NCBI GenBank assembly: GCA_964016885.1
Contig: OZ024741.1
Span: forward strand, 197,532,001-197,596,000
DNA from: Eledone cirrhosa
Taxonomy: Eukaryota
DNA length: 64,000 nucleotides
Direction of reading: 5' to 3'
In this document: one piece after another, positions 1 through 64,000 of the stretch
Layout of the letters: each line of letters opens with the position of its first letter
How positions within the stretch are numbered: position 1 is the first letter of the stretch
Made by a program: the position numbers and the translations under genes
The notes under the pieces: model-generated
The model's database searches: none
What the model was told of the DNA's origin: nothing
What the model saw: the letters and a program-made list of their open reading frames with translations, nothing else

Positions 1-921
1 AGAGCACCAGATATCTTTAGGGACAAAAATGAGCAATTCCTTCTTCAAAATCTCTTGCACTCTTTTCGAAGAATGGGCGGGCGCAGAGTCCTGTACAAAC
101 ATGACTCAACTTTCATCATAATGCTTCCTAATTCAAGGCAACAAAACTTCTAAGATTTTGAGATACTCTGTTGTGTTGATTTAAAGACCCGCTTCAATAA
201 AATAAGGAGGCATAAATTTCTCATCACTTGCAACAACTCCAAAGACCGTAATGGTAGCCGGATTCTTGCTATGTGTAGCTAGAATCCGGCTACCATTACG
301 GTCTCACTTGTGAGTTTTGATGGCTTGCAACTTTCTCAACGAAAATGCGGACGTCTCTGCCATGATGTTTCAGATGACTTAGAAGTTTGGGACTTCTTTC
401 AGATTGAATGGCTTTGAAGCAGGCAGTTGGGATGTTACGGTGTCTCCTCACATAGGATTTTGTATTGAGATCTTGTCTCATAGCCCTAGAAATGGTAATT
501 TTACTGATTCTTCGATCTTGAACCAACTCCCCCTTCAATTTTGATGAGTTCAGCTCAATCTATATTTTAAGTCCTGCTAAGAAGCGAGGTGTGCCTTTTC
601 AGTCACAGTGAGGACTATGGGGCTTTCTTTGAACATCCTGACTTTTCTTCAAAATTTGCTACAACTCTAAAAGCAATAGATCTGGCATACTTTGTGGCTC
701 TAACAATCTACCCAGCACTTTTGCTGGCGCGGAATAATTCGGCAATTACAATTCTATGGTTTCATTCTTTATTAACATACTATTTTTTCAATTTCAGATT
801 GAACAAATTATAATTAAGTGATTATTCAAGGTGGTAATATTTAAGATTTAGTCTCCAACAAAATCTATACAATTAGAAATATACCCATTTGAAACTTGTC
901 CCAACTTACCTGTTACACACA
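1..921 (-). mobile_element. Degenerate Tc1/mariner (maT/DD37D-like) DNA transposon, cut by window edge
   Basis: Minus-strand broken frames give an HTH N-terminus (RIVIAELFRASKSAG..IVRATKYARSIAFRVV), then ISRAMRQDLNTKSYVRRHR..LLSHLKHHG, and the catalytic motif FVQDSAPAHSSKRVQE..FVPKDIW. Probable TIR (CTGTGTGTAACAGG on minus) ends at ~921 against a TA tract. Confidence 0.75.
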
Positions 922-966
<45 letters not shown>

Positions 967-1043
967 AGCACACCCACCCACACCACATATGTATGTATAC
1001 ATACATGCATAATACATACATAAACATATATATACATACAAAC

Positions 1044-1832
1044 ATGATGGCTGTACCCTCGTTATCGAGTATGGCCATTGCACGATATACCATTATTAAT
1101 AATTATTAATTAATTCTATCGTTTAATACCTGTGCGTGAAGATATTTTTTAAAGTGAGGAAAGACTGTGCACTGAGCCAATCCCACTCTCTGAGCGACAG
1201 TAGCTATAACCCGAAACGAAGAAAAGATCAACATCATCGCTAACTACTGAGCCGCAGGTTTTATATCGGAGTTATCCCAATTTCCTGAGTTGCCTTCTCC
1301 TAGAAAATTGCCCTGACAAAGGCTACGGGTCCTTCACTCCCAGTAGTTTAACCGCGCGATCGGGTGTCCAGCCCGACTATTTCTATGTCCACGCGCATAT
1401 ACATACACATGCACCCATGTATATACACATATACATATAGATGCATATGTACATGTGTATATACATATTTACACACTTTTGGATGGCCGTTGACTCTTAT
1501 GAGTTCTTCCGCCCTTTGTCAGGTTTTGTTTTTTGTCTTGCAGGGTGTCCAAAATCACACTCCTCACTAAGTAAACTCGGTGGGGCTGCCGGTTTAGTCA
1601 CCGACGACCCCGACCATGCGACAAGTCACTCTTGAGTGCTACTGGCAACATGTAACATACATTTATACATACATACATGAAGGCTGCCTCTTCGTTATCG
1701 AGTATGACCATTGCACGATAACATTATTAATAATTATCAATTAATGCTACCGTGCAATGCCTGAGCGTGGAGATTTTTTCTACATACATATATACATACA
1801 TGATGGCTACCCCCTCGTTTTCGAGTATGGCC
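1044..1832. repeat. Local repeat: ~105 bp unit at 1044-1150 and 1677-1780, partial third copy 1800-1832, each after (CATA)n
   Basis: atgatggctg..ctcgttatcgagtatggccattgcacgata recurs; probably retroposon 3' ends with a (TATG)n tail on minus. Confidence 0.55.
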
Positions 1833-1869
1833 ACCACACATCATCTTGAAAAACATATTAAAAAATATT

Positions 1870-3075
1870 TTATCGGTATTGCGATTTTGGCCCAGCTAAT
1901 GCTTTAAAGTGTCTTGCACAGAGTTGACATGTGTGCAATAGCAGGCTGTGGTTGGTCGTCATGTACTTTCACATGTCGTTTGAGTCCTCTAACTGATCTG
2001 CACTCTTTTCCACATGTTTGACAGGTATGGACACTATCATCTCTAAGAGCAGCCTGGTAGCCAACCACGAGTTTCACTATGTGACTGCGAAGCTGTCATG
2101 TCATCATAGAATGACCTAACTATAGCAAGGAACTTATCAGGGTACCCAAGGTTCTGGAGAACCTTCCACGATGCATCTATTAAGATCTAAAGATCTAAAC
2201 CCTGTTCAGCGCACTTCTCTTGGAGCTGTTTAGCCGAGAAGACCATGTCAGCAGCACAACGTCCAAAACGAAAACCAGATTGACTGTCAGAAAGAACGCA
2301 ATCCGCAATGTGCGTCAGCAGACCGTCTAGAAACACCATACATAAAACAGAAAGTAATGATATACTCTGATAGTTGGCACAATCATCCTCGTTACCTTTT
2401 CTATTCTACGTGACTGGCATTACCGCATCTCTCCAGACTTCAAGGTCAGATTCACTAGACTATATCTTACCAATCAGAGGGTGAAGATGTAGAACTTTCT
2501 CACCACTATATATTCCATCCACATATGAACACCTTCTATTGTTAGACTTCGTCACAGCTACTGCAACTTCCTCTAAAGTTGGTGGCTCTGTGAGAGCTGC
2601 TTTTACAGGTTTTCAGAGATTAGATTGAAGAAATCCTCATTGACAACGGATAGTCGGTTCAAAAGTTCATCAAAGTGCTCTTGCAACCTTCGCAAGATGC
2701 CTTGCGAGTCACGAAGAAGCCCCTTGTCATCCTTGCTGCGAAGCGGTATTATCAGAGAAGATGGTCCATAAACTTCACGCAACAGATTGTACAACAATTT
2801 TGTGTTATTGGAATCTCTTTCATCTTGAATCTCATCAGCCTTTTCACTTCAACATTCATCTTACACTTGAGAGAGCCTGCACCTTGCATGTGATTTCACA
2901 TCCTTGATTTCCTCAAGTAACTTATTCTTCTCCTGTGGCTTTGCTGCTGCCAAGTAGAACCACAGAGCATGCCTCAGTCAACTGTTCATCTATATGTTCA
3001 TCATTTTCATTAAACCAGTTTTCATACTTTATTTCTACAAATCTCAGAACACGACTGCCTACATCATAAACCATG
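1870..3075 (-). mobile_element. Degenerate RTE-clade LINE (RT plus C-terminal C2H2 finger)
   Basis: Minus translations QSGFRFGRCAADMVFSAKQLQEKCAEQ, WKVLQNLGYPDKF, RLQEHFDELLNR, CQTCGKECRSVRGLKRHVKVH; many stops and deletions. Confidence 0.8.
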
Positions 3076-3593
3076 CATACATACATACATACATAAATGT
3101 AGAGAGAAAGATGGAGTGAGAAAGAGAGAGAGAGAGAGAGAGAGAACGTGAGAGAGAGAGAGAGGGGAGTGATGAAAATATGTAAAAGAAACTGAATTTA
3201 AAACCGGTTTTTAGATTGAACAATTCATATTAGAAAGATCACCAGGGTGTTTTTGCTTGTGTTTATTTGTTTTTCTACTCTGCTCCTCACTGTTTGCATC
3301 AGGCTATATGATTCCTTCAAATAAAAACGCCACTATTTATCTCCTAAACTCCCAGCTTTTCTATATTTTAATACTATTCATACCAAGCAATTTGAAACAG
3401 TTCCTGCTCTGAACTTATCATTACTAAATTTCAAATATATTTCATATATTTAATATATTTAATATATCCTTTTCTCCTGGTTAATCTTATATCTTCTATA
3501 GATCATATTATTTGTGGAAGTGATGGTAAGGTTTAATGTTTATCTGGATGTCTGGGCCTCCATAACTAACAAGATATTCTTCATTGACCATAC

Positions 3594-5832
3594 TTAAATA
3601 TGGAATGATACGCGATGGGCCCCCCCGACAGCCTGGGCGGACAGGATGGAGAAGACGTTTCTCCGGAGGACGGCAAGGGAGACGCGCTGGAAAAGCCACT
3701 CCAACTCGCGGGGCTCACACCTGCGACTGGCCAGCTCAGCGCCTATGGTGGTAAGTATGGAGGTAGCCATAGGGCCGAGGACACCAGAAGTCTCCACTGC
3801 CAGGGGTACAACCGCAAACCTGTCGGAGAGCGACTGGTATTTAAGGAGTTTGGCCCCCTCAGCTCGACGTGCAGCAGAACCTGAGTTAGTCGCAGACTGC
3901 ACCAGGTTGCGGCTGCAGAAAGTGTCGGTGCAAGTGGCATCCCAGACGAGGGGTTTGCCACCGCGGAACGGGAAGATGGTCATGCTATCTGGCCTTTTGC
4001 CGTCCCTCGGTCCAGCCCCACCGGCTCCAGCTGGGAAGGGAAGCCTGCAGCGTCCAAGCCATGCTTTATGACCTCGTTGAGGGAAGCATGGCGTGGAAGA
4101 CGGCCGCCACGGGTGGAGGCCGAAAGGGTCCACGGTGGATCCGCAGCTACTTTAGTGTGGCTCGCAGATCCGGAGGCCGAGCCTCAAGGAAACGACGATG
4201 CGCATGCTATTATTGTCTAGCTGCGTGCCAGTGGAGAAGGAGGGCAGGGCATGGAGCCAGGCACCACTAGGCGAAAACAGGCGAGGCGGTTCTGGTCGAG
4301 CTGACATCCCAAGTGCTTTAGGGGGACTTGACGTCAAAAGGGGGAGAAGGAGGGGGTACGTCTACTGGGCTAAGTCCCAGGCGGTCCCACGTCTCACGGG
4401 CGGCCTCACGTTCTCTGAACACAGGGGGTTCTATTGTGTTTTGAAGAACACTTCTGACGACGACGCGGCACGAGGCTTCCGACGAAAGGTACGCCGGCAA
4501 AGCCAGTGAGATCGGGGACCGCAGGCCAAGGCCACCATACCTGACAGGTAAAGTGGCCTGTTGCCACCCGATGTCGTCAAACTTGACGTTGCATATCTCC
4601 TCGGCTGCTGCTCGGATACAAGTATCGAGGTCAGCGAGGAGAGATGTGTGGGTGTAGCACGGAGCCCTATAGAGGAGCTTCGGCATGGCGAAGCAGTTCC
4701 TCAACAGAAAGAGAGCTGGGTGGCCGTCGATAAAGCCCAGTCGGCTCGTGAGAGTCTACAGTTGTTGAAGCCTGGACCTGATGGTGGAGCGGATGGCCGG
4801 CGGGTGGATCGGTGACCCGAGGATGAGGACATCCTCTTTGAGGGTCACCTGTACCTGGTGGAGAATGGACTGCACATCCGAGACGGGGGCTGAAAAGTTC
4901 TCAGCATCGTGGCTGACTTTCACCACCTCCGACTTGGCCGAGTTGACCTGGAGGCCGATTCCCGCCAGGACAGGAACCACTGATTGTAGGTCATGGCAGA
5001 CAGTCTGTACTGGCCCGCCCAACGTAGCATCATCCAGATACCAAACGTTGAGAGGGGCCGTGATACTCCGGGCGATGTGTTCTATACCAAGGGCAAACAG
5101 AAGGGGTCCCAAATGGTCGCCCTGTTGGACCCCAGTGGCTGAAGGTATGACCTATCAGCAGCAAGGAGCATGCTCGGGGCTCCATACGACAGGTAGGCCA
5201 GCGGGTAGGCAGAGGGGGCTCAGCTGAACAGGCATCGAGGAGATGGTCCCGGCGTAAGCAGTTGAAGGCATTCCTCATGTCAGGATGCTGGTTCCGGTGG
5301 GCAGCTGTTGAAGAACAGCCTGGTAGCATGTGCGGCCCCCTCATAGCCACCGGACACGCCGACACCCAGTTGCACACCGGACTGAACTCCTCACCCAGTT
5401 CGGGTGTTATGGACCTGTAGACCACCTTGGCAGCCAGCCTCTTTCTTCCCGAGAGCGGTGAGGTTAGCCGTAAAAAAGAGGCCTCGAGCGTGAGGGTCCA
5501 GGGTGCCATGGATGGGCCTATTGGTGAGCGCGACAATTGCACTCAGAAGGCGGCGCCCGGCCTCAGCGGAGAGGGGGATAGCAACTCCTCAAAGTGGCAT
5601 GGTCGGAGATCATCAGCACCTCCGTTGCTGCTAGCTGAGAAGGACTTGTTGGCGGACATGATATCTGCGTCGGAAGCCACAAGGAGCAAGTGGGGTCGGG
5701 TGATGGTATGGGTCTGAGATCAGCGGGTGGCTCAGGGTGCTTGAGTCGCAGGGCAGCCAGGACCTCCTCGGTGGGTTGGAGGACAGTGTCCTCTGAGGCA
5801 ACCACTCTGACTGCGGCCGAGACATCACCCAT
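3594..5832 (-). mobile_element. CRE-clade non-LTR retrotransposon (RT plus restriction-like endonuclease), 5'-truncated and frameshifted
   Basis: DMRNAFNCLRR, GPLLFALGI, WYLDDATLGG, QATLPVRYGGLGLR, RLE motif KRPDSMT..WDATC..EGAKLLKY; GC-rich island. Confidence 0.88.
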
Positions 5833-6456
5833 GATTAATTTAGCATAAACCGTTCCTGGTTCCTGGTTTTATCTAAAAAGCTTTCATTACAATTTTATAT
5901 AATAAACATTGTTAAGTTGTGCATTAAAGAATAGCAATTGTTTTTCTTCTTTGGAGGGGATGAGGAAGTTGAGTATATCGAGTCCTGCACTTTATCAGTA
6001 CATTATTTCATCCAGTCTGGAAGGATGAGAGGCAAAATTGACCTCGACGGGATTTTAATCCAGAAATTACCCCCCCCCCCCCCCACCTCATAAAAAAAAG
6101 CTGAAATAATGAGAAAATTAAATCCTTCCAAATATTTGATTATTTTCGAAAGGCTTTCAGAATAAAAATAGTAATTAAAAGGTTAAATATTATTTTCTAG
6201 GTAAAGACCCCATCCCCACTAAAAAAATAACCAAAAGAAGAACGAGACTATTGTTCCAGCAGCAGCAGCTTTGATTGCAGTTGTGAAAATGGCCAGTAAA
6301 TCCGCCTCAAACTCAATCCCAGAGCCAAAGAATACCGATGCAGTCTTTCCCAATCTGAAGATGACAGAGAAGAACATCCCGTGCTTGGTTTCAGGATTAT
6401 ACGTTGTCGCTCCGCTCCTAACAGCTCCAACAGTGACGTATGAAACTTGGTACAAC

Positions 6457-6524
6457 AGAAGAAGAAGAAGAAGAAGAAGAAGAAGAAGAAGAAGAAGAAG
6501 AAGAAGAAGAAGAAGAAGAAGAAG

Positions 6525-6555
<31 letters not shown>

Positions 6556-6700
6556 GTTAAAATCTATAAATAGAGAACATATTATCAAGCAGAAGAAGAA
6601 GAAGAAGAAGAAGAAAAAGAAGAAGAAAAAGAAAAAGAAGAAGAAGAAGAAGAAGAAGAAGAAGAAGAAGAAGAAGAAGAAGAAGAAGAAGAAGAAGAAG
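6457..6700 (+). repeat. Two (GAA)n microsatellites
   Basis: Pure GAA runs at 6457-6553 and 6591-6700. Confidence 0.97.
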
Positions 6701-7079
6701 CTGAAATACGAGTAATTGTTCAAATACATGGCTGCCAGGTCTAGCAGCTACCGTCTGCTAACTCTGCTCTACCATTTGGAAGAAACACGAGAGAACAGCT
6801 GGGGACGCCCTACAGAGAGCACCCAGATGACATGCTTTTAATTCTAACGAAGAAAAATCTGCGTTCTTTCATCAATAAATCTACCAAAAATCTGCCTACG
6901 AATGATTTCAGAGATTCACGAGAAGAATATATGTGGTGAGCGAGCAGAAATATGCTCTTCTTGACATAACTAGTGGGTTCTCACCCATGTGTGGGTGGGT
7001 AAACCTAAATGTTATTCATGTTTTATATTTTATTGTAAAGTATCTTCAATTCGGTATTCGTGTCAACCGTTACCTAAGG

Positions 7080-7222
7080 TTCTTCTTCTTCTTCTTCTTC
7101 TTCTTCTTCTTCTTCTTCTTCTTCTTCTTCTTCTTCGTCATCGTCGTCGTCGTCATCGTCGTCGTCGTCGTTGTCGTTGTTGTTGTTGTTGTTGTTGTCG
7201 TTGTCGTCGTTGTTATTGTTGT
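7080..7222 (+). repeat. Compound (TTC)n(GTC)n(GTT)n microsatellite
   Basis: Read directly. Confidence 0.95.
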
Positions 7223-8439
7223 TTCGCTGTACTAGCCTTTGACTTGGTATTAACAAGAATATTTCAGAATTTGGATGGCATTTTTACATGCAAGTGTCAT
7301 ATAAAACGTTTTTTTTATTAGGCAAATGATTTTTAATTGACTTTCGTAAAAACAAAATACAAATTTTATGGACTTTTTGAACACTGTTTTGATTCAATTA
7401 CCTCCAGAATTGCATCAAATCAGCCTAACACCACTCACCGTAAAGACAAGAAAATGAATATTTCAATAAATACAAAACCGTTAACAAACGAACTTCGCAG
7501 TCGAAATAAAACTTTTGAATAGAGTGTTTTATATTGTTCAGAAAAGACATTGAATGTTTCTGAAATTTCGTTCAATCACAACAAAAAGAATAACTAACAC
7601 TAACGCCCATACAGAGACACAAACGTTGTCATCCATGAGGTCAAGTAATCAAGCCAATTTTGCTTATATAGCTACCAACATTCAACAATTGAATATGGAG
7701 AATTTACACTTGAAAATAGAAGAGTGACAGCATTAGGGTTAAAAAAAAAAAAATGTATATCATCCTTTCCCGAAGAATATATGTAGAAACGAGCAAAGAG
7801 AAATTTAGTCTATTTTATTTCACAAAGGTGAAGTAGTGTATGTTGTGCCTTCAAAAGAAAAGAAAAGAAACAGAAAGAATTGAAATAAAAAATAAAAGAA
7901 GCTCTGGCAAATTCTAGACTAATATATTATTTATGGAAATTCTAGACTAATATATTATTTATGGAAAAAGAGAACATTTTATGGTATCGTAGCCGAAGAC
8001 AAAGCACGCGACAGCTTCGCTGATACATTTGTGCCCCATTACATGGGAACAGCCCAAAATAAAGGTGGCAGTTAATGGCATGGCAAGGGTTATTGACTTC
8101 TGGTTCATTGTCGCATTGGTAAAACTATATTGGTAGGGAATTAGTGCGAAAGTAGTGATTAATGATTTATAGTCAAGAAGGGTCCATTACGAAGTTGTGC
8201 GCCATTATGAGTGCGAAGTAAAAAATAATAAAACTTATGGTGAATACCAGAAAGCCCAATTGTTACACAAGCTGAAAAACAAAAAAAGAATGAACTGGTT
8301 CCAGAGGAAACTGCTCCAGTAGCCTACTTAGCTGTAACACCGGTTGCATTTCCGGGTGTGGCTGGAAATCCACATATGTTTCGATTTCAGGAGCAAATTA
8401 TATGGAATATAACCCCTTTCTGCCCAGAAATGACAGAGG

Positions 8440-9092
8440 GGGTTACCTTGGTGATTAGAGTAAATAGCCACCTATTAGAATCGTTCAGTATCATGCGCTC
8501 GATCAGAAAAGGTTGTTCCCTCTCGTCTCTTCTCTATCAGCTAAGTGCATTTTGAAGATCATCCTATAGCCTTTCCTTGGTCGGGAGTGTCAGATTTTAT
8601 CTGTATGGTGGCCACAGCGGAAGAGATTGTGTGGTGGACAGGATCGAAATAGCTGAAGATACACTCTCCTCTTCGGCCAAACTTTCAACAAGATTCTCAA
8701 GTTTCAGTTGAAAAAGAAAATTAGGGTAGAGAGGGAAGTGCTGCCTCTAAGCAAATTTGTTGAAATTTGGGTGAGAGGGCGAGGAAGGTCCGAGTGAACG
8801 GTCCTGCTCTGAGTAAATACCTATAAATTAGGGAGGCACGAATGGGAGAAGACACTTGCTTTAGTTGTGAAGGTAATGGTGACCTTTTTTTTTTTTTTCC
8901 ACGAGTGGCCCTCGAAAGTCTCCAAACTTTGGTAGAATTTTCTTTGTTTTAATTTTATTGTTACCCGATTTGTTTTTGTTCCCGTTGTTTTCTATTTTTA
9001 CACATTTCCATAAATCTACACTGTATGGTGCCGTCATTAATGTACTTCATGTAAACCCTTTGTGGTTAAGGAAGAAATCATTATTATTATTA
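8440..9092 (+). mobile_element. Tx1-like LINE 3' fragment with internal deletions
   Basis: RVNSHLLESFSIMRSIRKGCSLSSLLY; DNA similarity to 61300-62670 including the 3' tail. Confidence 0.75.
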
Positions 9093-9116
9093 CGGCACTT
9101 GGATTGGCACTTGGAA

Positions 9117-9306
9117 GGCGGTGGATTGGCAGTATCGGTAGAGGGTCGGACGCCATGCTTTCCAGCATAGTTACGTCCCTTTACGATCTGATTTCAAATC
9201 CCGCCGAGGTTGACTTTGCCTTTCATCCTTACGCGGTCGATAAAATAAAGTACCAGTAATGCACTGGTGAATTGCTGGCCTTGTGCCTAAAGTAGAAACA
9301 ATTATT
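9117..9306 (+). mobile_element. tRNA-derived SINE, full length (octopus-type, Meta-like core)
   Basis: A-box TGGCAGTATCGG, B-box-like GATTTCAAATCCC, core GCCTTTCATCCTTACGCGGTCGATAAAATAAAGTACCAG, tail GGCCTTGTGCCTAAAGTAGAAACAATTATT. Confidence 0.9.
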
Positions 9307-9670
9307 GCGGCACTTTTAATGGTATTGGGGAGACAGAGTAATCAGGGGTTTGTGTATAGGACACTGTTCCTAGTTGACTTTTTGTTATTGTTTTGTTATC
9401 ACGACTATTTATTACAGTTATTCTTATTGTTATATCTACTGCTTCCCTTTGATGATAATGTCCCCTTCCTTTTACTTGAGGGAAACGTCACCCTCTGTGG
9501 TTTTTCGTCCTTCTATTGTCCTCAGCGTTTTAGACCAATAAAAGAAATAATTATGATTATCGTGGTCGTCATTCCCCCTCCCCTTTCTCCTCCTCCTCTC
9601 CATCCCCTCCTCTACCCCCCACCCCTCCTCCTCCTCCTCCTCCTCCTCCTCCTCCTCCTCCTCCTCCTCC

Positions 9671-9710
<40 letters not shown>

Positions 9711-10889
9711 TCCCTTTAAGCCCACGTCTTGACTGATACATACTATGTTAAACTATAGAATAAACACATACAGTTTTCGGTTTTCCTGTAGTAGTAGTAG
9801 TAGTAGTAGTAATAGTAGTAGTAGCAGTAGTTGTTGTTGTTGTCGTCGACGTCGTCGTTGTTGTTATTGTATCTGGGTTTTTTTACCTACATCTCTACCC
9901 CCCCCCCCCCCCCCCCCAACCCTATTCTACTTCCCGAAACGCCTTTTCTATTTATCATCGACTCATTGTTTTTTTTTATACTGACATCATTTACATGTGA
10001 AAACATTTTCTCTTTTTAGTAACACGACTTTCGTAGCCGTCTATTGCATTTAAAATCTACTTGGTTGTTGAACTAAGACGTGATTTGTGAGATCGTGAAC
10101 TTTGTCATTATTTCTATTGTTAAATAGTATGTTTGATCTGAAAATTTATTACTGTTTTGGAGATAAAGGAATCAACTTCTGTGTGAGGTGGTCCTTTTCT
10201 CCATATTTGCAGCCCCTCGGGGCTAAATTGGTGTTTTTTCGCAAACACGCCCCGCCGAGTTTGAAAAATAACAAAAATAAATATGGTGGAAGCCCAAATT
10301 TCGTCGGTAAAACAGAAGAGCGGCTTGTTTAATCAAGAGGACAGCCATGTTTTGGTCAGCAACTGTGTTAAACATTTAACTAGCAGCAGCCAAACACGGA
10401 TTTTCTTTTCCAAAAGACAATAGCAAACTTGTTGCAAATACCACTAGTACCACTACCACCACACCCACTAAAACTAACACAAGTACAAACACTACCACCA
10501 GCGCCGTCACCACTACTACCAAAAGCCTCAACACCACCATCACCCTCATCATCAACAGCTCCACCACCTCCACCATCACAACTTCCAACACCATCAACAC
10601 CACCCGATCCCAGCATCACCACCACCATCATCACCATCGTCAACCCCCATCGTCACCTCCATCAACACCACAGCAAACATAAAAAAGCACCCCCAACATG
10701 TCAAACGCAGACACAATACACAGCGATAGACACAAACAACAAAAAACTCATAAATTACATACAATACAACACCAACATCACAGAAACAAATTGCATACAA
10801 CCCCCTCAAAATTGCACCTTTTTTTTTGGTGGGGGGTTGTATGCAATTTGTTTCTGCTTCTTCACAAAAGACTTATACAACTTTAAAAA

Positions 10890-13420
10890 AAAATCCCAGA
10901 TGCAATTGGAGACTATAGGGGGACCCCCTCGAAGAGGATATACACTGATATTCTCGTAGAGAAACCTACCACCGGCCGGTGGGGATGGATCACCCACCCT
11001 CTTTCTAAAAAGCTAAGGGTAAAGTTTTTTTTCTTCTCTCATTTGTTTTCGTCCTATCTTATCCAACATGGCTTCTCTCAGGATTGGCAGTATGAATGCA
11101 CTTGGCTTAGATTCGTCTTGGAAGCAGAGCCACCTGCTCAACGATCTAAGGTCAATGAACACAGGTGCAAGAGAAGAATCTTCGAAGTACGAACTTTCGC
11201 ATTCATTTTCAGCGGTTACGAGGTGTACACATCCCCAAGCCGTCCAGGATTTGGGGGGGGGGGGGGGGGGGGCGGAGTGGCATTGTTGTTCCGGAGAGAT
11301 CTGGATCTCGAGATACGGACCATCTTCTTTGCCCCCTTCTCCGCTGGCCACGTCCAGCGGAGAAGGGCACGCTTTCAGACTAGTGGTCGTCTATGCCCCA
11401 ACAGGGGCAGGATGGCCTGACTTCTTCCGGTACCTGCAGATCTTTCTTGGAACGTCATGCTCTTTAATGTTAGTGGTGGACTGGAACGGGATCTTCGATA
11501 GAAGCTGGGACTGTTTGGGACTAGCGGATAGGGGAGGTTGGTGTAAAAGCCTCGCAAACATGCTCAGTCGTTTCCAACTGTCTGACAGGTAGCGTCTGGA
11601 TACTGGTAGCTGAACGCCTCGCTCAAGGCCGGCAAAGCCTACAGAGACCAGATTAGTAAATTAGTAAAGCGGGCATTGACGGGGGCAATCGTCAACAACA
11701 AGTGGTGGTTCGCCCTGAAAAGAGCGATTAGAATAGAGTGCATTAGGCCCAGTAAGGTTTTAGCAATAGAGGAGAGGGGGAACTAGTTAGAAAATTTGAC
11801 GAGACGCTTAGTAAAGGCATCGTGACCGACGTGCTTGCGGCGAGATTGGCCCTTGACCAATTCTTCAATGCAAAGCATGAAGGCTGCGTTGTAAAAGCTA
11901 GGGCGCGTTCTCTCAGACACGAGGAGACGAAACCATTCAATGGGCCCGAGTGGCGGTGGGATGTCGTAGCGACAAAGCCACGATCCAGTGATTGGAGAAC
12001 CACGACGGGCGCATATTAGTCGATGCCGAGCAGATTTGTGCGGCCTTTCAGCAGCACTTCGCTCAACTGTTCGGCAGCAGTGGCGGGCCGGATCGCGGAA
12101 TGGATTTTAGTCTCCCACGACGACCAGCCGCGGCTCTCGGTGACAGGCGGAGGTGCTGCGAAAGGCCGATAATTGCCGTTGAAATTCGGGAGGCAATGAT
12201 TGGCTGCTTGAGGGTTAAATCGCCTGGTTTGGATGGTTAGCTCTACGACCTTTGTTCGGTGACCTCTTGTCAGATGTCTAAGGTACTTGGCACAGTTGGG
12301 GCCCTGATCAATTTAGATCAATCGAACGCATTTGATAGAGTTTACCAACTATACATGACGGCCGTCTCCAGTGCGGTCGGCTTTGGGGCCGTTTTCAAAG
12401 GGTGGGGCATCCCGCGCGAACAGGGATGCGAGACACCGTGTCAGCTTATGTCGACGAACTCACCTTAGTGATCTCGAATGCCAAATATATCGAGGCAATC
12501 AGCACTACTCTAAGAGAATACAAGGCAATGATAGGAGCAATGACAAACCAGGAAAAGTCGGTAGGCCTGCGGCTCCACACCCGGAGAGGCAGGTCCATTC
12601 CGTCCAAAAGCGTCATCGGGCGCTGGACGGACGGACCTTAAATTGCTCGGTGTCTGGTTTTCTCCGAACCTCCAGACGGACAAAGACTGGGACGAGATGA
12701 TGAGCAGAGTGCCTCCCGCCAAGTAATGGGCCGAAAGGAAGCTATCCCTGAAAGGTCGGGTGGAGGTGGTGAACACGTACATCGCGTCCATCATATACGA
12801 CCACCTGACCGTTGTGCCTTGTCCTAAGCCTCACCTGACTGCACTGGAGTGTTTGCTCTTTCGTCTTTTGTGGAAGGGACACGCTCCGATGGACAGGCGG
12901 TTCATCTGCTGTCAACACCCGCGCTACGTGGAGGACTGGACACGTACTGAGGCTGTGACATCTCCAGATTTTCATAGACGGTTAACAGGTGTGGTCGCCT
13001 TTCGCTAGGCACATTTTCCCCCAGCTCGTCTCGTTGACGGAGCTACAATCCTGGCTCAAGCGGAGACCGAGAGGGAGCGCTTGGAAACTGGAATGTCTTC
13101 AAGCGCTCACTGCCCTTTGCTAACCGGACACTGAGATCGGTGGAAACTCCACCTTGGTGCCCTATAGAGGGTTAGTGGCGACGACGTCCTTGGGGAAATC
13201 CCGCCGAGGTTAACTTTGCTTTCATCTTTACGGGGTCGATAAAATAGAGTACCAGTCATGCACTGGCGTTGATTTAATCGACTTTCCCCTCCCCCAAAAT
13301 TGCGGCCTTGTGCCTATATAAGAAACCATTATTTTCATATTTTTTTACTCGATTTATGCGTAAAAACCCCGTCTATTGTATTGTCCCCTATAAGTCGGCC
13401 CTTGTGGCCAATAAATGAAA
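10890..13420 (+). mobile_element. Degenerate Tx1/L1-clade LINE (APE plus RT remnants)
   Basis: LRIGSMNALGL, FRLVVVYAPT, VVDWNGI, KSPGLDG, LINLDQSNAFDRV, SAYVDE; collinear with 59250-62670; SINE fragment at ~13198-13330. Confidence 0.88.
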
Positions 13421-13426
13421 CAGTGT

Positions 13427-13798
13427 ATTGGCAGTATCGGTAGAGGGTCGGACGCCATGCTTTGCCATTCTGAGTTCAAATCCCGCCGAGGTTAACTTTG
13501 CCTTTCATCCGTACGGGGTCAATAAAATAAAGTACCAGTAATGCACTGGTGGATTGTGCCAAAAGTAGAAACAATCATTATTTCGATTGTAAGTATCAGT
13601 AGAGCACCGGACACCATGCTTTGCAACATGGAGTCATGGCCCTTGACGTTCTGAGATGAAATACCGTTGATGTTAGCTTTACCTTCCATACTTACGGGGT
13701 CAATAAAATAAAGCACCAGTAATTCACTGGGGTCAATTTAATCGACTTTCTTCCTCCCCTAAAATTGCTGTCCTTGTGCCTATAGTAGAAATCATTAT
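13427..13798 (+). mobile_element. Two tandem SINE copies
   Basis: Same A/B-box, core and tail as 9117-9306; second copy more diverged. Confidence 0.85.
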
Positions 13799-13923
13799 TG
13801 TTGTTGTTGTTTTACTACTATTTCATTATAGATCCTTTTATAAGATCGCTACATGGGTTTTTCCCGTCTGGTTCCCATTTCCCTTAACCTCATCCATCAA
13901 CATCCTTATTTCTTTTACATTTC

Positions 13924-14036
13924 ACCGCCACCACCACCACCACCACCATCATCATCATCAGCAACAACACCTATATCTCCAATAACACCATCACTACCTC
14001 CACCACCAACAGGACCAATATCCTCACCACCACCAT

Positions 14037-14067
<31 letters not shown>

Positions 14068-14671
14068 ATCCCTCCACCACCATCACCAACAAGAACAATA
14101 ACACTACTAACACTACTATTACTACTACTACTACTACTACTACAAACACCACTAACAGTAACGACAACCATCAAGAACTAACAACAATAATAATACTATC
14201 ATCACTATCATCATCATCAACAAACAACACCCCATCACTACCTCCACCACCAACAACAACAATACTACTATCACCACCTCCACCACCAACAACACCAATA
14301 TCCTCCACCACCATCATCAACAACAACAATCATCACCACCAATAATGGACTTTGGCATAAGGCAAACAATTTTGGGGGAGGGGAAGTCGATTAAAGCGAT
14401 CCCAGTACATTACTGGTAATTTATTTTATCGACCCCGTAAGGATGAATGGCAAAGTTAACCTTGGCGGGATTAGAACACAGAAGGTAAAGGGCCTATCGT
14501 CATCACCACCACCACCACCACCACCACCACTAACAACAGCAACAACCAACTCCACCATCACCACCCCCGCCCCCACCAATAACAACAACGACCAACTCCA
14601 CCATCACCACCACCGCCACTGCCACCGCCACCACCACCACCACCACCACCACCACCACCACCACCACCACC

Positions 14672-14703
<32 letters not shown>

Positions 14704-14872
14704 CCAACTCCACCATCACCACCACCACCACCACCAACAACAACCAACTCCACCACCATCACCACCAACAACAAGAACCAGCTCCACCACCACCAACAAC
14801 AACAACAACCAGCTCCACCAACACCACCACCACCACCACCACCACTAACAACAACAACAACAACAACCAACT

Positions 14873-14903
<31 letters not shown>

Positions 14904-15220
14904 CCAACTCCACCATCACCACCACCAACAACAACAACAACCAGCTCCACCACCACCACCAACAACAACAACTCCCCCATCACCACCATCAACAACAACA
15001 ACAACAACAACAACAACCAACTCCACCATCACCACCAACACCACCACCAACAACAACAACAACCAGCTCCACCACCACCACCACCACCAACAACTCCCCC
15101 ATCACCCCCATCAACAACAACAACCAGCTACACCACCACCACCACCAACAAGTCCCCCATCACCACCATCAACAACAACAACAACAACCAGCTCCCACCA
15201 ACACCACCAGCACCACCACC

Positions 15221-15252
<32 letters not shown>

Positions 15253-15360
15253 CCAGCTCCCACCAACAGCACCAGCACCAACAACAACAACAACATCAAC
15301 AACATCTACCATCATCACTAACCCCCACCACCAATAACAACAACAGCAATAACAACATCA
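13924..15360 (+). repeat. Large compound (CAC/CAA/CAT) low-complexity tract with recurring ACCAACTCCACCATC sub-units
   Basis: Read directly; source of the spurious His/Pro/Thr/Gln ORFs. Confidence 0.93.
14345..14490 (-). mobile_element. SINE copy inside the trinucleotide tract
   Basis: Reverse complement of the SINE core and tail. Confidence 0.85.
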
Positions 15361-16153
15361 CGAAGACTTCCGACACCTCAACAACGGTCATCTTTAATAG
15401 TCTGTTTGCTAAAAGGACCAATTAACACGGGGTTCGGCGAAGAAAGCTTACATAGAACACTTAAACAAAGAATACTTTTGCCGCTAATCCTAACTTAGCT
15501 GCTTTAGTTAGTTCAGTACCGTATGTATGCACAACCAACCATGTAAAATATTCTACTTCCTCCTCCCCTCCTCCTACTTCTTCTTCTTCCCCTCCTCCTC
15601 CTACTCTTCTTATTCTTTTTCTCCTCCACCTTTTCCTCTTTGTTGATCGTTGTACTCTGTTCTCTCTCTTCGTTGTGTACTTTTCGGATTCAAACCTCTA
15701 CAACTTATAATTGTCGCCTGGATTGTATGATATTCTACAACAAACAAAAGACAACAACCTAACTGTCCGGCCATTTGCAGACTATGCATTGGAAATTTTT
15801 TTTTTGTTTTGTTTCATTTCCCCCCATGTCCTTTTGTGTTATAAATCCTTTCCCTCATATTTCTCTGTAGCAATTGATCGCTACTAGCTGTTGAAATGAG
15901 GAAACAATCATCGTGGATTTATTCTACCTTCACGGAGTTTCTCTTAACTTGTTACTATGCTCCATGCAGCTAGCTGGGGGAAAAACTTATGTTCTTATCA
16001 AGATAAGGGGGGAAATTCTGAACCAAGTAATACATATTTCACCTCACAGAACTACATACGTCCCATCTCAAAAATCTTACCCGCACAATTTTTGTTACAG
16101 GTAAACAATCCTCATAGACAAAACAAAAACTCCTAAAAATTTTGTTGAGAGTG

Positions 16154-16493
16154 ATGCCGCGGCCGGGAAATCATGGCTGTTTTTCATTCCTCCATTTACA
16201 GGAGGATAACGCTCGTTTCTTTTTGCTTTTCATTGTTATGATGGGCTACCTTTTGGTAGGAGCCGGTATCTTCACAATACTCGAGTCTCCAAACGAAGAG
16301 GCTGAACGGATAAAAATCAACGCATCGGTCGAGGCTTTTCTAGAAAAATACCCAGAGGCAAACCGCACAGATCTGGAGTTACTTTTACTCGAATATGCTC
16401 ACGCAAGTGCCGCCGGGTTCGTTGAAGGTAAATCGGCTCGTTGGGACTACGTTGGATCTTTTTACTTTGTTGGTACCGTTGTCTCAACTATAG
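16154..16493 (+). CDS. KCNK13: First coding exon of a THIK-type two-pore-domain K+ channel (KCNK12/KCNK13-like): M1, cap and P1
   Basis: MPRPG..LHLQEDNARFFLLFIVMMGYLLVGAGIFTILE..RWDYVGSFYFVGTVVSTIG matches the THIK signature (EDNARF, FYFVGTVVSTIG). Phase-1 donor G|GTAAGT lies inside the P1 TIG codon. Acceptor ttttgttacag| at 16100 gives a 53-nt 5'UTR segment. Symbol indicates family, not strict orthology. Confidence 0.93.
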
Positions 16494-16894
16494 GTAAGTG
16501 CTTGTCCCATTTTATCATCGTCCGCAAACACTGTTTTCTACTTGTCTTTATCATATATGGCTATGTATGTATGCATGCATGCATGCATGCATGTATGTAT
16601 GTATGTATGTATGTATGTATGTATGCATGCATGCATGCATGCATGTATGTATGTATGTATGTATGTATGTATGTATGTATGTATGTATGTGTGTATGTAT
16701 GTATGCATGTATGTATGTATGTATGTATGCTTGTATGTGTATGTTTGTATGAGCATGTCTGTATATATATATATATATATATAGACATGCTCAAACACAC
16801 ACATGTGTGTGTATATATATATATACACACACACACACATATATATACATACACACACACACACACACATATTTATATACATACATACGGGTAC

Positions 16895-16925
<31 letters not shown>

Positions 16926-16932
16926 CATTTAT

Positions 16933-16985
<53 letters not shown>

Positions 16986-17251
16986 CTCAACCGATGGTTG
17001 GAACAGATAAAAGAATAAAAGAATATTCATTTGATTAGGGGGGTCGGCGAGATTAAATATTTAACCATGATAAAGTGAGTATGTAAAGTCTACTTCGGTA
17101 CTGAGTATCTTTTCTCTCGGTTGTCAACAACATACGGCTATATATATATATATATATATCATTTGTACCGTTTCCTCTCACCCCCTTTTTTCTATATGTC
17201 TCTCCACCACTCCCCTACACACCCTTGGAACTCTCTTCCCACACACTTTTC

Positions 17252-17283
17252 ACCTGAAGAAGGGCTTATGCCCGAAACGTCGT
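17252..17283 (+). ncRNA. Minimal hammerhead ribozyme core (weak stem I)
   Basis: CTGAAGA-a-GGGC-ttat-GCCC-GAAA-CG-TC with palindromic stem III (ACGT); only 2 bp of stem I. Confidence 0.6.
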
Positions 17284-17369
17284 TCCCCACCACCACCCCA
17301 CTCTCAAGAGCGTGAAACTAATAAACCTTTGTTCGTACTGCCTCTCTGTTTTGTTGCTGTTCAATTTTT

Positions 17370-17419
<50 letters not shown>

Positions 17420-17421
17420 CG

Positions 17422-17489
<68 letters not shown>

Positions 17490-17523
17490 CGTTATATATA
17501 TATATATCGTTATATATATATAC

Positions 17524-17719
17524 GATAAAATAAAGTACCAGTAATGTACTGGGTATTTGCTGGCCTTGTGCCAAAAGTAGAAACAGTTATATATATATAC
17601 GATCTGAGTTCAAAACCCGCCGAGGTTGACTTTGCCTTTCATTCTTACGGGGTCGATAAAATAAAGTACCAGTAATGCACTGGGTGATTGCTGGCCTTGT
17701 GCCTAAAGTAGAAACAGTT
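17524..17719 (+). mobile_element. Two 5'-truncated SINE copies
   Basis: Core and tail match; similar fragments at 19540-19628, 20119-20208, 35668-35718. Confidence 0.85.
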
Positions 17720-17877
17720 ATATAAATATATATGTTATTTTAATAAATATTTGCTCTACCGTTCTTATATATCTGATATATATTTATCCTTATCGAGCCC
17801 TCTTTGGATTTTAGTCTTCAAATTTATTATTGTTATTACTATATATATATATATATATATATAGTTTTAATATAGAT

Positions 17878-17930
17878 GAGATTCTACAGGACTAGAACTG
17901 TTTCATTCATTAGAAATCATCAGGAATCTC
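17878..17930 (-). ncRNA. Type I hammerhead ribozyme (family B)
   Basis: Minus: GAGATTC-CTGATGA-tTTCtaatGAAt-GAAA-CAG-ttctagtc-CTG-TA^GAATCTC; 7-bp stem I. Confidence 0.82.
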
Positions 17931-18023
17931 TCTATATATATATATAGTAATAATAATAATAAATTTGAGGACTAAAATCCAAAGAGGGCTCGATAAGGAT
18001 AAATATATATCATATATATATAT

Positions 18024-18092
<69 letters not shown>

Positions 18093-18147
18093 TTTATAGA
18101 AGGAGCTTCTACAGGACTAGTACTGTTTCATTCAGATGAAATCTTCA

Positions 18148-18202
18148 GGAGCTTCCTGAAGATTTCATCTGAATGAAACAGTACTAGTCCTGTAGAAGCT
18201 CC
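18148..18202 (+). ncRNA. Type I hammerhead ribozyme (family B), mirrored on the minus strand at ~18102-18150
   Basis: GGAGCTTC-CTGAAGA-tTTCatctGAAt-GAAA-CAG-tactagtc-CTG-TA^GAAGCTCC; 8-bp stem I; inside the perfect palindrome 18088-18216. Confidence 0.85.
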
Positions 18203-18286
18203 TTCTATAAAATAAAAAAAATTTACTCTGCCATGTATTGAGTACCTTACTTACTGTGGTTATCCCCGACTCAACCCGGGACCTAC

Positions 18287-18380
<94 letters not shown>

Positions 18381-18532
18381 GCATTGTTTGGTTGTTGTGA
18401 AATACGTACAGGGAATTTCTATATTGTAGACCCATGTGTTTTAGGAACATGTATCCAAAGGAATCCCACCCCACATGCACACAGATAGAAACGCCATAAT
18501 ATATGTATACATTCATATATGTATATGTAAGT

Positions 18533-18657
<125 letters not shown>

Positions 18658-18842
18658 CATATATATATACATATATACATATATACATATATATATACAT
18701 GCATATATATATATATTTATATACACATATATATATATATATATATATACATACATATATATATACATATACATACATATATATATATATATATACATAT
18801 TTGCATATTGGGGATTATATATATATATATATATACACACAC

Positions 18843-18954
<112 letters not shown>

Positions 18955-19041
18955 GTGTGTATATATATATATATACAATCCCCACCCTCTCCTACCACCA
19001 GATAAGGAATGTCATAAATACTACCATTTACTTGGACAACC

Positions 19042-19092
19042 AGCTTCCTGGTGATTTCTCACGAATGAAACAGTTTTAGTTCTGTAGAAGCT
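19042..19092 (+). ncRNA. Hammerhead ribozyme, family B, core mutated (CTGGTGA)
   Basis: AGCTTC-CTGGTGA-tTTCtcacGAAt-GAAA-CAG..CTG-TA^GAAGCT. Confidence 0.7.
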
Positions 19093-19104
19093 CTTCTATA
19101 TTAA

Positions 19105-19162
<58 letters not shown>

Positions 19163-19163
19163 C

Positions 19164-19206
<43 letters not shown>

Positions 19207-20516
19207 TATATACACATATATATACACACACATATATATATATATGTGTGTATGTGTGTGTGTGTATAATTATATATATATATATATATATCTGTGTGAA
19301 TACACATATATAGGTATATGCTATACATATATACACATATAGTCACAGATGATCTCAGTATTAAAAGTGCGTTCTAAATCACATGAGTTCTAAAGTACGT
19401 CCTGTAAACTATAGTTACAGCCAATGCAACTTGTATCACAGGTGCACACGTCATGTGCAAACAGGTGCTAATAAACACACGCAGATCAGAAAGCCGAAAC
19501 AAACTATAGTCACATATAACCATGTATTATGACTTCTCAAATCCCGCCTTTTCATCCTTACGGGGGGTCGATAAAATATAGTACCAGTAATACACTGCTG
19601 GCCTTGTGCCAAAAGTAGAAACAATTATGGCTTCATACATGCATATACACAGAGAAAAATACAGATATACCTATATAAACATACATTATTAATGTATTAA
19701 CACACACACACACACCTGTAATTATATAATACTTGTAAAGAAGAAATACTTCATATCATAGAACTATTGGTTTTTTATAGGAAAAAACGCACACACATAC
19801 ATACACACACATATTATGTGTAATGTTAAACAACTAAATATACTGAAAAGTGTATGTATACAAAACTACTTACGATTGTAAACGCATACATGTATGCAAT
19901 GGCCACATTAACAAACTAAAATGCAATATATTTCTATTCTTTGAAGCTTTAGTCCATCAAAATTGATATGATCAGGTTAGGGTAGCACATAAAGGTGTGA
20001 AGGTCTGGTATTTGGTATGAGAAGGGACATACTACAAATCAGAAAATATCCCCGTGAACCAAGTCAAAGATGTTTTGATTCTCAATTATAGCTATTTTGT
20101 TTCTCTACTTTATTAGTATTTGCCTTTCATCCTTACGGGGTCGATAAAATAAAGTACCAGTAATGTACTGGAATGATTGCTGGTCTTGTGCCAAAAGTAG
20201 AAACAATTTTTACTGGAGAAACGTAGGAATGGATCTCTCATTATCTTTTATTCATTTCACTGTTTGTTTGTTTATTTTTCGCCTAAAGATCTGCGGCCGT
20301 GTACGTATGTAAACAAATCGTGCGAGAGCGAGGAGTGCTGCGAAGAGATGAACTGTGTGTGGCATGAATTCAAATTGTGACTGTAGACTTACGTCACACG
20401 TGATCTAGGGGAAATGAATGAACATCACAACGACTCATCCCACATCTCATTGTCATACTACTACTTCTGTAAGAAATACAACTTGGTGTACCATATAAGT
20501 ATAAAGAGGAAAATAA

Positions 20517-20567
<51 letters not shown>

Positions 20568-20685
20568 CTATCGATCTATCTATATATCTATTTACGTTTT
20601 TATTGTATGTAAACTTCCCCCTTTGTATTTGTCCCCTTCTTTTGTGCCCCTGTGGCTAATAAAGAAATATATCTATCTATTTATA

Positions 20686-20741
<56 letters not shown>

Positions 20742-20742
20742 G

Positions 20743-20775
<33 letters not shown>

Positions 20776-20902
20776 CTTCTATCTCCCCCACCCCTCACTC
20801 TCTCTCGTGCGCTAGCCTATGTATATATATATTTATACATATATATAGACTCTTTCGGCGTTAAATTATATATCATTTCAACATTGTATCGATCTCCCGA
20901 TT

Positions 20903-21004
<102 letters not shown>

Positions 21005-21024
21005 GCGTATATACATATATATAT

Positions 21025-21100
<76 letters not shown>

Positions 21101-21177
21101 TCCAGTCCTACAAACTGTTGAGTGGTACTTATCCGATATCTGCATTGCTTTATTGTACTACAACAAAACTCACCTCC

Positions 21178-21451
<274 letters not shown>

Positions 21452-21514
21452 AACATTAAAACTCCACTTAGGTATTGAGTACTCTTTTCTCTCGGCCATC
21501 AACCAACCACATAT

Positions 21515-21570
<56 letters not shown>

Positions 21571-21731
21571 ATATGTGGTTGACGGCCGAGAGAAAAGAGT
21601 ACTCAATACCTAAGTGGAGTTTTAATGTTTATTTAATTAAGGGTTATTCCTCTACAGTTTTGCCTGTTGAACCTGTCATAAACAGGCGAAACTCCCGAGT
21701 AACAAGACTCACTATTTATTCTAAATAAAAA

Positions 21732-21827
<96 letters not shown>

Positions 21828-21866
21828 CTGTGTACATATTCATACATGCTTATGTTTACAGAGAGA

Positions 21867-21960
<94 letters not shown>

Positions 21961-22179
21961 AAGAGAGAATAAGGAATAAAGTGGATGATATAGACTTAAA
22001 TATTTTGAGAATGATAAATGCAGTCTAGTGTTATGGGTGAGACGACAAAATGCGAAGGTGGACGGTTAGGGCAGAGGCATAGGATCAACAAGCAAAGGTT
22101 ATATATATATATATATATAAAATTAATATATATATATATATATATATATGAATATATATATGTTATATATATATATATG

Positions 22180-22232
<53 letters not shown>

Positions 22233-22349
22233 GAATATATATATGTTATATACACATATATGTCATATGTTAAATACATATATATATATATATGTTATAT
22301 ATACATATATGTACATATATATGTGTGTATATATATATATATATGTGTG

Positions 22350-22380
<31 letters not shown>

Positions 22381-22436
22381 TATATATAAATGAAAAGTAT
22401 AGAAATTGTTGTAGCGAGAAGCTAACAGTATTCCAT

Positions 22437-22490
<54 letters not shown>

Positions 22491-22542
22491 TATATATATA
22501 TAAATATATGTTATATATATATATATATAAATATACATATAT

Positions 22543-22716
<174 letters not shown>

Positions 22717-22881
22717 GTGTGTGTTTTGTACATATGTTATATATGGTATATATGGTATATATATATATATATATATATGTTATATATACATATATTTACA
22801 CACACACAAAAGACATATATATATATATATACACATACACACACACACACATATATATATACACACATACATATATATATG

Positions 22882-22970
<89 letters not shown>

Positions 22971-23123
22971 ATATATATATGTATGCATATAAGTATACTA
23001 ACCCAAGGTATATATATGCGATAAACGTAAGTAGATAAAAGTGATTCCTGTGGTCGAAATTATGGTATCTATAAGTGGAGGCTATTACTGTACGTGTGTA
23101 GGAAGACAATAGAAAGATAGAAG

Positions 23124-23165
<42 letters not shown>

Positions 23166-23209
23166 GTGATAGGTGGGTAGATAGATAGAGTGATAGATAG
23201 ATAGAGAGA

Positions 23210-23247
<38 letters not shown>

Positions 23248-23595
23248 AGTAGGGGTTATGTTTGTGGCTATTTTGTCTGATGCATATGTAGTATTTAGAA
23301 GAAACGAACCATAAAAAATGTGTGAGTGTATGTGTGAGTGAGTGTGTGTGTGTGTGAGTGTGTGTGAGTGTGTGTGTGAGTGTGTGTGTGTATGTGTGTG
23401 TGTCAAGGAAAGAAACAAAGAGAAAGTAAATGTTTGTATGTGCATGCGTGTGTACGTGCGTATGTGTATATGTGTACATTTGTGTACGTGTGAAATTGTA
23501 ACTGCATGGGTGGTGTGGCACTGTTGTCAGGTAAATGTATGTGGGTATGTAAGAGAGAGAGAGAGAGAGAGGGGGGAGAGAGAGAGAGGAAGGGG

Positions 23596-23645
<50 letters not shown>

Positions 23646-24077
23646 GAGTGTGAGTCGAATATGCATGTGTATGTGTGTGTACATAAGATGTATGGGTGTA
23701 TGTATAAATATGTATAAAGCGAGTGTAAGAGAGATTGTACTGAATATTAGTGTGTATACACATGAGACTGAGTGAAAAGGAAAAGGTAGAGAATAAGTAG
23801 ATGGAAGATAAAGTGATAGGTGACGTAGCGTATCTATCTATTGGTATACACACATACACACACATTTATATATATATATATATATATATATAACGTAAAT
23901 ACATACTTATGTGCACACACAGACAGACACGCATATATAAATATATGTATGTATGTATATAAATATATGTATGTATGTATATAAACATACATACTTATTT
24001 ATAAGTATGTATGTTTATATATATATATATATAATGTTTATATAAATAAACATACATATTTACACTCACGCACACGC

Positions 24078-24158
<81 letters not shown>

Positions 24159-24430
24159 CACACACAGACACAGACACACACACACACATACAGACGCGCG
24201 CACGCACACACACATATACATACACACACATATGCACACATACACACACACACATACACACACATATATATATATATATATAAGTATTAAGTTGTTAAAC
24301 AAAATTCGATGATTATGTCAAAGAATGAGTTTTACAGTAGATTGGAAGCACTCAACGGTAAATAATTTTCAGAAGTTATTAATATTAAAATATAAGTATT
24401 AATAAAATAGATGTTCTTTTGATCAATTGC

Positions 24431-24483
24431 ATTTTATTATACATATTTCGGATGTACAACAGTACGTCCTCATCAGACAAAAT
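24431..24483 (-). ncRNA. Type I hammerhead ribozyme (family C, left arm)
   Basis: Reverse complement of 24591-24643. Confidence 0.88.
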
Positions 24484-24495
24484 ATAATAATACAT

Positions 24496-24590
24496 GACTT
24501 TGCCTTTCATCCTTACGTGGTCGATAAAATAAAGTACCAGTAATGCACTGGGTAATTTGCTGGCCTTGTGCCTAAAGTAGAAACAATTAT
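24496..24590 (+). mobile_element. 5'-truncated SINE in the spacer of the family C palindrome
   Basis: SINE core and tail. Confidence 0.88.
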
Positions 24591-24643
24591 ATTTTGTCTG
24601 ATGAGGACGTACTGTTGTACATCCGAAATATGTATAATAAAAT
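24591..24643 (+). ncRNA. Type I hammerhead ribozyme (family C, right arm)
   Basis: ATTTTGT-CTGATGA-GGACGTAC-tgtt-GTACATCC-GAAA-tatgta-TA^ATAAAAT. Confidence 0.9.
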
Positions 24644-24683
24644 GTAATTGATCAAAAGAACATCTATTTTATTAATACTTATA

Positions 24684-24829
<146 letters not shown>

Positions 24830-24830
24830 A

Positions 24831-25107
24831 CGAAGGAAATGTGGTAAGGAACCAGGTGGACCATAACGCACCAAAGTACTCAATACTTAGGGTAGTAGAG
24901 TGGGTAATAGGAACGAGTAGGACCCCGACGGCTGAGCTCAAGCCGTTTCGACGGCTAATTCTGGACCCAGAATTGTCTGGTCCAGAATTAGCCGTCGAAA
25001 CAGCTTGAGCTCAGCCGTCGGGATCCTACTCGGGGTCCTTATATATATATAAGAACGAGTAGGACCCCGACGGCTGAGCTCAAGCTGTTTCGACGGCTAA
25101 TTCTGGA

Positions 25108-25109
<2 letters not shown>
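24831..25109 (-). mobile_element. Family E fold-back element plus an adjacent fragment
   Basis: Arms ~24915-24967 / 24979-25031; extra partial copy 25051-25109. Confidence 0.72.
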
Positions 25110-25151
<42 letters not shown>

Positions 25152-25686
25152 AAAACATGAGAAAGACAGACAGAGAGAGAGAGAAGGAGATTAAGAGAAG
25201 AATATATAGAGAGTAAAAGAGACAGGGAGAGAGTAGATGTGTATTATACAAGGATTTCCATCTTTAAAACCATTCCCAAGAAGGATCGATATTCCTGTCT
25301 TTGTTTTTCTGCAGTAGGAAGAAGTATATGTTTATTGATGCTGCAGCGTATACATATGTGTACCAAATGGGATTATATGTGTGTGCATGTGTGTCTGTAT
25401 TTATGTTTAAAACTGTTAATTTGTGTATGAGCGTATGGGTATGTATGTATGTATGTATGTATGTATGTATGTATGTATGTATGTATGTATGTATGTATGT
25501 ATGTATGTACGTATGTATGTATGTATGTATGTATGTATGTATGTATGTATGTATGTATGTATGTATGTACGTACGTACGTACGTATGTATGTATGTATGT
25601 ATGTATGTATGTATGTATGTATGTATGTATGTATGTACGTATGTATGTATGTACGTATGTATGTATGTACGTATGTATATACAAGT

Positions 25687-25720
<34 letters not shown>

Positions 25721-25811
25721 GTACATGTATGTATATATATATATATATATAAATATATATATATAATCCTAATTCATATATATATACATATATATATATA
25801 TACATGTATAT

Positions 25812-25904
<93 letters not shown>

Positions 25905-26332
25905 CATACATATATATATATTTAAATATACACCCGCATTCATTTATTCATTTATTTATTCATTTATTTATTCATTTATTTATTCATTTATTCATCTACA
26001 AATTAACATCTGATTACATAAAAATATAGATGTCAGACACGCACTGTGTGTACATATCAATATGTATGTATATATATATATATATATATAGTAAATCCAT
26101 GTGTGTGTGCGCCAATGTATGCATATATTAATCCGAGTGTGTGCGTGTGCACAAATGAGTGGGGTAGTCAATATATGCAGTAGGCAGATGTGTAGAGGTG
26201 ACGGTTAGATGCGATTGTATGTTTACCTATATATATATATCTGTGTTTGTGTATAGCTATATGCGCGTATATATTTCTATAATGTTATGCTTATATAAGT
26301 AGGCATGTACAGACACATACACGTGCACGCAC

Positions 26333-26435
<103 letters not shown>

Positions 26436-26619
26436 TATATATATATTCATCTATATATGTGTGTATATAGATATATGTACGTAAACATTTCTATAGTTAT
26501 GTAAACAGGCACACACAAGCACACACACTCTCTCGCTCTTTCTTTCTCTCACACGCACACACACACATACACGTACACACACACACACACACACCTGTTT
26601 ATATTTGTTTTATGAATAA

Positions 26620-28320
26620 AGTTGTTGTAGCGTTGCTGTAGATGTCTCTGGATACACACTCCTGTGTCTCACCAGTAGTTGTTGGAAATATAGACATGAT
26701 ACACAGATGTCATACCATGCTTTGGCTAAAGTGAGAACCATATTGCACACTCCAAAATACACTATTAAATCATATGGCACAAGCCGCATGATTCAATAGC
26801 ATATTTGCTCACACTTCATGATGTCAACAGATACTTGTACTAACATGGTGGACCTGGGAGATACGACAGTTGCTTCTTCTGTATTAACTAATGATAGTAG
26901 ATATCTCAGTCGAATATTTGTTATTTGTTGGCAAAGAACCAGTAAGTGTCTATGAATAGTTCATATTTATATTCGTCCAGGCAGAATGGAGGCTATTTTC
27001 TTATGTATTAGTAGTGATGTGAGGGCTAAGATTTTCTGTAGTATTAAACTGTGCTGGATCGACATATCTGCTACTTTCTTTGGCGTCTGTTTCAAACCAG
27101 ACGTAACCTCATCCCAGTTTCTACTACACATAAGCCGAAAGGGAGCTATTTCTGAAAGATGCGCCAGCGATGGCGAACGCTTAACTCGCCTTCGTTATAT
27201 ATTACCGCCTGACCATCGTGTGTTTCCCTAGTTTTCGAATATGTGTTCTTTCGTTTCTTGCGGAACGATCTAGTTCAATCGGTCAGCAGGTGGTTCACCT
27301 GTTGTCAACAGCGGACGGTGAACAGATGAGGTCGCTCTTTGTTACATACGTATTCCCACAATTCGCGTTTTTGACAGAACTGCAGTCGTAATTCAAGTGA
27401 AGTTCTAAAACAGAGGCCTGTTACCTGGAATGTTATCAGGGTCCTTAAGCCCTCTACCAGTCGGTAGAATTTCTATTAAGTATTCTATAGAGGGTTAATT
27501 ATCAAGAAGATCAACTACGTTCAAAGGAAATTCTGATCATAGACAAGACTCAAAAGACTGATCTATTCAGGAACCTTTCCGGCCTAGGCAATCTAGATAA
27601 CCAAAAGTCGCTGGCCTAACAGTGCTCGCTGGTGTATTAATGTTACGAGATAAAATCCACATGCAATGAAGTTCCATCAGCTGAGGTTGTTCGATGTGTA
27701 CAATGAGAGATGAAATCATGGTGTACAAGCATTGCTGCCTTGGCGAATTTTGTCAACGGCTGTTGTTACGTGTAAGACGGACCTAGTTCCCAGTCTATTA
27801 TGAAGATTGCTCTGCGAAGTCCAGCGTGAACATTACTCCGCTGCTTTCCATTGGCCTGCTCTAACGGGTAGATTTTTTCTGGCGAAAGATGTAATGGGAT
27901 GAATTTCACCGACAGGACTGTGTGACTGTGTAGTAAACATCACCTGAATAAAGGGATCTACTCACAGCATGTGTCTGTTGGACGGGCAGTGTTAGCTGGG
28001 TGTAAGCAGTTACCCTTGATAGCATAGATAATCCTCTATCTGAGGAATTCCTTGGTTGATTCTGGGTTGCGGTCCTTTTGTCTTGGGATTCTATCCCACA
28101 TTTGTATATTATTTGATTTGTATATTTATCTGATTTCTGTGTAAAATCAAATATTTGTAACCATGAACACATCAGTCAGTTGATTTTTGTCAATGCTCAG
28201 AATTTCCATTGGAGCTTACGTGCTTTAATAATTTATTAGTCCTCCGTGGAATATTAACTTGAAGTTCTACCGGCTGCAGTTGCCGACTCATAGACGTCTT
28301 AAATCATCTGGAAAACAAAT
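26620..28320 (-). mobile_element. Highly degenerate LINE (RT domain remnants)
   Basis: Weak QYG.. and ..YR..LLS-like remnants on minus near 26700-26930; non-repetitive island. Clade not assignable. Confidence 0.4.
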
Positions 28321-28339
28321 GTGACCTGCCACGGTTATT

Positions 28340-28460
28340 GGCAAATGGGACGAATGTTGCGAAAGTCGATAACAGCAGCTAAGATATTGTCGGTGGTGCG
28401 TGAGTGTGTGAAGGTCAAACCACCTGGTTTAGATGATCTATATTACGAGTTTTATGAATG
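28340..28460 (+). mobile_element. Tx1-like LINE fragment
   Basis: KSITAAKILSVVRECVKVKPPGLDDLYYEFY resembles the SPGLDGLPYELY region at 60730-60830. Confidence 0.6.
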
Positions 28461-30300
28461 CGTCAGACTTGAAAAGGTACTTACTCTTAATATTCAGGTT
28501 AATTCTGGTTGTGTGGTGTTGCTTGATTCGCCTTACATAAACATCCATTTGCGCGCAGTAATATTCAATACCGTTTTATTTATACTTCTAAATCTCCTAA
28601 TTCTTTGTAATTTTCCTTGTAATGCCGTCTCATCGCCTTTTCGACGGAGTCATTACAGCGCTGCACAATATTCTTTGAAATATTTTTTATCCACATTCGG
28701 GTTGTTTCAATGTTTTTATTGTTGATACTGCCTTGTTTATGGCAAGTGTGTTCATTGTCCACATATGAGGAACATTGTCAAAAGCCATCTGGTAATCAAT
28801 GAAATTATTATGAAATCAATGAAATCAATGAAATCATTATGAAATCAATGAAATCATTATGAAATTATTTTTATTTTTTCTGAAGTTTTCTGTTATGGCT
28901 GTAATGACCATATGAGCCTTTGCAGCATCCGTTCTGTTAATTCTTGGGGATCAGTGTGATTTTCCGCTTAATAAACCAGTCGAGTATCCATTAGAATGTC
29001 AGTTAATTTTTTTGCAAGTACACCATGTGTCCCTGTTAAATATTTCAACGAGAAGTTTGAGATTTTGTCACGTCCTGTTGCCTTCCAGTTGCTTGCTCTT
29101 TTTCAAGGTTTTATTAACCTCCTCCATTGTGATGTCGTCCCATAGTTATTCAGGGGATATGTTTGTTCTAACTAGTTATGTGCATGGAAATTCCTTTGCC
29201 TTTCACAGTCCACTTCTTTTACTTTTGGGGCTACATTTATCTTTTTTTTTTTGCTTCTACTAAGTTTCTGATAGAATCGTTTGGGGTTGGAGTGAAATTG
29301 CTGGTTGGTTAAAAAATCTGTTAACGTTTTTCATATCTCCTGATTCTTTGTGCCTTGCAAGTATTTGTTTTTTAAACATTCTTTAGTTTCAGAGATTTCC
29401 CTTTCAATTATAATTTTTTATGATTTTATTTTCTTCCCCTTTACTGTGTTGTATTCTTTCCTATTTCATTTAAAATTGAGAGATCTTTTATTTTATTTTC
29501 TATCATTTTTTGTATTTTTGATTGTGTGTTTTTTCTTGTTTCTGTGGTTCTAAGGGAATATCCACTTTCTTTTTATATCAACAGTGTCTGCTGTATATAC
29601 GTTATTTAGGTGGATTGGCAGTATCGGTAGAGAGTCGAGCACCATGCTTTGCAGCATAGAGTTACGGTCCTTTACAGTCTGAGTTCAAATCCCACCGAGG
29701 TTAACTTTGCCTTTCATCCTTATGGGGTCGATAAAATAAAGTACCAGTCACGCACTGGGGTCAATTTAATCGACTTCCCCTTCCCCCAAATTACTGGCCT
29801 TGTGCCTATATAAGAAACCGTTATTTAGCCATATGATTCTAATGTTTCTCTTTGTGTCAATTAAGTCCATGATGGCCAGGTTAGCGTTTTTCATAATTGT
29901 TGCTATATCATCATTGCCTTTTATGTTTGGGAGGTGTATTCTTTCGTCGACATGGAGATCTATTGTTTGGAGTTCTTGGATTATTTCCATCTTTGTCCTA
30001 TTGTAGTCCTGAATTCCGGATTATTTCCATCTTTATCCTATTGTGGTCCTGAATTCCGTCTTCAGGGCTTCATATTTCCTTTCATTTATATTTTTGGCTG
30101 TTTTCCTGAATCGGTTTTTGTTCGTCAATATTCTCTCAGTTCGCGTTCGGTGCGTTTTGTTGTTGACTTTATCTGTTTTTGAATTTGTTAGTTCTATTTT
30201 ATGATAGAAAATTTCAATTTGTTGATACTAGTTAGTTGTTTTTTGTTCGTTATTTGTGTTTTCGTAGAGTATTCGTATTTTATTATTAAGATTAGCAGAA
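28460..30300 (-). mobile_element. Degenerate R4/Dong-like (RLE-type) non-LTR retrotransposon
   Basis: Minus IDYQMAFDNVPH (cf. WIDYKKAFDSVPH); frameshifted; interrupted by a SINE. Confidence 0.6.
29608..29825 (+). mobile_element. SINE, long-tail subfamily
   Basis: Full A/B box and core; tail has extra GTCAATTTAATCGACTTCCCC segment. Confidence 0.9.
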
Positions 30301-30680
30301 AAACCACCTGATAGCATGTGTAGTGTGTATATTGATATTATACATGTATTATGCATGTATTACACATGATATTATGCATGTAAATAAAATCGTAATTGAC
30401 AATATACACAGAAATTGAACGAAGACTGTGTTACACTGTCTTCTGTAATCAGTAGAGTAATCCATGATACATTTAAAAAAAGACGATATTATATATAAAC
30501 TGCATTAGGAGAAAATTAGCGATTATAAGTGTTATAATATAACGGCCGCTAACCGGAAGTGTTGATATTTGACAATTTTAAAGAAGTGAATCTTTAAATA
30601 AGCTATAGAATATATTTAATCAACAGCCACGAAATTTAGTAGATAAATTATGTAATATTCATTCATTATTTATTCAAAGG

Positions 30681-30870
30681 AGGTGGATTGGCAGTATCGG
30701 TAGAGGGTCGGACGCCATGCTTTGACGTATAGAGTTACGGTCCTTGCCATTCTGAGTTCAAATCCCGCCGAGATTAACTTTGCCTTTCATCCTTACGGGG
30801 TCGATAAAATAAAATACCAGTAATGCACTGGTTAATTGCTGGCCTTGTGCCAAAAGTAGAAACAATTATT
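30681..30870 (+). mobile_element. SINE, full length, with TSD
   Basis: Flanked by direct repeat ATTATTTATTCAAAG. Confidence 0.92.
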
Positions 30871-32838
30871 TATTCAAAGTAATCCAACTTATTTTACAAA
30901 CGGGGTAAAAAAAATATATTCTGGATGCAGTCCTGCACTCCTTACTTTATTATAGTTAAGATTATTATTATTGTTGTTGTTGCTGTTGTTTTTGATAGTG
31001 GTGGCGGTGGTGTTTATGGTATTGTTGTTGTTGTTGTAGGAATGCAAGTTATGACTGAATTTTAAGGGTCGTGTTTTATTTAAATTTAACCCCCCCCCCC
31101 CAGTGAATCAATCAGGCGCTGTTTCTAACTCCGTCTCTTTCTTGTTCAACTTTCCTGCTATAGCACCTTGTGTATCATTGTTATATATTTTAACTAGATT
31201 CTATCGTATCTTAGTACTTTTCATTTATTCAGTATTTTTAATGAGTACGTGTTACTTCTGCTGTTATTTCGCCCTACACGATTGTTCAGATGCTATTCTC
31301 GTTGTTTTAAATACACCTGTCAATAGAGAATCCTTATCTTGCTGTTGGTGCTGTATTGATTTCTATCTTTTTCTTACTAGATTCGGGGGAAATGGTGATA
31401 GATTCGTCGTCATTTTCATAGCGATGGATTTTTTGCGATTGAGTGAGGATCTCTTGTTTCAAACGGTCTTTGATTATGGAATTATTTCGGTGTGTTATAT
31501 TCCTGTAGGAGTTGTCGCTCCTTTCTCTTTCTCAATTGTGTCGTTTTGATATTGATTTGATTAAGGATTGTGTATTAGTTTTCCACGTTGTTTGATTTAG
31601 TTTTCATGTTGATATTTGAGTACCCACTTTCTTTTGTAACTACAGTAGAAGATACATATAATTTTTCATTTGACCTGCAAGTATTCATAGTTGTGTTTGT
31701 TTTAATAGTGTAATGCCCGTATTTGTGTGAGCTTTTTATTGTTTTTGTTGCAATTATATCGTTCGGTTTTATCTTTGGGAGGTAGTATTATTAGTAAAAA
31801 ATGTCATATTTTTGTTAAATCTTGAAATATTTTCACATCTAGATGCTCATGAACATGATTTCCACCTTTATTAATTTATTTCTTAAATTCTCTTTAAATT
31901 TGAATTTTTGATTGTATCTTTCTGATTCGGTGTTCGTTTGTATTCTGTAGGTCTTCAGCGTTTCAATGGGCCGGTTTCTCGTGTTTTGTAATTCACATTG
32001 GTTGTTTTTGGTCGCTTTCCTTGTTCTATCTTGGTGATTTAAGTTCTCAATATAACCATCTCTCTCTGTGCCTGTCTCTCTCTCTCTCACACACACACAC
32101 GCACACACACACACAAACACTCTCTCACACACACCCATATATAAATATTTTATATATTATATATATTATATATATATATATTATATATATATATATATGT
32201 TATATATTATATATATATATCTATATATCTATATATCTATATATTATATATATATTATATATATCATATATATATATGTTATACATATACGTCTATATAT
32301 CTATATATTATATCTATATATATATCTATATATTATATATATATTATATATATATATATATTATATATATATCTATATATTATATATATATTTATTTGAA
32401 TATATATATCTATATATTATATATATATATTATGTATATATATATATATTATATATATATATATTATATTTATATATTATATATATATTATATATATATT
32501 ATATATATATTATATATCTATATATATATTATATATATATATATATATATTATTTATGATAAGACATATGGAGAATAGGTTTGGCTGTGTAGGTGCTAGT
32601 TAAGGTAGCTTAAAATGGAATGAGAATAACAGGTTCTTGTTTTCTTCTTATTCTCATTCCATTTTAAGCTATATATTATATATATATGATATATATATAT
32701 TATATATATATATATATTATATATAAATTATATATATATATATTATATATATATTATATATATTATACATATATTATATATATATATTATATAATATATA
32801 TATATTATATATATATTATATATATTATATATATATAT

Positions 32839-32955
<117 letters not shown>

Positions 32956-32991
32956 TTTTTAGAATCCATATTCAATAAACAAACCAGGATT

Positions 32992-33051
32992 TTTCATTCT
33001 GAGGATTGAAAGCAAAACCTTTTGCTTTTAAGAAACCACTGGTAAATGGAA
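32992..33051 (+). ncRNA. Type I hammerhead ribozyme
   Basis: TTTCATT-CTGAGGA-TTGAAAGCAAA-acct-TTTGCTTTTAA-GAAA-CC-act-GG-TA^AATGGAA; in a ~200-bp element (32954-33150) whose tail resembles the Penelope pLTR tail. Confidence 0.88.
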
Positions 33052-33151
33052 TAATTGCCTTGTTGTTTATTACATAATAATAATAATTAAGCTCTGTTGC
33101 TTACATAGAGCACTCTTTTTTCCTGGACTTTTCCGATGGAATTACTTCATT

Positions 33152-33228
<77 letters not shown>

Positions 33229-33396
33229 ATATACATATTATAAATATATATATATTATATATATATGCAAAAGTTTTATTTAAAATTGTTGGGTTACAAC
33301 AAGTAAATATTTTATAACTGATATAAAGCAATCAACAAGTTTTGGAGTAGATATACGATATTAAACAAATGGAAACTATATTTATAAAACCATATT

Positions 33397-33461
33397 TATT
33401 TCATTATACATATTTCGGGGATACCATATTAAAAATATGGCATGCCTTCTTCAGATAAAAT
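33397..33461 (-). ncRNA. Type I hammerhead ribozyme (family D, left arm)
   Basis: Reverse complement of 33512-33576. Confidence 0.82.
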
Positions 33462-33510
33462 TCAATATTTATGGTACGTCAAAATTATTTATAAAACTGT
33501 TTATATATTG

Positions 33511-33576
33511 TATTTTATCTGAAGAAGGCATGCCATATTTTTAATATGGTATCCCCGAAATATGTATAATGAAATA
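33511..33576 (+). ncRNA. Type I hammerhead ribozyme (family D, right arm)
   Basis: TATTTTAT-CTGAAGA-aGGcATGCCATATT..AATATGGTATcCCc-GAAA-tatgta-TA^ATGAAATA. Confidence 0.85.
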
Positions 33577-33829
33577 AATATGGTTTTATAAATATAGTTT
33601 CCATTTGTTTAATATCGTATATATTATATATATATATATATATATTACATATATATAGATATATATTACTGGTCATTCCGTATGGTCAACCTCGATGTAA
33701 CATTATGGAGAGCACTCAACGTAATGCAACTCACCTGTCTTCGTTTGTGTAGTTGGTGGTGCGAGTACGGAGTGAATTATTATAAAACAACAGGAGGCTG
33801 GACTGGTGTAAATCCTTGAAAAGCTTATT

Positions 33830-33887
33830 ATACTATGATCATTTCAATGACCGGGTTCAGTATGAATCCTGTGACATCATCAGGTAT
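33830..33887 (-). ncRNA. Type I hammerhead ribozyme (imperfect stem II)
   Basis: Minus: ATAC-CTGATGA-(31-nt imperfect hairpin)-GAAA-TGATCA-TA^GTAT; palindromic stem III; inverted half-copy at 33991-34078. Confidence 0.75.
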
Positions 33888-34078
33888 TCAAAATATAAAA
33901 AAAGGAATATAATAGATAAAATCCATGGGGCTGAAAATCAGAGACAAGAGGACGACCGACCATTTAGCAGCTTCTGCCTCGGTCGGCCGCGATTCATACT
34001 GAACCCGGTCATTGAAATGATCATAGTATAATAAACCTTTCAAGGATTTACACCAGTCCTGCGTCCTGTTATTTTATA

Positions 34079-34153
<75 letters not shown>

Positions 34154-34190
34154 TATATATATACATATATATATATTATATATATATACA

Positions 34191-34277
<87 letters not shown>

Positions 34278-34280
34278 TAT

Positions 34281-34517
34281 ATACAATATTAATAAATGGA
34301 AACTATATTTATAAAACCATATTTATTTCATTATATATATTTCAAGGATATGATTTAACTTGCTATCCTTGAAATATATATAATGAAATAAATATGGTTT
34401 TATAAATATAGTTTCCATTTATTAATATTGTATATCTACTCCAAATAGTTGTCGAGTGCTTTATATCAATTATAATAATATTTGCTTGTTGTATCCCAAC
34501 AATTTAAATAGAACTTT

Positions 34518-34520
<3 letters not shown>
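34281..34520 (+). mobile_element. Family D fold-back copy truncated in stem II
   Basis: Arms ~34281-34350 / 34364-34433; both carry GAAA-tatata-TA^ATGAAATA but no CTGANGA; tail to AACTTTTGC(AT)n matches the reverse complement of 33267-33350. Confidence 0.75.
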
Positions 34521-34607
<87 letters not shown>

Positions 34608-35125
34608 TATACTAATTAGTTAGGGTTTAAATTTGTTTTTATGTAATATGTGTGCGTAATATGTGTACGTAAATAGTTTGTTTAAAAATGGGCGCAGAAG
34701 GCAAAGAAGAAAAGAATGTTTAAGGAAGAAAATATCTAACATCAAAAAATATATATGTTTACGAAATATTTTCTAATGGTAATAATATAATATATTAAAA
34801 GAAATTAGTTAGGGTTTAAGTTTGTTTTTATGTAAAAGTCAAACGAGCATGAAAGGATGAGAAGAGAAATTTAAGGAAGAGAAATCTAACGTCAAAAAAA
34901 CTTAAACCCTAACTAATTCCTCTAAATTCATAACTCATTCATTTTGCTCCTTCTTTTCACATTATATCCTTAATAACATTAATATTTTTATTTTAATAAT
35001 ACATATTAATAATTTCTTTTCCTAGCACATATTATTAAACCCATCAATATACAAACCTTAATTTAATATTATTCTTAATTACTTTTCCTCTTCATGCATA
35101 AACCTCATTATCTTATATTATATAG

Positions 35126-35511
35126 GGCGGGGGATTGGCAGTATCAGTAGAAGGTCGGACGCCATCCTTTCCAGCATAGTTACGTCCCTTTACGGTCTGA
35201 GTTCAAATCCCGCCAAGGTTAACTTTGCCTTTCATCCTTACGGGGTAGATAAAATAAAGTACCAGTAATGCACTGGGTAATTGCTGGCCTTGTGCCAAAA
35301 GTAGAAACAATTATATATATATAATAATGGCGGTGGATTGGCAGTATCGGTAGAGGGTCGGACGCCATGCTTTCCAGCATAGTTACGTCCCTTTACGCTC
35401 TGATATCAAATCTCGCCGAGGTTGACTTTGCCTTTCATCCTTACGGGGTCGATAAAATAAAGTACCAGTAATGCACCGGGTAATTGCTGGTCTTGTGCCT
35501 AAAGTAGATAC

Positions 35512-35516
<5 letters not shown>
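35126..35516 (+). mobile_element. Two tandem full-length SINEs
   Basis: 35126-35313 and 35328-35516. Confidence 0.92.
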
Positions 35517-35610
<94 letters not shown>

Positions 35611-35715
35611 CCATATATTATATATATATATCATATATTATATATATATCACATATTATATATATATCCAGTAATGCACTGGGTAATTGCTGGCCTTGTG
35701 CCTAAAGTAGAAACA

Positions 35716-35761
<46 letters not shown>

Positions 35762-35763
<2 letters not shown>

Positions 35764-37548
35764 GCGAGATACTGCAGAAACAATACTGCTCTGTTTTCAG
35801 CAATCCTGATATGGCCGATCTGGGCCGTATCAGTGATGTTAATCCCCAACACACTATATCAGACATAATGTTTGGCGCCCCTGATGTCTTAGCGGCAATA
35901 AACGAAATTAAACACAATTCAGCAGTAGGCCCTGACAGGTTCCCTGCTTGTGTCCTGAAGATGTGCCGACTCCAACTTGCATCTCTTCTTGCAAATCAGT
36001 GGAGGAACTCACTGGACACTGGCTATATTCCTGAAAACTTTCTGTCCCAATCCGTTGTCCCAGTCTTCAAAAAGGGAAATAAGTCCCTTGCAGTGAACTA
36101 CCGTCCGATCTCACTCATCTCTCATATTATCAAGATATTTGAGAGGGTCGTGAGATCACGAGTAACCTACTTTCTTGAAAGCAACGGCCTGCTGAACTCC
36201 AACCAACATGGGTTCCGTAATGGAAGGGACTGCCTAACGCAGCTCCTGCATCACTTTAACGATGTTTTGTAAGTCTTGGGAGAGGGCTCCAACACTGATG
36301 TCATCTACCTTGACTTCAGCAAGGCCTTTGACAGGGTTGATCATAAGATTCTACTGAAAAAACTATCCAATGTTGGTGTCTCTGGAAGGTTACTACAGTG
36401 GATCAAATGTTTCCTGACAGGCAGAACCCAGCATGTTGTAGTCGAAGGAGTAAAATCAAGCCCTGCCAAAGTCAGCAGTGGCGTTCCACAAGGCACTGTG
36501 TTGGGCCCACTTCTTTTCATCATTCACATTAATGACATTACTGACATCATCAAGCACAGCAACATCAGAATCTTCGCAGACGATTCCAAGCTCCAAAGGG
36601 TCATTAATAAGGTGGGTGGCCTGACTTGCCTTCAGTCAGACCTACTGGCTGTTATCCAATGGGCAGAAATGAATAATATGCTGTTGAATGAAAATAAATT
36701 TGAATTAATCCACTTTGTAAAAAAGGATGCCCTGAAACTACCATACTCTCTTTCTTCGGGTGAAACTCTAGTGGCATCTAATACCATCAGAGACTTGGGA
36801 GTAATTGTGGACAACAACATAAGCTGGGCCACTCTTATAAACAGCAAAGTTGATATGGCCCGCAGAATGTGTTCCTCGATTCTTAGAACTTTCCAGTCGA
36901 GAGATATCCACACTGTTATCCTTCCCTTCTCCACTTTTGCCCGACCCCACCTTGAATACTGTTGTCCACTGTGGTCATCCCACACGAAACAAAGTATCAT
37001 GAAAGTTGAAGAAGCCCAAAGGTCAATTACAAAAAAGATAGATGGCATGACAGGCCTTGACTATTGGAGTCGATTAGAAAAGCTCAAACTTTATTCTCTC
37101 CAACGTCGCCGCGAGCGCTACATTATCTGTATGATGTGTAAAATATTCCATCAGCTTTGCCCAAATGATGTTGGCATCAACTTTAGTGTACACCTAAGGC
37201 TTGGGCCCCGTGCTTATACGCCCACAACAAAAATCTCACTCGCATCACATAACAACAATACGGCACAATTATTTCACCTCAATTGGCCCTGCACTCTTTA
37301 ACATTACACCAAGACACATCAAAGCAGAGACAGACCCCATCAAGTTCAAGAAGTCTTTGAATAAATTCCTTCAAGAAATCCCGGATAAGCCTCCTACACC
37401 CGAATATGCCTCCGTAAACAATAACTCTCTGCTCGAGTGGGCCATGGTGCCCAAACACTGATTTGTAAGACTTCGCCATGTGGTGCTATTAAGTTAGACA
37501 TGGCCTGGGCCAATACTGGCCGAAACCTATTAAAGTTATCAAAGTTAT
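35762..37548 (+). mobile_element. 5'-truncated CR1-like LINE (RT) inserted in (TA)n
   Basis: NYRPISLISH, QHGFRNGR, YLDFSKAFDRVDH, GVPQGTVLGPLLF, FADD; one stop at 36270 and a late frameshift; tail TAAAGTTATCAAAGTT. Confidence 0.92.
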
Positions 37549-37741
37549 ATTATATATAAATTATATCATATATTATATATATATTATATATATATTAAAT
37601 ATATACATATATATTATATATATATATTATACATATATTATATATATATATTATATATATATTATATATATATACATTATATATATATTATATATTATGG
37701 AATACTGTTGGCTTCTTGCTACAATAATTTCTATACTTTTC

Positions 37742-37800
<59 letters not shown>

Positions 37801-37802
<2 letters not shown>

Positions 37803-38428
37803 AAAAAGGGAGTGCTACGTGGCTGCACATGGGTTACATATGAATAAAATTAGTCCTTGATCAGTGATCTTCCAACCTTCATTGGTATTTCATCGCTTTA
37901 AAAATCATATACCTCTGGTTGGTGCGAGCAATAACTAAATCAAGTTATTGGGACAAGTAAAATAGCGTGAAGCGAGCGATACATGTAAACAAACAAAGAT
38001 GGTGTTGCAACGGAAAGATAGGAAGAGACAAGTACATGATATCTATAAGCTTAAGCTTGGTGAATTCATGGGCGAGAGATACAGACCATCCGGCATGGGT
38101 GAGATGTGAGCGAGAAAAGGATTTCACACAGGTCAAACGGAAGGAAGTGAGAGAGGGGGAGAAGCAGAGAGTGAGTGATTGGAAGTGTGAGGAAGAAGCC
38201 AGCCGAGAGAGAGTGTGACAGGCAGAGGGGGTAAAAAGAAGGTGAGAGATACAGAGAGAGGGGAAGCAGTAAGAAAGAAACAGACAATCGCAGCTGAGGA
38301 ACAAATATAAATATAAGAAAAATGGAGTGCTTCGTGGTTGCACATGGGTTACATATGTATCAAATTAATCCTTCATCAGTGATCTTCCAACCTTCATTGG
38401 TATTTCATCGCTTTAAAAATCATATACA
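37801..38428. mobile_element. Non-coding element with ~112-bp terminal direct repeats (pLTR-like), period ~515 bp
   Basis: 37801-37912 repeated at 38316-38427; abuts (TA)n; contains GAGTGCT. Confidence 0.55.
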
Positions 38429-39024
38429 TACATATAGCAGGATCCACTTTATTTCACTCGCTTCACTAAGAGTTGGATTTTCTTCGCTCACGGTATGAAG
38501 AAGAGACTGACTAATACATAGTTACCGGCTTTCATTTTTAGTGTTGTGTGAAATATATAACCGCCTTAGGTATTGCCACAACCACGTCTGGCAAAGAAGT
38601 AAGGGTCTGGTGGTCCGTAAGTAAGCAACACTGTGGCTTAAAACGTGAGGAAGAAGTTGTGCGCACTTAGTAATTGTTTGAGGAATGAATGTGAGATTTA
38701 TCTTGAGCAAGGGTGGCGGAATAACCGGAGGCAGCAGAGAGCCAGACATACAGACAGATATTATAAGGGCGCATTCTGGACGCAGATGGAATTGTGGGAA
38801 GTGACGTAATGCAGACATACATACAGATATTATAAGAGCGTGACGTTATATGTATGTATCTATCTAAAAAGTGAAAGACTAAGAATTATAGAGAGAGATC
38901 GCCTCATGCAGTCCCTAGGGAATTGAACATTTGAAATTTTGCTCAGAACACTCCCTGAAATATAAGTATTATATGTCTAAAGTTTGAAAACAGTTGGGTG
39001 CTTCTCGAGTTTTAGTGATTCAAA

Positions 39025-39103
<79 letters not shown>

Positions 39104-39391
39104 CCTCAGTTTTATATATATAGATTATATATATATATTAGTGAGAGAATATGCCCCGAAATCATTAGACATGTCCGTCGGAACTGCGGGTAAAAAATTA
39201 GACAGATCCACTCAATGATCGCGTCTCGAGCTGTCCGCCGAGGAAACAATTATAACAGAATAAATTGAGTTCAGATGCATCACTGATTTTTCGTTTTCTA
39301 TTATATCATACTCTGCTCTGTAAGAGCATAGAGTGCTCAACCGGCATACCGCCTATGGAAGCATCTTAGCTACCATCAGACATACACACAC

Positions 39392-39429
<38 letters not shown>

Positions 39430-39495
39430 TAAAATAACAGATTAAAGTTTAAGCAAAGAATCTCTTGGGATTTCAGTCTTCAAATTTATTATTAT

Positions 39496-39573
<78 letters not shown>

Positions 39574-39643
39574 ATATATATTTATATTATATAAATGTAT
39601 ATTATATATATTATATATATATTATATATATATATATTATATA

Positions 39644-39739
<96 letters not shown>

Positions 39740-39867
39740 ATATATATATATTATATATATATTATAAATATATATATATTATATATATATATATATACAT
39801 ATATATTATATATATATATGTTATATAAATATATATTATATATATATATGTACATATATATAATATA

Positions 39868-39898
<31 letters not shown>

Positions 39899-40416
39899 CA
39901 TATATTTATATTATATATATATTATATATATAATATATATATATATATAATATATATATATTATATATATGCATATTATATGTATTATATATATATTATA
40001 TATATATTATATATATATTATATATATATTATATATATACACAGTTCAAGAGTAATGAATCTTAAAGAAAGAGACGGAGATAGGAGAGGAGACATTGGTG
40101 AATTAGTTAGAAGCCAAAGCGTAAAGGCTTGTGCTGAATGTGCAATATGCAGTGGAAAGCAGCTAAGTGGCTGCATTCATGCAGAGTTTAGGTGCACAGA
40201 GCTGGAAATAGTCATTAGTTAAGCAAAACAAGACCAACAATTTCGGCCATCTTGTTACCCATAGGCAGATCTCACACAATGCAGCCTCGACAGAATAATA
40301 CTGCTCGACTATGGCAGACAATTGATATATCCAGGACACCATAGTGAAATACCAATATATGGAACATTACATTTATGTAACATTCTTTCCTTATTTTAAT
40401 TTATATTCCTTTTGAA

Positions 40417-40535
40417 GTTCCGATGAGCTGCTCTATCTTTACCTATGTTAATTATTTTCAACTGAACCAGATTAATAATTATATATAATCATTTTATCCA
40501 GAAATATTATATGGAGTAGCGAAATAATTGTAAAC
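40417..40535 (+). ncRNA. Hammerhead ribozyme variant with CCGATGA core and ~74-nt loop II
   Basis: GTT-CCGATGA-GCTGCTCTAT-[74 nt]-ATGGAGTAGC-GAAA-taattg-TA^AAC; 10-bp stem II. Confidence 0.68.
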
Positions 40536-40640
40536 GGACATTATTATTAATAACATTATTATTATTATTCTCTACATTCCTTACCTCAATGTCTTCCTTG
40601 TGAAATTTGTGGTCTTGCTTTGCTTAATTAATGAATATAT

Positions 40641-40692
<52 letters not shown>

Positions 40693-40695
<3 letters not shown>

Positions 40696-41371
40696 AATAG
40701 AATGAAACGAAATTTCATTTCTCACTCTTACGACGACACTTACTTAAATGTAAGTATGTATGTATGCGTACATACATATATATATACAGACGTACAGTAG
40801 TGTGTATATATATATACATACATGCACACATATATATATGCACGTATCGGTTTACCGAACATTTATTATAATGCTCGGTTTGTTTGTTTGTAAACAAACA
40901 AACAGCCCGAATTACGCCGTACAGTGTTTAGGCAACCACGTCACCTTTTTGTTCAACACTGACACAGGAACGATGTACTAGTTTCAAGTTTATTAGCTAT
41001 CATCAGCATCGTATACCTTCCTGCCAGATGGTTGAACGTCTGAAAGTATATACTTTCCTTATGCATATTAACGTCTGAGCAGCTTAATTTGCATATCGAG
41101 TGAGTTCAGACGGCCAGGCACACCGAAAACGATAAATGGAATACAATGAAACGAAATTTCATTTCTCACTCTTAGTACGGCACTTACTTAAATGTAAGTA
41201 TGTATGTATGTATACGTACATGCATATATGTATACAGACGTACAGTAGTATGTATATATATACATTCATGCACACATATATATATGCACGTATCCTGTGT
41301 CAGTGTTGAACAAAAAGGTGACGTGGTTGCCTAAACACTGTACGGCGTAATTCGGGATGTTTGTTTGTTTA
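40693..41371 (-). mobile_element. Family F retrozyme-like element: ~444-bp monomer in partial tandem, plus an inverted segment
   Basis: 40693.. repeats at 41137..; 41294-41371 is the reverse complement of ~40890-40968. Confidence 0.8.
40970..41012 (-). ncRNA. Type I hammerhead ribozyme (family F)
   Basis: Minus: ACGATG-CTGATGA-tAGCTaataAACTt-GAAA-CTAG-TA^CATCGT. Confidence 0.85.
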
Positions 41372-41541
41372 CGCTCTATCTCAAAATTATTTTTGAAAAG
41401 CATTAGAAATGCGCAACCGGTAAAACTTAAAACCAAAACTGAATACTAAACAATACTATTACTAATTCTCACTTATTCCTAATTAAACTATTTTTCACTG
41501 TGAACAATTTGTTAGCATTTTCTATTCCGTTTACCAATATA

Positions 41542-41647
<106 letters not shown>

Positions 41648-41907
41648 ATATATATAATATATATTATATATATATATATAATATATATAATATATATAAT
41701 ATATATAATATATATATATTATATATATATTTTATATATATATATATTTTATATTATATATATACATATATTATATATATATGTTATATAAATATATATT
41801 ATATATATATACATATATATATATTATATATATATATATTATATATATATATTATATATATTATATATACATACATACACACACACACACATACACACAC
41901 ACACACT

Positions 41908-41949
<42 letters not shown>

Positions 41950-42075
41950 AATGTATATATAGTGTATTTTGCAATACACTGTATGCTTAATTGAAAGCAT
42001 TTTGAAGACCATACGCTATTGTTTTAAAATAGTGACAATGACACTTATTTACATTTTCAGCAAACAGGGGAGATA

Positions 42076-42120
42076 AACTGACAGAGTTCTGTTTCGTACT
42101 TTTTAGTACTTATCAAAGCT
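42076..42120 (-). ncRNA. Hammerhead ribozyme with U3-A8 core (TTGATAA)
   Basis: Minus: AGCT-TTGATAA-GTACT-aaa-AGTAC-like stem II-GAAA-CAG-aact-CTG-TC^AGTT. Confidence 0.78.
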
Positions 42121-42396
42121 CACTATTCCTCCTGTTTGTTGAAAATTTAAATAAGTGACATTGTCACTATTTTAAAACAATAGCATATGGTCTTCAAAAT
42201 GCTTTTAATTAAGCATACAGTGTATTTCAAAATACACTGTATATACATTCATATATATATCGCTATTTCAGAGCACCAATTCTAAGTTTCAATTCCTGCT
42301 GGACCGGCGACCGGTCTGTATAATCAGTTCCTGATTATTATTGGAATTTTATAAGAACCAAACACACATAATTTTCAGCAAACAGGAGGAGTAGTG

Positions 42397-42443
42397 AGCT
42401 TTGATAAGTGCCAAAAAAAGTACTAAACAGAGACCTGTCAGCT
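42397..42443 (+). ncRNA. Second TTGATAA-core hammerhead, GAAA mutated to TAAA
   Basis: AGCT-TTGATAA-GTGC..GTAC-TAAA-CAG-agac-CTG-TC^AGCT. Confidence 0.68.
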
Positions 42444-42610
42444 TTATCTCCCCTTTTTGCTGAAAATTTAAATAAGTGCCATTGTCACTATTTTAAAACA
42501 ATAGCGTATGGTCTTCAAAATGCTTTTAATTAAGCATACACTGTATTGCATAATACACTATATATACATTCATATATATATCGCTATTTCAGAGCACCAA
42601 TTCTAATTTT

Positions 42611-42694
<84 letters not shown>

Positions 42695-42992
42695 ATTATA
42701 GTGGAAAATAGAAGTTGCAGCTATGGCAGCATCTCTCGAAATAACAATCCTCAGAAGATTGCACAAGCACTCGATAAGATGATATCGGTAAATCGATAAA
42801 TTAAATCTACAACAACAGTAGGTAAAGAATGCCACAACAGCGACAACAGCCACTACAACAACGAAAATACCAACAAGTTAATATATATAGACACATTGTG
42901 TCTACTCTCGGAATTTTACAAAACCTTACCTATTGAGTACGCTGAGATGCAACCGGTACTAGCAGGGAAACTTATGCTAATCCTGTCAACTT

Positions 42993-43030
<38 letters not shown>

Positions 43031-43084
43031 CTCTGATACCACCAACACCTTAAACACAGAGCTGGGATATCTAAGAACTGACTA

Positions 43085-43142
43085 ACTGCCTGATGAGGTC
43101 ATAGCCATTCACTGGCTATCATCGAAATATATATATAGCAGT
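43085..43142 (+). ncRNA. Type I hammerhead ribozyme
   Basis: ACTGC-CTGATGA-GGTcATAGCCA-ttcac-TGGCTATcATC-GAAA-tatatata-TA^GCAGT followed by AATAAA. Confidence 0.9.
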
Positions 43143-43188
43143 AAATAAAGGATTATGAGTTCATGCAATTGATTTATATTTCGTCACT

Positions 43189-43273
<85 letters not shown>

Positions 43274-43600
43274 CTTACAATTATCTTACAATATATATAT
43301 ATTATCTTACAATTTCTTTTTCAACATATATTATATACGTATTTGTGGTCACACATACACTGATATGCTTGCCCTCACATATGTACTTACGCACACATTT
43401 TTTCACTATACACATGCATTTGTACATACACACATATGTACATTTGTGAGTGAATATACACACATTTATACACATACCCAAACTATATTTCCTTATTTTA
43501 TTTTTATATATCTCTTGCATTACTTTTATTTATATATTCTTTTGCCCGTTAAACTTTTGCCTTTCTTGAAGAGATTTTTCAAATATTTCACTATGTTTTA

Positions 43601-43678
43601 AATTGCCTTGTCCGACGAACGAATCAGGACGTTTCTTGTATTCGTCTTATTCGGGAAACCTCTGGTAATGAGGTAATT
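43601..43678 (+). ncRNA. pLTR hammerhead ribozyme, CCGACGA core
   Basis: AATTGCCTTGT-CCGACGA-aCGAAT..ATTCGg-GAAA-CC-tct-GG-TA^ATGAGGTAATT; 11-bp stem I. Confidence 0.85.
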
Positions 43679-43892
43679 ATATTGTATTCTTTATAATACA
43701 TTAAATTTAGCGCTGGTACATAGAGCACTCTTCACTCCTATGACTTTTTCAATTTTCAACGGAAACTTCAATACTTATACAGCTCCCAAGGGAATGATCG
43801 TAGCATATTCTACATTTTTATGAGATTGGTACCTTCCAGCCCTTTTAAAGTCCAGCACTCTTCAGTCAAAAGGATTTTAACCAATACTGAAC

Positions 43893-46017
43893 ATGGATAA
43901 ACATAATTTGGATTACTCCATCAAGAATATCCCAACACCTTCTAACACTTCCTACACTAAAATGCTGATAGACAAAGTAGAGAAAGTTGTTAAAAGAATG
44001 AGATGGAAAGCTTTGATTTTCGATGAACACTTTAACACGGACTCTACAGAACATTTTGATATCGGGTCTCATAAATACCCACAAAGAGTAAAAGATATGA
44101 CTGCTTTTGAACTGGACTTAGTTAATTTAATCAACCAAATCAAATTCCGTAAGTACTCTAACCCTTTTCAATCTAAACTATCTAATGATATTTCAATATT
44201 CAAATCTTCTAAAAATAAGTTCATTTTCTCTGACAAAACTAAAAACTTATACGAAGTTATTAATAACTTCCATGACCAACTCTTAACAGATAACATCACC
44301 TCTAAATACCAAATAGCTAATATAAACACTTATAATACTATAAATAAGGAAGCTAAAGAATTAGCTAGTTTTTTTAAAATAGACAATAGAACAGAAAAAC
44401 TTGCTAAACGTAATGCCTATATCACCCTCAAAGATCACAAACCTGATTTTATTAATCGTCCTAGTTCTAGATTAATCAACCCTGCTAAGACTGAAATCGG
44501 TCTTGCTAGCAAAAAAATATTAAATAATATACACAAACATATTAGAAGTAAGTCTGAATTACTCCAATGGATAAATAGCTTTTCCGTAGTACATTGGTTT
44601 AATAATATTAAAGATAAAAATAGTTCTAGATTCATCCAATTTGACATTGTAGACTTCTACCCGTCTATTACTCACCCTCTTTTAACGAAAGCCTTAAATT
44701 TCGCTAGAAAGTTTATCAATATTTCTGATATTGAAGAGAATGTCATTTTGCATGCTAGAAACACTCTACTTTTTACTAATAATGACACTTGGGTAAAAAT
44801 ATCTAACCCAGAGAACCCATTCGATGTCTCAATGGGTTCTTTTGACAGTGCTGACGTGTGTGATTTGGTCGACCTATTCCTCCTACACACACTTAAAGAG
44901 AAATTCCCTAACCATACCTTTGGGCTTTATCGCGACGATGGTCTAATACTTTACCATACCACCATAGGCCATATCTTAGATAGATTAAGGAAAGACTTAT
45001 TAAAAACCTTCGCTAGTTTTAATCTTAAAATTACTATTGACACTAACCTTTCCAATGTTAATTTTCTAGATATAAACCTAGATCTGCCTACTGCTTCTTA
45101 TAAACTATACCATAAACCTAATGAAAATTTAAAATATATAAATAAAGGCTCTTGCCATCCTCCTATAGTTTTTAAAAACCTTATCCCTAATATTAGCCGT
45201 AGGATCTCCACCCTCTCTTCTTCAGAAGCTATTTTCCCTACTATAATAAAGCCCCTCAAAATAGCGGATTTAGCGAACCGATTAAGTACGTACCCAACAA
45301 TACTAACTCCTTTAAGCATAATAATAGGAAAAGAAAAATAATCTGGTTCACACCCCCTACTCTTTAGCAGTTAAAACTAATGTAGGCAAAACATTCCTAG
45401 AGCTCTTAGATAAACATTTCCCTAGAACATATAGATACTATAAGATCTTCAATAGAAACTGTGTCAAAATCAGCTACTCCTGCGGTCCCCCTATTAAATC
45501 TTATATCCTCAATAAGAAAATACCCAGAGAACATCAAAATTGCTCCTGTAGAGTCAAAAGTGAATGCCCATTACAAGGTAAATGCAACACCAAAGCCATT
45601 GTATATGCGGCTAAAGTGACAACCACCAGCAACAACCTACCATCCACCAGCGAACGCTATGTGGGTATGATACAAGACAAATTCAAAACGCGTTATTACT
45701 CACATGTCGCATCTTTCCGACATCCTGAAAAAAGATTTACAACAGCTCTGGCTAGCAGAATATGGGATTTGAAAGACCAAGGTATCCAATATAAATTGGA
45801 TTGGTCAATTTTGAACCAATCTAAAGAATATGCAAGAGGAACAAGAAGATGCGCACTCTGCATAAGTGAAAAATATTGGATTTTACATAACATTAAATCA
45901 CCAAAAACCTGCCTAAATGCAAAAACAGAAATTTTCACCAGTTGCCCACACATGAAATCACACTTGCTTTCCAGCTCATATAAACTTAACTCACTTTCAG
46001 ATACTTATCCTCCATAA
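43893..46017 (+). pseudogene. Penelope-like RT plus GIY-YIG endonuclease ORF, frameshifted near 45240-45360
   Basis: FSDKTKNLY, RLINPAKTEIG, QFDIVDFYPSI, SMGSFDSA, YRDDGL, FLDINLDL; C-terminus CSC..CPLQGKC..IVYAAKV..YVG..FKTRY..H, CALC..EK, SCPH. True start may lie upstream. Confidence 0.92.
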
Positions 46018-47260
46018 ACTCTTGTTCTTCACTTTCCTTAAATTACCCTCTTTACAGACTTCTCTTTCTGATTTACTTTTATTTTTATTTGTAACTTTAT
46101 TTTTACTTCACATCCACCAGTGCCCCCCACCCTGCTTTTTGATTCACTTACCTAATATCTTCACAATTCCACACATTTTACTTCCCCATTTTCTTTCACT
46201 ACCTGATATCACTTGTCACTTGCGTTTTCAACTCCAGATATATTCTGTTGTCTCTCAGCCGCTTTTATGTATGTATAATTTGTACTCATTTATTCATTCG
46301 GCTGGTTTTTAATTTGTATCTATGCGTGTGAGTGTGCATGTGTGTGTGCATGTGTGTGTATGCGTGTTTGTATACGAACGCATTCGTATGTGCGCGTGTG
46401 TGTGTATATGTGTGTGTGTATGTGTGTTTTTATATCTATGTTTTTTACATACTTATATATACGTGTGTGTGTGCACGTATATGTATATATATATGTATAT
46501 GTATGTATATATATGTATGTATGTGTGTATATGTATATAGTCGCGTACGTGCGTGTGATTAGATATACATGTGCCTATATATATATATGTGCTTCGTGTG
46601 TATGTATGCGCGCCTTTGTATGTGTGTACGCATGTATGTGCTTTTGTCTGTACGTATTTCTATATATATTTTTATATATATATATGTGTACGTACGAACC
46701 TATGTTTGTTTTCTATTTTCTCTAGTGTTACTTTATAATTGATAACCCCTCCCTCTTACTTTCTCTTTGATTTAAAATTTTTGTTTTATTCTCATATATG
46801 TATCGAGCCTCAGACTGACACTGCTTTGACTGATACACTCCCTTCCCTGTATATATCACTCGCATGTATGTGGTCGCGTGTGTGTGTGTTTATACGCGTG
46901 CTTTCATGCCTGTATGTGTATATATTTCAATCCTTAATACCGGAATCTGGATGTTCGTTAACTCTATTATCTTACAATTTTTTTTCAACATATATTATAT
47001 ACGTATTTGTGGTCACACATGCACTGATATGCTTGCCTTCACATATGTACTTACGCACACATTTTTTCACTATACACATGCATTTGTACATACACACATG
47101 TACATTTGTGAGTGAATATACACACATTTATACACATACCCTTACTATATTTCCTTATTTTATTTTTATATATCTCTTGTACTACTTTTATTCATATATT
47201 TATTTGCCCGTTAAACTTTTGCCTTTCTTGAGGAGATTTTTCAAATATTTCACTGTTTTA

Positions 47261-47338
47261 AATTGCCTTGTCCGACGAACGAATGAGGACGTTTTTTGTA
47301 TTCGTCATATTCGGGAAACCTCTGGTAATGAGGTAATT
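47261..47338 (+). ncRNA. pLTR hammerhead ribozyme, second copy, CCGACGA core
   Basis: Same structure as 43601-43678. Confidence 0.85.
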
Positions 47339-47588
47339 AAATTTAGCTCTGGTACTTACATAGAGGACTCTTCACTCCTATGACTTTTTCAATTTTCAAC
47401 GGAAACTTCAATACTTATATATATATATATATATAATTTTTATGCTTACATAGCAGAACGTATGTGTAAAAAAACCCACACCGTCTGTGTATTACTCGTG
47501 ACAGTATCTTGTTAGCTCAATGTACGAAAACAGAGCCGTTATAGTAAGAGAAAACAAATAGCGCTTATAACAACAATCGATTTTTATT

Positions 47589-47635
47589 CGTTGACAGTGT
47601 TTCATCCATACCATGGGGCAGAACTCATCAGAGCG
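47589..47635 (-). ncRNA. Type I hammerhead ribozyme (family H, left arm)
   Basis: Minus: CGCT-CTGATGA-GTTC-TGCC-ccat-GGTA-t-GGAT-GAAA-C-act-G-TC^AACG. Confidence 0.75.
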
Positions 47636-48364
47636 TTGAAAACAAAAATATAATAATGAAGATAAGCTCTACCGACCTACATCATAAGAACAATAGATAT
47701 ATGGTACAGGATCATAGGATAATAGTGAGAATGGAGATGATACATAATAGGGTTGTTAGTCAGAGTAAGGAAAAATAAGGAAAAATATAAAACGTATTTA
47801 GTAGTGAGTAAGAGGGAGTTATCCACTATGTATATATATTTTTAATTAATTTTTTAATTATTTTTTAATTAGTTTTTAATTTCGATTTTTTAATTGTTTT
47901 AATTTTTATTTTTTTAAATTATTTTAAATTATTTTTAATTATTTTTTAATATATTTTTTAAATATTTTTTTATATTTTTTTAATATATATATATTTTTAA
48001 TATCTTTTTAATTATTTTAAAATTATTTTTTAATTTTTCAATTTTTTAATTTTTTAATTATTGTTTAATTAATTATTATTATTTTTTATTTTTTATTTTT
48101 TATTATTTTTTTCATTATTTTAAAATTATTTTTGAGTATTCTTTCTCTTTTCTTTTTCCTTTATCGCCTTGACTGATTCCTTCACATGCATCTATCTCTT
48201 GTGTGATTACTTCAGTTTATTTTATTTTTCCTTACTCTGACTAACAACCCTATGATGTATCATCTCCATTCTCACTATTTTCCTATGATCCTGTACCATA
48301 TATCTATTGTTCTTATGATGTAGGTCGGTAGAGCTTATCTTCATTATTGTATTTTTGTTTTCAA

Positions 48365-48411
48365 CGCTCTGATGAGTCCTGCCCCATGGTATGGATGAAA
48401 CACAGTCAGCG
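48365..48411 (+). ncRNA. Type I hammerhead ribozyme (family H, right arm)
   Basis: CGCT-CTGATGA-GTCC-TGCC-ccat-GGTA-t-GGAT-GAAA-C-aca-G-TC^AGCG then AATAAA. Confidence 0.88.
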
Positions 48412-48453
48412 AATAAAAATTGATTGATGTTATAAGCGCTCTTTGTTTTCTCT

Positions 48454-48499
<46 letters not shown>

Positions 48500-48753
48500 T
48501 CCAGATAAAAGCTGTCGAGTGCTTCTAATCTATTGTAAAATTGAATTCGTTGAATAATCAACGAACTATATAAACTTTTGATTATATATATAAATATATG
48601 TGTGTGTATGTGTGTGCGTTCTTGAATTATACCATTGGTTGACCATCAGGTATTATGAAAAAGAGTATTTGAGTACCTCCTGATCAATAGCGAAACGCGT
48701 GCCACCAATCAATAAACGTAATGAACATAACAAATCGTCCTCTTCTACTTCTT

Positions 48754-48818
<65 letters not shown>

Positions 48819-49348
48819 ATATGTATGTTTGTAAGTATATGTATATATATAGTCGTTTTGTTTTTATTACTTTTATTTTCGTGATGTATGCTATCAAGTG
48901 TTCTATTTCAATTTCCGATAGTTTCTCGTTTTGAGAATGTATCTTTTAAAGTCTGTTGGAATCTGTCAATAAATTTAGATTCTGATTATTTCCCTTCCAG
49001 CTTTATACGAATATATTGTCGGATTTTGGGACATTTTTGATGGAGGTAGTATATAAAATATGTCTATATAATGGAAATATATACCTCTCGTGACAATTTA
49101 TTCCTTTTACTTGCGAAACACCAGAAATAAAATTTGTTCTTTTAATTAGATTGTCGATATTTTAGTCTTCAACACGCTTTGTGCCATTTTTCGTACATTC
49201 TATGCACTAGATTCAAGTAAATATCCAAATGATACGGGTTTTATCTGTATTACTTGCAATTTTTGTGTGTGATATTTGTGGATTGGAATCAGTCTTGTGT
49301 TGATATGAACTGTCTCCCGATAATTTGTTTGCAGCAAATTGGGAGACA

Positions 49349-49510
49349 GGACGGTGTGGATTGGGTGAGTCGTTAGCGCGTCAGATAAATGTATAGGTAT
49401 TTGTTCCAGCTCACTGCGTTCTGAGAGTTCAAATCTCGCCGAGGTCAACTTTACATTTCGTCATTTTGAGGTTTATATATATATAAATTACCAGTTGAGT
49501 ATTAGGATTG
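49349..49510 (+). mobile_element. Old diverged SINE
   Basis: GAGTTCAAATCTCGCCGAGGTCAACTTT core; similar old copy at 50086-50260. Confidence 0.7.
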
Positions 49511-50329
49511 ATTCTTCCTCTATCTCTTTTTGTCAGTCTCTCTCTCCCTCTTTTTCTCTCTCTCACACATACACAAACAGACTCCCTCTCTCTCCGTCTC
49601 TGTTTCTTGCTGTCTCCCCTCCTCTGTCTTTTTGTTTGTCTGGCTGTCAGTCTGTCTCTCTCTCTCTCTTTTTCTCTAGAAGAAATCCGATGTGTTCAGA
49701 CCTGGAGAGAGATGGACTCCACCAGTTTTAAAATATTAAAGATATTTGTATGTTAGGACGGCGTCCCTTTTTTATCAGGTCGCTAAAAACATTTGAAGTA
49801 TATTCATTGTATGTGGCAATGATCAATAAAGCATTACCTACACAGTTATCTTCCAGCATCTTCCACATTATTTCTTTTTTTTTTGAGAGCTGTGCAATCA
49901 AGCAGTGTTTTTTTGTGATAAACTCCAGTGTTCTTCTTCCTTCTTCCATTTTGTTATTGTAGTATATGTACTGTCGTAGTAGTATATACAGTATACTGAC
50001 ATTGAAACAATGCAGAGAAATTTGATGTGGTCTCTGTTTAAGAATGACGCGAAGATTCGTGAAGCATTTCATGTTTCAAGCGACGTATTGGCAAAATAGT
50101 TAGAGCGTCGGTGAAAATGTTTTGCAGAATATAGTTACGGTCTTTTACGTTCTGAGTTCAAATCCCGCTGTGGTCAACTTTACTTTTCATCCTTCCGGAG
50201 TTCATAAAATAAATACCAGTCAAGTGTTGATATCAATTTAATCGACTTTTCCTTCTCTTGTGCATACACCCCACACACACTTTATTTTGATAATATAAAA
50301 TAATAAAAAAAAATATTAAAAAGTTTTAA

Positions 50330-51750
50330 AATAAAATAAATAATTTATCATAATGTTTCCAATAGTTTTATGCTAATTTCTACTGCATAACATGTCTGTT
50401 CTTGAAACGTGTGTATGTGTGTGTGTAATATAATCTTTTGGAGATACAGAATTGTGGTTGTATGTTACATCAGATTTGTTGTTACTTTGTCGCGTCTGGT
50501 TTTATTTTTTTTGTGCTGTTGTTACTTTATTCTGTGACCATTGTGTTTCATGTGTATTTTGAGATTTATGTTGTGTTATCTGTTGTGAAGTCGGGTAGTG
50601 ACTGAATATACATTGTGTAGGTTTATATTGCTGTTTTATTAATGGGTGACAATTGTGTAGAGCGTGAGTTGTGTCAGTTGTTCGTGTTAACCTTCGGTTA
50701 TGTAAGAATATATTTTGCTAAAGCCATTAGTGCTTTCATGCATTTGTTAATGGAGTCAGAGCTGCGATAAAAATAGAAGGGATTTTGTATGGGTATATAG
50801 CTGGTTTTAATTATTTTCTCTTTGCCCTATTATTCGTGATGATAATCTTTCCATTTTGACATAGCAGGACTGGATATACTTTGTTAGTATTAGAACTATC
50901 TTATCTATGTGGTTTATCTCCTATATTTAAGAATATGGTATACTACCAAATACTTTTAGGTAAATAATCCAGTTATTACTTTTATTACTTTTTATAATAG
51001 ACCAATTCCCCGGTAGCTGCTCTTTACAGCCATATATACATTTTCGGCATCCGTTTTACTGCTCTGGTTGTTACTCTTTTGGTGAGTAATTAGCCTGTTG
51101 TAGAGTATGCATTTAAGTCCTTTGTATGTTGTCGGTGAGCCAGCTTGAAGCCTGTAGTTTTATGTGTTTCTAGTATATTTGATTTTAGGAATAAATCAAG
51201 TAGCCAATTGAGTGTTGATTTTGGTTTGGTCTGCTTACGTATTCATTGAATGTTTCCGATACATACCCAAGGGTACAAGTCAATTGCTTCACTCAGAAAT
51301 TAGCGACTAAGTCAATCTCACGAGCTTTATTATTATTGCTTGCTGTACTTAATGCCTTAATCTTGATAAGTTATTTACCAGCTTTGAGATTCTATACTTG
51401 CGATGTTCTTATATTTTTCTCTACAATTCTGATCCATTGTTTTCCTTTTGCGCTGAATAGTTTCGTTCTATATTTCCTTTCAAATTGTTTGAATTTCCGT
51501 TGATGTTGCTGTATATTCCAGTTTTATGTCTTTTGTTTATTAATGTTTGTGTAAAATCTTTTTATATTTTATTAAATTATCTTGTTTTCATGGAAGAATC
51601 GCTCACATTTTCCAAAGCATGCATGCTTTTACCGATATGATTTGTTTAATCTTTCATTTTGTTTCCAGAATGTTTTCTCTTTATCAATACAGTTCCTCGT
51701 TATTTCTTTTTCTATATTTTATGTTGGACCATATTACCCTTTTTAAAAAA
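50330..51750 (-). mobile_element. Degenerate R4/Dong-like non-LTR retrotransposon
   Basis: Minus Q*NGCRKCIYGCKEQL at ~51015-51062 (cf. EQKGC..G..GCKEQL). Confidence 0.6.
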
Positions 51751-52106
51751 AATCATTAAGTACGAAAACATTTTACCTTTATATGCTGAATTAATTCTCA
51801 TTATGTATAAATGAACTCTCCCGAACGGGATATTTTTCCTTCTCTAGAATCTTATATTTTCAAGATTGTTTCTTAAAATCATATGATAGCAGAAACAAGC
51901 ATGGATCTATTTCGATACATGAGACCAGTTTCTAATTACGGGAATTGTTTTAATCACAGACCTTTTACATTATTTTTCTAGCATATCTTATAGGCCAAAA
52001 GGAGTTACTTGTTTTTCGGCCATTATTTAGAAGCGTTATTCTGTTCCTATATGTATATGAATACTCCTAGATGTCTAGAGAAATTACATTTTTTCGGTCA
52101 TTATTC

Positions 52107-52293
52107 GGTGGATTGGCAGTATCGGTAGAGGGTCAGACGCCATGCTTTCCGGCATAGTTACGTCCCTTTACGATCTGAGTTCAAATCCCGCCAAGGTTAA
52201 CCTTACCTTTCATCCTCACGGGGTCGATAAAATAAAGTACCAGTAATGTACTGAGTAATTGCTGGCCTTGTGCCAAAAGTAGAAACAATTATT
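52107..52293 (+). mobile_element. SINE, full length
   Basis: A/B box, core and tail. Confidence 0.9.
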
Positions 52294-52717
52294 TAGAATC
52301 TTCAATCTATTCCTTTACGAATATGAATACTCCTAGATGTTTTTGAGAATAATTGTAAACGGAGTAGATAGATCCAAACCGGACAGCCAAACCGGACAAA
52401 CAAACCGAACAGCCTTATTAAAAACTTGCAACTAGTTATCAGGAGATGTAAAGGATTTATAAACACTACAAACCTTTTTGGAAGGTTCTTGAAATTGATT
52501 GCTTTACAAAATAAACAATGAAATATAACGAAATTGGTTATTTGTATTGATATTTTTGACGTCTTCATTCAACAATAACATAGGAAACTAACTTTTAACA
52601 CTTCAAAATCAGTATTAACAGGCTCCATTTATTCTTAGCCACCAGTCCAAGGAGGTGTTTATAGATATCTTTAGATTGGCTAATATATATATATATTAAT
52701 ATGCATATACATATATA

Positions 52718-52812
<95 letters not shown>

Positions 52813-53131
52813 ATTAAAAAAGGAAAAGAATGACTTCACTTGTAGTTCTAAACAATTTAATTTAATTTTATAATATTATAATTTTACAATTTTGTTTGGT
52901 AGATCAAGTAAACTATTTGTTAACTTCGGTGGGGAGATTGTTTAAGATTCTTGGTTAACTTTCCTGGAGAACTTTCGTGCCCGAAGTTAACAAAGAACTT
53001 ACTAGATCTACCAAACAAAATTGTAAAATAATATCATAAAATAAAATTAAATTGTTTAGACTACAAGTGAAGTTATTCTTCTCCTTTTTCAAAATATACA
53101 TAACTGTACCAAGGATTTCACACATTTTCCA

Positions 53132-53166
<35 letters not shown>

Positions 53167-53371
53167 TAAGTATGTATACGCACATACATATATGTATACA
53201 GACGTACAGTAGTATGTATATATATATACATACATGCACACATATATATATGTGCGTATGGATTCTCCGAACATTCATTATAATGCTCGGTGTGTTTGTA
53301 AACAAACATCCCGTATTAAGCCGTAGTATCTAGCAACCATCGTTGCTTGTTTGTTCAACACTGATAAAAGA

Positions 53372-53414
53372 ACGCTGTACTAGTTTCAAGCTTATTAGCT
53401 ATCGTCAGCAACGT
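53372..53414 (-). ncRNA. Type I hammerhead ribozyme (family F)
   Basis: Minus: ACGTTG-CTGACGA-tAGCTaataAGCTt-GAAA-CTAG-TA^CAGCGT. Confidence 0.88.
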
Positions 53415-53698
53415 ATACCTTCCTGCCAGATGGTTGAACGTCTGAAAGTATATACTTTCCTTATGCATATTAACGGCTGAGTAGCCCAATTTGCATATCG
53501 AGTGGGTTAATCGGCCGGGTTCACCGAAAACGATAAACTAAGAGTGGGAAATGAAATTTCGTTTCATTTTTTCCGTTTATCGTTTTCGGTGAACCCGGCC
53601 GATTAACCCACTCGATATGCAAATTGGGCTACTCAGCCGTTAATATGCATAAGGAAAGTATATACTTTCAGACGTTCAATCATCTGGCAGGAAGGTAT

Positions 53699-53749
53699 AC
53701 GCTGCTGACGATAGCTAATAAGCTTGAAACTTTGAAACTAGTACAGCGT
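53699..53749 (+). ncRNA. Family F hammerhead with an 8-nt duplication around GAAA
   Basis: ACGCTG-CTGACGA-tAGCTaataAGCTt-GAAACTTT-GAAACTAG-TA^CAGCGT. Confidence 0.8.
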
Positions 53750-54024
53750 TCCTTTGTCAGTGTTGAACAAACGAGCAACGATGGTTGCTAGATACTACGG
53801 CTTAATACGGGATGTTTGTTTACAAACACACCGAGCATTATAATAAATGTTCGGTGAATCCATACGTACATATATATATGTGTGCATGTATGTATATATA
53901 TATACATACTAATGTACGTCTGTATACATATATGTATGTGCGTATACATACTTATATTTAAGTAACAGCCGTACTAAGAGTGGGAAATGAAATTTCGTTT
54001 CATTTTTTCCGTTTATATATATAT

Positions 54025-54725
54025 ATATAAATATAATTTCAGCAAGATCGTATTCCGGGGGCGGCCAAAACAAAACGAAACGCAATTTTCGAGATATGCC
54101 GGCAAGCGCTCAATGGACTGGGAAGAAGCCAGAGCAATTAACATACGTTATAAGGGCCAGACACGTTATAAAAATGACTGTGAAATGACAAGCTAGGCAG
54201 CCGAAAAAATGAGCAAGCTAAACAGGTTAACAAAAAATGTACCGGGACCTTCCTGGGACGTGGTGGTAAAATTCAGTGGAAAGTTTCTGTGACTTCTAAA
54301 TGAAGTATACTGTCTGCTTTCGTTGTAAGCTTTTGGTATAATTATCGAACAAGGTAGACACTCTGTCAACAGGTTTTTGCTCTCAACCGCCTACCAGGTT
54401 CAAATGAAACATTAGAGAAGCCACTAGTTCACGTGGTTACCCTGCAAGGGAGGTAACCCCTGTTTTTGGCGGGTGAATTCAAAATGTGTAAAGGAATTGC
54501 AAAAAATTGCAAAGAACTGCACAAATCGACTGGGTTGTTTTTAAATAAACTTAAGCAATTAATCAGTCAATAGAATTGTCTAATTGAATTCACTAATTAA
54601 TTGCTAGGCCCGAGAGATTAATACAAATATAATTTCAGTGAGAACGTATTTCGGCGGCGGCCAAAATAAAACCAAACGCAATTTTCGAGATATACCGGCA
54701 AGCGCCCAATGGACTAGGAAGAAGA
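54025..54725. mobile_element. Non-coding element with ~100-bp terminal direct repeats, period ~600 bp
   Basis: aaatataatttcag..ggaagaag at 54028-54128 and 54625-54724. Confidence 0.55.
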
Positions 54726-54900
54726 CGAAGGAAGTGTGGTAAGGAACCAGGTGGACCATAACGCACCAGTGTACTCAATACTTAGGGTAGTAGAGTGGGT
54801 AATAGGAACATTTTCAAGACCTCGACGGCAGAGCTCAAGCCGTTTCGACGGCTATAGTCGTCGAAACGGCTTGAGCTCTGCCGTCAGGGTCTTGAACATT
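54725..54900 (-). mobile_element. Family E fold-back element
   Basis: Arms ~54813-54854 / 54855-54896. Confidence 0.72.
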
Positions 54901-54960
54901 TTCCTATATATATATATATATAGTAATAAATGGTAAATATATCACTATAGCATCATAATT

Positions 54961-55020
54961 TATTTCGTTATATATATTTCAGGGATACTAAGTTATAGTA
55001 TGCCTTCTTCAGAGAAAATA
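54961..55020 (-). ncRNA. Type I hammerhead ribozyme (family D-related)
   Basis: Minus: TATTTTCT-CTGAAGA-AGGcATACTA..TAGTATcCCT-GAAA-tatata-TA^ACGAAATA. Confidence 0.75.
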
Positions 55021-55155
55021 CAATATTAGATGCATAAAAATGTGACATTCTCATAATAGAGATCGCATTCGATCAATTCAAAATGGGTATGTGATTCAAA
55101 ATCTCAAAATTTCCTAGGACGTAAAGTTATTGGGAAATATAAACAAATAAATAAA

Positions 55156-57738
55156 TAATTGTTTCTACTTTAGGCACAAGGCCAGCAATTACCCAGTTCA
55201 TTACTGGTACTTTATTTTATCGACCCCGTAAGGATGAAAGGCAAAGTTAACCTCGGCGGGATTTGAACTCAGATCGTAAAGGGACGTAACTATGCTGGAA
55301 AGCATGGCGTCCGACCCTCTACCGATACTGCCAATCCACCGACCCCAACAAATAAATAATAAGGACAGTTAAAATAGACGCTAGAAATTGCTTGATATAT
55401 ATATATTTCTTATTTGCTTTTTTTCTGAAATCGTAGTGTTCTTTAATACAATACTTATAGCTTTAGAGGGTGAGTGAGCTGTCACGCAATGCAGCCCCTG
55501 CAGCTAATGATGAGCCTTACCCCAAATCTTTGAAACGGATAAGCTCTCATAATCAACACCCCAAGAAAGGCCTCTTTAGACCTGGCCAGTTTTATAAAGT
55601 GGCTACACTCAACTGTAGAATTCTAAGCACTGCATCGTCAAAAGCTGAGCTCAATAAACTCAGGAATTACTACATCTCTGTAACATGCATTCAAGAACAT
55701 CGTTTGTACATTTTCACTCCAACCCAGAAAAGTTGCACTCAATCTTGGGTCTACAACTCTCTTCACTGCATCTGCTGTTCAAAATGACTGTGAGACTTCC
55801 ATCCGAAATATGGACACTTTTCTCGACTCAAAACTACTACCTCTGCTCCTTTCAGTCCCAGAAGATTGACAAGCATATCGTTTCTGTCACATTTATGGGA
55901 AATCCCAAGACAGACTTGCTTGTTACTCTCCGCACACCAGTTTGCCGGATGATGTAATTACTGACTTCTATTCCAAACTAAACAACAGAGTTGAGGACAT
56001 TCTGATCCATTCGATGCTTATCCTCATGAACGCACAAATCGCGAAGGGTTTCTCATTGTATGACACACCCAATTGCAATGGATTTCTCCTTCTCGAATTT
56101 ATCGAACAACATAATCTTATCATCGGGAGTGTCCCCTTCCACAAATCGTTGAACCAATTATGAACATTATCGGGTGCCTTATCGCAAATTGATTTCTGCA
56201 GGTATCGAAAACGATGCCAAGCTTTCTCATCATCTACATCAATTGGGAACGATCACCGCATAATAACAGCAACAATAAAATTCAGTTTGCGACGCCCGAA
56301 ATTTCCAGGAAATTGTTCAAAGCTCTAGTCAACCATATAGATAATTGTTTCTACTTTAGGCACAAGACCAGCAATTACCCAGTGCATTACTGGTACTTTA
56401 TTTTATCGACCCCGTAAGGATGAAAGGCAAAGTTAACCTCGGCGGGATTTGAACTCAGATCGTAAAGGGACGTAACTATGCTGGAAAGCATGGCGTCCGA
56501 CCCTCTACCGATACTGCCAATCCACCGACCCCAACAAATAAATAAATAATAAGGACAGTTAAAATAGACGCTAGAAATTGCTTGATATATATATATTTCT
56601 TATTTGCTTTTTTTCTGAAATCGTAGTGTTCTTTAATACAATACTTATAGCTTTAGAGGGTGAGTGAGCTGTCACGCAATGCAGCCCCTGCAGCTAATGA
56701 TGAGCCTTACCCCAAATCTTTGAAACGGATAAGCTCTCATAATCAACACCCCAAGAAAGGCCTCTTTAGACCTGGCCAGTTTTATAAAGTGGCTACACTC
56801 AACTGTAGAATTCTAAGCACTGCATCGTCAAAAGCTGAGCTCAATAAACTCAGGAATTACTACATCTCTGTAACATGCATTCAAGAACATCGTTTGTACA
56901 TTTTCACTCCAACCCAGAAAAGTTGCACTCAATCTTGGGTCTACAACTCTCTTCACTGCATCTGCTGTTCAAAATGACTGTGAGACTTCCATCCGAAATA
57001 TGGACACTTTTCTCGACTCAAAACTACTACCTCTGCTCCTTTCAGTCCCAGAAGATTGACAAGCATATCGTTTCTGTCACATTTATGGGAAATCCCAAGA
57101 CAGACTTGCTTGTTACTCTCCGCACACCAGTTTGCCGGATGATGTAATTACTGACTTCTATTCCAAACTAAACAACAGAGTTGAGGACATTCTGATCCAT
57201 TCGATGCTTATCCTCATGAACGCACAAATCGCGAAGGGTTTCTCATTGTATGACACACCCAATTGCAATGGATTTCTCCTTCTCGAATTTATCGAACAAC
57301 ATAATCTTATCATCGGGAGTGTCCCCTTCCACAAATCGTTGAACCAATTATGAACATTATCGGGTGCCTTATCGCAAATTGATTTCTGCAGGTATCGAAA
57401 ACGATGCCAAGCTTTCTCATCATCTACATCAATTGGGAACGATCACCGCATAATAACAGCAACAATAAAATTCAGTTTGCGACGCCCGAAATTTCCAGGA
57501 AATTGTTCAAAGCTCTAGTCAACCATATAGATAATTGTTTCTACTTTAGGCACAAGACCAGCAATTACCCAGTGCATTACTGGTACTTTATTTTATCGAC
57601 CCCGTAAGGATGAAAGGCAAAGTCAACCTCGGCGGGATTTGAACTCAGATCGTAAAGGGACGTAACTATGTTGGAAAGCATGGCGTCCGACCCTCTACCG
57701 ATACTGCCAATCCACCGCCCTACTGCCAATCCACCGCC
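55156..57738. repeat. Near-identical 1.19-kb tandem duplication bounded by three minus-strand SINEs (55156, 56342, 57532)
   Basis: Identical ORFs offset by 1190 bp (55470/56660, 55942/57132). Confidence 0.95.
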
Positions 57739-58360
57739 CATATAGATAATACCATCTCTTCACATTTCGACAATTTCCCTGCAGCTGACCAGAACTATTC
57801 ATCATTTGTGAGTATTGCAACGATAACTGCTGCAGAATTCTTGCTTCCAAAGCCTCACGCTCCTTTAAAAATTGTGGACATTAACACTGTTGTTTCTGCG
57901 CATCGACACAGAATATTAAAAAGCCTCAACATAACCTGCGTAAAGCGTTCGACCGTTATAAAGGCAATCGCATCAACGCCATACTTTGCTCATTTGAGGC
58001 TCCAGCAGCAACATCTGTCATAAAAAGTGCTTGGAACCTTGTTAAGAAACTTTCCGGGAGGAAATCTCGCAGTATAATTTTCAAGAGGGTAAGGACCGAC
58101 TAAAACTTGGGATAATCACTTCAAAAACTTGTTGAACGCTGATTCAGATACTCAGCCCGATGGCGAACCAGTTGGGAAAATCTTTGATTTCTTCACTGCA
58201 ATAAAGCAAAGTGAATTAACATTGCAGAAGTAGACACTGCAGTTCGTCAGTTAAAAACAAGAAAAGCAGCAGGCCTTGATGGCTTCCATCCAGAGTTTTG
58301 GAAACTGAAGAGGGTGCGGAGGAGCCCCCTGAAGTTCTGTAATAAAACTTGTCACAGAAA
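55560..58360 (+). mobile_element. Degenerate RTE-like LINE (APE domain duplicated, then tether and RT start)
   Basis: KVATLNCRIL..VTCIQEHR, DFYSKLN..MNAQI..NCNGFLLLEFIEQHNLII, RQLKTRKAAGLDGFHPEFWKL. Confidence 0.78.
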
Positions 58361-58364
58361 CCAC

Positions 58365-58890
58365 CGAAGGAGTGTGGAATCACTTGTCTAACGCTAATAT
58401 GCAGCCTCGACCACGACCTACCGAAAAACCTTTCTTCTTCTCTGCTTCAGCTATCACCCCCACCAAACTCCACAAACTAAGTTCCCTCCTTCCCCTACTC
58501 ACACGCCTTACTTCCCATTCCAGCCACACCCTACTTAATCTCTTTTACACCACCTGCCCACGCACCCAACCACCCCACCAACACATACCCACCCATGGTA
58601 CACCAGCAGCTTCGAACTACCCAGACTGCTTCCTGGTCCTGAGCCGACGACCATCTGACTGGACGCCAGCACCTGGACAGTTCAGCAACCTGGGTGCTTT
58701 CGTTGATGTCTACCATAGCGTCACGAACCGGTTCAAATTCCTAAAACGCTCTATATGAAGCAACTTCTCTCGGCCGCTCTCCGTTCCCTCCGAAACCGCG
58801 ACGACATCGTCATGAAACCGGTAGAAAAGGGCGCCGCTGTGGTGGTGTGGCGTGCCGACCTCTACATGATGGAGGCTCTACGACAGCTTC
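58365..58890 (+). mobile_element. Penelope-like element N-terminal fragment (different clade from 43301-47419)
   Basis: AALRSLRNRDDIVMKPVEKGAAVVVWRADLYMMEALRQL matches the PLE 'IVIKPADKG..VVV..Y..E..RQL' motif. Confidence 0.75.
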
Positions 58891-58972
58891 GTAACCCACT
58901 CGATCATATGGACCCTTGTATTTATTTTTATCGATTTATACCTATTATTCTTAACCTTTTATTCAAGTTTTA

Positions 58973-59047
58973 AACTCGATAAAAGTTTAGAACTTGATAA
59001 AAGTTTAGAACTTGATAAAAGTTTTTAACTTGATAAAAGTTTAGAAC
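58973..59047 (+). repeat. 18-bp minisatellite x4 (AACTTGATAAAAGTTTAG)
   Basis: Read directly. Confidence 0.9.
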
Positions 59048-59049
59048 CC

Positions 59050-62000
59050 ACCTAATACAACAAGAAGAAAACAGCAACAAAATCACCCCTTCCCCCCAAA
59101 AGTACACAGCCATAAACATGGCAAATAAAGAATCATACAACATATAAAAAAAAACGACTACACCCCTCCAACACCAAGAACTCTCCCGACAAACATAAGC
59201 ATCATTGAAATCAATATAGAACATTACAAACTTTTAAAACAAAAATTCCCCAACGCAGTTGGAGACTTCAGAGGGTCGGTTACCAAGAGGATATACACTA
59301 ACATCCTCTTGGAAACACCCATGACCAGCCAAACGGACGGTTCTACTGTCCCTTCACCACACAATCAAGGTAAGTGACCCTTTCTCACTTGCCCCGTTTC
59401 TCATCCAGAATGGCCGTACTTAGAATAGGCAGTATAAATGTACGTGGCCTGGGGTCATCTTGAATGCAGGGTCACCTGCTCAACGACCTCAGGTCACTAA
59501 ACATAGATGTGGTGGCCATCAGCGAGACCAGAATATCCGAAGCACGAGCCTTCGCACCGATCTTCGGCGACTACGATGTATACGCATCTCCCGGCCGTCC
59601 AGGATCGGGGGCAGGTGTTGTCGACTTTTTGAGAGAGGCTTGGATCTCGCCATACGGGCCATCTTCTTGGACCCAGAAGGCAAGTCGGTGGTGCTGGACG
59701 GTACCGGCAGCGAAGGCAATGCTTTCAGGCTAGTAGCCATCTACGCCCCCAACTGGAGCAGGACGGCCAGATTTCTTTAGACGTCTAGAGACCTTTCTTG
59801 GAACGTCCCGCTCTTTAGTGTTAGTGGGAGACTGGAACGGTATCTTGGATGCACGCTGGGATTGTGTGGGGCTTTTGGATAGGGGAGGAGAGTGCAAGAG
59901 CCTCACCAACCTGCTCAGACGTTTTGAACTGTCTAACAGGTATCGACTGGATCACCCGAATGTGCCAATGTGGACATGGACAAACCGTATCGGGTCATCC
60001 AGATCGTATCTCGATAAGGTATTCTGCAGAGAACTAGATAAGGCTAATATAAGTTGTCCACAATTTAAAATAGTCGATCACACAGACCACAAATTTGTGA
60101 TCTGTGAAATCGACATAGACAGACTTCAACCGACAAGGACCCGGTTACTGGAAGCTGAACGCGTCTTTCCCGGCGCGCAAAGCCTACAGAGACTGGATTA
60201 GCGTATTAGTTAAGCGGGCGTTGACGGGAGCGGTCGTCAACAACAGGTGGTGGTTTACCCTGAAAAGGGCAATTAAAGTAGAGTCGATTAGGTTTAGCAA
60301 AGGACTAGTGATAGAGGAAAATAGAGTAGAGGGAGAGCTAGTCAGAAAGCTAGAAGAGGCGTTTAGGATAGGCATCGCAACCGACGTTCTGCATCGAGAT
60401 TGGCACTCGACCGATTCTTCAACGCAAAACACGAAGGCTGCGTTGTCAGAGCTAGAGAGCGTGCTCTGAAATACGAGGGGACGTGCTCTGAAATACGTTC
60501 AATGGGCCCGGGTGGCAGAGGCGCGACGTGACAACAAAGCCACAATTCGGTCTTCGTCTGACCAAAACGGGCGTGTGTTGCTCGAACCCGAGCAGATGTG
60601 TGAGGCTTTTCAGCAGCACTTTTCTGAACTGTTAGGGAGCAGCGGCGGGCCGGATCTGTGTATGGACTTCAGTGCATACCACGACGGACTGCCTCGGCTC
60701 TCAGCGACCGCAAAACAGTGTTGCGAAAAGACAATAGCAGCCGGTGAAATACGGGAAGCGATGGCTAACTGTACGAGGGGTATATCGCCAGGTTTGGATG
60801 GTCTGCCCTACGAGCTTTATGCATTTATGCCAGACTTGTTCGATGACCTCTTGGCAGACGTCTACTGCAAATGACAGCAAAACTGGAGCATTCCCAGTTT
60901 TGTGAGACGGGGAGCGGTGGTGCTGCTGAGAAAAGACCCGAACAAGGGGATGTTATCAATAACTTCAGGCCCATAACCCTGCTAAACGCAGAGTTCAAAA
61001 TTTTGTCCAAAGTTAGTTAGCAACGAGGTTGGAGTTTATCGTCGAGGATCTGGTGGGAGAGGCGTAGGCATGCGCCATTCCGGATAGATCCATACACGAC
61101 AACCTCCACCTCATGCGATACATCATAGAGAGGGTGGTAAGGGAACCTGGCACGGGTGGGGCCCTGATCAACTTGGATCAATCCAAAGCATTCGACAGGG
61201 TTGACCGTCGGTACCTGGCGGCGATCCTCGATGCAGCCTGTTTTGGGCCCGTTTTCAGGGGTTGGATTGCTGTGATGTACAGCGACACCTCCTCAGTTTT
61301 GAGGGTGGACAGTCACCTGTCGCAGCCGTTCAGCATCATGCGTTCGGTCCGTCAGGGTTGTTCCCTCTCGTCTCTCTTGTACGTATTGGCTCTCGAGCCG
61401 TTACTGCACAAACTGGGGGCGATCCCATGGTCAGACGATATATCTGCTGTCAACACTCGTTGCGTGGAGGACTGGGCATGCCATGGCTGATGATGCGCAA
61501 ACATGCGCTGAGGCTGCGACATCTCTGGTGCTTCCTTGACGGTGAACAGGTGTGGTCGCCGTTCGCCAGGCACGTTTTCCCACAGCTCGTCTCCTTGACG
61601 GAGCTGCAGTGGCGGGTCAGGAAAAGACCGAGGGATAGTACTTGGTAACTGGAATGTCTCCAGGCGCTCACCGCCCTCTGCCAACTGGGCACCAGTATCG
61701 GTGGAACATCCACCTCGGCGTTCTATAAAGGACTAATGTAGGGAAGAGCGACGACATTCTCGGAGAGATCCTGGGCGTCGAAGAATATCAGCTGTTTGCT
61801 CTCTTGCGGAGAACTTTCAGCTCAGGGCCTAATGGATAACTTTCAAAAATCCCTGGCCTGGGAGTGCTACCAGAGAGCGTTGCCGGTTCGATATAAGCTC
61901 TACAGGCACGGAAGTGCCGTCAGCCGATCCTGTCTGAGACGCGCGCAGAGCGACGAAACCGTCGTGCACGCACTCGTTCAGTGCCCGGGCATTGCTGACT

Positions 62001-62668
62001 TGTGGAGATATGTCGAATAGTTGCTGTCGCGTGTAGGACTGATCCGGTTATCGACTGAGTTCATTGTGCAGATGGTCTCGCCGTCTTCCTTCGAGGAGGA
62101 AGGGCAGGTGGTTTTCATCTGTCTGGTGGCCAGGGCGAAAGAGATTGTTTGCTGGACAAGGTTGAAAGGGTTAAAGACAGACACTTTCCTCTTTGGCGAA
62201 TCCCTAATTAACATTTTCAAGTTTCCCTTGAAGAGGAAAATCAGGGTGGAGAGGCAAGTGCTGCCTTCTAGCAAGTTTGTTGAAAGGTGGGTGAATGTAG
62301 CGAGAATAGTCCTAGTGAACGGCACCGCTCTGAATATACGCCTGTAGTTTGAGAAATGGAAACATTAAGAGAGGGCACTTGTCCTTGTGGTCAGGGTGGC
62401 GGTGGTATTTTGTGTGGTTTTCGCCACGAGTAACCCTCGGAGGTTTTCCCCCCTATTGGGGAATTTTTCATTGTTTGAATTTTCATCTTTATTGTTTCTA
62501 TATATATATATATGTTTCTATGTCTTTTTTCTTTTTCTTTTCTTATATAAATAATAAAAATCTTTACACGCACAAAACCCACATCGTACCGTCCTGTACT
62601 GTCCTGTGCCGTCTGTAATGTTTTTCTTGATGTCAGTCCTTGTGGCCAATAAAGAAATCATTATTATC
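59050..62668 (+). mobile_element. Tx1/L1-clade LINE, ORF2 (APE-RT-Zn finger) from ~59410 to 62347, multiply frameshifted
   Basis: LRIGSINVRGL, AISET, VGDWN, SYLDK, TDHK, SPGLDGLPYELY, LDQSKAFDRV, VRQGCSLSSLLY, ETVVHALVQC; internal deletion at ~61420; 3' UTR ends CCTTGTGGCCAATAAAGAAATCATTATTAT. Confidence 0.92.
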
Positions 62669-63230
62669 CTAGTTGTATGTATTCTATTGATAACGTGTTA
62701 GTTTTTGTTTATAAACGCTCGTTGAGAGCTTTTATTTAAGGCTGTGATAGTTTCTTTGTTCACACCCTAAATTTACTCGTCAACAATCCAATCAATTTGA
62801 CCTTCCCCATTTAAGAAAAGTCACGTGATGACAAATTTACAACTTCGGTAGAATGTCTCACTGACTCCAGACCGAACAACGTTGGATAATACGGGACGAA
62901 ACCCTGCCGACGAAGGAACATTCCAGTTCCATTGTGAAAATGCATATGTGACTTGTCTATACATTATGCAACTCGTGGTGCATCTTCCCGTGGTGCATTT
63001 TCTATCGATTCTTGTCTACTCGAGATGGTCCAGGTTAGTCTTCGACCAGTTTGTATTTATCGTTGTTGTTGTAAAAATATGACAACATGCACTTGGTGTC
63101 ACACTTTCTTAACTTTGTGTTTACCCTGAACGAAAATGTATTAACCTTTCGCACCATTGAGTGATTTGTGACCGCCTCAAATAACTCGATTGGTATCTGC
63201 TATATTGCGGCTACAACTTCGATTTATACC

Positions 63231-63266
<36 letters not shown>

Positions 63267-63319
63267 TGGAATAGAATGAAACGAAATTTCATTTCTCACT
63301 CTTACATATATATATATAC

Positions 63320-63377
<58 letters not shown>

Positions 63378-63383
63378 ATATAT

Positions 63384-64000
63384 AAGTAGAAGGGGTATTT
63401 AATTTGTTGGAAATCCGACAAATATAAATATAAATGTTTATAACTGATTTAGAGCACTCAACAAATAACCAAAATAGCAGTAATAATTCTAGCAATATCC
63501 AACCTAATAGTACCGTTCCGAGCAACAACAACTCCGCAAAATGTAACTAGAATTAAATCAAATTGTCCTTTACAAAATAAGTGTTTAGATAAAAATGTGG
63601 TCTATAAATGCACAGTTAAAACTAGTGATAATATATTTAACTATGTCGGTGCCACTTCTACAGAATTTAAAATTCGCTGGAATAACCACATTTTTTCTTT
63701 CCAAAGATTTGATAAAAAATCTTCAACTTCTCTTTCAAACCTGATATGGAACTTAAAATGCAAGAATATAGACTATTCATTAGCTTGGGAAACAGTTTCA
63801 CGAGCACCCGCGTACCGGAACACAGCTCTATCTAGATTCTGCAAATTGTGTATTGAAGAAATTTTTTATATACTTAACTGTAAAAACTCAATTAATCTAA
63901 GAACGAATTTATTTAATTCCTGTAGACATCGCCAGAATTCAACATTCAATTTCTTAAATAATTACTTATCTCTTAAAAAATTATTTTTTTTAAAAGATTT
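63384..64000 (+). mobile_element. Second Naiad-type PLE: 5'-truncated GIY-YIG domain preceded by a probable inverted pLTR end
   Basis: From ~63550, not in the ORF track: IKSNCPLQNKCLDKNVVYKCTVKTSDNIFNYVGATSTEFKIRWNNH..LIWNLK..CKLCIEE..NSCRH; 63384-63500 carries GTTGAGTGCT on minus next to (TA)n. Confidence 0.85.

Follow-up and report, generated by a model that had tools for sequence, protein, structure and literature searches.

The window (the whole 64-kb stretch of DNA that was analysed) is AT-rich animal DNA with 140 tandem-repeat rows, LINE fragments and hammerhead-bearing fold-back insertions. Positions 41939-42612, set between two microsatellites, hold an old, broken copy of a small non-coding mobile RNA with a self-cutting ribozyme. 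The initial annotation had placed this element, here called Family G, at 41947-42610. Its parts, with flanks, are as follows.

41869-41938, no strand: left flank, a (CA)n then (TA)n microsatellite and likely insertion target, continuous with the (AT)5 run of the element itself
41939-42147, minus strand: inverted copy, comprising extended stem I, hammerhead and downstream segment, without the last 31-41 nt of the unit
42050-42147, minus strand: hammerhead in the inverted copy, type I with an intact core, a 5-bp stem II, a 4-bp stem III and a 28-position stem I
42131-42147, no strand: crossover zone, 17 nt shared by two readings of distal stem I, the 5' arm in inverted and the 3' arm in sense orientation
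42131-42291, plus strand: first sense repeat, the 3' arm of the stem followed by a string of short hairpins
42292-42369, plus strand: spacer, 78 nt, single-copy, without an ATG frame, with a three-way junction that holds two perfect hairpins
42370-42468, plus strand: sense hammerhead, closed by extended stem I
42452-42612, plus strand: second sense repeat, terminating at the element's 3' end
42582-42612, plus strand: one-sided 3' extension (tail), 31 nt with no counterpart in the inverted copy
42613-42695, no strand: right flank, a (CA)n then (TA)n microsatellite

Layout and boundaries of the element

The inverted copy is the reverse complement of 42370-42581 at 91.5% identity. The direct repeats 42131-42291 and 42452-42612 are identical at 152 of 161 positions and lie 321 nt apart, which bears out the length of the tandem monomer proposed earlier; the sense part totals 482 nt, or about 1.5 units and not two full monomers. 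The tail grows to as much as 41 nt if the AT run from 42572 is included. The longest Met-started frame in 41939-42612 encodes 33 amino acids and the longest stop-free frame 48, in agreement with the lack of coding capacity already noted.

Both element ends are flanked by the same compound repeat, (CA)n(TA)n, which cannot be told from background, so a target duplication is not provable. Such tracts are common in the window (8 in that orientation) and are weak as target evidence. Taken together, the inversion, tail, partial tandem and target are the usual Penelope-type (PLE) footprint, and the element is of a known kind with one distinctive junction detail.

The three repeat copies differ pairwise by 5-6% (identities of 152/161, 123/130 and 122/130). 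Across 130 nt their private changes stand at 4:3:3, plus one three-state site. The three segments have since decayed by about 3% each, consistent with a single insertion event, to which their near-equal divergence also points. A circular template and a homogeneous tandem linear one are inseparable by this measure, so the copying from circular RNA suggested in the initial annotation is one of two equivalent options.

Two hammerhead ribozymes in opposite orientation

The hammerhead core of the inverted copy consists of a U3-A8 variant, G12-A13-A14 and U16-C17, and the predicted cut lies 3' of the C at 42080 on the minus strand. The sense hammerhead has its core at 42401-42407 and C17 at 42439; its G12 is replaced by U at 42424. 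G12 serves as the general base in hammerheads. The G12U ribozyme is probably dead, as judged from its sequence. In both copies U3-A8 replaces C3-G8, a natural and active covariation of the hammerhead core according to PMC3088659, where G12 belongs to the consensus core.

The long imperfect helix reported to close the ribozyme is present with both its strands. Positions 42370-42391 and 42448-42468 pair across 21 positions, interrupted by a single bulged A and a single mismatch, and the helix runs on into a 7-bp proximal stem I to give 28 pairs in total, with 92.9% of cells paired in the two copies. From its proximal to its distal end, stem I has helices of 7, 4 and 17 pairs, the first two separated by a 2-nt bulge and the last two by a 1-nt bulge. 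Folding of the two ribozyme regions gives z = -6.2 and -5.3, and none of 200 shuffles folded as well. As to loop features, stem I has its 2-nt bulge beyond the seventh pair and loop II is rich in A, whereas a loop 1/loop 2 contact is itself not visible in sequence.

Across 37 pairs there is no compensatory change between the two copies (5 cells are unpaired and 1 is a wobble), as expected for decay after insertion. A clustering of copy differences in loops, which would have indicated two functional templates, was considered and dropped (3 of 9 in loops, p = 0.13).

A strict hammerhead scan of the window gave 6 matches, 3 of them scoring 15 or more, among which the inverted copy reached 17; ten shuffled windows yielded 4 matches, none reaching 15. 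Rfam found no match at the gathering threshold in the whole window. The best Rfam signal for the inverted copy is the sub-threshold Hammerhead_HH9 (18.2 bits vs 52, E 0.081), a weak score that the U3-A8 change may partly explain. An E-value scan of 40000-46500 returned 77 Rfam matches, mostly miRNA models on simple repeats, and no ribozymes.

With the sense ribozyme probably dead and the live-looking one antisense, no monomer can be excised from this locus in either orientation. We infer that the locus would be unable to release a 321-nt circle and is now inert as a circle source.

The unit as RNA and its copy number

Folded as a circle, 42131-42451 is predicted to reach -85.3 kcal/mol (z -7.7, 0 of 100 shuffles as good), with 62% of positions paired and the hammerhead free. 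In this fold the long stem is a neck, with the ribozyme on one side and short hairpins in a branched arrangement on the other. The minus strand of the same unit gives z -4.9 (0 of 100 shuffles). Among its parts, 42148-42291 in the first sense repeat folds at z -4.6, and the 78-nt spacer at z -2.8, a value that 0 of 200 shuffles equalled. The circular fold agrees with retrozyme circles, yet it is a prediction only and not evidence of a circle.

Searches of the 64-kb window with blastn, nhmmer (best E 0.071) and a covariance model turned up no second locus of the 321-nt unit, and with a single locus the unit length is unproven as a family trait. The covariance model, built from the two ribozyme copies, returned 81 matches at E up to 5. 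Beyond the source copies (106-117 bits) none exceeded 31.4 bits, and the top four others were non-ribozyme palindromes; six alignments were inspected and contained no second family member. An exact-pattern scan for the ribozyme core in prokaryotic genome contigs gave 0 matches, and a distant blastn search against 50,697 phage records gave none. A bacterial promoter/terminator scan found 3 sites vs 4.0 expected, which is irrelevant to an animal locus.

Relation to retrozymes and Penelope-type elements

Retrozymes are described as 150-450 bp long with less than 50% GC (PMC7229834). Metazoan non-LTR retrozymes measure 350-390 bp in mussel and 331 and 353 nt in axolotl (Cervera and de la Pena 2020, PMC7229834), and their circles are depicted as extensively self-paired, the ribozyme remaining free (PMC7229834; PMC7761336). 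Family G resembles them in its 321-nt non-coding unit, its GC content of 33%, its predicted self-paired circle with a free ribozyme, and its canonical type I hammerhead with a stable stem III. It is unlike them in having only about 1.5 units, a sole sense ribozyme with G12U and a U3-A8 core. A likeness to retrozymes is supported in size, GC content, lack of coding and fold; there is only one sense ribozyme, and the intact core sits in the inverted copy. The inverted 5' copy and the tail form no part of the retrozyme description in the accessible text of PMC7229834.

These latter features belong to PLEs. A typical PLE insertion is reported to have a partial tandem, an adjacent inverted 5' copy, a one-sided tail of 30-40 bp and (TA)n targets (Craig et al. 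2021, PMC8557442). The tail sits between two RT start sites, and cleavage and extension take place on both strands (Frangieh et al. 2024, PMC11167929); in the same in vitro work ribozyme cleavage is dispensable for insertion (PMC11167929). Family G likewise has a partial tandem before a complete unit, an inverted 5' copy next to it, a hammerhead close to its 3' end, a one-sided tail of 31 (up to 41) nt and a microsatellite target of (TA)n type on both sides. Unlike the PLEs described in PMC8557442 and PMC11167929, it has no RT-endonuclease ORF, with 78 nt in the ORF's place.

The ribozyme also departs from that of metazoan PLEs. Long-stem canonical hammerheads go with retrozymes and the minimal type with metazoan PLEs (PMC7229834; PMC4209133), and Family G has the former. 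Schistosome PLEs have opposite-strand hammerhead pairs 100-700 bp apart with a U3-A8 core (PMC4209133). Both Family G copies share this core covariation with the U3-A8 hammerheads of Perreault et al. (2011, PMC3088659) and the Schistosoma Cercyon-linked variant (PMC4209133), but in contrast to those the ribozyme is long-stemmed and has no unpaired base between A9 and G10.1.

Animal retrozymes have been argued to be non-autonomous PLE derivatives whose monomers are inactive offspring (Li, Clavereau, Pollet 2026, 10.64898/2026.07.22.740005), in a survey that covers mainly vertebrates. Family G fits the monomer class and the model of mobilisation by PLE enzymes put forward there. An active retrozyme is defined in the same text by two consecutive units with complete ribozymes; having about 1.5 units and one sense ribozyme with G12U, the locus is not filed as one. 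Nor is it filed as an autonomous PLE, since 41939-42612 contains no ORF for an RT with a GIY-YIG endonuclease.

The initial annotation had set retrozyme and PLE against each other as alternatives. That opposition falls away, because the copy bears the complete PLE insertion signature and, with the argument of the preprint, retrozyme and PLE-derived element become one explanation. We conclude that the locus is most probably a decayed insertion of a 321-nt non-coding hammerhead element that belongs with the non-LTR retrozymes and was mobilised in trans by a PLE.

Neighbouring elements with related architecture

Three groups of neighbours bear on the element.

About 43300-47420, plus strand: near full-length Hydra-clade PLE with RWK, DKT and CxCX5C marks and a C-terminal endonuclease, 700 nt from Family G
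About 53160-54016 and 40693-41372: non-coding hammerhead family with a 436-nt unit, with a partial tandem and inverted arm in the same layout
18089-18215, 21380-21451, 24914-25110, 33351-33622, 54802-54907 and 243-304: tight fold-back palindromes, several of which adjoin (TA)n

The Hydra-clade element indicates, by its sequence marks, that PLE machinery of a suitable kind has existed in this genome. Ten local comparisons of Family G with neighbouring elements produced a single alignment that beat all 200 shuffles, an AT/GT simple repeat. A derivation of Family G from the neighbouring Hydra-type PLE was rejected, as only a simple-repeat match to its pLTR was found.

The RT frame of this PLE (43881-45341) and its endonuclease frame (45328-46017) are separated by a frameshift, and its 3' end lies in (TA)n. 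Its direct repeats (43544-43779 and 47206-47419) each contain what by eye resembles a hammerhead, in which core position 4 is C and stem II is long. Among 8000 candidates, at least 761 are homologues of its protein by E <=1e-30. Most of the 120 matches listed lie on contigs of 2.3-3 kb, and the one that is named comes from a sea cucumber, which suggests a marine invertebrate host; the repeat landscape resembles that of cephalopods.

The layout of Family G is routine in this genome, and what is particular to its copy is the long stem as switch point. The window has 21 listed local inverted pairs, several of them tight fold-backs. Copies of the 436-nt family are 85% alike, and arms within a copy 93-99% alike. 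The copy at about 53160-54016 has a one-sided extension of 56-59 nt and a junction away from the ribozyme, and in the copy at 40693-41372 the inverted-arm breakpoint lies 5-7 nt past the cut site. Among the palindromes, 18089-18215 and 33351-33622 have hammerhead-like cores by eye, and in 18089-18215 the fold-back lies at the 5' stem I arm.

The inversion junction and its possible origins

The inverted copy had been reported to read through the hammerhead to the 5' helix strand and to continue with downstream sense sequence. This is what we find, with the crossover within the 17-nt distal helix: the plus strand is in inverted register up to 42147 and in direct register from 42131 onward. Counted from the position that corresponds to the ribozyme cut site, the crossover zone starts 13 nt further on. 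Among Watson-Crick inverted repeats of the circular unit the distal helix is the longest (17 vs 13 and 12 for the next), and its cDNA duplex is worth -16.5 kcal/mol with DNA parameters. The chance that a random breakpoint lies in the 29 nt following the cut is about 9%. The helix necessarily adjoins the cut site, so that running off a cleaved end and switching at the helix are inseparable here.

Snap-back at the stem, as originally proposed, agrees with the position of the junction. The sense segment after the junction holds 31 nt and then the 78-nt spacer, both absent from the inverted copy, so a local hairpin snap-back of the inverted strand cannot give this product. Snap-back is plausible only from the opposite, right-hand cDNA, and annealing of two cDNAs gives the same DNA. 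In the right-hand geometry the cDNA end would, after 1.5 units, pair with the 5'-arm copy 256 nt back, and extension from that pairing would carry on past the ribozyme as far as the (AT)5 run. For snap-back we see about an even chance.

Two-ended (twin) priming, known from L1 retrotransposons, is the strongest competitor, albeit with the lesser share of the probability. Both nicked target strands would prime reverse transcription, the left (TA)n end priming on the (AU)5 run of the RNA, and the two cDNAs, each ending in a stem I arm, would anneal. The inverted copy stops exactly at the (AT)5 run matching the target, and the inverted arm of a 436-nt-family copy begins about 5-7 nt past the cut site, both as this route would have it. 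Purified Anolis PLE protein furthermore cuts and extends both strands from two tail-flanking start sites (PMC11167929). The near-perfect fold-backs with tiny loops in the window (18089-18215, 21380-21451, 24914-25032, 54802-54907) instead suit fold-back in cis. The ribozyme part, moreover, is not significantly more diverged between copies than the rest (9 events in 82 nt vs 7 in 130; Fisher p = 0.18), which speaks against two-ended priming, and on the whole divergence fails to choose between the two routes. States common to the inverted and second sense copies (42479 and 42560) were dropped as evidence of cis templating, one being three-state and the other paired either way.

An ordinary autonomous PLE, arranged as inverted pLTR, partial pLTR, ORF and pLTR, whose ORF was deleted once to 78 nt, would mean that the 321-nt unit was never a family, and is improbable. 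The layout is identical to the PLE scheme of PMC8557442, the window has one locus only, and U3-A8 is reported in PLE-linked ribozymes (PMC4209133). However, tblastn with 121 PLE proteins gave the spacer no similarity beyond simple sequence (best E 0.045 per query), the spacer forms a coherent fold of its own, and the ribozyme has the canonical long stem linked to retrozymes, not the minimal form linked to metazoan PLEs.

Rearrangement of the DNA after insertion, by template switching at the stem I inverted repeat during replication or repair, is very unlikely: the 17-bp inverted repeat with the junction inside is a ready substrate, but such an event would not halt precisely at the element boundary with a PLE-sized tail, the inverted arm holds no flanking host DNA, and the same layout recurs in unrelated families. 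A fold-back chimera from library construction or assembly can practically be dismissed, as it would have given identical copies, whereas the three differ by 5-6% pairwise with private changes, hard as palindromes between microsatellites are to assemble (PMC8557442).

Proposed route of insertion

Returning to the preferred reading, a PLE-mobilised retrozyme-like element, we propose the following course. A source locus elsewhere would yield a head-to-tail RNA, from which the type I U3-A8 hammerhead would cut monomers, by analogy with known retrozymes. The long stem I is modelled to clamp the monomer ends, leaving the branched domain of short hairpins, and circles may form as they do in known retrozymes. 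A PLE RT-endonuclease, presumably, would nick the (CA)n(TA)n tract. Reverse transcription would start from the unit's 3' end (42612) and cover about 1.5 units, a geometry that the insertion itself displays, and would halt 13-29 nt short of the upstream cut site, within the distal part of one stem arm. Since the end of this cDNA is complementary to the copied opposite arm, it could then pair across 17 nt and be either extended back, with roughly balanced odds, or, somewhat less probably, annealed to a second cDNA, producing the inverted copy. This copy is joined to the left (TA)n flank where the element has its (AT)5 run, and the one-sided tail of 31-41 nt is left over. The segments have since decayed by about 3% each; the sense ribozyme has lost G12, and the locus would be left inert for circles.

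We speculate, with considerable doubt, that the locus is a fossil of a more specific mechanism, in which the RT reached the ribozyme-cut 5' end and the 28-bp stem that clamps the monomer also steers fold-back of the cDNA, fixing inversions there. A breakpoint just after the cut site occurs in two of the three insertions examined (Family G and one 436-nt-family copy), and the third lacks it. If true, this would be direct genomic evidence that PLE machinery moves retrozymes, and hammerhead cleavage would set the template end in vivo, a role absent from in vitro PLE work. In the field, PLE mobilisation of animal retrozymes rests so far on co-occurrence and pLTR similarity. A retrozyme-sized unit with the full PLE footprint of inversion, tail and target supports the link, though a single decayed copy proves little.

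A literature search, with most subscription journals beyond its reach, found no paper on stem-directed inversion in PLEs or on this 321-nt family.

Other repeats in the window

24430-24484 (minus strand), 24586-24648, 32992-33051, 43085-43142 and 48365-48411 (all plus strand): five more type I hammerheads with C3-G8, from the strict scan
63465-63974, plus strand: C-terminal endonuclease fragment of a Hydra-like PLE (tblastn best E 3e-31), 5'-truncated and adjoining (TA)n
9117-9305, 30676-30873, 35103-35517, 52106-52295, 55151-55364, 56335-56530, 57525-57722 and shorter pieces: SINE-like dispersed repeat of about 190 nt
35706-37301 and 59737-60201, plus strand: LINE-type fragments with RVT_1 (E 2e-18 and 2e-5) and an exo/endonuclease/phosphatase domain (E 5e-5)

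Of six further ribozyme-like stretches that were folded, one beat all shuffles, and one (43645-43745) was mis-positioned. The SINE-like repeat has more than 12 copies or fragments with 76-97% identity and is arranged head to tail at 35107-35532. The region 55151-57720 is a recent tandem duplication or an assembly product, with a period of about 1190 nt and 99.3% identity.

Follow-up and report, generated by a model that had tools for sequence, protein, structure and literature searches.

Natural hammerhead ribozymes with U3-A8 in place of C3-G8 have been described before. Perreault 2011 (PMC3088659) reported the first natural covariation from C3-G8 to U3-A8, gave "several" examples that were called rare, and noted that the variant is active in vitro as well as natural. 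Cervera and De la Pena 2014 (PMC4209133) tied ~1,300 U3-A8 motifs to the Cercyon elements of Schistosoma, and in a mutational scan of one type III ribozyme (Roberts 2023, PMC9901934) the G-C swap was the only active swap. Metazoan non-LTR retrozymes have been proposed to be non-autonomous Penelope-like derivatives, and those of amphibians work as dimers (Cervera and De la Pena 2020, PMC7229834; Li et al. 2026, bioRxiv 10.64898/2026.07.22.740005). PMC7151607, PMC6155905, PMC6765202, and PMC3884650 contribute nothing decisive. A search of post-2015 main texts on U3-A8 and retrozymes found no paper that contains U3-A8, although other retrozymes with this core may already be published. A single U3-A8 observation is ordinary because the variant is already published, and the novelty that an earlier sequence-only reading of our locus had implied does not hold.

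The locus described here lies in a 64,000-nt stretch of the Eledone cirrhosa genome (contig OZ024741.1, hereafter the window), which is microsatellite-rich and animal-genome-like and belongs to an assembly of 3.0 Gb. An insertion bounded by an (AT)n/(AC)n microsatellite on the left (41537..41961) and an (AC)n microsatellite on the right (42614..42680) is made of three pieces. Copy 1 (41939..42147, minus strand) is an inverted, 5'-truncated repeat copy that covers unit positions 79-290 and is 92% identical to copy 2. A partial upstream unit (42131..42291, plus strand; unit positions 161-321) gives a partial tandem resembling a pseudo-LTR, the only tandem arrangement at the locus. Copy 2 (42292..42612, plus strand, hence inverted relative to copy 1) is a single full 321-bp unit with stop codons in all six frames and no coding role seen. 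It ends in a 31-bp "tail" (42582..42612, plus strand), a Penelope-like feature seen at one end of many insertions.

Both copies carry TTGATAA at the core of a type I hammerhead, as the sequence-only reading had reported. The motif of copy 1 (42073..42123, minus strand), recognized by folding and by a relaxed type I hammerhead scan, comprises in order the helix I 5' strand (42123-42117), the core U3-U4-G5-A6-U7-A8-A9 (42116-42110), helix II with its loop (42109-42096), G12-A13-A14-A15.1 (42095-42092), helix III (42091-42082), U16.1-C17 (42081-42080, with the cut predicted after C17 at 42080), and the helix I 3' strand (42079-42073). The motif of copy 2 (42396..42444, plus strand) has its core at 42401-42407, helix II at 42408-42423, helix III at 42427-42438, and C17 at 42439, after which the cut is predicted. 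All three helices form in local folds, with probabilities for helices I/II/III of 0.94/0.98/0.75 and 0.97/0.98/0.72 for the two copies, and folding z-scores over ~110-nt stretches are -4.8 and -5.9. The helices stand in type I order with helix I open. Helix I is interrupted by an internal loop, and loop 2, of 5-6 nt, has A as its last base, features that might allow a tertiary contact between loops 1 and 2.

Copy 1, like the family, has the core letters U4 G5 A6 N7, A9, G12 A13 A14, A15.1-U16.1, and H17; every catalytic position is present, and its private changes fall in loop 2 and loop 3. Copy 2 lacks the G12 that a type I core requires: in the relaxed scan of the window it reads TAAA instead of GAAA, which copy 1 retains. 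This G12 to U change (42424..42424, plus strand) is private to copy 2: G makes up ~99% of contig depth at copy 2 position 12 in three of three runs from one sample. The sequence-only reading mentioned neither this loss nor the inverted orientation of the two copies. G12 is the general base of the hammerhead ribozyme, and A8 would retain the 2'-OH that serves as general acid, and the change at 42424 is expected to abolish cleavage. Two catalytic guanosines are also named, in its own numbering, in PMC9901934. Copy 2 further carries two changes in loop 3 and, in helix II, a G.U; with G12 lost, it is a broken ribozyme whatever its 3-8 pair.

The window copies are aged insertions, with terminal branches of ~0.04 versus <0.01 in the youngest arrays. 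Their private loop-3 changes weaken the palindrome of helix III (-10.0 and -5.9), and in folding, a transcript across the whole insertion forms one long duplex; the locus is for both reasons predicted to be likely inert.

Rfam gave no hammerhead match at the gathering score for either copy in a search over the window. Copy 1 had a weak match to Hammerhead_HH9 (18.2 bits, E 0.24), and the other matches were microsatellite-driven miRNA noise, without a hammerhead among the 150 listed of 206 rows. This test is insensitive, because the window's canonical hammerheads were missed at that score too; the claim that canonical searches would overlook the variant holds for CUGANGA descriptors. Hammerhead-like motifs with canonical CTGANGA cores lie at 24476 (minus), 24598 (plus), 32999 (plus), and 43090 (plus), the first two forming an inverted pair. 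The window also contains a broken LINE-type reverse transcriptase frame at 35706-37301 (plus strand; Pfam RVT_1, E 2e-18 for 36273-37298).

We asked how the 3-8 pair is distributed among relatives of the repeat. Exact genome matches with identical flanks and helix II numbered 536 for U3-A8, 86 for C3-G8, four for U3-G8, four for C3-A8, and seven for other combinations, the combination of a purine at 3 with G8 being left out of the queries. Reversed-pattern controls gave zero matches, which argues against chance as the source of the TTGATAA motif. U3 was joined to a base other than A8 in five matches (four of them U3-G8), and a base other than U3 to one other than G8 in 10 (four of them C3-A8); by arithmetic on these counts, ~77 U3-G8 copies would be expected under independence. 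Dropping the flanks raised C3-G8 only up to 100. With positions 3, 7, and 8 left free, a pattern for the related GC-stem subfamilies matched the genome 2,870 times; the first 100 listed comprise 96 U3-A8, one C3-A8, one A3-A8, two G3-A8, and no C3-G8. Among 83 copies chosen regardless of core, 64 had U-A, 10 had C-G, six were mismatched, and three were gapped. Of 63 aligned rows, 61 have a Watson-Crick combination (U-A or C-G) at positions 3 and 8, as do 622 of 637 exact genome matches, and it is from this covariation that we infer pairing of positions 3 and 8 itself. For the in vitro activity of U3-A8, the source that Perreault and colleagues rely on is reportedly Przybilski and Hammann 2007. 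The swap is common to thousands of copies, and decay private to this locus is rejected.

A tree was inferred from 105 of 111 extracted copies, six being left out for a deleted core or an inverted pseudo-alignment. It has two clades, one of C3-G8 copies (34 rows) and one of U3-A8 copies (71 rows), with support of 100/100, and all 13 mismatched cores are tips within their parent clade. With 536 U3-A8 copies against eight single-swap copies, the proposal that U3-A8 became fixed in the family rather than arising by decay is borne out. The nearest canonical sister core is CTGAGGA or CTGAAGA, not the CTGATGA from which the swap had been described. Rooted trees were made without columns 3, 7, and 8 and with subsampling to 69 and then 39 rows, the root being either the diverged copy L164 or a 310-bp relative with a CTGATGA core at 64-69% identity. 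Under either root, C3-G8 forms are placed outside the U3-A8 clade; with the 310-bp relative as root, a single clade (99/96) holds the family's U3-A8 copies and lies next to the C3-G8 clade. A back-swap, in which the C3-G8 sister would be nested within U3-A8, is ruled out by these trees. The 310-bp relative itself is a young tandem-array repeat (L286, L295, L304, L306, L309) with a C3-G8 core and a U.U mismatch at 10.1-11.1.

Both changes of the swap are common transitions and map to one branch. Some 17 diagnostic columns in and around the ribozyme separate the two clades, and because these change on the same branch, linkage of positions 3 and 8 there counts as one event and is weak alone. Two further copies bear on the history of the lineage. 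One is a distant lone relative (L287:1322-1451, minus strand) that has TTGATAA and a C.A mismatch at 10.1-11.1 and lies outside the U3-A8 clade; a single U3-A8 clade including it is rejected by an AU test (p 0.0002), and no second copy of its type occurs among 312 loci. It may represent a second origin of U3-A8 in the lineage or two chance transitions. At the other (L012:1093-1700, plus strand), a C3-G8 unit stands directly in tandem with a U3-A8 unit, which suggests template switching or recombination between subfamilies.

After the swap, the helices kept changing in pairs. Within the U3-A8 clade, helix II runs through the series GUAC/GUAC, GCAC/GUGC, GCAU/AUGC, and GCUU/AAGC; helix I pair 2.1-1.1, which adjoins the core, went from U-A to C-G; and helix III is palindromic or near-palindromic throughout the U3-A8 subfamilies. 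We counted pairs on 63 rows, made up of 61 of 68 subfamily-spanning references and the two window copies. Paired cells amount to 96.8%, versus 34%-45% when slid, and two-sided changes to 130 versus 35.8 when shuffled, the rows being related and the comparison hence carrying no probability. Two-sided change affects 12 of 29 pairs, a number not above that in shuffles (147 of 500 as high). The 3-8 pair on these rows is U-A in 47, C-G in 14, U-G in one, and otherwise in one. Varying columns number 0 of 14 in the core and 17 of 30 in helices and loops, and the core does not differ significantly from the rest of the unit (p=0.13); this test is partly circular, as copies were filtered on core letters, and we do not rely on it. 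In the 83 copies chosen regardless of core, letters 4-6, 9, 12-15.1, 16.1, and 17 have no subfamily-level variants, only scattered changes and, at 11.1/12, decay of the CpG type; helix II columns, in contrast, vary in seven to 20 copies. Compensated change in helices I-III across subfamilies around an unchanged core is therefore not decay, and these patterns make compensation under selection likely in the U3-A8 lineage.

These patterns bear on a less favorable explanation, in which two common transitions crippled the source copy and the swap hitch-hiked on a dead or nearly dead ribozyme; the element would spread with no need of cleavage, and the helices would be kept for RNA stability or reverse transcriptase recognition. 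It would accommodate the single event on the family tree, and several observations lean its way: U3-A8 was not rescued in one published scan (PMC9901934), elements of the Naiad type spread while lacking canonical hammerheads (PMC8557442), cleavage was absent from eight of nine dimers of Xenopus retrozymes (bioRxiv 10.64898/2026.07.22.740005), and a non-catalytic fold is predicted for monomers of eight out of eight U3-A8 family copies, with helix III probability ≤0.01 in local folds. The absence of subfamily-level variants in the single-stranded core letters, with helix II varying, speaks against it, as does what follows from the rest of the genome.

We searched the genome, with the window's own subfamily excluded, using a loose descriptor (core, G10.1, 7-20 nt, C11.1, GAAAC), which leaves out canonical motifs that have GAAAT or different closing pairs. 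Matches, with those of a reversed control in parentheses, numbered 26,040 (347) for U3-A8, 4,969 (423) for C3-G8, 408 (225) for U3-G8, and 454 (433) for C3-A8, a ratio that may differ from the true one in that one family dominates, arrays inflate the counts, and the control is not composition-matched. The first 100 U3-A8 matches listed of the 26,040 fall into six families (69, 15, 6, 6, 3, and 1 members), the 15 belonging to the lineage of the window repeat. Apart from one related pair, the six share no similarity with one another or with the window family over 350 bp. Family representatives fold as type I hammerheads, mostly with a palindromic helix III, and in some helix I has 0-4 contiguous pairs. 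The largest of these families (L138-L165, e.g., L140:1501) is a compact U3-A8 hammerhead with a CCGG helix III, mostly found as short inverted pairs. Elsewhere, a 31-unit array of ~466 bp each (L166-L195; G000:C1:5738331-5752439) carries canonical C3-G8 hammerheads and ends in an inverted copy.

Among these first 100 listed matches, U3-A8 recurs in six families that make up five groups without detectable similarity to one another, and cores with a mismatch are close to control levels. Decay would not repeatedly arrive at the complementary pair and is an unlikely source, and we consider hitch-hiking on a crippled ribozyme improbable. The earlier proposal of compensation at the tertiary level is well supported, if indirectly, by helices that kept co-varying after the swap and by five other families that use U3-A8 with mismatched cores near background; the swapped core likely still permits RNA self-cutting. 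The two counts under this one descriptor are a warning that CUGANGA-based censuses can miss most motifs in some genomes.

What kind of element carries the ribozyme? The unit is 316-322 bp long, 34% GC, with stops in all six frames, and falls within the 150-450 bp range of non-coding, low-GC retrozymes. Across the 105 loci, partial tandems and inverted truncated copies recur, with 3' ends that have or lack a 26-31 bp tail and mostly run into (TA)n, so that partial tandem, inverted truncated copy, a tail near the 30-40 bp of Penelope-type insertions, and a microsatellite target are all represented. The genome also holds head-to-tail arrays of 316-bp units, including natural dimers and longer arrays with at least six units. 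The repeat fits the definition of a non-LTR retrozyme (PMC7229834; bioRxiv 10.64898/2026.07.22.740005), in the form of a protein-less Penelope-type retrozyme.

Alternatively, the repeats could be pLTRs, the 3' ends of an autonomous Penelope-like element truncated on its 5' side, and not an independent retrozyme, which would leave the ribozyme account unchanged. Their insertion geometry is indeed Penelope-like, and another U3-A8 family in the genome stands 343-519 bp behind a GIY-YIG frame in six of 12 copies, which identifies that family as a Penelope pLTR ribozyme. Five of its loci (L247, L248, L250, L217, L232) show a Penelope-like element with the U3-A8 hammerhead 343-421 bp behind the GIY-YIG frame and one or two contiguous pairs in helix I. 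Of 123 tail occurrences in our repeat, however, 66 are followed by another unit, 52 by a microsatellite, and five by other sequence, but none by a shared reading frame; a same-strand upstream GIY-YIG match accompanies only one of 100 lineage copies; and head-to-tail arrays exist. The unit has no reverse transcriptase and GIY-YIG frame between pLTRs. We hold the pLTR origin to be very unlikely. Searches of shared flanks, of sequence after the tail, and by tblastn with the neighboring element's proteins found no autonomous partner, and a pattern of tail plus start codon had 27 matches, with no reading frame in the 10 inspected.

That neighbor is a near-complete Penelope-like element at 43270-47420 (plus strand) with 90%-identical direct repeats. 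By their motifs, we take its frames at 43881-45341 and 45328-46017 to be reverse transcriptase and GIY-YIG; neither Pfam nor PDB returned a match for the frames. Each direct repeat has a hammerhead-like fold with the core CCGACGA (U4C), at 43612 and 47272. The element has no sequence in common with the unit and is thus not shown to be its partner.

Our main reading, which we put at about three chances in four, is that this 321-bp protein-less repeat with thousands of relatives likely keeps its 3-8 pair through the U3-A8 swap, so that tandem transcripts would still self-cut and Penelope-like enzymes would likely copy them back. Tandem transcripts would self-cleave into unit-length RNAs, and these would be copied back into (TA)n sites, likely by the enzymes of a Penelope-like element. 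Multimeric transcripts would cleave as dimers, via a double hammerhead, releasing the unit RNA, and the released monomer would be protected in an off fold. We infer cleavage, circularization by a host ligase, and reverse transcription in trans from published retrozymes. In predicted folds, helix III has a low probability in monomers because its bases are taken up by positions 3-5 and the helix I strand, and the palindromic helix III of the window's subfamily pairs with itself at -20.1 kcal/mol. The double hammerhead lies below two monomeric folds in energy in six of seven natural tandem pairs and is worse in one; the dimer fold is ≤4 kcal/mol from the free minimum in five of the seven and 8-12 kcal/mol above it in two. 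An off-state monomer fold combined with a favored dimer fold would point to dimer cleavage of multimers, release of units, and protection of monomers.

The off state raises the possibility that U3-A8 was selected as a weaker or switchable core, slowing cleavage or, through U3, tuning the off-state helix, protecting the unit-length circle, and giving an advantage over C3-G8 lineages. An off-state helix is predicted in all six subfamily representatives, the C3-G8 sister included. In later subfamilies helix III changes from CAG to CAA, which turns a U3.G wobble into U3-A, but this was one event, is also explained by upkeep of the palindrome, and is partly reversed in the youngest subfamily (CAT). 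The lineage has ~3,300 U3-A8 copies versus 100 with C3-G8, although copy number depends on many other factors; the youngest arrays are U3-A8, yet the young 310-bp C3-G8 relative and the 466-bp C3-G8 family form fresh arrays as well. We judge selection for a weaker or switchable core unlikely. A broader and still doubtful idea is that U3-A8 is the dominant working hammerhead here, having arisen from C3-G8 several times independently in Penelope elements and retrozymes and been favored for tuning cleavage or the off state. If true, surveys relying on CUGANGA would fall several-fold short in counting the hammerheads of genomes like this one, and its lineages would be a record of a catalytic-core fitness valley crossed repeatedly.

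The window unit resembles metazoan non-LTR retrozymes in its type I hammerhead, its ~300-bp low-GC (34%) non-coding tandem units, and a range from monomers to arrays (Cervera and De la Pena 2020, PMC7229834; Li et al. 2026, bioRxiv 10.64898/2026.07.22.740005); in the parts of these two papers used, no U3-A8 core is described. Circular RNA and cleavage have been shown for metazoan retrozymes, whereas for the window unit they are predicted. With Penelope-like insertions (Craig et al. 2021, PMC8557442), it shares the partial tandem, the adjacent inverted 5'-truncated copy, the 30-40 bp tail, and the (TA)n preference; unlike these elements, it has no reverse transcriptase or endonuclease frame of its own. 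U3-A8 was rare in Perreault 2011 (PMC3088659), whereas it is the majority form here under the descriptor used. The repeat is like Cercyon of Schistosoma mansoni (PMC4209133) in its core covariation, type I topology, and Penelope-type nature, and opposite-strand pairs 100-700 bp apart occur there too. Cercyon motifs, however, are minimal: they lack a real helix III, and their long helix II is bulged. In the window unit, helix I is long, helix II has 4 bp, and helix III is a palindrome of 10 nt. Other differences from Cercyon are that the unit is 321 bp and protein-less, that its C3-G8 sister can be traced, and that compensated subfamilies followed the swap. The contribution of this genome is a natural series from C3-G8 outgroups and a C3-G8 sister through the swap to those compensated subfamilies. 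The series supplies natural backbones, already matched, in which the conditions for tolerating U3-A8 can be examined; on this question, in vitro findings in the literature vary with context.

Follow-up and report, generated by a model that had tools for sequence, protein, structure and literature searches.

The window analyzed here, 64,000 nucleotides of Eledone cirrhosa DNA, contains on its plus strand, at 43301..47419, an element organized as pLTR-ORF-pLTR and flanked on both sides by (TA)n. The pLTRs are direct repeats at 43301-43779 (479 nt) and 46966-47419 (454 nt), with 15 mismatches over 450 aligned columns and 33 gap columns, and they enclose an ORF at 43893-46017. The left pLTR (43301..43779) is a tandem, 5'-truncated copy of the 3' end; the right one (46966..47419) carries the 3' terminus at 47419, 51 nt past a motif designated box B (see below). 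The left target tract (43190..43300) reads as (CA)n and then (TA)n, these repeats occupying 43190-43269, and the right (TA)n tract (47416..47435) is common to the element and a small minus-strand hammerhead element placed tail-to-tail. The first 11 nt of the pLTR are repeated twice more just upstream (43270-43280 and 43281-43291), and these extra copies at the 5' junction are likely the product of aborted re-priming. At the 3' end equivalent to 43779, the runs X1 and X4 contribute 24 and 3 contigs, respectively, that exit into TA-rich sequence. The unit is 3.64 kb long because of a microsatellite-rich 3' UTR (46018..46965), whose sequence is (TG)/(TA)-rich at about 46320-46950. This organization agrees with the first-pass annotation of the locus, which had described a Penelope-like element (PLE) with hammerhead pLTRs in (TA)n, a pLTR-ORF-pLTR structure and TA tracts on both sides.

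Comparison by tblastn with intact homologues, which cover a reverse transcriptase (RT) and a GIY-YIG endonuclease in one ORF, placed the ORF between the ATG at 43893 and the stop at 46017 and showed that it is broken by frameshifts at exactly two places, near 45236 and 45355, where about two had been counted before. Other copies in public runs contain 13 additional bases at 45235 and one at 45352, indicating that both lesions belong to the copy in the window. Of 145 near-invariant residues, 13 are also altered in the ORF; the element is a dead, decayed copy. The first part of the ORF (43893..45235) codes for an N-terminal domain and the RT, with motifs RWK (44001-44009), DKT (44232-44240), and YRDD (44928-44939). 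A thumb/linker segment in a shifted frame lies between the two frameshifts (45236..45352), and the last part (45353..46017) contains a CxCX5C linker (45541-45567) followed by the C-terminal GIY-YIG domain, in which CxxC, E, N, and CxH are present and CCHH is absent. In the read-through, RWK is found at residue 37, DKT (neither DKG nor DKA) at 114, CxCX5C at 549, CxxC..E at 652, and N..CxH at 674, and no Cys occurs between 564 and 651, a segment that spans the GIY-YIG core.

The predicted structures bore out the proposed RT and Cys-rich GIY-YIG domains. The RT model (pLDDT 92.5) had TERT (3du5) as its best PDB match in Foldseek (E 4.6e-9), and the top VIA matches of the GIY-YIG model were I-TevI (Z 9.4, rmsd 2.3, 90 aligned), T4 EndoII (Z 7.7), and UvrC (Z 6.3); by Foldseek alone the GIY-YIG match was weak (E 0.38). 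Pfam detected neither domain in the ORFs of the window or in five intact homologues, a PDB sequence search returned nothing relevant, and relatives were not found in viral contigs. Matches in a prokaryote genome collection lay mostly on short MAG contigs from host-associated samples, and they likely represent host contamination rather than bacterial elements. No other PLE ORF was recognized at 26000-32700.

The element had been called Naiad-type, which the domain order contradicts. Naiads are described as having an N-terminal endonuclease, CxC, DKA, CCHH, and usually an IFD, and as lacking canonical hammerheads (PMC8557442). They share with the element a PLE RT, pLTRs, inverted partial copies, and a (TA)n bias; the domain order, DKA, CCHH, and the absence of hammerheads do not hold in it. 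The element is therefore not Naiad-type, because its endonuclease is C-terminal, a position confirmed by the tblastn homologues and by the predicted structure. The same description of Naiads disagrees with the accompanying statement that Naiad/Chlamys PLEs carry hammerheads. The Hydra clade, in turn, is defined by a C-terminal GIY-YIG, hammerheads, RWK, DKT, CxCX5C, CxxC, and CxH, without CCHH (PMC8557442). All the protein motifs were found here, with a three-stem hammerhead-like motif in both pLTRs; among 75 related loci, 58 have a hammerhead 3' of the ORF, and insertion into (TA)n was seen both in the flanks and at the contig ends of other copies. Hydra-clade elements are generally shorter than 3 kb (PMC8557442), a non-diagnostic tendency from which the 3.64-kb unit departs. 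Motifs and domain order thus identify the element as a Hydra-clade PLE, the RT tree having held only unnamed homologues. It resembles described members such as Hydra-1_Obim (Craig et al., 2021, PMC8557442) in having a single ORF of about 710 aa with RT and C-terminal GIY-YIG, the same motif set without CCHH, a hammerhead-like motif near the 3' end, and a (TA)n target, and the N-terminus of the Hydra-1_Obim consensus is similar by eye. It is nevertheless a separate family, with a different hammerhead, a U4C core, and a length of 3.64 kb as opposed to less than 3 kb.

Each pLTR contains a three-stem, type I hammerhead-like motif, as had been annotated, although the cores read CCGACGA instead of CUGANGA (U4C) and are in this respect noncanonical. 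The left motif (43601..43678, plus strand; core CCGACGA...GAAA, 11-bp stem I) has its predicted cleavage site after 43667, and the right one (47261..47338, plus strand) after 47327. U4 is kept in 43 of 43 related families and also in reads of related copies. Folding of the left motif gave z -2.25 (6 of 200 shuffles as stable) and that of the right one z -1.32 (18 of 200). A structural scan of the window produced eight hammerhead matches, seven of them scoring at least 12, a score that none reached in 20 Markov controls; no Rfam family reached its gathering score in the window. The pLTR layout attributed to the element, a hammerhead followed by GAGCACTC and then the end at TA, stands for the left pLTR; the right pLTR reads GAGGACTC. 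Its likeness to the small element at 32954-33150 is genuine but limited in length (81.6% over 49 nt, E 1e-6), and the extension of this layout to the small elements in general did not hold, since with a first descriptor the G-type box preceded a microsatellite at only 1 of 18 other hammerhead-core sites, several of which bear an ACTC/GAGT variant of the box.

The GAGCAC motif proved to be half of a bulged hairpin that is conserved in dozens of related families, with the consensus GCUC-Y-(variable stem-loop)-R-UH-GAGC-ACU, where UH is a 2-nt bulge. In relatives, the hairpin occurs twice per unit: box B lies 3' of the hammerhead, and box A lies 34-57 nt beyond box B and 13-41 nt upstream of the ATG. 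The copy in the window contains a left box B (43710..43728, plus strand) with one 5'-arm substitution and a shortened loop, this arm being intact GCTCT in reads of other copies, and a right box B (47346..47368, plus strand) with one 3'-arm substitution. A candidate box A on the same strand (43782..43806) starts 2 nt past the copy-end position of the family, in keeping with the 3'-end rule given below, and has a degenerate 3' arm; a second degenerate candidate, weak as well (43839..43858, plus strand), is situated 34 nt before the ATG, at the spacing of box A in relatives. The degeneracy of box A in this copy counts against the function proposed below. Two further occurrences of GAGCACTC were rejected as boxes: the one at 63452, in the part of another Hydra fragment that encodes the linker, lacks a 5' arm, and the one at 33710 is the reverse complement of a minus-strand A-U box. 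Three other identities were considered and dropped: a histone stem-loop, since the box loop is long and variable; an HDV-like ribozyme; and an octamer palindrome in DNA, since C occupies position 8 in no more than 57 of 103 cases.

A box was present upstream of the ATG at 65 of 77 ORF starts, a few of these being a box B copy, and the descriptor matched nowhere within 131,229 nt of ORFs. Across 90 loci, sense matches outnumbered antisense ones by 144 to 12. Covariation was scored from anchored positions, MAFFT having placed the short box arms wrongly. Of 93 family-level boxes, 90 had a Watson-Crick innermost variable pair (shuffle mean 49.9), and 57 and 51 had such pairs at the next two positions (shuffle means 28.0 and 22.5); when the 2-nt bulge was omitted, these last values fell to 3/93 and 1/93. 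The C-G/U-A state of box B underwent six double changes on a 37-family tree, five of them forced by starred branches. The inner length of the box ranges from 8 to more than 20 nt. Folding energy alone is weak support, with z near 0 in the decayed boxes of the copy in the window and -2.41 in the intact box of a small element. Rfam returned no family for the box in eight loci at E <=1. The box is present in three of six new consensi of PMC8557442 (four matches), and the main text of that article contains neither "hairpin" nor "stem-loop" and does not mention the pair.

The ends of copies were then related to the boxes. Junction alignment covered 46 loci, 23 of which reached the contig end or the next unit. 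Of 23 mapped 3' termini, 15 (13 of 17 families) fall at -8..+1 of a box start, 8 at box B and 7 at box A, and 8 do not fit the rule. This clustering had a binomial P of 3e-6 against a TA-weighted null, a value to be read knowing that the interval was fixed after inspecting the data and that TA microhomology draws apparent ends toward the box. The 5' ends were scattered from -690 to -35 in 11 mappable cases. Positions -8 to -5 upstream of the boxes are mostly T/A, and four close pairs in the window end at -5, -2, -3, and -7 of the box of the longer copy. With a descriptor that did not enforce pairing, a microsatellite followed 18 of 42 matches at a distance of 25-130 nt (background 12%); both variable pairs were present in 14 of these 18 versus 8 of the 24 others.

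The small elements of the window obey the same box and two-terminus rule, mostly with an A-U closing pair. This ACTC/GAGT variant is dominant among them and was not seen at box positions of related loci. The one at 32954..33150 (plus strand) has a canonical hammerhead (core 32999), an intact box (33091-33113), and a tail, lies between microsatellites, and probably represents a 3' end, truncated on its 5' side, that derives from a sister Hydra family; a similar origin, from other autonomous families, may apply to the small elements in general. They occur singly or as inverted pairs between microsatellites, with no head-to-tail arrays in the window. No RT remnant was found beside them by tblastn of the homologues, and a clear box is absent from some (17254, 40420, 43090, and 41006/53408/53705). 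Orphan box-plus-tail pieces start at a TA run at 21099 and 48498, an arrangement also compatible with DNA-level cutting. In X1, contig depth was 215,886 over the hammerhead part of the pLTR and 1,300-1,800 over the 5' ORF, values that are not copy numbers. The suggestion that this type of element supplies RT and endonuclease to the small elements holds at clade level, through the shared box and two-terminus rule, and fails for the copy itself, with its two frameshifts and 13 of 145 altered residues. A helper role is thus plausible for the Hydra clade and unproven for the family of the element, since the whole clade shares the motif and the majority of the small elements combine an unrelated hammerhead with the A-U variant.

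We consider it reasonably probable that the locus holds a decayed Hydra-clade PLE in which two conserved bulged RNA hairpins would set the start positions of the RT. The RT-endonuclease would bind the box in a tandem or ribozyme-circularized transcript, the endonuclease would nick (TA)n, and the freed 3' end would anneal to the UA-rich stretch directly 5' of the hairpin, priming cDNA there. Starting at box B would yield copies without box or tail, and starting at box A copies with box B and the spacer, a 55-83-nt segment that would correspond in Hydra elements to the PLE "tail"; a pLTR would result when copying extends beyond one unit. The small elements of the window would arise by the same chemistry from intact Hydra-like families elsewhere in the genome. 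A precedent exists in a Poseidon PLE, whose tail is delimited by two internal initiation sites (PMC11167929); in vitro, however, its insertion does not need hammerhead cleavage (PMC11167929), which counts against the proposal. PLE RTs are sister to telomerase, and we tentatively suggest that Hydra PLEs possess a telomerase-like initiation module, in which a sequence-conserved bulged hairpin would dock the TERT-related RT beside a short UA alignment stretch, and nicked (TA)n would act as primer through base pairing.

An unlikely alternative is that the box works at the DNA level, forming a cDNA hairpin or a cruciform that the GIY-YIG endonuclease recognizes, cutting the adjacent TA-rich bases; box-adjacent ends would then reflect endonuclease resolution or insertion into the element's own pLTR instead of the choice of RT start. 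The covariation is compatible with RNA or single-stranded DNA alike, and pieces that start exactly at the box after (TA)n (21099 and 48498 in the window, and L087) fit this explanation. The tail has indeed been ascribed to endonuclease-mediated resolution (PMC8557442), and cleavage at an element's own ORF-pLTR junction has been reported, and a tail requirement of the D. virilis endonuclease cited (PMC11167929). However, most mapped 5' ends lie far from boxes whereas 3' ends cluster at them, the variable inner length is unlike a duplex-DNA site, and Poseidon tail ends map to RT starts. We give still less credence to the boxes being promoter or RNA-processing signals (an internal promoter, splicing, or 3'-end formation) at which transcripts end or are processed. 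Box A does lie 13-41 nt upstream of the ATG, PLE pLTRs contain promoters and introns (PMC8557442), and the sequence of the pLTR has a GT donor-like site 3' of the hammerhead, but stem covariation around a fixed 2-nt bulge, and one motif at two positions each with its own cluster of 3' ends, speak against such signals.

That a Naiad-type family mobilizes the whole swarm in trans is scarcely credible, the Naiad part being already refuted by the C-terminal endonuclease, DKT, the absence of CCHH, and the hammerheads. Naiads share the (TA)n targeting, octopus Naiads exist (PMC8557442, supplement S1), and one small element resembles the pLTR, yet the copy is broken and most small elements are unrelated to it in sequence; the far deeper coverage of the hammerhead part of the pLTR than of the 5' ORF in contig runs is a gradient expected from 5' truncation alone.

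Start selection by paired hairpins would set Hydra-like elements apart from the Poseidon element PAc of Anolis, the one Poseidon element reconstituted in vitro (PMC11167929). PAc nicks AT-rich DNA and uses two internal RT starts whose interval is the tail, as is proposed here, but it initiates within the ORF, in an AC-rich stem-loop whose start site lacks target homology (PMC11167929). Hydra-like ends are found beyond the ORF, on the UA-rich stretch just 5' of a twice-present, sequence-conserved hairpin, and the tail is 55-83 nt as opposed to 30-40. Non-LTR retrozymes (PMC7229834; bioRxiv 10.64898/2026.07.22.740005) are likewise short type I hammerhead elements for which mobilization by PLE proteins has been proposed; they form circular RNA and head-to-tail tandem hammerhead repeats, an array arrangement not seen among the single or inverted elements of the window. 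The Hydra clade has been known since 2021, and as a dead copy the element adds nothing unusual to it; what is new is the paired clade-wide hairpin.

The hairpin bears on how PLE RTs choose their start, on why the tail is optional, and on the use of PLE proteins by small hammerhead elements. If the proposed hairpin function is correct, two modules 3' of the hammerhead would account for the PLE tail, and a ribozyme-cut monomer would have both modules at its 5' side, so that only a circular or tandem template would allow the complete unit to be copied. Mobilization in trans would then be open to every small RNA that combines a hammerhead with a box, which would amount to a portable (TA)n-insertion signal of about 40 nt and a rule that would explain the hammerhead swarm. 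With a short, covarying, clade-wide RNA signal at both classes of terminus, these questions become accessible to point and compensatory mutants, and the box can serve as a simple marker by which orphan hammerhead fragments in microsatellites are attributed to Hydra-like drivers.

The Penelope-like element (PLE) at 43301-47419 contains two direct repeats (pLTRs; 43301-43779 and 46966-47419), which show 15 mismatches over 450 aligned columns and 33 gap columns, and between them an ORF from an ATG at 43893 to a stop at 46017. Its left flank is (CA)n/(TA)n and its right flank (TA)n. The pLTR-ORF-pLTR structure in (TA)n described in the first-pass annotation was thus confirmed, as were its approximately two frameshifts: tblastn with intact homologues split the ORF into three frames, with shifts near 45236 and 45355. 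Since other copies, in contigs and reads of four public sequencing runs, carry 13 additional bases at 45235 and one at 45352, both lesions are private to this copy. It also deviates at 10 of 105 near-invariant alignment positions in the reverse transcriptase (RT) and at 3 of 40 in the endonuclease. This copy is dead and, decayed and with two frameshifts, is not itself the helper that had been proposed. At the 3' terminus of the family, 24 contigs from run X1 and three from run X4 exit into TA-rich sequence; the runs possibly include the source of the window itself, and are therefore evidence of other copies and not of independent species. The pLTR's initial 11 nt are present three times at 43270-43312 with TA interleaved, which suggests repeated re-priming at the 5' junction.

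The element had been proposed to be of the Naiad type. Homologues of its RT part numbered 784 among 8000 scored candidates, and the best 120 of these showed 41-60% identity, many being about 700 aa long. A model of this part (pLDDT 92.5) had TERT as its best match (E 4.6e-9). The model of the C-terminal part (pLDDT 87.8) gave no Foldseek match below E 0.001, and was aligned by VIA-align with the GIY-YIG nucleases I-TevI (Z 9.4), EndoII (7.7), and UvrC (6.3). In the available portions of Craig et al. (PMC8557442), Naiad is defined by an N-terminal endonuclease, DKA and CCHH motifs, without a canonical hammerhead. Hydra elements in the same scheme have their endonuclease at the C terminus, carry RWK, DKT, CxCX5C, and CxxC/CxH motifs and a hammerhead, lack CCHH, and target (TA)n. 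The Hydra motifs, including the C-terminal endonuclease, DKT and the lack of CCHH, were found in the element, which ruled out the Naiad type; each motif was present in 55-60 of 60 related ORFs. Membership in the Hydra clade is close to certain. The element is a real, decayed, new member of a clade already described, and of a different family from Hydra-1_Obim, an octopus member listed in the available part of the PMC8557442 supplement. Its resemblance to that member suggests that the animal host may be a cephalopod. At 63386-64000, after a (TA)n run, lies a fragment of another Hydra family, truncated at its 5' end and with its 3' end beyond the window; its endonuclease is 37% identical to that of the main element over 139 aa.

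Related loci were fetched from metagenomes (78) and a genome collection (16); after four weak bacterial RT matches were discarded, L001-L090 were analysed, representing 68 families at 80% nucleotide identity. Among them, L079-L090 are Hydra elements on contigs of bacterial MAGs in the genome collection, mostly from host-associated samples, and likely represent animal DNA contamination. In these loci, GAGCAC is the 3' portion of a bulged hairpin, GCTC-Y-(variable)-R-TH-GAGC-ACT, hereafter the box. Of 77 ORF starts, 65 had a box no more than 136 nt upstream. Boxes were absent from ORFs (0 in 131,229 nt) and matched the sense strand 144 times versus 12 on the antisense. Two boxes, 34-57 nt apart, were present in 47 junctions: box B follows the hammerhead, and box A precedes the ATG by 13-41 nt. 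Of the 93 boxes counted at family level (49 B and 44 A), the Y-R pair was Watson-Crick in 90 (shuffle mean 49.9), the exceptions being two over-long parses and one wobble. For the next stem pairs the counts were 57 and 51 (shuffle 28.0 and 22.5); registers lacking the 2-nt bulge gave 3 and 1 of 93. Since shuffles ignore kinship, the box B state was mapped on a tree of 37 families (three of the 49 B boxes were excluded as mis-parsed or ambiguous, and others had no 300-aa ORF), giving six changes, five of them forced by starred branches. Some changes could be explained by copying between A and B boxes. Swapped pair states (box A U-A, box B C-G) were seen in L023 and L026. In the available parts of the PMC8557442 supplement, where line breaks may hide matches, the six newly reported Hydra consensi contain four box 9-mer matches; the Naiad and Chlamys files are much larger and contain two, both at unrelated positions. 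The main text of that paper does not mention the box, and literature searches returned no description of it, though subscription papers, Repbase notes, figures, or bioRxiv supplements could hold one; the paired hairpin thus appears to be undescribed so far.

Forty-six loci could be aligned to a same-family junction; 12 entered the next unit, 11 reached a contig end, and 23 had a terminus. The 3' ends fell at -8 to +1 of a box start in 15 of these 23 termini and in 13 of 17 families (8 at B, 7 at A), with binomial P of 1e-14 (uniform null, p 0.05) and 3e-6 (TA-weighted null, p 0.20) for an interval picked after the box-position data had been viewed. Upstream of boxes, T/A predominates at positions -8 to -5. 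The 5' ends lay at -690 to -35 of box A in the 11 mappable cases (53 further cases were unmappable). The main element terminates 51 nt after box B, and its continuing left copy carries a degenerate GCTCC box 2 nt beyond the terminus. Both pLTRs contain a three-stem type I hammerhead motif (11-bp stem I, core CCGACGA), with modest folding support (z -2.25 and -1.32). Position 4, C in this core, is U in all 43 related families scored and in reads of related copies; in the available portion of PMC3088659, U4C lowered in vitro activity and still allowed viroid infectivity. Among 75 related loci with enough sequence, 58 have a hammerhead downstream of the ORF.

The pLTR layout had also been likened to that of the swarm of small hammerhead elements beside microsatellites. 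This held for 32954-33150, the only small element resembling the main-element family (81.6% over 49 nt), but of the 18 hammerhead-core sites outside the main element just one had a box by our first descriptor. When an A-U closing pair was also permitted, matches numbered 15 (14 sites), versus a mean of 2.4 and a maximum of 9 in 40 Markov controls; no related locus showed this variant at a box position. When the pairing requirement was dropped, 42 matches were obtained, of which 18 preceded a microsatellite by 25-130 nt (background 12%); both variable pairs were kept in 14 of these 18 versus 8 of the 24 elsewhere. In pairs 24598/24476, 33519/33454, 48369/47631, and 33991/33883, the short copy ended at -5, -2, -3, and -7 of the long copy's box, respectively; in 18148/18156 the alignment overran, and visual inspection placed the end at about -8. 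The values for two cross-family comparisons were -15 and -18. Because the microsatellite-adjacent boxes and close-pair ends fit, much of the swarm obeys a two-terminus rule, with 3' ends just upstream of box B or box A; several small elements have no clear box. Three copies of one hammerhead element ending in a microsatellite (41006, 53408, and 53705) carry a different 3' hairpin, lack a clear box, and possibly belong to another PLE clade. On the minus strand, a long near-perfect palindrome with hammerhead-core-like words (about 54800-54910) is immediately followed by an A-U box and tail, with related tails at 24901 and 21355. In the box at 33773, also on the minus strand, the inserted loop is unusually long at about 50 nt, and both closing pairs and the bulge are retained. 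Orphan box-plus-tail pieces start directly after a (TA)n run at 21099 and 48498.

Elsewhere in the window, translations of 35706-37298, 59700-61700, and 3597-5800 (minus strand) resemble endonuclease and RT, presumably remnants of non-LTR retrotransposons, and 16118-16500 appears exon-like, presumably similar to part of a two-pore potassium channel; this region may be intronic. Many copies of a short interspersed repeat, roughly 200 nt long, are present (9100-9305, 29609-29766, 35103-35559, 55151-57720, and others), and 55151-57720 is a near-identical 1.4-kb tandem duplication.

According to the available portions of PMC11167929, a Poseidon protein nicks AT-rich DNA and its cDNA starts at two internal sites, the interval between them being the tail. 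By analogy, the Hydra protein would bind a box, nicked (TA)n would pair with UA-rich sequence on the 5' side of that box, and two boxes would yield tail-less and tailed copies. We consider such box-directed priming in Hydra probable. The box could instead act at the DNA level as an endonuclease signal, which we regard as unlikely, or serve as a promoter or processing signal, which seems very unlikely. Under box-directed priming, hammerhead cleavage would leave both boxes at the 5' end of the monomer, and full-length copying would therefore need an uncut tandem transcript or a circular template, as proposed in the available part of PMC4209133. The interest lies in the paired hairpin, through which PLE initiation and trans-mobilisation can be tested directly.
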